From Paragordius varius (taxonomy: Eukaryota; Animalia; Nematomorpha), in NCBI GenBank assembly GCA_964247055.1, contig OZ176053.1:6820001-6884000 (forward strand): 64,000 bases of DNA, read 5' to 3'. The notes below the pieces were generated by a model. That model was not told the DNA's origin and searched no databases. It was given only the letters and a program-made list of their open reading frames with translations. The translations under genes and the position numbers were made by a program. This document shows positions 1 through 64,000 of the stretch, piece by piece; the stretch's first letter is position 1, and each line of letters begins with the position of its first letter.

Positions 1-321
1 ATTATTTAATTTTAATAATGACTAACATTATGTAGGTACTGTAAAATCTTTGTTATATATTGGACAGGAGCAGTAATCCAACTTAAATAAATTATAAAAA
101 TGATTATAAATAGATTATCGACTGCTATATGATACATTATTAAAGTATGATTAAATTAAGCAGGACACCTTCATATTCTAGGAAATCTATTTTAAATAAT
201 ATAATACAGGAATGATATGATATGTTAGTGCGATTGAAAATGTAAGGAAAATATAGAAATTATTTTTTAGGTAAACGAAAGTTTTCATATATCTAAATAG
301 AAAATAAAATAAGTAGCAAAC

Positions 322-1726
322 CTTTGTGAACCTTGGAGGTGGTCATCAATAGTTGGTAGAAGATCTCTAAAATATGGCTTAGTTGCTATGCAAAACAACT
401 GCATATGAATAATATTAATATAATAGGCCTCAGACAAAATTAAATTAATACAATATTATACCTTTGAATATTCTACTAAGAATTGCCTGTTTATTTTGTT
501 TAAGTCCTGTGTTTTGAAAGTGATCGTTTTTAGCAAAGCCTAAAAAAATAATATAAAAATGGTTAGGACATAAAGCGTTATTGAATATATCATTTAGCTT
601 GCCACTTTAATATATTTCAAAAATTATACACACATATATTGATAGCGTTAAAATGACTAAGGCAGACAATATTCTTTTCATGGTTATTCTTAGGGGCGTA
701 CCGAGGGGGGGCAAGTGGGTGCATTATGCCCCGGGCGCCGTTATTTAGGGGCGCCTAAATGATTTTTCAAAATTAAATTTTAATAATGCAAAAATAATAA
801 GAACTTTCAAATGAGATTTTTCAGCAATTTAGGTAATAATGCCTAAAATATATACTCTATTATTCACCTAATTACTACCATAAAACGAAAATATAATTTT
901 AATCAAAAATCTGGGAAATTATGTTTCAATAATATTTTTCATTTTTTATCGCAATTTAAAAATCCATATACACATTTTACATATACCATGATCCCCTAAT
1001 TTTGTATAAACTATTCATAATATGCCCCTGTTTTTTTAAAAAAAAATGTTTTATCCTATTTTGCACAAATAATGTTTTATGCCATACGCTACTCTGATAT
1101 AAAAATTTTATAAATGAGATCAGCAAACATTATGCAAACAACTTCAACTTTCATTTAAGTATTCCCTTCAAAATGTTCAAACTTATTTTTCAAAAAACGT
1201 TTCTTTATCACGCACATATTGTTAATTCTTTTATTGTCTTTATTCAATTATTTTAACTTCTTTCTCTGTTCAAAACCTTATTTCTTATGCTTATAATTTA
1301 TAATTGCTTTATTTTAATCATATTCAATTTCAAAACCCAATTTTATTTATTAATCCCCAAGATCATTCCATCTCTAACAAGGTAGGTTTTTATTATTAAT
1401 ATAACATTGTATTTTTTATAATTATTTTCATTTTTATCAGATATCAATGCCTAAACTCAGCGGTGCAAATAGGAAACGATAAATCCAGGAAGAGAATAAA
1501 ACAAATAAAATGGGAATAATTATGAAATCTTATTTAACGAAAATATCTGACCATAACATTGAAAAAGTGTATGCGACACAAACATGACGGTACCCTTTAA
1601 TAATAATAACTTAACTACACCTGTAACCCTAGTTATTGATCCAATAAATAGAGATGATAAAACTACTAATATACAATAAATAACTCCAAACGCTATACCT
1701 ATATAAATTAATGATGTCGCCTTTTT

Positions 1727-1764
<38 letters not shown>

Positions 1765-4700
1765 ATAGATTTAAAATTTATATGACTCTGCTGTCCTATC
1801 TATGGTGTTTAGGTTGCAATGTTTTTTGTTACTAAATTGTTTTATTGGCTTTTAAAAAGAGGATGGGGGCGCCATAAGATTTTATGTCCCGGGCGCCGCA
1901 AATGCTCGGTACGCCACTGGTTATTGTTTAAACTTCTCACACTTAAAGAGTATAACCGATTGAATGGGGTTTAGAAAACATATCCCTCGATTAGCCAAAA
2001 AAATTTCAGGGGTATTTAATAAGCAGAGGCGTAGCTAGGGTGAAGAAAGGGGGCTGATGCACCAGACGCCATGGTTAAATGCGGCAAAATTTTAATTTTA
2101 TTTCAAAAAATTAAAAATTTAAAAGTTATTGTTGTAAATAACGCATAAAAAATCACCCATTTATGAGTGGTTATGACCACGGTTATAATTACTTTTTGAA
2201 AATGCAAGGGGTTGCATGGATGGAAAGGGGGGCGCCGGATTCTTGCACCAGGCGCCATAAATGCAAGCTACGCCCTCTGATGCTCTCAAAAAATGGTTAA
2301 GTTTTATAACAATAATGCGGACCATAAAGATTTCTATGCCCATGAATATAAAAATGCACCAAAACTCCAAATTAAATATTAGTCCTCATGGTGTAGCACA
2401 AATAAATTATTCAAGATATTGAAAAATATATAATTTACATGGTATTATTGATTTTAAATTTCATCGTAAAATGTACCCTAAATCTTAATTTGTATTAAAA
2501 GTATGATGTGTATAAATTTTAATCCGTATTTTATGGTTTTACATATATACAAAAAATAGAAACGGAACCAGATTCGGTTCAAGTTTAGCTTTGATTTTTT
2601 ATACCTGGTCAGATTTTTGTTTCCATTTATTTTAGATCAATGGATTTAATTTTACACAAAAATTACGAGATATTCCCATATTTAATACAGAGGGAAGCCT
2701 TAAATCTATTAATTATCTACTACTATCAGTATATTTAAAGTAATATACTTAAATAAACTACATAAAAATAAGGTTACATTGTATTTGAAAAAAATGGCTT
2801 CGAACCGGAACTAAGTTCCACATTTTACAGGAGCCACCCTGTGTCCATTCACCTTTTTTTGCCCGTTTGAAATATCAGAACCGTTTTTGCAGTTAGTGTT
2901 AAATATAACTGGTAAAACACATAAATAAAAGTGTACCACTGATGTCCTTACTAGTTTGTGATACATCACTCATATCAATCTATGTTTATCTATAAAAGTT
3001 GTCTATTTCATATAAATTTCCATCTTCGTTAAAAAAATTGTAACAAATTTATATTATTATCATTATTATTTTTACTTGATAGGCGTTACGGAATCCATAA
3101 TAATCGGCCAATGATTCATCCAAAATGGCAATAGGTTTCTATCCAATTAAAAAAATATGTTTTAAATATTTTAATTACGAAAAAAGATATACACTTCATG
3201 ACCTTTTCATTTTTTTTATCCTCTATGACATTTCGGAATAGTGTTCCAACACAGAGCTTAAAGTAGTTGACAAAGTAATGGTTCGGTTAGAATTTAATAA
3301 TTAAACCTCTTTTAAATAAGTAATATAGAAATTTATTTAGTTTCTTTGATTTAGCTCAAATTTAATTGACATGATTGAATCGAACATATTAAAATAGATA
3401 ATTATCAAAAATCAAAGTTAATTATATACAATTTTCTTCCATAATAATTTAACGAATTTAAAGAAAAACCGAGAAGAAGTTTGAGATGGGGATTTTTTTT
3501 AATTTATTTTGTGAAAAAAACTAAAGATCGTATATTCTAATTTGGCCCAATGCTATAAAAATTTTAAGATATTTAAAATTTACTGGCCCTAGGTATAATT
3601 CCAAAAGGTCATAAAGTGTTAGTCGTTAAACAAATACATACATACCCCTTTAATATTTTGAGTGTAGGGTTTTATAAAACTTTTGAAGCAGTTGACGTGT
3701 CGGTTTACACCTTTATTTGTTGATTCTAAAATAACTAATAGATAAATATATATATTACATAACTTAACCAAATTTAATTTACTAAGTTATATTTAAAATA
3801 TTCATCAAAGGCTTTACTATTATTTACTGCATGTATCATTTCGTGTGAAATCAAAAATCCCAGTTTAGCAAATTTGGACACTTCCGATTCATTTGGATCG
3901 AAAAAATATCCTTGTAGCATCCCCAATCCCAAACCTAAACGAAAAAATATAAAATCATTCATTTCTAATAAAATATAATATGTTTTAATTTTGATCGCAA
4001 ATCAGCAAAAATTATTTAAATAAATGAATAAATTATCTGAAAATATATAAGGTTTTTAATAATTATATCCAATCAATTTTCTTTTGACCAATTAACTTTT
4101 TTAATTAGTCAAAGTCACATGATTCAAATCTATATCATTCGATTTTTGAGACCTGGTAGTATTTTTATTCGCAATCATAGAGGAAAAACTTAAAACGCTT
4201 TATTACCTTATGGGAATTTTTACCCAAACCATTTAAAATTTAAATCTAAATAATTTATATATATTATATACTTTGTGCAAAAAAGAGGGTCTGATTAAAT
4301 GAAAAATTTTTTTTTCATGAGATAGTTTATAACGAGCTAATTCAATTGACAACCTACTTTTTGAAATATTTAGAGAAAATCAAAATTGGGCAAAAAGTGA
4401 AAATTATGGATAATTAAGAATAATTCAAAAAATGATAAAAAATGAGATATTATGATTAATTAATATCTTTAAATAAATAACTTAAAATCATATAAATAGG
4501 GTATTTATAAAATCTCAGATCAAAAGATGGAGTTTTTCTTTTAACAGACTTAATCAAAACTTTTTTATGACACTATCATAAAATAATTTTGTTTAAATTA
4601 TTTAACTCACTATTCAAATCCTAACATTCATATTTTATTAAGTAAAAAAACTTCTACATCAAAATAAAACTAAGAAATATTGTTTTATATTTTTTCATTT

Positions 4701-7700
4701 TTACGTCATCTGGTTTATGAGTGTATGAATAATTTAAACTGTTTTATTTTGGATTATATGAGTAGGAGTTATAAAATATATAATTTATGCATAATAGCAT
4801 TTAAAAGTAGTGGAATATCAAACTATCCGTATAAATTTTTAACAGGTTTGTTTTAACACAAAGTAATATTCGGGATATGTACGGATATTTGGTTCAATTC
4901 TAATACTTTTAAATCCTATTTTGCATAAATTATATACTTTATAACTCCCACTCATGTAAGATTCCAAAATAAAACAGAAATTTTTCAGACACTCAAAAAC
5001 CAGATGGCAAAGAAATGAAAAAATAAAAAACAATATTTCTTAGTTTTATTTTGATATAAAAGTTTTACTGAATAAAATATGAATGTTAGATTTGAATAGT
5101 TAGTTTAACTATTAAATAATTAAAAAAATTATTTTATGATAGTTTCATAAAATTGACTCTTAAGTCTGATAAAAGAAAAACGCCATCTTTTGATCTGAGA
5201 TTTTATAGAAATCCTATTATATGATTTTAAGCTATTTATTTAAAGAAAATATCCCCTAATATGATAATTAATCATTATATCTCAACTTTTATCATTATTT
5301 TTTTAATTATCCATAATTTTCACATTTTGCCCAATTTTAATTTTCTCTGAATATTTCAAAAACTAGGTTGTTAATAAATAAAAAAAATTGCGGGAAATGA
5401 ATTAGCTCGTTATAAGCTATCTCATGAAAAAAAATTGTTTCATTAAAATTTTTTTGTACACAGTGTATATATAATGGAAAAAACTAATTCTTTCCCAAAA
5501 ATAACAAGATTTTAAAATAAATATATTTTACATATGGAAAGACTTATGTGTACCGCTGCCCCTCCGCTTTCTCATACCGAACAGTATTTCCACCACAGAC
5601 TATACTTTTATTAACAATGATTGAATTAGATGCTAAAGTACATTTATTTTACAAAGATAACTTAAAGGGTATTAAAAAGGAAATTTGATATTGGGTAGCC
5701 TACTATGTTAAATTCCCAATACTACTATTGTGCATAAAAGACCGATTTTCTTTTCAGAGATATATCAATCCCACAATAAACCGATTATTTTATTTTATAA
5801 TAGGCATTTGTTAAAATCAAAATTTATCTGTTCTCCATATCATTATGACATGAGCTTAAATCAGTAATTAATATAAATTTTTAACAAGAAAGATTGTTAA
5901 ATGAATATTTATTGTAGACACTGTTATTATTCAAAAAATTAGACTCTATACACTGTGCACAGAAAAATATTTTGATGAAACATATTTTCTGATGTTTATC
6001 CAAACTCTTATAAAGCTTTTGGTTTGGGCCTTAACAGTCATGTTTAAAAATATTTACAGTGTGTGGTAATTGCTCCTTAAAAAATTGAAAAATTTGCGCC
6101 CATCAGGTTAAATAATTCATTTTGGTGAAAGCTAAAAATGTATCATTCTTAATACAATATACTATATTTAATAGCAATATTTTTGTAAAATTTTATTCAG
6201 ATATGCCAAAGACTCAAATATTTGGCCTACCCATTCTCTTAAAAAACGTATAAATGTCGATTCGCGACAATTAATACCTTAGATTATGACATCAAATAAA
6301 TATAATGAAATGTGCACACTTAGAAATTTATAAGCTAAATTTGATTAATCTTATTCTATGGTATAGAGCATTTATTGATCCCTTGGTCTTAAAATTTAAA
6401 TAAATATTTGTAAAATATATTTAATATTTACTATAAATTTGAGGACAATGATATCTTTTAAACCAAAATCTGAGATGGTCATAAAGGTGGGCATTATCGA
6501 ATTATATAAAATGTTTTTATAATATCTTAAAGGGCTACCGTTTTCAGAATGCTCCGAAATTCCATAAAATACGGTTTATCTTTACTAAGAATATAATTTT
6601 CAACAAAGTATGTATTTTTTCAAATTATGCTGTCATAATCTAGCATATAAAAAAATCTTATCTCAAATCTCGACATTTTTGTTCATTTAAAAAAAATTGA
6701 AGGTTTCGGATCCCACATCTGAAAATTTTTGATACTAAATATATTAAGTGGAATCAAGCCTATTAGCTTCACAAAAAAATAACAATATATAGGCAATTTT
6801 TGCCATATTCTGATATGTAGGGATTTCTCATCCGTATGGATGACCTGATACATTTATCTAACAGTTATATTTTATTAAAATATTTTTAATACCCACCGAT
6901 TTTGTGTACTAAGTAGATTCTTTTAATATAAAATATGTATGAAATTTCTAAAATCTATTTAAGCAAATACCGATTTTGTTTGTATTGTTTTCGTAAAATG
7001 CACCATATAAGTCGTTTGTATCAACTGTTGGTATTCTAAGGATTAAGAGAGTGAGAAATATTTAAAAAATCATTTACAAATATTAAAAGTAAAATAGCAC
7101 AATAAATATTTAAATTTTACAGAAAAAGTAAACACACAAAAACAAATTTTTTTCAGAAAATCGCTGTAGTCTTTGAAACCCGAGTTTTTTTAGGTTTAAC
7201 CCGTTTTGTGAAATGCAATGTAGAAATAGAGAAGCAAATTAATATTACAATTAATAATATTTTTATAATTAAAATTAAATAATTTATGTAAAAATATTAG
7301 GGTTAAAAAAAGTATTGTTATCTTATGAAAAAATTTCCCTATGTTATTCCGTTCTGTCTGTATTTTTTACGCTTTAGATCCTTAATTGAAAATGTTTAAT
7401 ATATTGCAAGTTGAAAACAAGACTTTTGAAGGTAAATGGATCTTACTACGAATCAGCCAAAACTGTAATCAAAATAAAAATATATTATCAACTCTATCAA
7501 TTTAACGAAAAATGCATTTTTCAAGCCAAATAAAGAAATATCACAAAAGGGTCCTGCCTGTTTTTAGAAAGAAGTCTATACCCATTAATATTTTTTTATA
7601 AGGAACGTTCAAAACAACTACCGGCCTTTCATCAAATCAAACTTCCAAAAATCATAAATTAGTTCCAATACTGTACATAAAATTTGTTTACATTATTATA

Positions 7701-8126
7701 TTTAAGCTTGTACTCGTATAGGCACTACTTCTGAATTTTGATCCCATAATGATAATTAGGTATAAAATGATAAAAAAAAATGTTTCACCTATCAATATGT
7801 TATTATAATAAATACCTTACATTTTAGTATAATTATAAAAACTTACGATTTTCTCAATATTTGGATGTTGTAATCGTAGTCATTTATTCGAAGGTTAATC
7901 TAGTATAATTATAATTGGAATGCTATTAATAAATGTTTACTATCAATATATACTCTTTCATATGATCTTAAATACGATTAGAACATATAAAATTGAAATT
8001 ATTACGAAATACTTTATCCTTTTAGTAATTTAACAAATATTTTGAAAATGATTCTGGCTAAGCGAGCGTTTTGGGCATAAATCTCATATTTAATAAAAAA
8101 TAATTGGCTGTAATTAATTAAATTCA

Positions 8127-8163
<37 letters not shown>

Positions 8164-11100
8164 CCATATATTGAGTTAGTTATTAATAACTTAATATAAT
8201 ATACTATTAATAACATTTTTTTTGCCGTTTACTAGCAAATCACTTGTCAAAGAGGACTTATAGAATGATAAAAAATGGTTATGCCGATGTTCATTTTTTG
8301 ATAATTTAGGAAGCATGAATACTTCAAACAAACAGTATATATTTTTAACTCTCATCAAATGTTACAATAAAAAATGTCAAAATGTATATGATATATTTGA
8401 AAAATATTTAACCTTTTCGTATTTCATCCTTTTGGCCTTTTGATTATGTACCGAGAATTTTGGAAACGTTTCAAGTTTTATAGAATTGAGCTGTGTAAAA
8501 TTTAAGGTTAGAAATGTTTATTATTCATTATCCAGTAAAAAAGCAATAAAAAGATTCTATTTTTCCGTCGGAAAAAAATACATTTTGATGGCACATTATT
8601 AAAAATATTAATATAATGCCATAACCTATGACTACTGTTTGATATATATATATATATAATATATTGTGAAAACCAATCTTAATAGAATGTTTCAAATTTA
8701 ATTGAAATAAAAATATTATCTATAAATATATTTTGTTTGAAAAACCCAAATTTATGAATACGCTGTTTTCAAAATCCAAAAAATGAGTAATTCATTTAGA
8801 AAAATTTAGAAACGTAAAATGTAAATCGGGGTACTCTGTTAGTATAACTAATAATAGAGTAAACGCTAAAGTTTTTTTACTGACCTATACCTCCGGATAG
8901 ATAAACAAAGGAGCGGTGGAAATATTAAAAGCTTTAAAATTGGTTTTGTTTTACTATTGAATCAATCAAAGTAAATTATTCAAACGATTTTATATCTTAC
9001 CTGTTGGTAGAGCGAAAAAATATTAATTGATTTCCATAAGTATAGTATATCATTTATAAAATTATAAGGTTCTAATATAAAGCTCATTAAATAATATTTA
9101 TAACATTTTAAATAATTCTCTTTTCAAAATCCATCAAAACTTCAAAGACATTTATTTTTAACATTATCACTGAAGTTATTCAGTTTATATCATTCTTATT
9201 AATATTATCATCATAAATATGACAATTAGGGGTACTTAATGTTTAAAAAGCTATTTAAAATATTTGGTATTTTTCATTTTTTGCATTCATTTCTCTCATA
9301 TGACGCTATACAGTTCTCCCAAGTGTACAAACGGATCATTTTACAAATTATGAGTGATGTTTTTTGGGATCACTACGACATTGATAAGCTTTGCCAAAAT
9401 CGGAATCGTTTTATTTTAATTAAAATGAAGGCTAATAAAGGTATCTACCGAATTGCTATGTTTAATTCGTTAATGTGACCAAATTCAAATTTTTAAAATG
9501 AGCTACAGTAATTTATCACAGGCTACCTTTCTTCAAATTACTGTAAATAAAAATCATATCCATATATAAGTTTAAAATGGTATCAAAACTATAAATGATC
9601 ATTAAAATATATGAAAAGTTTTTGAAATCCTTGAAACCACGTTCCTTTCAAAAACATTTCATAAGCGATATCCAATTGTTTGGTTTTAAAACGGTTTCAA
9701 GAAGATTCACATTTCAGTTCCAGTTTAAAGCTATGAATGACTGTTTAAATGATGACTTGTGAGAAAAATACCATTATAAGATATTTAATGTTTTTAGAAT
9801 TTGTTATTTTTTGTGTGGACTTTATAAGAATATGTTTGCTTAAAATTTGTATTAAAGTTAGGGTTGTATTAACAACCATGAGAGCTTAGATTAAAATAAA
9901 TCAATTAATATCGCAATCGAAAAATATGTGTAAACCTTGTTTAATATTTTTCCTTGAATGGACGGAGGCAAATGGATACTTTCATTTATCGTGTGCATGA
10001 CCTCCCTTCTTAAAGCGTTAAATAATTGATTGACCTAAGTCCAATTAAAAGATATTAGTTAAGTACTGTGTGATAATTAACAAAGGTAAACTATAATATA
10101 TGTAATTAACAGATACGATAGTTTAAATCAGGGTTGCTCCCTAAAAAATTTTAAAGGGCCAAAAAAATATTTTTATTGTCTCAAAGGCCATGATACCGAT
10201 AAAATTTTCATAGCTGTTTATGCACATATTTTCCAAATAGGTACATCAAAAATTAAAAAAGGGCCCCGCACGCGTCCCGTAGGCCGCAGTTTAAAAATCG
10301 CTGGTCAAAACAATAGTAAAAAATGTGTGTATTACTTGAACTATTTGATTCTTTGAATTAAGGACTTGATAGGCTATATTTATAAAGATATCTGGAAAAT
10401 GGTTTTCTGTTACATAATTACAATAATGTGGATGTTCGCTAATTTCAGTACATGCGTTAATGTATGGGCAAATCAAATCTTGATAGTATTGAGAGTTTTT
10501 TGTTTGGACATACCGTGTATTAAGTATCAAATGATTGTAAATAAGGTAGAGGTACATAGTTCTAATAACAATTAATCAATATGCAAATATGCCGGTCTAA
10601 CTGCTTATGATTATGGAGTTAATACAAACCATAATGAGAAATATATTTTGTGACTAAAGAAATTTTATATAACCATATGCAAATTAAGATAGAGCGATCT
10701 TATATTATTAATGTAAGAGTTTCGAATACAGAAAATTTATGAATAATTATTAATTCAAAATCTGACTTATTATTTTAAATTTTTTACCACTACTTTTTTT
10801 ATATCCGCGATAATTATTACATTGTGAAATATAACAAGTTATTTTGATAAGCCTAGAGCACGGTCATGAAGGTGCATTTATAACCGCTGAGAAAAACCCT
10901 ATATTTTATTATATTAGTAGATGGTTTTAGATTCCGTCGAAACTGACTTTGTATATTATGTAATATGCTCATATACTTAAATATAGTTAAATTAAAAAAT
11001 TTTAAGAATGCATATGTGTTGATATGCTTTAGACTTTTTTAAATTCAACAAACACTATATTTAAAATATATGTTACAATCGAAAATAGCATAAGACTAAA

Positions 11101-12935
11101 CCTTATTCCAGACCAGCTACTTAAATATTTATTCTGAAGCAAATGATGGATCTTGGTTAGATATCTGATGGGAACTTCAATAGATGAAATATTGAAACGG
11201 TTTATATCATCCAAGTATGACTGAAACTAAAAAATTATAAAATAAGAAAATTAGAGGAAACAATATATTACAAATTTCATGGTTAATATTAATTATCCCG
11301 TTTTTCTTATAATATTATCAAACCAGAGGAAAATCTCGGATAAAACTGAGGGCTTTTTTGTAATTTTTCGATTCATCATATACGGTGGCCTTTCTAATCT
11401 AAATGATTACAACAATTATGAGAATGATATCTAAAATTGAACAAAATGATGACCAAGTCAATATTAAACGCGATTGGGCAATTATTTTTTATAACACTTA
11501 ATGTGCTTTTTTATTTTAAATTTTTTTCATCTATTCGATGAGTAATGTGCATTTTATAATAACTTTTTGACCATATATTATGTATGGTTATTATGGGGAT
11601 ATAACAAATTACCTAAATTTAAATAATTAAATTCAGGGAGGTACGACCCGCTTTTTTGGGTATGGAAAAGTGATCTAAAAATGTTTAAAAAAATAAAAAT
11701 TTGTTTTCAATCAATTTACGATTATTTAGAAAATATGCCAGCATCTAAAATTTGCAAAAAAATTAAACCCAAAAATTATCAAAGCAGCCGCGAAGATATT
11801 TGTGCTAAACACCCCCTGAGCTTAGTTTAAGGTGACCTTGGAAAGTTGAAAGAAAAATATATTGAACTTATTAGCGATAGGGGGAGAAATTCTTAGGGAT
11901 GTTTTAACAAATTAAACTTATCCATCTCATTTATTGCGTAATACTATTATCCCTTTACACTTTTGAAAATGGATACCATAGAATGTTCCCGTTCCAAATC
12001 TATTATTGATTTTGCGTCGATTGAGGTGAAGCCCAATGGTGATAGAAGACTGGTGAGATATGCTTTGTAATTCTTCATAATGGTAGAATCGGCAAAAAAT
12101 TTGGGCTCAGACATATGAAGTTTTGGGTATTTTAAAGATAATGTCCCAATCAATGTTTCAAATTGGCCTATAAGTTTTTCAACAATAACCTCCTTAACAT
12201 TTGTATTTATAATCAGATTATTATTATTATTATTGTGTCTTTTTTGTTGACCATTAAGCCACATATCAAGATTAAGAGCCAGATTGAAGGAATTTGTATT
12301 ATTTTTGGAGGAACGGGTGAAAACAGGTTTAGTTTCCGGGTATAACTCAAATGATTTAAAAATATCTGCATAATTTATAGGTCGTCTAGTTTGCCATTTT
12401 CGAGTTTGACATGATCGATAAAAAGTATGCATCAATTTTTCAAAGGGGTTCCGGTCATTTTCATGTTTGTTAACCAAATAATCTATCATTTGTGGTAATA
12501 TCATATAAAACTTAATGAATGATATGATATGCATTTAAATATAACTAAGATAAGAGATTTTTATCCCAAATTCGTATAAAAATATTACCAAAAACATCCT
12601 TGTTAATACTCTTAGCTATTTTAGTAAATTGATCTCCGCTTTTTTCACCAGGAGAAAAGTTGTAATCGAAATCTTTGCAACTATAATCATGAAAATTTAC
12701 ACATGGGTTGGCGATTGTTCCCAATTGTGATGGTAATGACAAAAGACCTGAAAAATATAAAAAAATTGCAAATTAGATTGGTGTGATAAATGTAAGATAG
12801 ATAGATATATTATTTATTATATAATATAAAAACCTTTAAAAAATTACCTGGTATTTTTTCAACAAATGCCAAATAGTATATAATGGAGAAAATGTAATTA
12901 TAACGAATAAATCTATTCAAGATTGAATCGGTCAT
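322..12935 (-). CDS. M13 (neprilysin-family) metallopeptidase gene 1; 15 of 16 exons in window, last exon off the left edge
   Basis: Exons (minus strand, GT-AG, phases compatible): 12848-12935, 12589-12747, 11977-12482, 11324-11398, 11102-11220, 10336-10561, 9936-10034, 8413-8490, 7847-7899, 6971-7035, 3818-3934, 3646-3734, 3076-3138, 462-539, 322-398. Motifs: NPCVNFHDYSC (cf. DPCxDFYxYAC), FYRSC, GAFY..NTNKI, GMLQGYFF..GFLISHEMIH (HExxH), LDESLADYYG (cf. GENIAD), DDHLQGSQR (cf. DxHSPxxxR). Confidence 0.85.
691..1919 (+). mobile_element. Internally deleted hAT-type DNA transposon in gene 1 intron 13
   Basis: TIRs TAGGGGCGTACCGAG / CTCGGTACGCCACTG. 8-bp TSD GTTATTCT (683-690) / GTTATTGT (1920-1927). 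The paralogous site near 29440 is empty. There is a remnant MPKLSGANRKR at 1447, resembling the SGAxKRK start of hAT transposases. Confidence 0.85.
1730..1762. repeat. (TA)n microsatellite
   Basis: Direct reading. Others lie at ~8130-8159, ~14047-14084, ~17813-17830 and ~23712-23736. Confidence 0.95.
2024..2279. mobile_element. Small MITE with CAGAGGCGTAG termini, shared with gene 2 (29094-29335)
   Basis: Terminal inverted repeats are present in both arms at the equivalent position. No clear TSD. Confidence 0.6.
4271..5465. mobile_element. Almost fully palindromic ~1.2-kb TIR element (family X, CACTGTG termini, TA-rich target)
   Basis: Two ~560-bp inverted arms meet near 4835-4870, and the right end is GTACACAGTG followed by TA. 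It is absent from the paralogous TA-rich site near 26420-26440. Confidence 0.8.
10129..10303. mobile_element. Small hAT/Charlie-like MITE in intron 6 (mirror copy 21569-21743)
   Basis: CAGGGTTG..GGCCGCAGTTTAAAAATCGCTG ends. Flanks GTTTAAAT / GTCAAAAC match at only 5 of 8 positions. Confidence 0.5.
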
Positions 12936-14044
12936 TTATTTTAATATTTAATGATAAAAAGAAATTTTAAATTACTTTTTAAATTTGAATCAATGTTTTT
13001 ATAGTAAAATACCTGAGGTATTCTAAGAAAAGGTCTTATGATTTTTTAAAAAATAATTATGTGTAGTTAAATTTTCGTTCATTCGAAATCAGTTAAACCT
13101 TTTACGATTAGCTAGGGCATTTTAATGTAAAAAATTATAGTTTATTTAACTAAAACAATTTTGCCTTTAGGCAAAATGGATTTCCAAAAAAAATCATACT
13201 TTTTCTTAAATGATATAATTTTTATTATGTAGAAAGATGCCATAAGGGTAAGGAAAACGAGTTATTTATGATTTAAAAAATGGTGTCATAAATATAAAAC
13301 TCTGATGAAATTAAATTTTTGGTTTTTTAGATTGAATTCGAATACATTCCCACATGATAAATATTCATAAAAACAACCTATATCTTATGTTTATTTTATT
13401 CAAGAATCAAAAAATTTTGGTTTTTAATAGCACGCTCCCCTTTCAATCATAGAAAATTTAAACATAAAAAGTGTGTTTGACAAAAAGCCAAATATATTTT
13501 TATGAGAACTGTATATGTACAGTTTTAACAATATATGCTATAATTATATGTGAAGTAAGCATACATATAAAAATCCAGTATTCCTGTCGGTATCTTCAAT
13601 TTAAAATTTGAATGAAATTTCAAATCAACTTATAAAATTAGACTTCAATGATTTCAACGAATAATGTTTTTTTATAAAGTTGGTCAATCAATATATTTTC
13701 AGTTTCAAGAAGAAAAATTAAGGCTTATTTTTTTCACGTTTATTAAGCAAAATCTAATTTTTTAAATATATATCAAGTACAAATGGTTGCAATATATGAA
13801 AAAAATAATAAGTAACGTAGGACAGCAAATATTACAAAAAAGAAAACTTATCAAAATGGTAAATATTTAGTAAGCTACTTTAAATTAACCTTTTCTCGAT
13901 TAAAAATAATTTGATTTTCGTTTCCAACCGATTCCACATTTTAGTTCCTGAATTTTTATAGTCATAATTAAAGATATAAAATTAATAATTAAAAATTTGT
14001 TTTATAGCCTATTAAATTTAATATATATTTGTTAAAAAATTATG

Positions 14045-14090
<46 letters not shown>

Positions 14091-14468
14091 TTGGAATATT
14101 TAACTTCTCACCCCTTATGTTTTATTGAAAAGAAAATCGGTTTGTTAACTATCCTATAAGCTATATAGTGTTATTGGTTCTTTGACAAAGTAGACAAAAA
14201 GATCTAAAATCGTTCAAAACATAATAGATATTTGATGAAAGCAGAATAAAAACTAAATATTAATAAACAAATGTTTTTATTTTGCTGCTCTTTATTTAAA
14301 ACTAATTATTTAATGAAATATAATTACATAAAATTATTTCAAAAAGAATTTTATATTTTGGTAATCATAACTTTTATTTAGCTTTAAGTTGGCTGTCATA
14401 CTCATTAGACATATTAAATTCAATAATAAGATAATTTCAATAAATGAACATAAATTTTATATATGCAG

Positions 14469-15660
14469 ATTAGAAACGCAAGCGTGTATGCCAAATCAAA
14501 AGATTACCAAAATGTAAATGACTTATTGAACGATTTTCAAAAGTAAACCATCTGTTGCAAAACAAAAATTACAATAGGATCTGTAATAATGTTTTTATAT
14601 TTGTTTTTGCTTTACCTGCAATTAAGCTTTTATTTCTAATATTTTAATTATCCCTATAATCAGAATTACTCACTAAAAACTAAAAATGGGTAGACATATT
14701 TTGATTTAAAATTATTTTCAATTTTAAACGTTAATGTTAACAAATTAAAAGTAATGTTTTATATACAGTAAAATAATATAGACTTCCTATAAGGCGACAT
14801 TTTTTTGTTTTTTGAATATATCCTATTGGGTAAATAAGTAAAAATTTGGCAACACACCCAATTATATATTTTACAATTATAATAGGTAATAATAATTTTA
14901 ATTTTCACTGTATTTGACACTATAACGTTGTACATCTACCTTATATACAATCATTTGCTCTCAAATTTACATTATATTCACACAAACACTTCCATGTATT
15001 TCCAAGACTTGGTTTGCCCATACATTAATGGCTGTTTTGAAAGGAGTGAGGAGCCTAATTACTGTTATTTAAATACGCAATCGCGTTTTCCCGAAGTCTA
15101 CAATGATATTGCTTATAAAATTTTAGCCAGGTCTAATGATGAGTTACGAGAGGTAAAATATAACCAATTGATGTAGTCTATATAATTTTAGGTAAATATT
15201 ACATATTCAAAATAAATTAGAGTTGATTTTACCGGTCTAATGGTGTAACTTTTTAGTTATTTATGGGCCTACCGGATCAGTATTATGGAGATGTTTTAAC
15301 TACCTAAAAAACAAATCCAATCCTTGCTTTTAAATGTCAAAAATCAATATATTAATTTTTTTCTATTGATTTTAACATTATACCATTATTATTATACACG
15401 TGATAAATATAGGTTTAAAACTTTGGCTTGGTTTTTATTTTAAAAACAATCATGGTCAGTTTGTTTATAACACACAACCCTATTCCGTTTGGTATTGTAG
15501 CCTTTTTGAATGTTCTACGCATGAAATAAATTATATAGCTTTTTTATTTATTATCGAATAGATTGATAACATATTTGATCTAATACGAAAGGAAACCATC
15601 TACACAATTATAAAAAGTGACAATTTTCCACAAACTATCAAAGCTTGAATAGTGGAAAAG
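14469..15660 (+). pseudogene. M13 paralog relic (exons 4, 6, 7) in the spacer of the inverted duplication
   Basis: The exon-4 homolog 14469-14542 (IRNASVYAKSKDYQNV..) is 74 nt against 75 in the paralogs. The exon-6 homolog at about 14924-15152 has AT where the paralog acceptor AG lies. The exon-7 homolog 15562-15660 (IDNIFDLIRKETIYTII..KA*IVEK) has an in-frame TGA. Exons 1-3, 5 and 8-16 were not found. Confidence 0.8.
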
Positions 15661-15924
15661 GTAGCCTAATTTGTATTGTTTTAATATATTGTTTTGCAAT
15701 AAACACAAAGAAAAATTAACACTTAAACACAAATCATTTTCATGTGTCCTTCCAATACAAATGGGGCTTGTTTAATTTTAATATTTTACAAAGTGTGTAA
15801 TATATTGAATCGATTGTAAAAATTTCTACCTATATTACATTAATTGATGTACCAAAATTTAAAAAAATAACCCAAATTCTATTTTTAGCTTTATACTAAC
15901 AAGTAGATGGCGTTTTCCGCTAAA

Positions 15925-16556
15925 AAATTTGTGATTTCCTAAGTCTGTTTTGTGACAAATTGATATTTGTATTGTGATTTGTACGGATTTGGTTGATATT
16001 CCACTAATTTCAAATCCTATTTTGCATATATTATATACTTTATAATTCCTACTCATGTAAAAATCCAAAATAAAACAGTATAAATTTTTTATATTATCAT
16101 AAACCAGATGACAAACAATGCAAAAATAAAAAACAATATTTTTGGATTTATTTTGATATATAAGTATTTTTTACTTATGAATGTTAAGATTATAATAGTG
16201 AGTTTAGGTAGTATATAAAAAAATTATTTTAATATAGTTTCATATAATTTTTTTGTTTTTTAATTGTGATAAAAGAAAAACACCATCTTTTGAGCTATAA
16301 TTTTATAGAAACCCTAACTATATGATTTTATTTATATATTGAAAATATATCTTAAAATGATAATATACCATAACAATTATATCATTATAATAATCCTTAA
16401 TTTTCACTTTTTCGATTTAGATTTTCTCTCAATATTTCAAAAACTAGGTTGTCAACAAATAATAGTTTTTGCGGCAAATGAATTCACTGGTCATAAGCTA
16501 TCTCATGAAAAAAAGATTTTCGTTAAATTGAAATCACCCTCTTTTTTGTACACAGT
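15925..16556. mobile_element. Half copy (right arm) of family X element
   Basis: Similar to 4880-5465 and 17220-17813. It ends GTACACAGT followed by (TA)n. Confidence 0.7.
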
Positions 16557-16565
16557 ATATATATA

Positions 16566-17813
16566 CACTGTGCGTAAAAAAAATTTTAACGAAAAATTTT
16601 TTTTTTATGAGATAGCTTATGACCAGCGTATTCATTTGGCGCAAAATATTTATTTGTTAACAACCTAGTTTTTGAAATACTGAGAGAAAATCAAAATCGG
16701 GCAAAAAGTGAAAATTTGGAAAATTCAAAAAATAATGATAAAATCTGAAATATTATCGTTTATTATCATTGTAGGAGATATTTTCAATATATAAATAGCC
16801 TAAAATTATATAGTTGGGATTTCTATAAAATTTCAGGTCAAAAGATGGCGTTTTTCTTTTATTACACTTAAAAGAGAAAAAAATTTAATTAAACTATATT
16901 AAAATAATTTTTTTAATTATTTATTACCTAAACTCACTATTAAAATCTTAACATTCATATTTTATTCAGTCAAATAAACTTCTATATCAAAATAAAACCA
17001 AAAATATTGTTTTATAATTTTGCATTTTTTTGTCATCTTGTTTATGAGTGTATAAAAAATTTTATACTGGTTTATTTTGGATTCTTACATGAGTGGGAAT
17101 TACTAAGTGTATAATTAATGTATAGGATTAAAAATTAGTGGAATATCAACCAACAATCCGTACAAATCCCAATACAAATATTTATTTGTCATAAAACAGA
17201 CTTGTTACCGGAAATTGTAAGGATTGTTGGTTGATATTCCACTACTTTTAAATCCTATTTTGCATAAATTATAAACTTAATAATTCATAATCATGTAAAA
17301 ATTTAAAATAAAACAGTATAAAGTTTTAATATATTCATAAACCAGATGACAAAAAAAATGCAAAAATAAAAAACAAAATTTTGTGTTTTATTAATGTAGA
17401 GGTTTATTTTCCTGAATAAAATATGAATGTTAAGATTTTAATAGTGAGTTTAGGTAGTAAAAATTAAAAATTACTTTAATATAGTTTCATTAATTTTTTT
17501 TTGTCTTGTAAGTGTGATAAAAGAAAAACGCCATCTTTTGACCTGAAATTATATAGAAACCCTAACTATATGATTTGCTATTTATATATTGAAAATATCT
17601 AAAATGATAATAAACGATAATATTTCAGTTATCATTATTTTTTGAATTATCCAAATTTTCACTTTTTGCCCGATTTTGATTTTCTATGAATATTTCAAAA
17701 ACTAGGTTGTAAACAAATAAATATTTTGCGACAAATGAATACGCTGGTCATAAGCTATCTCATGAAAAAAAAATTTTCGTTAAATCAAAATGACCCTCTT
17801 TTTTGTACACAGT
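16566..17813. mobile_element. Complete family X palindromic element
   Basis: Starts CACTGTGC after (TA)n and ends GTACACAGT before (TA)n. The ~600-bp inverted arms meet near 17190-17220. Confidence 0.85.
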
Positions 17814-18936
17814 ATATATATATATATATACTCTTCATAATTTTTCAACAAATATATATTAAATTTAATAGGCTATAAAACAAATTTTCAATTATTGATT
17901 TTATATCTTTAATTTTTATAAAAATTCAGGATCTGAGAATCTGTTGGAAACGAAAATCAGATGGTTTTTATTTGAGAAAAAGTTTAAGTTAATGTAGCTT
18001 ACTAAATTATTACCATTTTGATAAGCTTTTTTCTTTTTTGTAATATTTGCTTGTCCTATGTTAATTTTTTTTTCATATATTGCAACCATTTGTACTTGAT
18101 ATATATTTAAAAAATTAGATTTTGCTTAATAAACGTGAAAAAAATAAGCCTTAATTTTTCTTCTTGAAACTGAAAATATATTGATTGACCAACTTGATAA
18201 AAAAACATTATTCGTTGAAATCATTGAAGTCTAATTTTATAAGTTGATTTGAAATTTCATTCAAATTTTAAATTGAAGATACCGACAGGAATACTGGATT
18301 TTTATATGTATGCTTACTTCACATATAATTATAGCATATATTGTTAAAACTGTACATATACAGTTCTCATAAAAATATATTTGGCTTTTTGTCAAACACA
18401 CTTTTTATGTTTAAATTTTCTATGATTGAAAGGGGAGCGTGCTATTAAAAACCAAAATTTTTTGATTCTTGAATAAAATAAACATAAGATATAGGTTGTT
18501 TTTATGAATATTTATCATGTGGGAATGTATTCGAATTCAATCTAAAAAACCAAAAATTTAATTTCATCAGAGTTTTATATTTATGACACCATTTTTTAAA
18601 TCATAAATAACTCGTTTTCCTTACCCTTATGGCATCTTTCTACATAATAAAAATTATATCATTTAAGAAAAAGTATGATTTTTTTTGGAAATCCATTTTG
18701 CCTAAAGGCAAAATTGTTTTAGTTAAATAAACTATAATTTTTTACATTAAAATGCCCTAGCTAATCGTAAAAGGTTTAACTGATTTCGAATGAACGAAAA
18801 TTTAACTACACATAATTATTTTTTAAAAAATCATAAGACCTTTTCTTAGAATACCTTAGGTATTTTACTATAAAAACATTGATTCAAATTTAAAAAGTAA
18901 TTTAAAATTTCTTTTTATCATTAAATATTAAAATAA

Positions 18937-21900
18937 ATGACCGATTCAATCTTGAATAGATTTATTCGTTATAATTACATTTTCTCCATTATATACTATT
19001 TGGCATTTGTTGAAAAAATACCAGGTAATTTTTTAAAGGTTTTTATATTATATAATAAATAATATATCTATCTATCTTACATTTATCACACCAATCTAAT
19101 TTGCAATTTTTTTATATTTTTCAGGTCTTTTGTCATTACCATCACAATTGGGAACAATCGCCAACCCATGTGTAAATTTTCATGATTATAGTTGCAAAGA
19201 TTTCGATTACAACTTTTCTCCTGGTGAAAAAAGCGGAGATCAATTTACTAAAATAGCTAAGAGTATTAACAAGGATGTTTTTGGTAATATTTTTATACGA
19301 ATTTGGGATAAAAATCTCTTATCTTAGTTATATTTAAATGCATATCATATCATTCATTAAGTTTTATATGATATTACCACAAATGATAGATTATTTGGTT
19401 AACAAACATGAAAATGACCGGAACCCCTTTGAAAAATTGATGCATACTTTTTATCGATCATGTCAAACTCGAAAATGGCAAACTAGACGACCTATAAATT
19501 ATGCAGATATTTTTAAATCATTTGAGTTATACCCGGAAACTAAACCTGTTTTCACCCGTTCCTCCAAAAATAATACAAATTCCTTCAATCTGGCTCTTAA
19601 TCTTGATATGTGGCTTAATGGTCAACAAAAAAGACACAATAATAATAATAATAATCTGATTATAAATACAAATGTTAAGGAGGTTATTGTTGAAAAACTT
19701 ATAGGCCAATTTGAAACATTGATTGGGACATTATCTTTAAAATACCCAAAACTTCATATGTCTGAGCCCAAATTTTTTGCCGATTCTACCATTATGAAGA
19801 ATTACAAAGCATATCTCACCAGTCTTCTATCACCATTGGGCTTCACCTCAATCGACGCAAAATCAATAATAGATTTGGAACGGGAACATTCTATGGTATC
19901 CATTTTCAAAAGTGTAAAGGGATAATAGTATTACGCAATAAATGAGATGGATAAGTTTAATTTGTTAAAACATCCCTAAGAATTTCTCCCCCTATCGCTA
20001 ATAAGTTCAATATATTTTTCTTTCAACTTTCCAAGGTCACCTTAAACTAAGCTCAGGGGGTGTTTAGCACAAATATCTTCGCGGCTGCTTTGATAATTTT
20101 TGGGTTTAATTTTTTTGCAAATTTTAGATGCTGGCATATTTTCTAAATAATCGTAAATTGATTGAAAACAAATTTTTATTTTTTTAAACATTTTTAGATC
20201 ACTTTTCCATACCCAAAAAAGCGGGTCGTACCTCCCTGAATTTAATTATTTATATTTAGGTAATTTGTTATATCCCCATAATAACCATACATAATATATG
20301 GTCAAAAAGTTATTATAAAATGCACATTACTCATCGAATAGATGAAAAAAATTTAAAATAAAAAAGCACATTAAGTGTTATAAAAAATAATTGCCCAATC
20401 GCGTTTAATATTGACTTGGTCATCATTTTGTTCAATTTTAGATATCATTCTCATAATTGTTGTAATCTTTTAGATTAGAAAGGCCACCGTATATGATGAA
20501 TCGAAAAATTACAAAAAAGCCCTCAGTTTTATCCGAGATTTTCCTCTGGTTTGATAATATTATAAGAAAAACGGGATAATTAATATTAACCATGAAATTT
20601 GTAATATATTGTTTCCTCTAATTTTCTTATTTTATAATTTTTTAGTTTCAGTCATACTTGGATGATATAAACCGTTTCAATATTTCATCTATTGAAGTTC
20701 CCATCAGATATCTAACCAAGATCCATCATTTGCTTCAGAATAAATATTTAAGTAGCTGGTCTGGAATAAGGTTTAGTCTTATGCTATTTTCGATTGTAAC
20801 ATATATTTTAAATATAGTGTTTGTTGAATTTAAAAAAGTCTAAAGCATATCAACACATATGCATTCTTAAAATTTTTTAATTTAACTATATTTAAGTATA
20901 TGAGCATATTACATAATATACAAAGTCAGTTTCGACGGAATCTAAAACCATCTACTAATATAATAAAATATAGGGTTTTTCTCAGCGGTTATAAATGCAC
21001 CTTCATGACCGTGCTCTAGGCTTATCAAAATAACTTGTTATATTTCACAATGTAATAATTATCGCGGATATAAAAAAAGTAGTGGTAAAAAATTTAAAAT
21101 AATAAGTCAGATTTTGAATTAATAATTATTCATAAATTTTCTGTATTCGAAACTCTTACATTAATAATATAAGATCGCTCTATCTTAATTTGCATATGGT
21201 TATATAAAATTTCTTTAGTCACAAAATATATTTCTCATTATGGTTTGTATTAACTCCATAATCATAAGCAGTTAGACCGGCATATTTGCATATTGATTAA
21301 TTGTTATTAGAACTATGTACCTCTACCTTATTTACAATCATTTGATACTTAATACACGGTATGTCCAAACAAAAAACTCTCAATACTATCAAGATTTGAT
21401 TTGCCCATACATTAACGCATGTACTGAAATTAGCGAACATCCACATTATTGTAATTATGTAACAGAAAACCATTTTCCAGATATCTTTATAAATATAGCC
21501 TATCAAGTCCTTAATTCAAAGAATCAAATAGTTCAAGTAATACACACATTTTTTACTATTGTTTTGACCAGCGATTTTTAAACTGCGGCCTACGGGACGC
21601 GTGCGGGGCCCTTTTTTAATTTTTGATGTACCTATTTGGAAAATATGTGCATAAACAGCTATGAAAATTTTATCGGTATCATGGCCTTTGAGACAATAAA
21701 AATATTTTTTTGGCCCTTTAAAATTTTTTAGGGAGCAACCCTGATTTAAACTATCGTATCTGTTAATTACATATATTATAGTTTACCTTTGTTAATTATC
21801 ACACAGTACTTAACTAATATCTTTTAATTGGACTTAGGTCAATCAATTATTTAACGCTTTAAGAAGGGAGGTCATGCACACGATAAATGAAAGTATCCAT

Positions 21901-24900
21901 TTGCCTCCGTCCATTCAAGGAAAAATATTAAACAAGGTTTACACATATTTTTCGATTGCGATATTAATTGATTTATTTTAATCTAAGCTCTCATGGTTGT
22001 TAATACAACCCTAACTTTAATACAAATTTTAAGCAAACATATTCTTATAAAGTCCACACAAAAAATAACAAATTCTAAAAACATTAAATATCTTATAATG
22101 GTATTTTTCTCACAAGTCATCATTTAAACAGTCATTCATAGCTTTAAACTGGAACTGAAATGTGAATCTTCTTGAAACCGTTTTAAAACCAAACAATTGG
22201 ATATCGCTTATGAAATGTTTTTGAAAGGAACGTGGTTTCAAGGATTTCAAAAACTTTTCATATATTTTAATGATCATTTATAGTTTTGATACCATTTTAA
22301 ACTTATATATGGATATGATTTTTATTTACAGTAATTTGAAGAAAGGTAGCCTGTGATAAATTACTGTAGCTCATTTTAAAAATTTGAATTTGGTCACATT
22401 AACGAATTAAACATAGCAATTCGGTAGATACCTTTATTAGCCTTCATTTTAATTAAAATAAAACGATTCCGATTTTGGCAAAGCTTATCAATGTCGTAGT
22501 GATCCCAAAAAACATCACTCATAATTTGTAAAATGATCCGTTTGTACACTTGGGAGAACTGTATAGCGTCATATGAGAGAAATGAATGCAAAAAATGAAA
22601 AATACCAAATATTTTAAATAGCTTTTTAAACATTAAGTACCCCTAATTGTCATATTTATGATGATAATATTAATAAGAATGATATAAACTGAATAACTTC
22701 AGTGATAATGTTAAAAATAAATGTCTTTGAAGTTTTGATGGATTTTGAAAAGAGAATTATTTAAAATGTTATAAATATTATTTAATGAGCTTTATATTAG
22801 AACCTTATAATTTTATAAATGATATACTATACTTATGGAAATCAATTAATATTTTTTCGCTCTACCAACAGGTAAGATATAAAATCGTTTGAATAATTTA
22901 CTTTGATTGATTCAATAGTAAAACAAAACCAATTTTAAAGCTTTTAATATTTCCACCGCTCCTTTGTTTATCTATCCGGAGGTATAGGTCAGTAAAAAAA
23001 CTTTAGCGTTTACTCTATTATTAGTTATACTAACAGAGTACCCCGATTTACATTTTACGTTTCTAAATTTTTCTAAATGAATTACTCATTTTTTGGATTT
23101 TGAAAACAGCGTATTCATAAATTTGGGTTTTTCAAACAAAATATATTTATAGATAATATTTTTATTTCAATTAAATTTGAAACATTCTATTAAGATTGGT
23201 TTTCACAATATATTATATATATATATATATCAAACAGTAGTCATAGGTTATGGCATTATATTAATATTTTTAATAATGTGCCATCAAAATGTATTTTTTT
23301 CCGACGGAAAAATAGAATCTTTTTATTGCTTTTTTACTGGATAATGAATAATAAACATTTCTAACCTTAAATTTTACACAGCTCAATTCTATAAAACTTG
23401 AAACGTTTCCAAAATTCTCGGTACATAATCAAAAGGCCAAAAGGATGAAATACGAAAAGGTTAAATATTTTTCAAATATATCATATACATTTTGACATTT
23501 TTTATTGTAACATTTGATGAGAGTTAAAAATATATACTGTTTGTTTGAAGTATTCATGCTTCCTAAATTATCAAAAAATGAACATCGGCATAACCATTTT
23601 TTATCATTCTATAAGTCCTCTTTGACAAGTGATTTGCTAGTAAACGGCAAAAAAAATGTTATTAATAGTATATTATATTAAGTTATTAATAACTAACTCA
23701 ATATATGGTCTAATATATATATATATATATATATATTGGTGAATTTAATTAATTACAGCCAATTATTTTTTATTAAATATGAGATTTATGCCCAAAACGC
23801 TCGCTTAGCCAGAATCATTTTCAAAATATTTGTTAAATTACTAAAAGGATAAAGTATTTCGTAATAATTTCAATTTTATATGTTCTAATCGTATTTAAGA
23901 TCATATGAAAGAGTATATATTGATAGTAAACATTTATTAATAGCATTCCAATTATAATTATACTAGATTAACCTTCGAATAAATGACTACGATTACAACA
24001 TCCAAATATTGAGAAAATCGTAAGTTTTTATAATTATACTAAAATGTAAGGTATTTATTATAATAACATATTGATAGGTGAAACATTTTTTTTTATCATT
24101 TTATACCTAATTATCATTATGGGATCAAAATTCAGAAGTAGTGCCTATACGAGTACAAGCTTAAATATAATAATGTAAACAAATTTTATGTACAGTATTG
24201 GAACTAATTTATGATTTTTGGAAGTTTGATTTGATGAAAGGCCGGTAGTTGTTTTGAACGTTCCTTATAAAAAAATATTAATGGGTATAGACTTCTTTCT
24301 AAAAACAGGCAGGACCCTTTTGTGATATTTCTTTATTTGGCTTGAAAAATGCATTTTTCGTTAAATTGATAGAGTTGATAATATATTTTTATATTAATTA
24401 CAGTTTTGCCTATCGATTCCTATAAGATTCATATACCTTCAAAAGTCTTGTTTTCAACTTGCAATATATTAAATAAGTTTAATTTAAGAATCTAAAACGT
24501 GAAAATATACAGACAAAACGGAAAAACATAGAGAATTTTTTTTATAAGACAACAATACTTTTTTTAATTATTTAATTTTAATTATAAAAATATTATTAAT
24601 TGTAATACTAATTTGCTTCTCTATTTCATACATTACATTTCACAAAATGGTTTATACATAAAAAACTCGGGTTTAGAAGACTACAGAGATTTCCTGAAAA
24701 AAATTTGTCTTTGCGTGTTTACATTTCCTGTATAATTTCAATATTTATTGTGCTATTTTGCTTTTAATATTTGTAAATGATTGTTTAAATATTTCTCACT
24801 CTCTTAATCCTTAGGATACCAACAGTTGATACGAACGACTTATGTAGTGCATTTTACGAACGCAACACAAACAAAATCGGTATTTGCTTAAATAGATTTT

Positions 24901-27900
24901 AGAAATTTCAAACATATATTTTATATTAAAAGAATCTAGTCAGTACACAAAATCGGTGGGTATTAAAAATATTTTAATAAAATATAACTGTTAGATAAAT
25001 GTATCAGGTCATCCATACGGATTTTGGTTTTGAGCTTTGGAGAAATCCCTACATATCAGAATATGGCAAAATTGCCTATATATTGTTATTTTTTTGTGAA
25101 GCTAATAGGTTTGATTCCACTTAATATATTTTGTATCAAAAATTTTCAGATGTGGGATCCGAAACCTTCAATTTTTTTTAAATGAACAAAAATGTCGAGA
25201 TTTGAGATAAGATTTTTTTATATATACTAGATTATGGCAGCATAAAATATTATTTTTGAAAAAATACATACTTTGTTGAAAATTATATTCTTAGTAAAAC
25301 ATCGATAAACCGTATTTTATGGAATTTCGGAGCATTCTGAAAACGGTAGCCCTCTAAGATATTATAAAACATTTTATATAATTCGATAATGTCCACTTTT
25401 ATGACCATCTCAGATTTTGGTTTAAAAGATATCATTGTCCTCAAATTTATAGTAAATATTAAATATATTTTACACAAAATATTTTTAATTTCAAGACCAA
25501 GGGATCTATAAATGCTTCATATTACCATAGAGATTAATTAAATTTAGTTGATAAATTATTAATCATAGTGTGCATTTTTCATTATATTTATTTGATGTCA
25601 TAATCTAAGGTATTAATTGTCGCGAATCGACATTTATACGTTTTTTAAGAAAATGGGTAGGCCAAATATTTAAGTCTTTGGCATATCTGAATAAAAATTT
25701 ACAAAAATATTGCTTTTAAATATAGTATTTTGTATAAGGAAAAATACATTTAGCTTTCACCAAAATGAATTATTTAACCTGATGGGCGCAAATTTTTCAA
25801 TTTTTTGCTAAGGAGCAATTACCACACACTGTAAATATTTTTAAACATGACTGTTAAGGCCCAAACCAAAAGCTTTATAAGAGTTTGGATAAACATCAGA
25901 AAATATATATTTCTTCAAAATATTTTTCTGTGCACCATGTATAGAGTCTAATCTTTTAAATAAAAAGAGAGTTTACGAAAAATATTCATATGATTATGCT
26001 TCTTCTTTAAATTTTGAATTAATTACTTTGATTTAAGCTTATGTCATAATGATACTGAAAACAGCTAAGTTTTGATTTTAATCGGTTTATTGTGGGATTG
26101 AGATATACATTAGAAAAGAAAATTCCTCTTTTTTGCACAAATTAGTTTTATTATTGGGAATTAATATAGAAGAATACCCATATCAAATCCCTTTTTAATA
26201 CCCTTTAAGATTTATATATTTGTAAAATAATTGTACTTTAGTATTTAATTAAAACATTGTTAATAAAAGTATAGTCTGTGGCGGAAATACTGTAAGGTAT
26301 GAGATGCGGAGGGTGCAGCGGAACACCTAAGTCTTTGGATATGTAAAATAGATTTATTTCAATTATCATGTTATTTTTGGGATTATTTTAGGGAAACAAA
26401 TAGTTTTTCCATTATATATAGTATATATATAAATACTTTTTAAGATATTTAAATTTTAAATGGTACTGAGGTAATTAAGCATGACAATAGCACCGGGTAC
26501 ACCCCTTTGTACAATTGGAAAATCGATTGTTAGAGTACCGTGAGCTATATGCTATATAAGTATTGGGAAAAAACCTTTTAAAACTTTTTCTAATGAAATT
26601 TTTATGATTGCAAATGTATATATATGTATGTATATAAAAATTAAAAAAAAATATCGTACATAACCTGCGCTTTGGAAAGGGCATTATTGTTTGTTTTTGG
26701 AACAGAGGTTTGATATTAATTGAGTTATTGATAAGCGACATTAGTTTTAATTAAATGAAACGTTATCGACAAAAAACAATAATAATTTAATCTAGCAGAC
26801 GATAACCCAAATAAAATTTATAAAAGTATATGGTTAAAAGATTATTAAATAAATAATTTAGTATAAAAAGGTACTTATCTTTGATTTTCCTATGGCATAA
26901 ATACTGTTCCCCTAAACAACTGAAGTTTTACGGGAAACTCAACTTTTATTACAAAAGGATTCATTTACGAGTACCGTAAAACTTCATCAGGGTAATAAGC
27001 CTCTTTAAATTGCACTCTTTACAAATGAAAAATTATCCATATTACTAAAATATAAATATAAAAAATGTATTTGATGGCTTTGGTGTGTTCTAATCATATT
27101 TAAACTACAGACGATTTTGACCGAATCGCGAAAAGTCGGTCAGGTAATCAAGCTTTTTAATTTTTCTTCTATATTTGCAAATAAAATACTCCCGGGTCTC
27201 AAAAGTCGAGTGTCACTGATTGAATCACGTGACTTTGACTAATTAAAAAAGTTAATTGGTAAAAAGAAAATCGGGTGGATATAATAATTAAAACCTTATA
27301 TATTTTCAGATTCTTATTCATTTATTTAAATAATTTTTGCTGATTTGCGATTAAAATTTAACCATACTTACTATTTTTTATGATAAATAAATGATTTTAT
27401 TTTTCGTTTAGTTTTGGGATTGGGGATGCTGCAAGGATATTTTTTCGACCCAAATGAATCGGAAGTGTCCAAATTTGCTAAACTGGGATTTTTGATTTCA
27501 CACGAAATGATGCATGCAGTAAATAAAAGTAAAGCCTTTAGATAAATATTTTATAAATTTGGTTTAAATTGGTTATATATACATATATATAAACATATAT
27601 AATATTTGTTTATCTTTCAGTTATGTTAAAATCAACAAATGAAGGTGTAATCCGACACGTCAACTGCTTCAAAAGTTTTATAAAACCCTACATTCAAAAT
27701 ATTAAAGGGGTATGTTTGTTTTTGTTTAACGACTAACACGTTATGACTTTTTGGGATTATACCCAGGGCCAGTAAAATTTTAAATATCTTAAAATTTTTA
27801 TAGCATTGGGCCAAATTAGAATATACTATCTTTAGTTTTTTTTCACAAAATAACTTAAAAAAAATCCCCATCTCAAACTTCTTCTCGGGTTTTCTTTAAA

Positions 27901-30861
27901 TTCATTAAATGTATATTATGGTAAAAAATTGTAAATAATCAACTTTGATTTTTGATATATATCTATTTTAATATGTTTGATTCAATCATGCTTTAATTAA
28001 ATTTAAGATTCTAAAATCAAAATACTGAAAAATTCCATATTTTATATCTCATATCGGAGAAAAGGGTTTAATTATTTAATTCTAACCGAACCATTACTTT
28101 GTCAAGTACTTTAAGCTCAAAAAACTATTCCGAAATGTCATAGAGGACAAATAAATGAAAAGGTCATGAAGTGCATATTTTTTTTGTAATTAAAATATTT
28201 AAAAGATACTTTTTTAATTGGATAGAAACCTATTACCGTTTTGGGTGAATCATTGGCCGATTATTATGGAGTCCGTAACGCCTATCAAGTAAAAATAATA
28301 ATGATAATAATATAAATTTGTTACTATTTTTTTAACGAAGTTGAAAATTTATATGAAATAGACAAACTTTTATAGTTAAACATAGATTGATGTGAGTGAT
28401 ACACAAACTAGTAAGGACATCAGTGGTACACTTTTATTTATGTGTTATACCAGTTATATTTAACACTAACACACTGCAAAAACGGTTCTGATATTTTTCA
28501 AACGGACAAAAAAAGGTGAATGGACACGGGGTGGCTCCTGTAAAATGTTCGGAACCTACTTCCGGTTCGGAGCCATTTTTTTTCAAATACAGTGTAACCT
28601 TATTTTTATGTAGTTTATTTAAGTATATTACTTTAAATATACTGATAGTAGTAGATAATTAATAGATTTAAGGCTTCTCATTGTATTAAATATGGGAACT
28701 CTTAATTTTTGATTGTAAAATTAAATCCATTGATCTAAAACAAATGGAAACAAAAACCCGAACCAGGTATAAAAATAAAAGCTGAACTTGAACCGAATCT
28801 GGTTCCGTTTCTATTTTTTGTATATATGTAACACCATAAAATACAGAATTTATGCACATCATACTTTTAATACAAATTAATAAGATTTGGGGTACATTTT
28901 ACGATGAAATTTAAAATGAATAATACCATGTAAATTATATATTTCTCAATATCTTGAATAATTTATTTGTGCTACACATGGGGACTATTTTTTAATTTGA
29001 TACCGGAGTTTTGGTGCATTTTTGTATTCATGTGCCTAGAAATCTTTATGGTCCGCATTATTGTTATAAAACTTAACCATTTTTTGAGAGCATCAGAGGC
29101 GTAGCTGGATTTATGGCGCCTGGTGCATGAATCCGTGATAGCGCCCCCTTTTATCCATGCAACCCCTTGCATTTTAAAAAAATAGTAATAACCGACCACT
29201 CATAAATGAGTGATTTTTTATGCGTTATTTACAACAATGACTTTTAATATCTATTTTTTTTTAAATTAAAGTTCGTCGCCCCTTCGACTATGGCGCCCGT
29301 CAGTCCCCCTTTCCTCCCCCCTAACTACGCCTCTGCATATTAAATACACCTGAAATTATTTTTGCCTAATTGAGGGATATGTTTTCCAAACCGCATTCAA
29401 TCGGTTATACTCTTTAAGTATGAGAAATTTAAAGAATAAACAGGAAAAAATTATTGTCTGCTTTAGTCATTTTAATGCTATCAATATATGTGTGTATAAT
29501 TAATTTTAAAATATATTGGCTAGCTAAATGATATTTTCTATAACGATATATGTACTAAGCATTTATATATTATTTTTTTAGGCTTTGCTAAAAACGATCA
29601 CTTTCAAAACACAGGACTTACACAAAATAAACAGGCAATTCTTAGTAGAATATTCAAAGGTATAATATCGTATTAATCTTAATTTTGTCTGATGCATATT
29701 ATATTAATATAATACTATATTCATATGCAGTTCTTTTGCACAGCAACTAAGCCATATTTTAGAGATCTTCTACCAACTATTAGTGACCACCTCCAAGGTC
29801 CCCAAAGGTTTGCTACTTATTTTATTTTTTATTTAGATATATAAAAAATTTCCGTTTACCTAAAAAATAATTTCTTTATTTTCCTTACATTTTCAATCGT
29901 ACTAATAAATCCTTCTTGTATTATATTATTAGAAATAGATGTGCTAGAATATGAAGGTGTTTTGCTTAATTTAATCATACTTTAATGAATCATAAAGCAG
30001 TCGATAATCTATTTATAATCATTTTTATAATTTATTTAAGTATGATTCTCCTGTCCAATATTTAACAAAGATTTTACAGTACCCACATAATGTTGGTCGT
30101 AAATAAATAATTTTTTCCACCTTTTAACATTAAATTTGTCATTGAATTATAGACAAATGTGTATCATAAGCTTTTGTAACACCAATTAGCCAACTATAAA
30201 GTGGGGTATTGTATGATGCCTCTTTTTTCAAAAATTTAATTATAAATTTAAAATATAAAAAAATAAAAATGCTCAACTAAACCATATATTTTTCCAAGTT
30301 CATGTTGATAATTTAAAATATAGGCCCATATAACACCACAAAAATATTTTGCAGATCCATAACTTTTACATGTAAATGCAACAATGTTTGATATCTTGTT
30401 TAAATTCTTGCTTCACATAAACCTGAGTTAGCTACCCAATTTCCTAAATATATATTGGAAAATATAAATAAGTTTACATAATTAGGTTTATTATATTATG
30501 CCCAGTGAAATTTCTTTAAACAAATAAATTTCATATTTACAATACCCACTTTTTTGTTGGTCTCCTCAAATTATTGGGCAATACAATACTTAGATAAAAG
30601 ACAATAATAAATGAATGAAATTAAACAATTTTTTATCTCTTACAACGTTAAATTTGTATATTTAATGATGGACAAAATATGCATTATGCTATACGCAACT
30701 GTATTGCCAAAGTGGGTACTGTTAAGTTTCATTAACCAAACACCCTTTTTAATTTTTCCTTTTATAGGATCGATTTAACATTGCAAAACTTTGCTCCCTA
30801 TTACGACACTTTTTTCTGCAAAAAGCCGCCGACCTCTGTTCATGAATGCAATTATATATAA
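18937..30861 (+). CDS. M13 (neprilysin-family) metallopeptidase gene 2, complete, 16 exons, about 661 aa
   Basis: Exons: 18937-19024, 19125-19283, 19390-19895, 20474-20548, 20652-20770, 21311-21536, 21838-21936, 23382-23459, 23967-24019, 24815-24879, 27412-27528, 27621-27709, 28226-28288, 29582-29659, 29731-29807, 30768-30861. They total 1986 nt in one open frame. N-terminal hydrophobic segment (MTDSILNRFIRYNYIFSIIYYLAF), SAFY, HEMMH, GESLAD, SDHLQGPQR, and a C-terminus RIDLTLQNFAPYYDTFFCKK..CNYI*. An extra in-phase exon could have been missed. Confidence 0.88.
26469..27153. other. 661-bp segment flanked by 12-bp direct repeats, absent from gene 1 intron 10
   Basis: AGGTAATTAAGC (26469-26480) and AGGTAATCAAGC (27142-27153). 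There is a single AGGTAATAAAGC at the paralogous site (reverse complement of 4197-4208). Confidence 0.6.
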
Positions 30862-31384
30862 TACAAGATATGTAATGTTAAATTCTACCTGTCATAAATA
30901 AATTGATATTATCCATGAATTAGTACTATCCATTGTAAAATTTAGGAAGTAGGGTATGGTGAAAAACAATGATAATCCATGTAAAAAAAGAAAAAAATGT
31001 ATTCAAGAATAATCTTTTTAAATTTAGTATTGTCATGATAGTACATATAATATATTGTCAGAAAACTTTTTAAAAAAATACTTTCTGCGAAACGATACAT
31101 GGAAACGACATGCCGATTAAATATTAATTTTTATGTATCAACGGTGCGGTTCAAATATAAAAAAATGGAAAAGTGAAGGCGGGCAAAGAGAAATAGAATT
31201 AGAATAAGGTTGAGTATTTGATGGTAAGAGCAAAGCAAATATAAGAAGCGATTTTAGCAGCAGTTGATCTTAACATATGAAATATATTTTAAAATTCCGA
31301 AATAGTTGGGCAAATTATAAAAAAAATCTCAAATGTTTTATGAGAATAAAATAATGATTTACATGTTAAAAGTAAGATTTACAG

Positions 31385-31790
31385 TCCTGTGTTGTATAGC
31401 CAACAATAATGTGTTAATAAACATGGGCACTAAAGATAAAGCACTTTGAAGTTACTGAAATGAGAATTAGATTGATGTGCGGTGTAATGAGAAAAGACAA
31501 AGCGAAAAATTTATACATAGGAGGAAGTAAAGAAATCAAATCGATAAGAGACAAAAGAGAATGTTAAATTGTCCTAGAGGTTTGGACACGTAGAAAGAAG
31601 AGAAGGCAACTATATCGGTAAAAACAATGATGAATATATTGTGGTAGATAAAAGGGGAAAAGGGCGCCCTAAAACGCGATGGATATATGCACGATAAAAG
31701 AAAGATGTTCGAACCTAAAACGACGACATAGACACGCTATGGCGAATAGCGTGCGAATGTGACCTCTCGAAAGAGTGATATCATGCAATG
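31385..31790 (+). mobile_element. Degenerate 3' fragment of an RTE-clade LINE
   Basis: Broken frames give EMR..MCGV.RKD, GHVERREGNYIGK and RGKGRPKTRW, typical of the RTE ORF C-terminus. Confidence 0.7.
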
Positions 31791-32347
31791 TAATTAGCAT
31801 TATTTAATTTTAAAATAAATATCTAACAAAAAGTGATTTGTAATAATTTGGTTTTACCTGCTCTAAAATTGTAATATTGTTAATTTGAAGAGAAGAAAGT
31901 AAAAAAAACGTTATTTATTCGTTTTTTTGTGCTTTATATATACTATTTTTAGGTGAGCATAATTTGCATCATAACAATAAAATTTCGTGTAACAAAGGAT
32001 ATAATATTTACATAGTACTAAAAAATATAAAAATAATATAATTCAAATCTCACAGAAAATTATGTTATACGACCAAAGTATATACTTTTTGCATTTTAAT
32101 GTATGTTAAGTAATTTTATTGCCAGTCAAATAACATAAATGGTTTATCAAATGCCTAAAATACTGATCCACAAAAATATTTCGTAGTACACATATGAAAG
32201 AGGATTGACGTGAGAATTATCAAAGGCTTTATAATTTGATGGATATTGTAATGTAAATTTTAAGAATATTATAGCAATTTATGGTAACATATCAAAATAT
32301 TGTTTTTAAGTATATAGATGCGAAATTTTGTGGGTTTTTATCTTTAA

Positions 32348-33083
32348 TCTATATATTTATAAAAATGGAAAATGCTAGCTTTGTGATCTGGTACAGGAAA
32401 ACCGGTAGTCCCAATCAAATCCAAATATCGAAAAAATATAATCATTAAATGTCCCGACAATAGCTTCGCCCCTTTTTTGAAATAGGCCCCCAGTTCGGGC
32501 CCACCCCGTATGAAAAACGGTTTTTTTTGAAAACAGAAGTCCACAAAAATCGTGTCTTTGAGACAATTTTCCGGAGAACGTGTTGGACCATTCAATTTTA
32601 AATATGATTTTTGTTTACTTATTTTCGATTGCGCTGAACATAGCCGAGCCACTTTTTTGATTTAGGCCCTCTTTTTACCCGCTCCCCCCGTAAAATGCCA
32701 CCTTTTTCAAAAAACAAAGTCCACAAAAATAATTTTTTAAATCGATTTTTCGCCCTACTAGGTATGAGACCGTAAAAATTCAATAAAGATTCCACGTATT
32801 CCCTGTTAAAAGGCAAAAATTTTAGTCAGGCGTTTCTTTGATGATAGCTGCTGAGTAAGGAGTATCTATCATATGTATAGCATGTTAAAAGATATATGGA
32901 TATTAAAACATTATTTATGGTAATCTATATATTTATAAAAATGGAAAATGCTGGCTTTGTGATCTGGTACAGGAAAACCGGTAGACCCATTCAAATCCAA
33001 ACTTCGAACCCCCCCTCCCCCCCCCCCCCCCAGAAGTCCGAAGGACTTCCTCGGGCTGCGTAGCAGCACGAGATTCACGCTAG
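32348..33083 (+). mobile_element. Non-autonomous Helitron with two 5' ends
   Basis: A^TCTATATATTTATAAAAATGG at both 32348 and 32924 (~85-bp direct repeat). Hairpins GAAGTCC-gaa-GGACTTC and GCTGC-gta-GCAGC (33055-33067), then CTAG^T at 33080-33084. Confidence 0.8.
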
Positions 33084-33099
33084 TAAATAATAAAATACG

Positions 33100-35935
33100 T
33101 ATTTTAAAATTATTTATATTAATTATTCCTAATTAAATTTATAATATTTTTAAACACAGGTAAATATATATTTGTGATTTAAGTAAGTTTAGATTGTTAT
33201 TTTTTTATTTTGCATTGTTAATTAATAATTTTTAAGTATTTTAATCAGGTAAAAATTAACAAATTTATTCAAATTTAATTTTTTGTTTTTTAGGTTTTAC
33301 ATTGTTAATTGTAACAATTACTACATATTTTGGACATTTTAATAAATACAGGTAAAAATTTCGGTTTTTGATAAATTTAGTAAAAAAAATTTCGTTTTTT
33401 AGGTTTTGCATTGTTAATAGTAAATAATTAATACATATTTTTTTTAATAATTACAGGTAAAAATTGCGGTTTTTAATAAATTTAGTAAATTTTTTTTTGC
33501 ATTGTTAAATGTAATTAATTACATATTTGTGTTTTAAAAAAATACAGGTAAAAATCGGTATTTAATAAATTTAGTCAAATCTAAATTTTTTTGTTTTTTT
33601 TAACATTGATAATTGTAATTAAACTACATATTTTAGACTTTTTAAAAAACAGGAAAATTGCGGTTTTTAAAAAATTTAGTCAAATTTAATTTTTTTGTTT
33701 TTTATTTAATTTTAATTATTAATTTTATTTTGACATATTATAATAAAGATAAGTAAAATCATTCAGATTTAAGAATTTTTTGTTTTTTCTGTATTGCATT
33801 GTTAATAAATAATAATTTTGAATATTAAAACAGGTAAAAATATTTGGGTGTGAAATTTTATTATTTTTTGGGTATTGCATTGTTAATTATTAAAATTTTC
33901 AGATATTTTTGTTATATTATTAAATACAGGTAAATAATATGATATTTTTAGAAAATTTATGTATTTTACAATTTGTTTTTTAAGTTTTGCATTGTTAATT
34001 AATCATGTTTTAAATATTTTTGTACATTAATAAAGAGATGTAAAAGTCTATGTTTTTCGGTTTTATATGTAATTATAAATACCCACCAATATATAATATA
34101 TATTTACTAAAACGCTGTATAGATGAAAAAATATATTAAAATTAATAATTTTAGTGGCTTATATACTAATTAAATTCTCAAAATATACTCAACCGATAGT
34201 TTTCAATCAAAGCTATATACAACAAGAAAATAATTTTTAATTATAGATAAATTTATTTATATATAAATGTATTATCAATAGTTCACAATTAAAGTTGGAA
34301 GCATTGTTTGAAATTAGCATTCTTATTGATAAAGACAGGTAATTTTGATGATTATATTATTGATATATGATGCGGTGTGCGTTCATGGTGATAACTTAGA
34401 ATGATAAATATTTAGAGATGCCAAAATAATACCAGGAAATGTAGATAATCCTGAAAATTACAGTCAACATGATTTTCTGGGATCATCATAGCAATTAAAA
34501 TATAAGAACGTATTTGCATAAAGTATTATAAAATTAATACCTGGATTCTATAGGTATTTTCAACATATTTTAAATATTGGGGGCTAAAACATCCAAAGTT
34601 TGAAAGGGGACTAAATAAGTTTGGCATGGCTTTTTAACAACTAAATTTGCAAAAAATATCTTCATGATAAAAATTTAAAAATGATATTTCATGTTTTTGC
34701 GTTTTTGTTCTACCAGCCAAATGAAAAGGCTTATATGATTTCACCAATGACGTCAAATAGAAAATAACAAATATTTTTTCAAAAGCTTTGAATGCAACAG
34801 CACTCCATAAACTAAGCATGCAACACTAACATTGTTTGATCTGGTGAAGAAAAGTTTTTCATATTTATTTAGTTTAGTATGGAACGAAAACAACGCAAAA
34901 ACATAAAATATCATTTTTGAATTTTTTCTCATGAAGAAAATATTTTTTTGCAAATTTAGTTGTTAAGAAGCCATGTCAACCTTATTTAGTCCCCTTTCAA
35001 ACTTTGGATGTTTTAGCCACCCATATCTAAAATTATGGTGAAAATACTTCTAGAATCCAGGTATTAATTTTCTAATACTTTAATCAAATACTAGTTGATA
35101 TAATAATCCCAGAAAATGATGTTGATAGTAATTTTCAGGATTATCTACATTTCCTGGTGATTTTGGCATCTCATGGTATTCCTTATTCTAAGTATTGATC
35201 GCCATGAACGCAAACCGCATCATATATCAATATTATAATCATTAAAATTACCTGAATTAATATCAATAAGAAAGCTAATTTCAAACAATGCTTCCAACAT
35301 CAATTTGTCATTTATATTATGATAATAAATTTATCTATAATTAAAAACTATTTTTTATCGTATATAGCTTTGATTGAATATCGGTTGAGTATATTTTGAG
35401 TTTAGTATTTAAGCCGCTAAAATTTGTAATTCCAATATATTTTTGCATCTATACAGCGATGTTTTAGTAAATATATATATTATTTATTGGTGGATATTTA
35501 CAATTAAATATAAAACCAAAAAAATTGACTTTTACATGTCTTTATTAATGTACACAAATATTAAAAACATGATTAATTAACAATCCAAAACTTAAAAACC
35601 AAATTGGAAAATACATATATTTTCTAAAACTATTATATTATTTACCTGTATTTAATAATATAACAAAAATATCTGAAAATTTTAATAATTAACAATGCAA
35701 TACCTAAAAAATAATAAAAAAATTTCTCAAACCCAAATATTTTTACTTGTTTTAATAATTATAACAAAAATATATTAAATATATTATTTACTAACAATGC
35801 AATACAGAAAAAACAAAAAATTCTTAAATCTGAATGATATCACTATCTTTATTATATTATGTCAAAATAAAATTATCTATAATTAAAATTAAATAAAAAA
35901 CGAAAAAAATTAAATAAATTTTTTAAAAACCGCAA
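33100..35935. mobile_element. Foldback-like element: ~1.05-kb inverted arms plus ~100-bp tandem subrepeats
   Basis: Arms ~33658-34712 and ~34880-35935 with a spacer of about 170 bp. The ACAGGTAAAAAT..TTTTGCATTGTTAAT unit recurs about every 95-105 bp from 33157 to 33650. No ORF, and no TSD found. Confidence 0.75.
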
Positions 35936-36779
35936 ACGGATTTTATAATTGACCCTTAAATTTCTACTTTTTATTATTTTATATTAACACTAATAGTAAA
36001 AAATCTCGATTGCTGGATTTAATATTTGACCCATTTATATATGCTTTGACATAAAGTTAATTTACAAAGTTTTTCATTTTAGTGAATCCATATGCACTAA
36101 CATGGCGGGAAAAAAACAACTTTTAATCAAAATTTCGGTGTAAACAGTGGACATAATGGGCCCCATTTCATGATGAGCCTTTTTTATAAAAATAGCGCTT
36201 ATTCACTAATTAGCTAGTGTTGAATATATAAACTTCTCAAATTATTAATCAAGGGTTAATTATTATAATCTTTTTGACTTCTTTGTGGTTATTATTGAAC
36301 CCCTAAAGAGTTTAAAATAAAAAAATAATTCATTTTTTATAATTTTTAAAAAGTTGGAGAATATTAATTATTATTATATATTTCAATAAAATTTAATGTG
36401 AATTAAATCATCATTACAAGTTTATAAGTTTATAATGATATGTATATTTTTCTTATAATCAAAGTCATTATGGAAGAGGTAGGATGTAGGGGGAAATTAG
36501 TCAAGAGGGATTATATTCGGTTTTTTTGATGCGTGATTAGCATATATCGGATGTAGTACAATTTGCATTTAAAATTACCGTAAAAATTTAAGATCATTGA
36601 TCTAATGGCACTCTTGTTTCCAAAAACACGAATTAATTATCGATTGAAAAAAAGTTATGATTACCATAAAAAAATAACTGAAAATATCCATGTGTATGTG
36701 ACACCGAAAAAAAATGTTATCAGCATAAAAAATTAATTGATACATTAAATACTAAATACCAAAGCTGGATATAAGGAAA

Positions 36780-37890
36780 TTGAATATATTTAAAACTCGC
36801 AAGTTTATTATCAAAAATTATGGAAATTATTGCGAATACCACCTATCGTAACATCGATAATAATAAGAAATATGCATAGGCAATCATTTTGCATGGAATA
36901 AAACCCAGAATGCCAAAAACAACCAGTTATATATAAACATATAAGATATCCTAAAAATCAAAATACATTAGGTTGATGTCCATTCAATCTTTAAATATGC
37001 AAGTTGTATCATGACAAACTGGAATTAATACAGATAACGGAGAAATCGCAATATATGAAGCTAAACTATGGCTTAAATAAATTAAACCACTAATATATTT
37101 TATTAAAACCATTAACCTTTGCGATCTACAATTTTGCTAAAGTTTTAAGAATTTCTTCAAACAAAAAGATTTTAATTACCATACCCCGATTTGCAACATA
37201 TAAAGATTTATAATCTTAAATAAATCCATAGAATCCAATATCAAATAGGCCAAATCGATAATACGTAAAAATATGCAATAATTTTTTATAATTGATATTT
37301 AAAGGTATATGAATTGTAGCATTGTTAAGCTATTATTAAGCTCTGAAACAAGTTTATTTTTTATGGTGCCTACTCTGTCGTAGTAGTAGTCGATCTTTGA
37401 AAACCTAAATTATAGATGCCATATAACCTGATTTAATCTTATATAACTCTCTGTTTAATCATTCATATAACTATAAAATAAGGAAGGGTATCCAACACAA
37501 ATGGCCGGGCCGCATTTAAAATCTATAAATTTCCATCAATAAATAATTTACTTCACAATGAAAAAGTAATGATATCACTATGAAAACTAAAGTAAGAGTT
37601 ATGAAATGCATGGTTTTTCTGAGAGCGTAAACTACACAAGGTTGAACATTCAAACTTGAGAAAAAATGGGTAGTGTTGAATATAAGGTCTGATAAGGGTA
37701 AGAATGAAACAATAAATGAAAATTTAATGGGAGCTTAATGGAAACTATTATAAGAAGAAAGTTTCCATAGGCACATCTAAAGAAATACATTCCTTAGGAA
37801 GATTTGATTTTTGGGAAAGTTTATAAAAAGTAAGATAATATTAAGATGGCTGGATAATGTAAAGAAGGAACTTGGTAGAAATATAACTGA
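36780..37890 (+). mobile_element. Highly decayed RTE-like LINE remnant
   Basis: Traces KLWKLLRIP..IIRNMH, NLCDLQF and RWLDNVKKELG in broken frames. Confidence 0.4.
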
Positions 37891-37891
37891 A

Positions 37892-38535
37892 TTAAGGGAT
37901 AATGGAAAGGTACAAGTGGAGGTGACTCTGTGTGTCTATTGCTAGTCGAGATTGACTTTTTGCAATATTGTAAATGAAATTTCTCCGTAAATTACGGTTT
38001 TTAGTTTTAATGTTGGGTTCTGCCAAGGTTGCATGGGTTTCTTGTTGAATATTGTCCATCCACCTTATCCTTCTTCGGTCCCTTCGTGTACCACTAACTT
38101 TTCCCAACATCAGGCTTTTTCCAGTGAATATCTCATAATGTGGCCAAGCTGGGATAGTTTGTTGCGGATGGATATTCCAACAATGACATATCGGGATTGA
38201 TTTTTGCATTTTAGTTATTTTATCCGTCTATTATTTTGTTAGAGTTTTCTTTATATCCAGTTTAAAGGAGTTTATTATCCGTATGTTGGTTTTTTTAAGT
38301 CCAATATCACACACGTAGAGGAAAGTTGGAAAACAATTATATTTGTAAGTTGATCTTCTTTTTTAGGCTGACATCATGGGATGCCCAAATTTTGTTAAAA
38401 TTAATTGCGGTCGTTTCGGCCATAGCTATTCTCCGTTTTAACTCGGGAGTACAATTATTATCATCACGTATTAAGCTCCTGAGATATGTGTAACTTTTGA
38501 CTGTTTCAATAGTGTTCCCGTTAACGATCATTAAA
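37892..38535 (-). mobile_element. 3' fragment of RTE (BovB-like) LINE
   Basis: VKSYTYLRSLI..ELKRRIAMA and MLGKVSGTR..RIRWMDNIQQ in ORFs 38337-38531 and 37892-38209. Confidence 0.8.
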
Positions 38536-39149
38536 GCGTTTGTAACTTTCGTGTTATTATAGATAGTTTAATTTTCAAGAAGTTACAATTTTGCCTATGT
38601 TTTTTAAAAAATGAATTTATTCTTCGGTTTTCTTGCATAAATATTTTGAATAAATGATATCAATAGCAGTCTACTAAATAACATTTTAAGGGTTATATGT
38701 GGTTATCAATTTAATGATGTTAATTAATAAAATAGATATATTTCTATTATTTTTTTAAAATTTTAAGTAAATAATATGAATTTTTTATTTTACCAAGATA
38801 CATATGTTTTTATTTTTTCCACATATATCACGGGCCGGTTTTTTTTAAAGTGTCGCATACGGCCCGAGAGACGGGGCTTTCACTTTTTGGTCTAAAAGTT
38901 TTCAATTAAAGGGTCGGTCTTTATAGGGAATTTTAACAAAATATTTTTAATCAGTTATAGTTATTATGCGCAGGATTTTCTGTCACGTTTTCGAAAAAAA
39001 TAAACAATTTAATGTGGTATCACTGATTATTATATAATTGCAATGTATGTCTTTTAATGGTCAGACGTGAAATTGTTAATATTTTTTTGGGATTATTCAC
39101 CGAAAAAAATTCATGTAGAATACCGGAATTAAAAAAAACCATATCATGA

Positions 39150-42100
39150 TTAATAGACATCAAAATCCCACCTCCACCTCCGCGTGGTGATGTCCGGAAA
39201 CTTACACGATGTTTAAGGCCAACGGAGGAGGTCGATTTAAGAAAATCGTAGTCTTTTTAGACATTCTCTAGCCTGGTGCAGCGGTACCCTGACCTCTGAA
39301 TTAAAGAGGTTGGTTTATAAGGGCATATAATCCGTAAAACCTTGCCTCAATTACAAAACCATGAAGAAACGACTTACAAAAATGATTAATGATAATAAAA
39401 CCTCTATTTCAAAGCGAAATTTTAATTTTAATATAAATAATAATATATATTATGATAATGCTAGTACACCTATAAATACAAATTATATAAATAATGGAAA
39501 TAAAAATAATTCAAAAACAATAATAAATAAACCAGGTACAAATGAAAAATAAAATAAAAATGAGATACAAGAATCTAAATAAAAATCGGAACCATTTAAA
39601 ATTGGCTCTTGGAATGTTGAACAATGGTTAATAAGCAATGGCTGGTAATAGATACGGTGCGAAACTTAGATTTAAACATATGCTGTTTACAAGAAACTTG
39701 ATATAAAAGTGCAGGTATAAAACAATTTGATGGTTGTTCATTACTATACCAAGGTGGGAACAAAGGCCAATCTGGCGTAGCCATAATGATGAAAAATACA
39801 CATCGACAAAACCTAATTACCGTGAGTGATAGAATTATTCAAGCTAGAATGATATACAACAAATTGGTCCTTAATGTTATTTCCGTATATGCACCCCCAA
39901 AAAGGCTTGCCCGATAAATGCAAGCTGGAATTCTGGGATCAGCTCTATCAAATATGTTCCAATATACCCGAAACAGACTGCATAATGATTGGAGGAGATT
40001 TAAATGCACATGTTGGAAGCAGCGAAGGTTTTTCTGCTATACATGGAGGATACAACTTTAATAATCGGGACAAAGGAGAAAATGTCTTAGAATTCTGTGC
40101 AGCTCAGCGACTACAGTTAACAAACACTTTCTTCACCAAAAGCAAAAATAAACTGATTACATACACTTCTGGCAATAATAATACAACAATAGACTACATC
40201 CTAACTAGGCAACACATTGGAAAATATCTGGTAAATACAACCACTTATAATTCTCAAACACAGCATAAATTTTTAGCGTCAATTTTTAAATTTAACTCAA
40301 GGCCGTTCAATCATAAAACCAAACCTAGACTTAATATACACAAGTTTAAAAAACCTGATATAATGAAAAATTTCAAAAAGTCGATTAACTTAAACACTGA
40401 TAATCTAAACGTTGAAGACTCCTGGCAAAGTTTAAGAAGCAAAACGATTGAAAATGTAGAAAAATGGTGTGGTAGAAAAAAGAGCAAAGCCCAAAAGAAA
40501 TGGTGGTGGGACGATGCAATTAAGCCACTACTTAAAGAAAAGGCGCGTTTGTATAAAAAATGGAAGAAATCGAAAAGAGAATACGACAAAACTGAGTATT
40601 ACAATACAACAAAAAGGTACAAAAGGAAATAAATAAATTAATGAATGAAAAAGCTAAAGATACTGCCGATAAATTGGAAAAGGAAATCCAGAATAATAAA
40701 ATTTTTAAACAAATGAAACTTTACGATAATAACAAAAAAGATATACCAACGATTAATTGTATAAAAGATAATATTAATAATATACAGAAAATTAATTAAA
40801 TCCATATATGGAGCAAAATCTAAACAACCCTTTAACACCCATAATAAATTCTGACAGAGATCCCTGTTGTGGCCCATTAAGGACATTCACACAAGAAATT
40901 TAGATTGCTTTAGACCAAATGAAAAACAAGGCTTCGGGCCCTAGTGAACTATGTTTTGATATCATTAAATTAATACCCAATATTTCCATGCTTTTAACAA
41001 ATTTATTTAACAAAATAATAGTTGAAATGAAAATACCCACAGACTGGGAATAAAGCATTATATTTCCCATCTTTAAAAATAAAGGAGATCTAACCTGTTC
41101 CTCATACAGGCCCTTAAAACTTCTTGAACATGGGTTAAAATTTTTTGAAATGTGCCTCAAAAATAGTATCGTCCAGCTCATATCAATTAATCCAATGCAA
41201 TTCGCCTTTTCAGCGGGTAAAAGCACAATCGATCCAATTTTCTTACTCAGACAATTACAAGATAAATACCGAGCAAAATGTCTTAAACTATTCCACCTTT
41301 TTGTCGATTTAGAAAAGGCTTACGACTCAGTACCTAGAGCATTAATAGAACCACTGCGCTACAACAACGTAGATGAATATACAATTAAGTTAATTATGTT
41401 AAACTACACTAACTCAATATGTTGTGTTCTTACACCTGTTGGGAATTCAGAGTATTTTAGAATAAATACTGGGCTGCATATGGGGTCTGTGCTAAGCCCA
41501 CTTCTTTTTATAGTTTTAATTGATTACATAAAAAAAGATATTAGAAAAGGTCTGCCAAATGAAATTCTTTACGCAGAAGACCTTATAATCACTGCAGAAG
41601 ATATTTCAATACTCGAAAATAAATATCTAATATGGTCAAAACAATTACATAATCGCGGTCTTAAGATCAATACAAACAAAACCAAAATCTAATCACAGGA
41701 GTTGAACATAAAACTATAAAGTTCCCATGCCCAGTGTGCACCACTGAGGTAAAACTAAACTCACTTTGTTGAACAAAATAAAGAAATTAAGTCCATAAAA
41801 AATGTTCCAAAACATAAAAGGAAAGTTAATTAATAATAGTAATTTTATCTGCACACCATGTGCTTTATCAATACCACTGCCAATATCGAATACACGTACT
41901 TTAAACTTTAATGGAGACGAACTAGAAGTTGTAACATCTTTTCCATATCTGGGCGATTATATAGCATCTGATGGTTCTTTGAGGGATGCCATTTCTCATA
42001 AAATCAGACAAGGATGGGCAAACAATCAATTAAAATATATTTTAACTAATAAAAATAACAAATCGAATCATAAGATAAAGATTTACAAAATGGGAATAAG

Positions 42101-42545
42101 ACCAGCTATGAAATACGGTACAGAAACCTGGGCCCTTACAGCAACAAACTTAAATAGACTTACTAGAGCTGAAAATCACATGCTCAAAATCTGCAACAAT
42201 AATTTTGATAATACCATAGAAGAAGATGAACCCATAGCTCTATTTCAGCGCAATCGATTGCGATATTACGGACATATTCAACGTATGAATTCCGATAACT
42301 GGGTACAAAAAATACAACATTTAAATATACCCGGCTCAAACAGAAAAGGCCGCCCTAAACTCACATGGTCCAAACAGCTGACCCAAGATCTATCACACTT
42401 CAAATTGAACACGAACAAGTCTTTGATAGAACATTGTTCAGAAAACTCGTGCATGAAAACCCCAGATACCCTGAAACCTAAAATGGATGGATGGATGGAT
42501 ATCATGATTAATACAGACACCTTACAAAAAAAATAAAAATTAACA
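39150..42545 (+). mobile_element. Near full-length, inactivated RTE-clade LINE (APE endonuclease + reverse transcriptase)
   Basis: APE motifs IGSWNV, VISVYAPQ, IGGDLNAHVG, TNTFF and IDYILT. RT motifs KASGP, SYRP, FVDLEKAYDSVPR, GLHMGSVLSPLLF and YAED (for YADD). C-terminal YLGD, RPAMKYGTETW, RLRYYGHI and GRPKLTW. Multiple stops and frameshifts, and an A-rich 3' end near 42527-42552. The 5' limit is approximate. Confidence 0.92.
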
Positions 42546-42559
42546 AAAAATAATTTTTT

Positions 42560-43126
42560 CACTAGAAGGTTCACAAAATGGTGGCATGCAAAAAGCAACC
42601 TGATAATGATGAAGCGTTTGACCATAATGAGTTTTATATAATAATTTGTCTATGAATGTAAAGCCTACATACTTGCAATGCAAGGCAGCATTTTATAAAG
42701 TCATCAATGTTAATCATATTTTTCCGCTGGCGATCAAATTTGACAAACAATAATTGGTATATATTGTCGCTCAAACGAAACCTTTAATTATTATTTTAAA
42801 TAATCCTTGCGATTGTAATAAGTGTTTAAGTTCATCCTTAGATATAGAACCACTTTTATCCTTATATTTGGAAAATTTTTTGCCAATCATTAATATAATT
42901 TCTAAATTGTCCTCTGTAATTTTGATCAAATTTGCACATGAGCATTTTTATAGTTTCCATATGAAATAACTCCCACGTCCCTTATATTAAAAATGTAAAT
43001 ACGATTTGATAAACATTGCTGTAATTCGGTACAACTTATTAATCCATTCCCATCTTATCAACGCTATTGTATTTTTACAAATATTTACTGATTAAAAATG
43101 CTTTTCAATTGAGAATCATATGACAT
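42560..43126 (-). pseudogene. PDCD6: PDCD6/ALG-2-like penta-EF-hand pseudogene with 22-25 nt introns
   Basis: The reconstruction reads MSYDSQLKSIFN|HVDK(fs)GNGLISCTELQQCLSN|RTWELFHMETIKMLMCKFD..YINDWQKIFQ(fs)KDKSGSISKDELKHLLQSQ|G(fs)RLSDNIYQLLFVKFDRQRKNMINIDDFIKCCLALQ|. This matches ALG-2 motifs VDKDRSG..ELQQALSNGTW, YITDWQNVF and KFDRQGRGQI.FDDFIQ.C..LQ. It carries frameshifts and an ~10-codon deletion. The last exon is degenerate, so the 3' boundary is approximate. Confidence 0.8.
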
Positions 43127-45505
43127 TTTAAAATACGTTCACTTTTCAGCGTGTAACAATTTTCACCCATTTAGCATCTTCCCAATACTCATATAACTCA
43201 CGGTACCCGACAATTGGTTTACCAATTTTACGAAGGGGTACACTCCGTTCTATCCTTATCAACATAAAACGGCGGTCTAGTATTACACCACAGTTTTAAC
43301 TCTTCCCTCGTATATAACGATTTTATGAAATCGGTTATTCAATAATATTTTTATCATATCAGTTTATAAATTCGAAAATAAGGCCTAATTTAAACATATT
43401 TTACCAATATAATGTTATGTCCCTTTTAAGAGCTAATAACAGTGGTACTTGAACCTCAGCTCCCGAAATACATGCCACCCTAAGTGTTCTATGCGCCTAA
43501 ATTTATTTTATTTTTTGAAGTACTAATTAAATGTTTTGATATTTGTCTGTATCAAACAGCTATGCAAAAAGTACACCAAAAAATAAAGGGCTTAAAAATT
43601 TATCTTGTCTCAAAGGGCGTGCACCATATAATACCGATAATAGTTGTTTTGGGTGGAGTGAATAAAAAAAGGAAACCCTTTAAGTGTTTCCTATGCTCAC
43701 TTTTTCAAAGAAAGGGTTTCCTTATAATTTGTCTAAAAAACACATCTGATTTACTTTCCTTAAACCAAATAACATGCCAAAAAAAGGAAAATAGATAGCT
43801 CTCCTAATAAACTAACCTATTAATATTTAATATTTTAGATATCCCATAGTTTTAAATAAATCTATGGTCCGTATTAATAAAAAAAATAATCTTCAAAAGG
43901 AACTCTACCATAAGAAATGAGATTTGTTAAAAAGTTCACCCCAAAAACTAGCTTTTTGATGCCCGGGATCTGCGGGAAAGATTATTGAATCGTAGAATTT
44001 CATTTCAGATAATTGATATGCCTGTTTTATATGTTCTGCTGTTTCTTATCTAGGATCGTAGAGCAAACATTTAATTTCTACACTGTATTCCAAATATACT
44101 TAAAAAATCTAAAATATATTAAAATTAATTTGAAGCTTGAAATTCTAATTGCCTTGTTTGATCCTCTATCGATTGTAATTAAATTTATAAATATTAAGGA
44201 TGGTATTTAGCATCCTTAAAAATATGTAGGGTTTCCTTTAATAAATTTTTTTATTCACTTGAAAACAAGTGTTTCCTTAAAAATCTAATGTTAATTTTTT
44301 AGGGTTAGCTTTTTATTCACTCCCTAAGGAATCTCTTAAAAAAACTAAGGAAAGAGTGTTACCTTTTTTTATTCATTCCACCCATTAGATTTTTACACTC
44401 AAAATAAATACATCAATTTTTTATCTAAATAATTAGCATAAGCTGTACAATATATTTCGTTGTAGGGTGAACGACCCTTGAGGCATGATAATAATTTTTG
44501 TAGCCCTTTTTGGGACTACCACTGATCAATAATAATATATATCCATAAATTTGGTATTGCCGTGATTTGTATATGAACTACATGTGACGGAATATAATGG
44601 CCAAATATACTACCTAAACAAAGCTTTTAAATGACCAGATAATGCTAACAGTGATTATGCTTCCACATCGATTATACTTAATACATAGTTTAATCAAGAA
44701 TTAAGTGAATGACTAATTATTATTATAGAAGACGGTGCAAAATTCATATAATATTAACTGATTGTTTAAATGAGTGAATTACCTTAATATTGTTAATATA
44801 CGTTTTTTCAGATGGAAAACATATTTTTATTGCTTTTGAATGCAGTTCGCAGCATTTTCTATGCTTTTCATTATTAACTTTTTTTATATTAAGGCATTAA
44901 GTCTTTTTTAGTGTTTCTATTTGGTGCAAAGATGTAAAATACTATTTTTTGCACCTTCTTTGCTTCGCCCCCAGGTCAGCCTATCTATCAAATATTCTTT
45001 TTATAAAAGCCTGGATTTTTTAAAATGAAAAAGTAGCAATAATGCTAATTATCAGGTTTTCTTTTTAATCTTGCCAGTATTGCAAATATTTGGATTTTAT
45101 AAACCACAATTAGGTCCATTTTATATGGGAACTTATTTCGTGATCAGTTAATAATTATATTATTTTAACAGTAATTTGGGATCCATTCTCATATTTTATA
45201 CACTTTAATTAGTTCATCTTTCGTTTTATTATATTTATATATGCAGAGTTGTATACACAGTAATTTATTAACTTTTTAATTATTATTTTTTGTCAAAGTT
45301 TAAAATTGTACTTATACATATTCAAATTTTATTGGAATGCACACACCATAAACTTTTGATATTCCTTACATCTTTTTGGGGCTGAAACACACTGATTAAC
45401 AAACCAACCCCTTGATAACTTATTTTTCATAACAATTTTATTGGGTAATATTCAAAACTATTTGAAAATAAATTTATTATTTCCAATATGTGATCACGTA
45501 CATAA

Positions 45506-48500
45506 TTATATATAATTACAATCCAAAGAGGCTACAGGCTTTTTGCACAAAAAACTGTCGTAATACGGTTCAAAGTTTTGTAAACTCAAACTAACTCTAA
45601 AATTATTAAATGATATATATATATTAGTACAAAATAGAAATATGTGGTATGTAGCAAAATTATTTCGTTTCAAACCTGTCAGCGTAAGGTAAGTGTTCGT
45701 CAATAGATGGCATAAGATCTTGGAAATACGTCTTTGTAATTGAGCATGTATACTATCGATATATACAAAATATTTATAGAGGATAAAACGTATAATATAT
45801 TTTTTTTAGATGTAACTGTACAAAATATGTATATTCCTAAGTTGGGCAAACAAAAAAATAATTTATTTCTCATAAAAAATAAAAAGACCCACATAACCAA
45901 TATGGGCTGGCTATATGAAAATTTATATATTAAAATATAAATAACATTAATAAATAAATATTAAAAATTATGGGCTTACCCGCGAAAAATCTAACAAAAA
46001 TTGGCGATTTATGTTAGATATGTCCTGTTTTGTGTAATTGATGGTTTTCAATATGGCCTAAAATCATTAATAAAAAAAATAGATTATTATATTAAAAATG
46101 AAATCTTAACAATTTTTAGATTCCGAAAAAATGAGGTCACTGCATATGGTAGGTATAAAGAAGTTTTACTATAAAATTTATTTACAAAAATTAAAATGGC
46201 GAAAACCCAAATCGATCGATATAATAAAATAAATAAATTTCGTGTGTATTAATAAACTTCAACATTTCAAATTGTAGCGCCCAATTCGCAAAAATCAGAT
46301 TTTATAAACTTTCAAATAGTTTTTAAAAAATTTGAAGTTTGTTTACGAGAATTTTAACGTGAATATTCAACTAAGGATTAAATTTGGATATAGCACTGAG
46401 TTTTTACACCATTTCTTAAAAATACATATAAAAATTGGGCTCTTGAAACGGACGAAAAATAAAATAAGCATTTTAAGTAAATTTTATAACAAAATAAATA
46501 AATTAAATTTAAATAAAGCTTTACGATCCGTGAAACCTATGGAATGTAATTGAAAAACTATGTGTAAATTTTTTATTTTTTTTATGAGCTCTATGTAAAT
46601 ATTATCTTTTCTAACTACATTTATATATCTCACTATTCGTTGTGATAATACACTGATGAGAGCTATATAGATGTCGACATATTATAATGGCTACGAGGTA
46701 GTTGAGTTAAATGTCTCTTGCTATGTAAATTTTAATTGAACACTGTTTTTTTCCACAATCGTGGCTACTGACATGTTAATTAAATAGCTTTTAGCCATTT
46801 AAGATCCCACATGTCCTTAATGTAATAATAAATTTTTTTTCAAATTTATGGTTTATCCAATATATGCTTTTATGAATATTAGTAAAATAGGATATGCATT
46901 CGGTTGATTATTTACTCATTAAAATGACACGGATTAAAAACCGTTTTTATGAAACCGAAACCACCACATGCCTTTCTGTTTAAAATTTTAAGATACGGTT
47001 TTGGAACCTATTTTATAAATAAAACCGCATTTCAAACCTTTTATTTTTTTGAATGTTTTTTATTTAAAAATTTTCCATGCAATACTGAACCACTTTTCAA
47101 TCGATCTAATTTATAATAATTTTCAATTTTCCAGAAGAGTAGTTACAATGTTTTCTAGCTTTAAAATGACATTTTATCCACATTGTATATTATTGTGATA
47201 TAAATATACCAAGCAGGTATTAGAATCAAACTTTTTTTGACAAAAACTCTTTGAAATCAAAACTAAAGACTAAAAACTGACTTAGAAAAAAACTTAAAAT
47301 ATTATTACTAGAATAAATAAACTATACTAAAAACACTAACTTGGTAAGCTATGCGTAACCCATAATAATCCGCCAATGATTCATCCAACACATAAGTTGT
47401 AATCTATTCACATTACATATATAATAGTTTAATCATTTGTAATCAATATGATTTATATTACTAGACAACTAATTTTGACTTTTTTTTGTGCCATTCTTGT
47501 AAATTTAAAATTTAATTTGTTAAAGTACATAAATAGTATATGGAAAAAGAAATTGGTCTAACTCCTAACAATTGTTTCATCGGGTTTATTAATAATTTTC
47601 GGCCCGATTTAACGTTAAAGTTAAAAATATAAATATTTAAAGTTTTAGATATACAGCCATGTACAGTAATTGTTAATTTTTGATATCAAGAATATTTTTT
47701 TAATCCCTGTGGCATTTTTTTATCCTTTTATAAGTTTTTGCACAAGTATATAAAAAATCATTTACATATATATTTAAATGTACATACATGTCCCTTTTCG
47801 GTACACATATATGAGAGACATTAACATTGTTGCAATATGTTCCCCTTCTCGCTACATATTTTATTATAGAAATGGTAACATTGCATATGTGTTGTGCCTA
47901 ATTCATTAAATAATTTTTTAGGTTTTATACATAATTTTTTTATAAAAAATTAAGTTTTATTAATTAAGATATTTCAGAAAATCATAACTGATATTATATA
48001 AGACTATAAAAAAATATATTTGAAATTAACATATAAATCGCTTATGTGCGTAATAAAACTTGTATTATACAAATTTAAATATTGATTTGATACTGACTTT
48101 TTTTGAAAACACTATATCACCTAAAATTAGTTAAATGTCGACAAAAAATGGTAAAATAATATCATTTATAATTATTTTACAAGTGGTAATTTATTTATGC
48201 AAACATTTTCAATTTTTTTGGTGTGCTCATAATATTTAAGAAAATGAATGTGCTAAATATTTTCAAGAATTTGCACATTGAAATGGCATCTTTCCTGACT
48301 TTTTTTGATCCTGGAGTCTGGGTTATTAATGTGTTCCCATAGTTTGAATCTAATGTAGATGGCAAACTTACATCTATATTAAATTGTTAAAAACTTAATA
48401 TTTTATACAAAAAATTATATATCAGACTTATAAATTAATAATCAAAGTATGCACAACACATAACATACTGATTAATACCTAATTTTATAAAAAAATTATT

Positions 48501-51500
48501 TATCAAACCTAAGTAAGCACAACACATATGCAATATTACTAGTTCTCTAATGAGATATGTAGCGAGGGGGACATATTGCAATGTTAATATATCTCTCATA
48601 TATGTGTACCGAAAAGGGACATGTAAGTACATTTAAATATATATGTAAATGTTATTTTTATATACTTGTACAACAACTTATAAAAGGATAAAAAAATGCC
48701 ACAGAGATTAAAAAAAATATTCTTGATATTAAACATTAACAATTACTATTTTATATCATTCGAAAGAGCGCGAAAAACTGTATCTTTCATATGGTAGCTG
48801 GTCATTTAAATCGATCTTATATAAAAGTCATTTGGGTTCATATAGTCAAAGAGCCCTTTTATATTTTCACAGACAAAAAAATTTAACAATCATATAAATT
48901 TTTTGATATAATTATTAGGGTTACATTAGTAAAAAAATCTTTAAAAAGGCTTTTGGTTTGCCATTGCAATAAATATTATTAACACAAAAATTATTTTACC
49001 TAGTGGATACTAAAAGGCATTGTTGAAACTGTAAATTTATTAATCTTAACCTTAAACTCTGCTTTAATCTTTGAAATTTCGAAATTATAAGTTCACAAAA
49101 GAAAATAAATTAATATGAATGATGTGGTAAAGAACAAAGCTCTCACTTTGCGCGTTTGCTTTATATGTCCAATATTAACAACCGATGTAAAACATATTAT
49201 TAGTATGCATTTTATAGAGTTTTTATTGCTCTTTGATGAATTATAAATGGGCATATCGTATAGTTTCAAAGAAAAACATTTTTTAGTAAAATATAAAGAT
49301 AGCGCTAAATCAAAAAAAACCAAATTTTAAAAAAGTTTTAAGGTGGAATTATAATTTTATTTCAGATTTACTGTTAAATTGATAGTATATATCAGAAAAT
49401 GCAAAAAAACTCGATGGCAGAATAATTTGTTGTCTAGTGTAATTGTATGCCCTTAATAGGAATATACCGCTTTGATATTGTTAACATACGGTTTCATTAA
49501 TTGTTTGAAGCAGTTTATTGATAGGATGGAGGTGTTGTTGGATTCTTCCAAAATCACTAACAAATAATTAAAAGACATGGATTTATCGAAATTTCAAACT
49601 AATTTGATTTGTGATTAATTTTCGTATTAGACTTAAGTTGTATCCAATAAATAAGTACCATACCATTATTGATTAAATGCATCATTTCATGTGAAATAAG
49701 AGTTCCAACCTTAGCAAACTTAGATATTTCTGAATCGTTAGTATCATAAAGATATCCTTGAAGCATTCCCCATCCCACAACTAAAAGTTTGTTTAAGTAA
49801 TAAATATTAACTCCTCGCTGATAACAGGTTGTAAAAATATTTATGAAACATGTCAAAATAATATTTAATAGAAGGGGAAATTATAATACTGTTGTATTAT
49901 AAAATTAGTATTTGAGATATCTGAAATCAAGGAATTATTTTAAACATCTCCAATTAGTATTCGGAATAAAAAAATTGGATTTATAAAAAAATAATAAAAT
50001 CCCAACAAAACATAATTTTTAAACAATTTTATGGCTTAATAATTATTTAAGCTTATATAAATCCATATTCTCCACCAAAATAATACTATATATAATTTAT
50101 GTATACCAACTTGATTAAAATTTTAGATGATTTCTAATTTACCAGCTGTGCATTAACTTGTGTCGCGGTGACTTAGTGGAAAATATTATTAGTAAATGGA
50201 TAATATATTTGATTTGCGACAAATTGAAAAAGAAGTCTTAAACCCGATTTTGTTTAAAGGAACCTTCTGATAATTTTTTAAAAAAAATTTCACCTCAAAC
50301 GCCTAGAACAACTTACTTATTGTAAAGTATAGCGGTTGAAAATTGCAGAGCATATGTTATAATTTGATAAAGACATATTTTTTAGGTAAGGCCTTAGCCA
50401 ATATTTAAAAATTTAAAATGTTTGCTTTTATTTTAAAATTAGCCAAAACTCTAATATAATTTTTATCGTTTTAGGTTACTAAAGGCTTCAATGTTGCGCT
50501 AATATGGTAGCGAATTTTACAGAGAGTAGAGCCCTACTCTCCTAATTTAAAGGGCTGGTTAAAATCTTTGCCTTCTGTTCAGAGAAGATTAGCATGGCCC
50601 CTTTGGCTTTTAAATTATCATCACTAGTGATTTTATCTCTTAACCTGGGCGAAAATTTCCTTTGAAAATTTTATTTGGCTAAATTTTAAAAAAGTCAACC
50701 ATGTCGTATTAATAAATTTAAAATTTATTATCAAAGTTAAAGGATCCCACCCGTTTTTTCAGAAAGGGCGACACGATTAGGCTTTGTATATAAAAAAAAC
50801 TCTTATTTTTATACGAAGTAGTTAACTGAGGGCCTTAACACTTCGATTCAAACTGGGACATCTAAATACCCCAGACTAAATTTGAATTAGAATTTTTAAA
50901 AAACTACTGAAGGAAACGGTCCTAATTTAAATTTATGCTTCTATCCTAATATAAATTATATAAATATGCCAAAATATCTAAATAAAATTTTGTTTTGAAA
51001 AGTTCCATGTCAAACTACTTCGACGCCATTTTCATTTTACAAATTTTTGCATCGTCTTCATTTAATTTGGTAAAATTAAAGCTAATTTTTTATTTAAATT
51101 ACATGTAACATTGATAGAAATGGAGCGGTTTATTTTGTATTATTTTTCAATTCACCATTGCACACATGTCACGTTGACTGAATTTTTACCTTTCGGTATG
51201 AGCTTAAAATTAGTAATATTAAGTATTTTTGAATAAATTTTTTTATGTGTTTCGGTTTATTAATGTTATATAAGAGCAAAATTTTGCCATGTTTTCGATT
51301 TCTTCCATATTTTTTAAAGAATTTAATTTTAAACAGGCCTGGGGTATTTAACTACCCCAATTTGAATCAAAGGCCTTATATGAATTTGTTGTATCCAAGT
51401 GTTAAGTGAAATATTAAAATCATAAACGAAACTTTTTTGAACACATAAAGGTAAAATTTGGATTGAAAAATAAAAATAGAACACCTACCAATCGTATTGC

Positions 51501-54500
51501 TTGTAAGGTTGTACATAGCATTGTCCAAATTGTTTTCGCTTGATAGTTTCCTATAATATAGGAAAAAAATAGTGTTACACCCATATTTTTGATAAAAAAT
51601 TAAATTGGCGCATAAAAAAAGGGGGAATTCCAACAGAAAATAATTCACGGAAAAAAGAATGAGTTTTTTTATTTATAAAAGTACGCAAACATCGTAACTC
51701 GCATGTTTTGGATATCAAATAAATGAACAACACAGTGCAACACAAACTAGCGGAAAGGGGGAATAAATTACCTTGAATAAATAATTCATGTTAACATTCA
51801 TAATGTTCTTAATTTTGGTCTTACAAGCAGTAGCGGAACTAAAAATTGTGCCCCCCCCCCCCAAAAAAAAAATTATATACTGGCGCCCCTTCCCCCTAGT
51901 AAATTGTTTGCAGTTATCATTTCACCTGGAGCATCACAAAAATTTGTAAAGAAATATTATATTTAAAAATGATAATATAGCTGACTTGGCATTCTGAGTC
52001 TAAAAGTTTTGCGTTCTTGGTATTTTTATATATGATGGTTAATACCCACTCCCTCACCCTAACCACCGCCAATTCCATAATTTTAACGTTCATTTTTTAA
52101 GTTTAAAATAATTAAATAACTTATTAAGAGCATGTTTTAATAAGAAAATCATGTTTTAAAATTTTGTTTTCTCGATTTTGCATGAACAAATTTTCTAATT
52201 ATATCTTTATCTCCAATTCCGCCATCACCGCTTCAATTGCTAGTAACGATAAATTGCTCAACCTTTTTTCCGCCATCGTGCTTCTAATATAATTTTTAAG
52301 TATTTTTAACTTTAAAAATGAACATTCCGCTGTATCAACCGTAACATCACAATGGCTGAAACTGTTGTGTACTTAATAATTAATAGCTCTGCAAATTGCC
52401 TGGCATTGTTAGTTTGAGTCATCCTTACGAATTATAAACTGACAACACTATTTGAATCGGAAAATATTCCCTCAAATCGTTTGGATTATTGATCATTAAA
52501 TTTTTAGCTGAATTGATAATTTCTACATAATTTCTACTTCACTCATTTTTAACTTTGATGGAAGCAGAAATGAAAACATATCCGCTACGCTATAAAAAAT
52601 GCCGAATTGTTTTTTAACTAAAAAATTACAACATCAAAAATTTTATTGAAAACATTCACTCTTATTATCTAAATTGGAAAATCTATGGTTATTGTCAAGT
52701 TCATCAATATGTCCTAATTTTATGTCACTTATCACTAAAATCAAGTTTAATGCCCATTTATTGCCATTTCATGGCATCTTTTTGCCGTTATATAGTGTTC
52801 TATATTTTAATAATTTTATATTTTAACTGAGCTCTGTTTTTGCTTTTTAAGGTCTATATCATTTTGTAACGTTGTAAAAACTTTATGTTTTCTATCTAAT
52901 AAATGATATAACATGCAAAGAAATATAAATTCAAATTTACTGTTTAATTAACATAGAAGCTTCTTCCGCTCATTTTTCTTAGTGCTCGTTAATGTTATAT
53001 TGGTTGAAACCTTAATAATATCCAAATAACGATATTTTATTGATAAAAGAGGCGTATACCTTCCAACCCATCGAGTGGGATTTAATTTTACAAACTTAAT
53101 ATAAATAATGAAAAAAGGCCCCTGTTTTGCCTTGGGCCTGCCGCAGTGCTACCCCATGCTCCCCGTAGTTTCGCCACTGCTTACAAGTTATTCAAAAAAA
53201 TATATACGCTTTTGAAATATTTTCTCCATATAGATAAGCAATAGCGCATATGAAAAATAGATTCTATAAAGCATGTTTTTTCCAAAAATATCATAAAAAT
53301 ACATCATAAACTACATACAATAAAGCAAAACGATGTATAATTTTAATAAATTTTCAACCCTTTAAAAATGGACTAGTTTTTTTAAATGCAAAAATACATG
53401 CCAAACTCATCAGCCTAACTCTAGGTGTGTTATTAATTTAATTAAATATAATAAATACTTACATAGTTTTTGTGATTTGCCGGTTATAATCGTAATCATC
53501 AATGCGAAATTTTATCTATAAATTATGAAATACATAATTTAAAATTTTTTAATTAAGACGCAAACATTTATACTTGAAGTACTAACTTTATTGAATTGAT
53601 TAAAACATGTAATTACAATATCATGTATATCAAAAACGCAAATATTAAAAAATAGTATAGAAAGTCGTGGTTTACACAATATAAGTAACCCCAAAAATTT
53701 TTTAAATAATTTGATCTTTAATGCAAATTAAATTTAGTATTCTATATCCTAAATTAAATTCTATATACATTTCCAATTCTAATTCACCCTTAAACAATTC
53801 AAATTCAACTTTAAACAATTCAAATTTACCCTCGAACAATACTAATTCACCCTCAAATAAATTATCTGCTTTTTAAGATTAAAACATACCTAAATTTTTA
53901 TATATATAAAATGAAATTTTGTTTTAAATTAAAATAATACTGAAAAAATAATAATCTATGCCATAAAGATATATTTGATATTATAAGGAGTTATATTAGT
54001 TCGACAACACAAAGTTTATTTTTAGGGTCAATTTGAATTGTTCAAAAGTGAATTTGATTAGTTTAAGGGTGAATTTAAACTGTAAATAGTTTAATAGAAA
54101 AAGATAAAAATAAATTATAAACCTTTTCACTAATCGTTTCTTCCGCTTGATTATGAATGTCCAAAAGTATTGGAAAAAAATTTATCTTTAATGTCTCCAA
54201 CTAAATATATTTTTAAAAATACGTGAATATTTTTATAAAATGGAATTGAATGAAATATAAACAATTTAGTTTAATTAAGATGAAACAAATTTAATTATAC
54301 ATTATCATTAATTTCGTTATGTATGTTTTTTATTAGACGCACAGTTTGTCGCTTTCTTTTTTAAGGGTAAGAATCGGACGCCCCAAAATTTAACAATCAC
54401 CCTCCTCCCCTCTAGGGCTGACAATCAAAAGTGAAAAATTGTTTCTGACATTTGTGCAAAGACGGTGAAATTCAATTGATGAATCAAAAAAAATACACAA

Positions 54501-57500
54501 AAACGTTTGATTATTGAAACAACTTTTACAGGGTGGGCTCACCCTCCTGAAAAGTGTCTCTACCATTATCCCTGCATTTATAAATAAATTAACATCATAT
54601 ACACGTTTTCCAGAAAATGCTTAAGCAAAAATTAAAAAAAGGGCAATAAGCTTTAATTGAAATAAGATCAGGTCGTTTATAAAGGCAATGTTAATAGCCA
54701 CTCCAATCAGGCGAACCTTCTCCCAATAATTGCTTTAATAACATAAATTTATTATGTAGAGGTGGGTATTTTAATCAAAGCAAATATCATTAATAATAAT
54801 ACTTAAACTTATGAATAACTTTGGCCATCAAAATTGCTTGATAGATATATTTTTTGCAATCACTAATTCAAGAAATGCAAACAGCGGGTCCATTAAAAAG
54901 GTGGATGAACCATAATTGTTGAATTAAAATGAAAATATAATATATACATTGCCTGTTTAAAATTTATGTTTGGAGATATATATAAAAAACTCTATTTCAA
55001 AGAGGATGGCTCAATATAAAAATATCGGTATTATTTTAAAACCAACAATATAATAATAACCCTTTTCGCGATTTCTCTCTTTAGGGATTGTGGCAAATGA
55101 TAACTGTCATTTATCATGTGAATGGCTTCCCTTCGTATTGCATCAAATATTTCCGTCACCTATTCAAAATTAAAAGAAATATGATAAAATACTAATATAG
55201 AATATAATGATGCACAAAAATAAAATTCGGAATATGTAACATATATGTATGCATGTTGATACTTCCATTTCCGTACTGGGCCTGGCTAATATTTTATAAG
55301 CAATTTTGTTGAAAACATCCCTGAACCTTATTTTTGTAGCCTTGTAGCAAAAATTAGGCTCATCACTTATTTCTTCACACAGATTAATGTATGGGCACAC
55401 TAAATCCTGATAGTATTGCGATGTTTTTGTATGTGCAAAAGCTTTTTTCCTTATCAAACGACTGTAAATAAGGTAGGTGTGCAAGATTCTAAAATAGTGT
55501 ATCAAGAATCAATTTTTGTTACAAAGTAAAGTTTTACCTTAAAAGTAAAATTATGGAAGAAAAGAAGTAATATTTGAGACTGACTCTAAAACCTAGGTTA
55601 AAATCTAGCTTGGGTTTTGGCGTCTGCTAATCAAAAATAACAATTTTAAACACGGGTATTAGCAAATCGATATTATATGATTAATTAATTTTTACACTTT
55701 CATTTATCAACCTTATTCCGGATTTGTTGGTCAAGTATTTATTTTGCAACAGATCCTCAACTTTTTTTAGATATGTTATGGGGGCTTCGTAAACCGATGA
55801 ATCATTCTCCACATTTTTAACGGATGTTCTAAACTAAATTATATTATATATATACATAAAAATTCCCAGTATATCAAGTTTTGCTTGTTTTTTCACAATA
55901 AGGTTAAACAATTTTTTTAGCTAAAAATATGAGAGGTAGGGTGTGGTAGCCAATCAAATTTGATTGGGCGGACAAGTTTCATAAAAGAATCATTATTTAT
56001 ACATAAAAGGCTAAAAAAATGGCAAAGTACTTGCTAGGGGCCTAATAAAAGGCCAATCCAAGTGAAATCTCATAACTTGTTATTAATTCATAGTCACTCA
56101 TAAAATCTCATGGAAAGGTTTTAAAGCGATGGGCGAATTGCAAATAAATAATTATTTAGAAATTTATTAGAAAATGACAATGCTTTTATCAAACAACCCA
56201 ATTATAACCATGGGAATCCTAATTTATTTATGATAATGTATTGCAAAGTTGCTACATTACCCCCATCGTAATGTAAAGACATTGATGGTGATGTTTTATA
56301 GTTTAATTTTAATATATCAAAATAATAAAAAAACGAAAGTAATAGATATCGTTAGATACAAATGCAAAGAAAACGAACAGTATCTAACCAATTGACAACA
56401 CATCCTAAACAAAATGATGAAGTTAAACACTTTACATTAATTAAATTACGGTCAAATTTATTATAACACACGCTATTGTATAATCAATCGTTCAACAATA
56501 ATGTGAAAAGCCAGCATAAATGTGTATACTGTAATAAAACTTAACAAAATCCTAATCTAAGCTAAAAGGTGTCAAACTAAAAATATAAATCCAATACTTT
56601 TTTAAGTTTAGAATCTGACTACCGAAAAATGGCGGATAACATTGGGAAGAAAGACAACAATGATTAAATCAAAAACTACGACCTCTAAAATATTGAACAA
56701 TTGTTTATAAAACACATCGCTGCTTTATAAATATGGTGGTGGAGGTTAATATGAAGTTGTCAAATATGAAAAGTGAAAATAAGATAAGTGTTTATAATTA
56801 AGACATAAAAACGATAGCAAAAAGTCATTTATCCAAGTCATCGAAGCACAATTTAATTTTTGAATTATTAAAGGGGGGAAAGAAAGACTTATGCGTAGCA
56901 GAGGAGTGTTCAACACAAATGGCATCGCGGCGGCGCGCATTTAAAATATATATGGGCCTCCATAAATGATTTACTAGATTTCCAACAAAACATTTAACAA
57001 TTTTTTCTTCTTCTTGCCAATTGGATAGACAATTTAGGAAAGTTATTTAGGAATTATCAATTTCACGAAGGTGTCGTAAGCAATATTGGCAATTTATGTA
57101 TTTCCAAATTTTTCGTGGGCCGCACAAAAAGTCACGAAGAGTCGCGTGTTGGAAACCCCCTGCTTAGCGTAAGAAAAGAATCTGGACATTAATTTACCGA
57201 GAAATAGCTTAAGGAATAAAAGTGTCGATTTCATCTTAGGAAGTTAAACCAAAAAGGACAAAAATTTTAAGTCCTCATTTTTTGTTTCATCCTTACAAGA
57301 AAAGCGTCTTTTACAATAAATATATATATAGCATATATTAACCACTGGAAATTCCATCAAAAATTCGGACACATTTCGATAATTCCTTAATTCGCCATAT
57401 ACGGTAGCGTTTCGAATCTAAAATATATGATACATGAAATTATATATTTAAAATTAGTTTATTAATGGATTATAATATGGCTGAACAAATATTTTAAAAT

Positions 57501-58462
57501 ATATACCATAGCATGTTCTTCCTCCAAATTAATTATACAATTGACGTCTGTTTGGGTAAAACCGAGTGGACGAAGGAGGGCGTAAAGATAAGCCCTGTAG
57601 TTCCCCATTATGGTAGAATTGGCAAAGAATTTTGGTTCAGACATATGCATTGAGGGGTATTCAAAATATATACGGTAGTCATCACTTTCATATAAAGAAC
57701 CAATAACTCTTTCTATAATTTCCTCCCTTCTACCATCAGCCAATTCTAATCCATTCTTTTTGTGGTAATCATTTAACCACGAATCAAGTGAAAAAGCGAC
57801 GTTGGTAAAATTTAATGTCTTTTTTGTATTATTGTTGGGTAATCGGGTCAAAATTGGTTTAATTTCATTATTGTATAAGTCAAAAGTTTCGAAAATATCG
57901 GTATAATTTGTGGGTCTTCTAATTTGCCATTTTCGAGTTTGACAAGATCGATAAAAGGTATACATGAGCTTTTCATCAGGACTGCGTTCATTTTCATTTT
58001 TCTTGACCAAATGATCTAGGTGTTATATTTATACATAAAAAATAAAAATGAATTAAAAATGGTAAAATAAAAAATTTACCAAAAACATCTTGTTTAGTAC
58101 GCTTTTCTATTTGAGTATATCGTGATCCAGTTCTTTCAACCGTAGAAAAGTTGTAAGAAAAATCTTTGCATGCGAAATCATAAAAATTGGTGCACGGGTC
58201 ATTTCTGGCAAATTTGGATGTTAACGATGAGATACCTATACAAAAAAACATATTATAAAATATTTGATCACTTTTTAAATTTAATTCATTTATCATAAAA
58301 AAATTATCAATGGTTTTTAAAAATTAATATTCTTTATAAGGTATCAATCAACATTTCGCAAGTTTGGTAACAAAGTATTTTACTACCTGGTATATTACCA
58401 ACAAGTAAAAAATATATGGGATACAAAATATATAATGAATGGCCTGAAATGATCATTTTCAT
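45506..58462 (-). CDS. M13 (neprilysin-family) metallopeptidase gene 3, complete, 16 exons, about 656 aa; more distant paralog
   Basis: Exons: 58387-58462, 58080-58235, 57507-58015, 57343-57417, 55712-55833, 55263-55488, 55061-55159, 54123-54200, 53463-53515, 51489-51550, 49664-49780, 49468-49556, 47341-47403, 45980-46057, 45676-45752, 45506-45596 (1971 nt). Intron phases match gene 2. Motifs DPCTNFYDFAC, NAMY, HEMMH, DESLADYYG, DEHLPYADR, FLCKK..CNYI*. Confidence 0.88.
47461..49439. mobile_element. CACTR-ended (CACTA/CMC-like) non-autonomous element in gene 3 intron 12, carrying a nested MITE
   Basis: Ends (CA)CTAGACAAC..ATTTGTTGTCTAGTG followed by TA. Colinear with 61257-62344 apart from the nested insert. 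Confidence 0.75.
47664..48747. mobile_element. Tc1/mariner-like MITE with ~250-bp TIRs nested in the CACTR element
   Basis: TA|CAGTAATTGTTAA..TTAACAATTACT. The empty site GCCATGTA|TTTTATATC is seen at about 61457-61473. Confidence 0.8.
50580..50602 (+). ncRNA. RNU6: U6 snRNA core fragment (pseudogenic)
   Basis: CAGAGAAGATTAGCATGGCCCCT is an exact 23-nt match to the conserved U6 ACAGAGA-box region as I recall it. The flanks do not match U6. Confidence 0.7.
51828..53179 (-). mobile_element. Internally deleted hAT transposon in gene 3 intron 9
   Basis: Perfect 8-bp TSD CTTACAAG (51820-51827; 53180-53187) and 13-bp TIRs CAGTAGCGGAACT / AGTTTCGCCACTG. Transposase C-terminus at ~52150-52345: VTVDTAECSFLKLKILKNYIRSTMAEKRLSNLSLLAIE(fs)IIRKFVHAKSRK. 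Confidence 0.92.
53770..54085. repeat. Small inverted repeat with ~22-bp subrepeats in gene 3 intron 8
   Basis: AATTCACCCT(T/C)AAAC-type units at 53770-53858 are mirrored at 54018-54085. Confidence 0.45.
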
Positions 58463-59127
58463 CAATATAGAAAATTTAAAATTTAAAAAGATATATTATA
58501 AATTTTATTAATTTATCATATATACTATATAGTAATAATTTACCAGCTATTCTAAGAAAATGGACCCTCGCATCAAAACATATTTTAGAATATAGTAATT
58601 TTCAGCGAATTATAATTTTTTAAACTAGTTAGTACATGAATAGAAAATTAATGTTTTCAATTATTTTGCCTGTAGCTAATACGCATATTTCGCAAAAACA
58701 GTTAGTCATATTAATTTTTTTGTTATCGCTATTTGTATAATATTTAATGAACCGGTAGTCGTCGCTTGATTTTGTAATCAAATATCTGAGAAATAAAACA
58801 GGTCTTTAATAATGTAAAGGAAACGTTTTTCCTAATAAATTCTTTGCATATGTTTCAGAGATCCGTTAATATATTTTACAAGATATTATAAAGTTGGACA
58901 AAAAAGTTATGATTACCGAAATAAATAATTTTTTTTAATATTTTTAAATATATAGAAAATGGTAATTATATTACCTTAAATGATTAGTTTTTAAGAAAGA
59001 CCAGCAAAAATAAAATATTGGTTTATCAATATTTATTTCTTTTATTCTGCTTTCATCAAATATCTTTTATACTTTGTTTAAGGATTTAGATTTTTTGTCT
59101 ATTTTATAAGAGAGCCAATAACACTAT

Positions 59128-59822
59128 TAGGGTTGTGCATGTGACTGCTTTTTTAAAAAAGTCTGTCAGACCCAGTCAGACCATGGTCATGGTCATGACC
59201 ACTTTTTACATAAGTTAATATCATGCGACATTGGATTGTGAAAATAATGTTCTTACGACACTTGCGTTTCACTAATAATGTCATGTTTTTTCTTAAAAGT
59301 TTACATTATACATTTTTTGATATTAATTATTTACAAATATTTTAAATCAAATTTAATCAAGAATGTTTTTTTCAAATAAATTTTGCCACATGTTTGTGGC
59401 CTTTTTAATATTATATAGATTTAAATACTGGGTAATGCAAATAAAATTTACATAGTATGTTGTGCACTTTCTTTCATCATGTAATATTCAATTACATGTT
59501 TATTCATTATTTGGTCTATATATATGGATTAATTGCGCATTTTGCAAAGTGCTTAATTGTTTTGTTTTTCGAAATAACTGGATACGCTTAAATGCTAATG
59601 TTATAACGATGCATATTTAACAATTTTATATTTTTAAATATGCATATTTAAATATTTAATTTATAATTTTTAAAAAATATATTAAAAAACAATAAAATAT
59701 TTCTATTCCTCTTCCAAAAAAATTTACCAACATTTTTTTCAAAATACAGCTGTTGTTTTAAATGACCGTGGTCAAAAAATAATAGTCATTGACCTGGTCA
59801 TGACTTGGTCAGCACAACCCTA
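59128..59822. mobile_element. hAT-type MITE upstream of gene 3
   Basis: TIRs TAGGGTTGTGC / GCACAACCCTA and a perfect 8-bp TSD AACACTAT (59120-59127; 59823-59830). The homologous empty site is near 14165. Confidence 0.9.
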
Positions 59823-60469
59823 AACACTATATATAGCTTATGGGATTTAACATACCGATTTTCTTATTACTAATACATAAGGGGTTTTTGCTGACATATA
59901 TATATAACACTAGTCGACAAATTTGGACATTTTTGAGCACCACCACTCAAACTTTTAAATTATGACTACTTTCAGTGTTTTAAAACCGAATGTGAAAAAA
60001 TTTTTGATCCCGCCAATCAGAATTTTGAAATATTATAGGTTTTTCAATTTTTCAAAAACAAGAGAAAATCGAGAGAAAATAAAATATAACTTTATAATAA
60101 ATTGTTATTATATTATAAACTTAATATCATTTATTAAAGCGTTTTAAACTCTATCTTTTGAATATAAATATGTCATTTAAATATCAGAGAGAAAAAAATA
60201 GTACGGACTTAAACGTCAAAATTTAGTCTTTTTCTTTCAAGTGAATTTTTAATGCGTATAAAATTTTTTTAAAAAAATACTAAAAAAGGCATTCATGGTT
60301 TAAACCTTCGGCTTTCAGATAGGCTATATTTTTTTAGTTTTCGTTCTTTCGAGTACTTATTAAGCTTTTTTTCTTGAGTTGGTTCTTACAAAAATCTTTT
60401 ATTTATACCTAGTGGATATACTTTATTTTTTAAAATTTTTGGTTGTTTTGTATTTTTAATTTCAGATGG

Positions 60470-60760
60470 ATGTTGTGTAGCCACTTTTAGTTGAATTTAC
60501 TATTATGGGATTGGACCATTTGTATTTACCTAACCTTTTTATTCAATTTAATTGTAGAATTTATCTAACTTTATTCTGTGAATTGGTTAATTTGACATGT
60601 CAATTTGCCTGGATTTTGCTTGCAAGTCTCTCTTATCGGGCTTTACGATTACTTATTGTTATCTATGCCATATCTGGCATAATTGGATCGCTTGGGAGAT
60701 ATGCAGAGCTTGTGCAGCCGCCCGGATCTATCACACTATACATAAGCCCCTTTTAGATTT
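60470..60760 (-). mobile_element. Possible decayed LTR-retrotransposon integrase tail
   Basis: A GC-elevated patch whose stop-ridden frame gives ..HVKL..KRLGKYKWSNPIIV. The resemblance is weak. Confidence 0.25.
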
Positions 60761-61256
60761 TTAATACTTTGGCTCTTAGCTTGTTTAGTATCTTATTAAA
60801 TGCCTAGAATTTTGTTATTCATGCATGGAATATTACTTGTATCGACTTGTTCTTTGAATATTTAAACATATGTACACGAGGAATGATTGTTATTTTTAAA
60901 TTAAATACAAATTTAAAAATAAAATTTCGGAAAAATCCTATTGGTGGCCTCAATTTTCTTTTTTGTTTTGGCCTTTCCATGCCATTAGGTATAGAAAATG
61001 CAAAAATAATGGGGTGGTGCAAAACCTTGTTGAGCAGTGTAATCTTCATATATTTTTCTAAAAATTTCATAAATATAATAGACTATAAAACAATTTTCAA
61101 TTATTGATTTTATATCTTCTATGTTTGACTATAAAAATTGAAATCCGAAATGTGAAATTGGATGAAAACGAAAATCAGTAAGTATAGTTTTCGATCTAGA
61201 AAGGGTTTAAGTTAAAGCAGCTTCTCATTTTTCTTTTTTATAGCTTTATATTATTA

Positions 61257-62344
61257 CACTAGACAACAAATTTTAACTTTTTTTAACTGCCATTCTTGTA
61301 AATTTAAAATTTATTTTATTAAAGTACATAATTAGTATATCTGAAAAGAAAATTGGTCTAGCATGAAAGAATTTTTTTGTATTAGATATCGATAATTTTT
61401 GGCCCCGATTTAGCATTAAACTCGAAATTTCGAAAATTAAAAGTGTTAGATATGAAGCCATGTATTTTATATCATTCAAAAGAGCGCAAAAAACTGCATA
61501 TTTTAAATGGTAGTAAGTCATTTAATCAATCGGATATAAAAGTTATTTGGATTTAAATGGTCGAAATTTTCAATTTTTAAATAAGTCAAGATTTTCACAG
61601 ACAATCTAATTTGAAAATCATATAAATTATTTTAATATAATTACTAGGGTTATATTAGTATTTAATTTATAAAAAATGTTTGAAAAAGCTTTTGGTTTGC
61701 TTTTTAATAAAAATTCTTATTATCATAAATATTTTACCTAGTGGATACAAAAATGCTTAGTTATAACTGTAATTATTACATAATGGCTAAAAAAATCAAA
61801 AATACCTTAAACTTTGTTTTTATCTTTAAAATTTCGAAATTATCAGCTTTGTAAAGAAAATAAATTAATATTGATGAGATGGTAATTTTTAAAAAACAAA
61901 AAACTTAAAAATGGCTCTTTTGAGTGACATAAAAGCAAAAATGTTTTAATCAAAAAAGCTTTCTTGTGTTATCTTTTTTGGTATTCATCACCATCCAAAC
62001 AAAGTTTGAGCTATTTTCATCCATTAGTTTTAAAAATATAATAATTAAAAACAAATGCTCTCGCTTCGCGCGTTTGCCGTTCTTTGTGTCCAATATTAAC
62101 TGTCGATGTAATACATATTAGTATGCGTTTTATAGAGTTTTTATTACTCTTTCGAATGATATATTACAAATGGGCATTACTTGTATATTTTCAAAGAAAA
62201 ACATTTTTAAGTATTGATAAAGAGGGGGCATAATCAAAAATCAAATTAAACAAAATTCTTCCATCGAGTTTATTTCACATTTACTGATGATACTAAATAT
62301 CAGAAACAAAAAACTCGAGTGGCAGAAAAATTTGTTGTCCAGTG
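61257..62344. mobile_element. CACTR-ended non-autonomous TIR element (1088 bp)
   Basis: TA|CACTAGACAACAAAT..ATTTGTTGTCCAGTG|TA. Same family as 47461-49439. Confidence 0.8.
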
Positions 62345-62426
62345 TAATTAATTTTAAAATATATTTAGCTAAATGATATTTTCTATAACGATATATGTAC
62401 TAAGCATTTATATAATATTTTTTTAG

Positions 62427-62647
62427 GCTTTGCTAAAAACGATCACTTTCAAAACACAGGACTTACACAAAATAAATAAGCAATTCTTAGTAGAATATTC
62501 AAAGGTATAATATCGTATTAATCTTAATTTGATGCATATTATATTAATATAATACTATATTCATATGCAGTTCTTTTGCACAGCAAATAAGCCATATTTT
62601 AGAGATCTTCTACCAACTATTAGTGACCACCTCCAAGGTCCCCAAAG
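62427..62647 (+). pseudogene. Isolated M13 exons 14-15, close copy of the gene 2 3' region
   Basis: 62427-62504 (ALLKTITFKTQDLHKINKQFLVEYSK) and 62571-62647 (FFCTANKPYFRDLLPTISDHLQGPQ). Flanking homology to about 29490-30600 runs from 62345 to about 63470. No upstream exons are present. Confidence 0.8.
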
Positions 62648-63471
62648 GTTTGCTACTTATTTTATTTTCTATTTAGATATATAAAAACTTTCGTTCTAAA
62701 AAATAATTTCTATATTTTCCTTACATTTTCAATCGCACTAACAAATCATATCATTCCTGTATTATATTATTAGAAATAGAGGTGCAGAATATGAAGGTGT
62801 CCTGCTTAATTTAATCATACTTAACTAATGTATCATAAAGCAGTCGATAATCAATTTATAATCATTTTTATAATTTATTTAAGTAGGATTACTGCTCCTG
62901 TCCAATATTTAACAAAGATTTTACAGTACCTACATAATGTTGGTCATGATTGAAATTAAATAATTTTTTCTTCCTTTTAACATTAATTTGTCATTGAATT
63001 ATGGACAAATTTTGCTCTATCATAAGCTTTGGTAACATCAATTGGTCAACTATAAAGTGGGGCTATTGTACTATGCCTCTTGTTTCAAAAATTTAATTAT
63101 AAATTTTAAAAAATATAAAAAAAATAAAAATGCTTAACTAAACTATATATTTTTTCAAGTCCATGTTACCAATTTAAAATTAAAATATAATCCCATGTTA
63201 TGCCACAAAAATATTTTGCAGATCCCTAAATTTTATATTTTAATGCAAATTATATTGTCTAAAATCTTGCTTCACACAAATCTAGGTTAGTCAACTACCC
63301 TAATTTCTTAAATATATAGAATATACTAGTAAGTCTACATAATTGGGTTTATTATATTATGCCTAGTAAAATTTGTTTGATTACATAAAATTCATATTTA
63401 GAGCACGCACTTTATTGCTGGTCACTTCACATTATTTTTGGCCATTGGCAATACAGTAGCATATAGATGGT

Positions 63472-64000
63472 CATTGGCGTATCGAGCATTTGCGGCGTCC
63501 GCCCCCCTCTCCTTTCTTGAAAGCCAATTTTTTCAATCTTCTTTCTGCCTCTTTTTAAGTAGTAAATGCTTTTCGATGATTGAGGCTATTTTCATGATGG
63601 ATTAATTTATCTTTTATTCTCCTTTTATTTAAACCATGCTTAGTTATAAAAGATGATGGTAAAAAATTAAATCGACCAATAAGTAGGCAACAAAAACAAT
63701 ACGTAGATCTGTTTTTTGGTGAATCTAAAAGTCAAGACCTCAACTTCGAATCCTTCTTTTCGACACGTCAAAAATCCAAGATTGGAGCATTGAACGGTGA
63801 TCTATAGGTATAGCGCTTGAATTACTAATGGCATATTTGTAGTTCTCATCTCTATTTATTGGATAAATAACTAGGGTTTCAGGTGTGTTTAAATGGTATT
63901 AAAAGGAGTACCGTTATGTTTGTGTCGCATACACTTTTTTCAATGTTATGGTCAGATATTTTCGTTAAATAAGATTTCATACTCATTCACATTTTATTCT
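63472..64000 (-). mobile_element. Terminus of a hAT-type element related to 691-1919, probably extending past the window edge
   Basis: CATTGGCGTATCGAGCATTTGCGGCG is the reverse complement of the 1894-1919 terminus with 2 mismatches. M13 homology stops here. The far end was not seen. Confidence 0.55.

What the first reader, a model, noticed from the sequence alone, without database searches (positions are those of the whole stretch)
7480..24394. Conversion-like homogenised tract inside an old palindrome, covering promoter to exon 9 only
Seen: ~7480-13800 and ~18072-24394 are near-identical. By eye I found substitutions at 11404/20468, 11619/20253, 13015/18857 and 13676/18196, plus a (TA)15 versus (TA)12 difference. 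Clearly diverged homology continues inward (13800-14045 vs 17836-18070) and outward for over 7 kb, with arm-specific transposon insertions. The outer edge falls in intron 9, which separates the M13 N-terminal domain from the catalytic domain. Inference: a recent arm-to-arm gene conversion or template switch within an older inverted duplication, as known for sex-chromosome palindromes. The result is two enzymes with an identical ~467-aa N-half and different catalytic halves.
Basis: partly seen in the sequence, partly recalled or inferred. Interest (0 to 1): 0.8.

Follow-up and report, generated by a model that had tools for sequence, protein, structure and literature searches.

The report
Gene-conversion patch between mirrored peptidase genes
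Two head-to-head copies of a fast-evolving M13 (neprilysin-like) peptidase gene in a very AT-rich worm genome are about 7% diverged everywhere except one sharply bounded 6.3-kb block, a textbook copy-paste repair (gene conversion) that makes their promoters and first 484 amino acids identical.

Summary
That is K2P 0.0006. The homologous flanks are diverged on both sides, at 0.054-0.079 outward and 0.094 inward, with many indels and arm-specific insertions. The step occurs within a few bases and shows no gradient.

I built a 16-exon, 656-aa GT-AG model of the right-hand gene. It is M13-like, with HEMMH, GESLAD and DHxxxPxR motifs. The tract runs from 869 bp upstream of the ATG to 108 nt into the 3.1-kb intron before the HExxH exon. 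By my count this is intron 10, not 9. The identical part is therefore 484 aa, not about 467. All five arm differences are non-coding.

The visible catalytic halves (exons 11-15) are intact in both copies. They differ at 17 of 141 residues (3 synonymous, 18 non-synonymous changes).

Contigs from an independent sample fork exactly at the outer edge.

Best reading: a long, recent interparalog gene conversion (or template switch) on an old inverted duplication, possibly recurrent. This is a clean example of a well-known process. No raw long reads were available, so an assembly artefact is unlikely but not excluded.

The parts
7474..13805 (-). Left copy of the homogenised tract. It holds 869 bp of upstream DNA, exons 1-10 of the left M13-like gene (E1 12935-12848 to E10 7625-7582) and the first ~108 nt of intron 10.
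   Evidence: 4 substitutions and one 6-bp TA indel against the right copy; all ten exons are identical.
18068..24392 (+). Right copy of the homogenised tract. It holds upstream DNA, exons 1-10 of the right M13-like gene and the first 108 nt of intron 10. Exons: E1 18937-19024, E2 19125-19283, E3 19390-19895, E4 20474-20548, E5 20646-20770, E6 21311-21536, E7 21838-21936, E8 23382-23459, E9 23967-24019, E10 24241-24284.
   Evidence: All exons are GT-AG with matching phases. Exons 1-9 are supported by a paralogue at 45505-58440 that has the same splice positions. E10 is inferred from motif and phase only.
24393..30861 (+). Diverged outer part of the right arm: the rest of intron 10 and the catalytic-half exons. 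These are E11 27412-27528 (HEMMH), E12 27621-27709, E13 28226-28288 (GESLAD), E14 29582-29659, E15 29731-29807 (DHLQGPQR) and E16 30768-30861 (stop).
   Evidence: (PF01431 26.1 bits, cut-off 24.5).
1..7473 (-). Diverged outer part of the left arm: intron 10 with an arm-specific 1.2-kb foldback element (4209-5442), E11 3934-3818 (HEMIH), E12 3734-3646, E13 3138-3076 (DESLAD), an L-only 1.2-kb block (692-1916), E14 539-462 and E15 398-322. Exon 16 lies before the window start.
   Evidence: splice sites are conserved and there are no stops; 21 nt and 17 aa differences from the right copy.
13806..14067 (.). Inner diverged homology of the left arm. It pairs with 17813-18067. A 4-bp indel sits exactly at the tract edge.
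   Evidence: K2P 0.094, 7 gap events in 262 bp.
14068..17812 (.). Spacer between the arms. It has (AT)n runs at both ends and nested copies of the ~1.25-kb foldback repeat family.

Best explanation
An old inverted (head-to-head) duplication of an M13-like peptidase gene diverged to about 7% substitutions plus many indels and transposon insertions. Much later, a double-strand break or stalled fork in one arm was repaired using the other arm as template. This replaced a continuous ~6.3-kb stretch, from 869 bp upstream of the ATG to 108 nt into intron 10, with the partner's sequence. Four point mutations and one microsatellite slip have accumulated since. That is about 1% of the flank divergence.

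The result is a gene pair with identical upstream DNA and an identical 484-aa N-terminal part. That part includes the signal-anchor, the M13 N-domain and the NAYY-like motif. The catalytic halves still differ at about 12% of residues.

Shown here: the tract, its edges, the flank divergence and the exon content. Inferred: the repair mechanism, that it was one event, and that both genes are expressed.

The now-identical block may have become a self-sustaining conversion domain with recurrent events. This is hinted at by contigs from other samples but is not established.
For: - Sharp step from K2P 0.0006 to 0.054-0.094 on both sides, with no gradient. The 170 bp just outside the outer edge are already about 15% different.
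- Flank substitution divergence is uniform at about 7% from the spacer to the window start. This fits an old, evenly diverged background with a young patch.
- Introns and upstream DNA are as identical as exons, so purifying selection cannot explain the identity.
- The five arm differences include a microsatellite length difference, so the assembler resolved two separate copies.
- Non-coding GC in the tract is not raised: 0.240 against 0.255-0.267 in the flanks. This gives no sign of long-term biased conversion and so favours a recent event.
- Independent short-read contigs: in run X3 a 361-bp contig with one mismatch ends exactly at 24392. A de Bruijn unitig shared by two arms that first differ at 24393 would end there. 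At 24409 X3 shows both the R letter and the L letter at about half depth each.
- At 22 or more tract sites both window arms share a letter that differs from all or nearly all contigs of four other runs. Substitutions separating lineages are therefore present on both arms.
Against: - No raw long reads could be laid. Only Logan contigs were available and the one read-laying run is used, so the structure is not verified by molecules spanning an arm.
- In runs X1 and X3 a second, ~88-90%-identical version of the tract also exists, at lower contig depth. This could be another paralogue elsewhere; a third 3' fragment at 62342-63436 shows that more copies exist. It could instead be an unconverted arm or allele in those samples. 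That would not contradict conversion, but it would change its dating.
- A single 6.3-kb tract across templates about 7-14% different is long for interparalog conversion. In C. elegans paralogues the reported mean is 117 bp and the range 12-2958 bp (PMC3966223).
Confidence: 0.75

Rival explanations
1. Long-standing concerted evolution. The 6.3-kb core has been kept identical by frequent arm-to-arm conversion ever since the duplication. The flanks escaped early, behind indels or transposon insertions that block heteroduplex extension, and diverged.
For: - The same outer edge seems present in an independent sample: a contig ends at 24392 in X3.
- Lineage-separating substitutions are shared by both arms.
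- A 4-bp indel sits exactly at the inner edge.
- This is the behaviour known for sex-chromosome palindromes (PMC8327919, PMC8600007).
Against: - There is no divergence gradient next to the edges. Immediate flanks are as diverged as distal ones, so the domain did not shrink gradually.
- The inner flank next to the spacer is also fully diverged.
- There is no GC enrichment in the tract.
- No large insertion lies at either edge. The nearest arm-specific element is 2 kb away.
Confidence: 0.15
2. Assembly or polishing artefact. One arm truly carries a diverged version of the tract, and the assembler or polisher overwrote it with the other arm's sequence.
For: - Diverged (~88-90%) contigs lying on the tract exist in other samples.
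- No spanning reads were examined.
- Near-identical inverted repeats are a known weak spot of assemblers (general knowledge).
Against: - Polishing cannot erase ~7% substitutions plus dense indels over 6.3 kb and stop within a base or two at both ends.
- The two copies retain 4 substitutions outside homopolymers and a different microsatellite length.
- An independent short-read contig set forks at the same base, and both flank versions are present there.
- A foldback-read artefact would give a spacer-less perfect palindrome, not a patch inside diverged arms.
Confidence: 0.08

Closest known systems
Interlocus (ectopic) gene conversion between adjacent inverted paralogues, e.g. C. elegans hsp16 and hsp70 inverted pairs (reviewed in PMC3966223); from my own knowledge, also Drosophila Hsp70Aa/Ab and the human fetal globin pair.
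   Same: A block of identity, including introns and 5' flanking DNA, is embedded in diverged but colinear paralogous sequence. It is detected as a run of identity far longer than the flank divergence allows. It yields mosaic paralogues.
   Different: The tract here is 6.3 kb, about twice the longest reported for C. elegans paralogues (2958 bp, PMC3966223). It crosses templates that are otherwise ~7% substituted and indel-rich. It covers the promoter and N-terminal half and spares the catalytic half.
Arm-to-arm gene conversion in large sex-chromosome palindromes (human and ape Y, primate and mouse X; PMC8600007, PMC8327919, 10.1101/800185).
   Same: Inverted arms around a unique spacer, genes inside the arms, and within-genome arm identity of 99.9% in the converted part. 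There is a hint that the arms are more alike within a genome than the same locus is between lineages.
   Different: Only 6.3 kb of arms at least 14 kb long is homogenised; the rest is ~88% identical. Sex linkage and germline expression are unknown. The arms are gene-sized rather than tens to hundreds of kb.
M13 zinc metallopeptidases (neprilysin/ECE family; Pfam PF05649 + PF01431).
   Same: HExxH, a downstream ExxxD-type glutamate (GESLAD/DESLAD), a DHxxxPxR motif, a C-terminal Cys-rich tail and an N-terminal hydrophobic anchor. All three weak PDB matches are M13 enzymes.
   Different: The family is extremely diverged. The 195-aa exon 3 finds nothing among 1.84 billion representative proteins and only a sub-threshold Pfam N-domain match. 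The protein is short (656 aa) and lacks the usual C-terminal CxxW.

Membership tests
Interlocus gene conversion tract | A run of identity significantly longer than expected from the divergence of the flanking paralogous sequence (GENECONV/Sawyer criterion). | tested here: met
   the longest identical run is 3924 bp against a permutation maximum of 681 (10,000 permutations). The binomial probability is below 1e-130.
Interlocus gene conversion tract | Homologous, colinear but diverged sequence on both sides of the tract. This means replacement, not insertion of a new duplicate. | tested here: met
   inner flank K2P 0.094, outer flank 0.054-0.079, same order and orientation.
Interlocus gene conversion tract | Identity extends equally over non-coding DNA, so selection is not the cause. 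| tested here: met
   4872 non-coding bases of the tract carry only the 4 substitutions and 1 indel.
Interlocus gene conversion tract | Phylogenetic discordance: paralogues group within a species in the tract, but by orthology in the flanks. | not testable with these tools
   No orthologous locus from another species could be fetched. Contigs of other samples give only hints.
Sex-chromosome-type palindrome maintained by arm-to-arm conversion | Arms above 99% identical over (nearly) their whole length. | tested here: not met
   only 6.3 kb of at least 14 kb is 99.9% identical. The rest is 71-95% per 200-bp window.
Sex-chromosome-type palindrome maintained by arm-to-arm conversion | Arm-to-arm divergence lower than between-lineage divergence of the same locus (concerted evolution). 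| tested here: inconclusive
   at least 22 sites in 4.2 kb (0.5% or more) where both window arms differ from contigs of four other runs, against 0.06% between arms. Copy number and arm assignment in those runs are unknown.
Sex-chromosome-type palindrome maintained by arm-to-arm conversion | Sex linkage and germline-biased expression of arm genes. | not testable with these tools
   No chromosome assignment. No RNA run holds the stretch.
Peptidase family M13 | HExxH zinc-binding motif in a Peptidase_M13 (PF01431) domain. | tested here: met
   HEMMH (R) and HEMIH (L). Exon 11 alone scores 26.1 bits against the cut-off of 24.5.: the best PDB matches are all M13.
Peptidase family M13 | Third zinc ligand Glu in an ExxxD motif downstream of HExxH. 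| tested here: met
   GESLAD (R) and DESLAD (L and the third paralogue).
Peptidase family M13 | Peptidase_M13_N (PF05649) domain. | tested here: inconclusive
   exon 3 matches profile positions 51-196 at E=0.0035, 17.2 bits (cut-off 32). Other N-half exons give no hit. The joined protein was not searched, by rule.

The most novel reading that the evidence does not exclude
The block is not a one-off repair scar. It is a maintained 'constant region': recurrent conversion keeps the promoter and N-terminal domain of the pair identical, with an edge fixed in the intron before the HExxH exon. Meanwhile the catalytic halves are free, or driven, to diversify (18 non-synonymous against 3 synonymous changes, spread over both copies). 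This would give a parasite a modular constant/variable peptidase pair. A variant of this reading is that the conversion is still polymorphic in the population, and the ~89% contigs in other samples are the unconverted arm.
Probability: 0.12. Interest if true: 0.55.

Novelty: new member of a known kind. Interest (0 to 1): 0.3.

Why it matters
The locus is a very clean natural example of a long (6.3 kb) conversion tract with base-level edges on a well-diverged background, in a phylum with almost no recombination data. Earlier notes suggest the phylum is Nematomorpha (horsehair worms).

It gives a concrete locus for three uses:
- measuring tract length, edge positions and frequency across individuals;
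- asking whether homeologous (~7% diverged) templates are tolerated in this lineage;
- warning annotators that the two genes cannot be told apart by reads or peptides from their first 484 codons.

The excess of amino-acid changes in the unconverted catalytic halves fits other notes that M13-like genes evolve fast in this genome. With only 21 changes this is a lead, not a result.

Tried and rejected
1. Reference-guided gene modelling failed. phmmer of the 195-aa exon 3 against 1.84 billion representatives gave 0 hits. Pfam found only 2 of 13 exon pieces. I therefore built the model from splice phases plus the in-window paralogue at 45505-58440.
2. Low-stringency tblastn between paralogues was mostly noise from AT-rich codons. 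Only colinear hits were kept.
3. Two very deep short segments in the laid contigs (21653-21729 and 24494-24534) looked like possible conserved exons. They read as short dispersed repeats with no open frame and were rejected as exons.
4. Contig depth as copy number. Ratios of near-identical to diverged contigs were about 2:1 in X3 and about 4:1 in X1. The tool states that depth per contig is not a copy number, so I do not rest on it.
5. The idea that run X1 lacks the R-type flank was rejected. The L-like letters seen in all contigs are best explained as private changes of the window's R arm.
6. GC-biased conversion signature: none found.
7. The search of earlier findings by sequence came back blank.
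Full report
**The observation**

A search for inverted repeats over the whole window finds two perfect-scoring arm pairs. These are 8136-13811/18061-23736 and 7455-8153/23713-24411. Many shorter pairs at 75-99% identity continue outward to 1-179 and inward to 13966-14067/17813-17914.

A gapped global alignment of 5300-14400 against the reverse complement of 17500-26600 shows 200-column windows at 100% or 99.5% identity from about 7577 to 13776. Outside that range the windows are at 71-95%.

The complete list of differences puts the tract at L 7474-13805 and R 24392-18068.

The edges are abrupt.
- The first outer difference is at 7473/24393. The next 170 bp hold 27 differing columns.
- The inner edge is a 4-bp indel at 13806-13809, followed by dense substitutions.

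**Is it more than chance, and how old is it?**

| Region | Sites | Substitutions | K2P |
|---|---|---|---|
| Tract | 6326 | 4 | 0.0006 |
| Outer flank 5443-7473 | 1967 | 148 (plus 36 gap events) | 0.079 |
| Outer flank 6000-7473 | 1441 | 75 | 0.054 |
| Inner flank 13806-14067 | 249 | 22 | 0.094 |

The more distal blocks, 1917-4208/29443-27142 and 11-691/30107-29432, have about 7% mismatches, which is 87.8% and 88.6% identity including gaps.

The background is therefore uniformly about 7% substituted, and the tract is about 100-fold younger. The probability of 4 or fewer mismatches in 6326 sites is below 1e-130 even at p=0.05. The longest identical run is 3924 bp, against a maximum of 681 in 10,000 permutations.

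There is no gradient of divergence approaching either edge.

**Arm-specific content**

- L 4209-5442 is a 1.2-kb self-complementary foldback element. Its relatives fill the spacer at 15970-17828.
- L 692-1916 is a further L-only block.
- R 26444-27141 is R-only.
- The spacer (14068-17812) begins and ends in (AT)n runs.

The 'old palindrome with arm-specific insertions' is confirmed. The arms are at least 14 kb long. The left arm is cut by the window start.

**The genes**

The genome is about 26% G+C. Earlier notes of this scan call it a probable horsehair worm (not tested here).

The right copy lies on the + strand and the left copy on the - strand, head to head.

Reference-guided modelling was not possible. 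Exon 3 (195 aa) found nothing among 1.84 billion representative proteins. Pfam recognised only two pieces:
- exon 3 as Peptidase_M13_N positions 51-196, at E=0.0035, below the cut-off;
- the HExxH exon as Peptidase_M13 positions 10-50, at 26.1 bits against a cut-off of 24.5.

The three weak PDB matches of that exon are all M13 enzymes.

I therefore used a third, ~50%-identical paralogue on the - strand at 45505-58440. It shares splice positions and phases with the right copy.

The resulting right-hand model has 16 GT-AG exons and 656 codons with no internal stop. It contains these features:
- an N-terminal hydrophobic anchor (E1);
- NPCxNF (E2);
- LNVPY at residue 475-479, the NAYY-equivalent (E10);
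- HEMMH at 515 (E11);
- GESLAD at 560 (E13);
- DHLQGPQR (E15/16);
- a Cys-containing C-terminus.

Exon 10 (24241-24284) has no paralogue support. It rests on motif spacing and on phase-1 compatibility with exon 11, so it is inferred.

The joined protein was not sent to any search or folding tool.

**Where the tract lies in the gene**

The inner edge (18068) is 869 bp upstream of the ATG (18937). The outer edge (24392) is 108 nt into intron 10 (24285-27411), the 3.1-kb intron that precedes the HExxH exon.

Even if exon 10 is discounted, the edge lies between the last paralogue-supported exon of the N-half (E9, ending at 24019) and the HExxH exon.

Exons 1-10 encode 484 aa rather than about 467.

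The intron falls about 10 residues inside Pfam's catalytic-domain model, just after the NAYY-like motif. This is near the domain border but not exactly at it.

All five arm differences are non-coding:
- 20468 is 6 nt before the exon 4 acceptor;
- 20253 is in intron 3;
- 18857 is 80 nt upstream of the ATG;
- 18196 is 741 nt upstream of the ATG;
- the TA repeat is in intron 8.

**The unconverted halves**

Left-arm exons 11-15 keep their lengths, splice sites and frames. The two copies differ at 21 of 424 nt and 17 of 141 residues.

By Nei-Gojobori counting there are 3 synonymous and 18 non-synonymous differences. This gives dS 0.035, dN 0.056 and a ratio of about 1.6.

With so few changes this only shows the absence of strong purifying selection. 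It does not demonstrate positive selection.

I compared the differing residues by eye with the third paralogue. Derived states fall on both copies: the right copy at 523, 525, 527 and 560, and the left copy at 518, 534, 548 and 558. Neither copy looks like the decaying one.

The zinc ligands are kept in both. The left copy's exon 16 is outside the window.

**Independent sequence data**

No raw reads were available. Eight runs hold part of the stretch, all as Logan contigs and none on record as RNA.

I laid four runs on 20200-26200 at 80% likeness or more. Four observations followed.

1. In run X3 a 361-bp contig with one mismatch covers 24032-24392 and ends exactly at the tract's last base. 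A unitig shared by two arms that first differ at 24393 must end there.
2. At 24409 X3 shows both the R letter and the L letter at about half depth each. Both flank versions therefore exist in that sample.
3. At 22 listed tract sites both window arms carry a letter that differs from all or nearly all contigs of the four runs. Differences separating lineages (0.5% or more) are thus shared by the arms, whereas the arms differ by 0.06%.
4. In X1 and X3 a second version, about 88-90% identical, also lies on the tract at lower contig depth.

Points 1 to 3 support the structure and hint at conversion after lineage splitting, possibly recurrent within a fixed domain.

Point 4 is unresolved. It may be another paralogue, since a third copy of the 3' region at 62342-63436 is 87.6% identical to R 29494-30575. 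Other M13-like families are also noted in this genome. Alternatively it may be an unconverted arm or allele.

The tool warns that contig depth is not copy number, so I draw no copy-number conclusion.

**Mechanism and rivals**

Non-reciprocal replacement with homologous edges on both sides is gene conversion by definition. Whether it arose by double-strand-gap repair, long-tract synthesis-dependent annealing, or a replication template switch between arms cannot be told from the product.

The single-recent-event reading is favoured by the lack of any divergence gradient, the fully diverged inner flank, and the lack of GC enrichment in the tract (0.240 against 0.255-0.267).

The maintained-domain reading is favoured by the shared edge in X3 and by lineage-specific changes present on both arms. 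The two readings are compatible if one long event created a block that now converts easily.

An assembly artefact is unlikely, for four reasons:
- the copies keep five differences;
- the edges are base-sharp;
- polishing cannot erase dense indels over 6.3 kb;
- an independent contig set forks at the same base.

Spanning reads were not seen, however.

**Comparison with what is known**

Conversion between adjacent inverted paralogues, including introns and flanks, is long known, for example in the C. elegans hsp16 and hsp70 pairs reviewed in PMC3966223.

Tracts there average 117 bp and reach 2958 bp. Yeast tracts can exceed 12 kb (same review). A 6.3-kb tract over ~7%-diverged templates is therefore long for an ecdysozoan, but not a new kind of event.

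Sex-chromosome palindromes (PMC8600007, PMC8327919, 10.1101/800185) share the geometry and the 99.9% identity. They are homogenised along whole arms, which is not the case here.

**Verdict**

It is a new member of a known kind and of modest interest.

Noticed in passing
window 45505-58440 (- strand): A third M13-like paralogue, about 50% identical in protein to the palindrome genes. It has the same splice positions and phases for exons 1-9 and 11-16. No counterpart of exon 10 (the NAYY-like motif) was found, so it may be diverged or defective there.
   Followed up: partly
window 62342-63436 (+ strand): A third copy of the gene's 3' region (exons 14-15 and the DNA after them). It is 87.6% identical to R 29494-30575 and also matches L 1-691 inverted. 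It stops before exon 16 and has no upstream exons next to it, so it is probably a fragment of a further duplication.
   Followed up: partly
window 4209-5442; 15970-17828: A ~1.2-kb self-complementary (foldback) repeat family. One copy is specific to the left arm's intron 10, and two or three nested copies make up most of the palindrome's spacer.
   Followed up: partly
window 21653-21729 and 24494-24534: Short segments where contigs of other samples pile up 3- to 10-fold deeper than their neighbours and diverge on both sides. They look like small dispersed repeats inside introns 6 and 10. The second is a 21-nt unit repeated twice.
   Followed up: partly
window 42560-43126 and ~18 kb before the window start: Earlier notes place PDCD6/ALG-2-like genes on both sides of the palindrome. 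The old inverted duplication may therefore be much larger than the M13 genes, with arms over 25 kb. I did not check orientation or similarity.
   Followed up: no
window 19338-19925: The largest exon (195 aa, N-domain) has no phmmer hit at E<=0.001 among 1.84 billion representative proteins. This points to a very fast-evolving, lineage-restricted M13-like family.
   Followed up: yes
window 33658-34063 / 35512-35935: A separate inverted repeat pair of about 200-370 bp at 88-93% identity, about 1.4 kb apart and downstream of the right gene. It was not examined.
   Followed up: no
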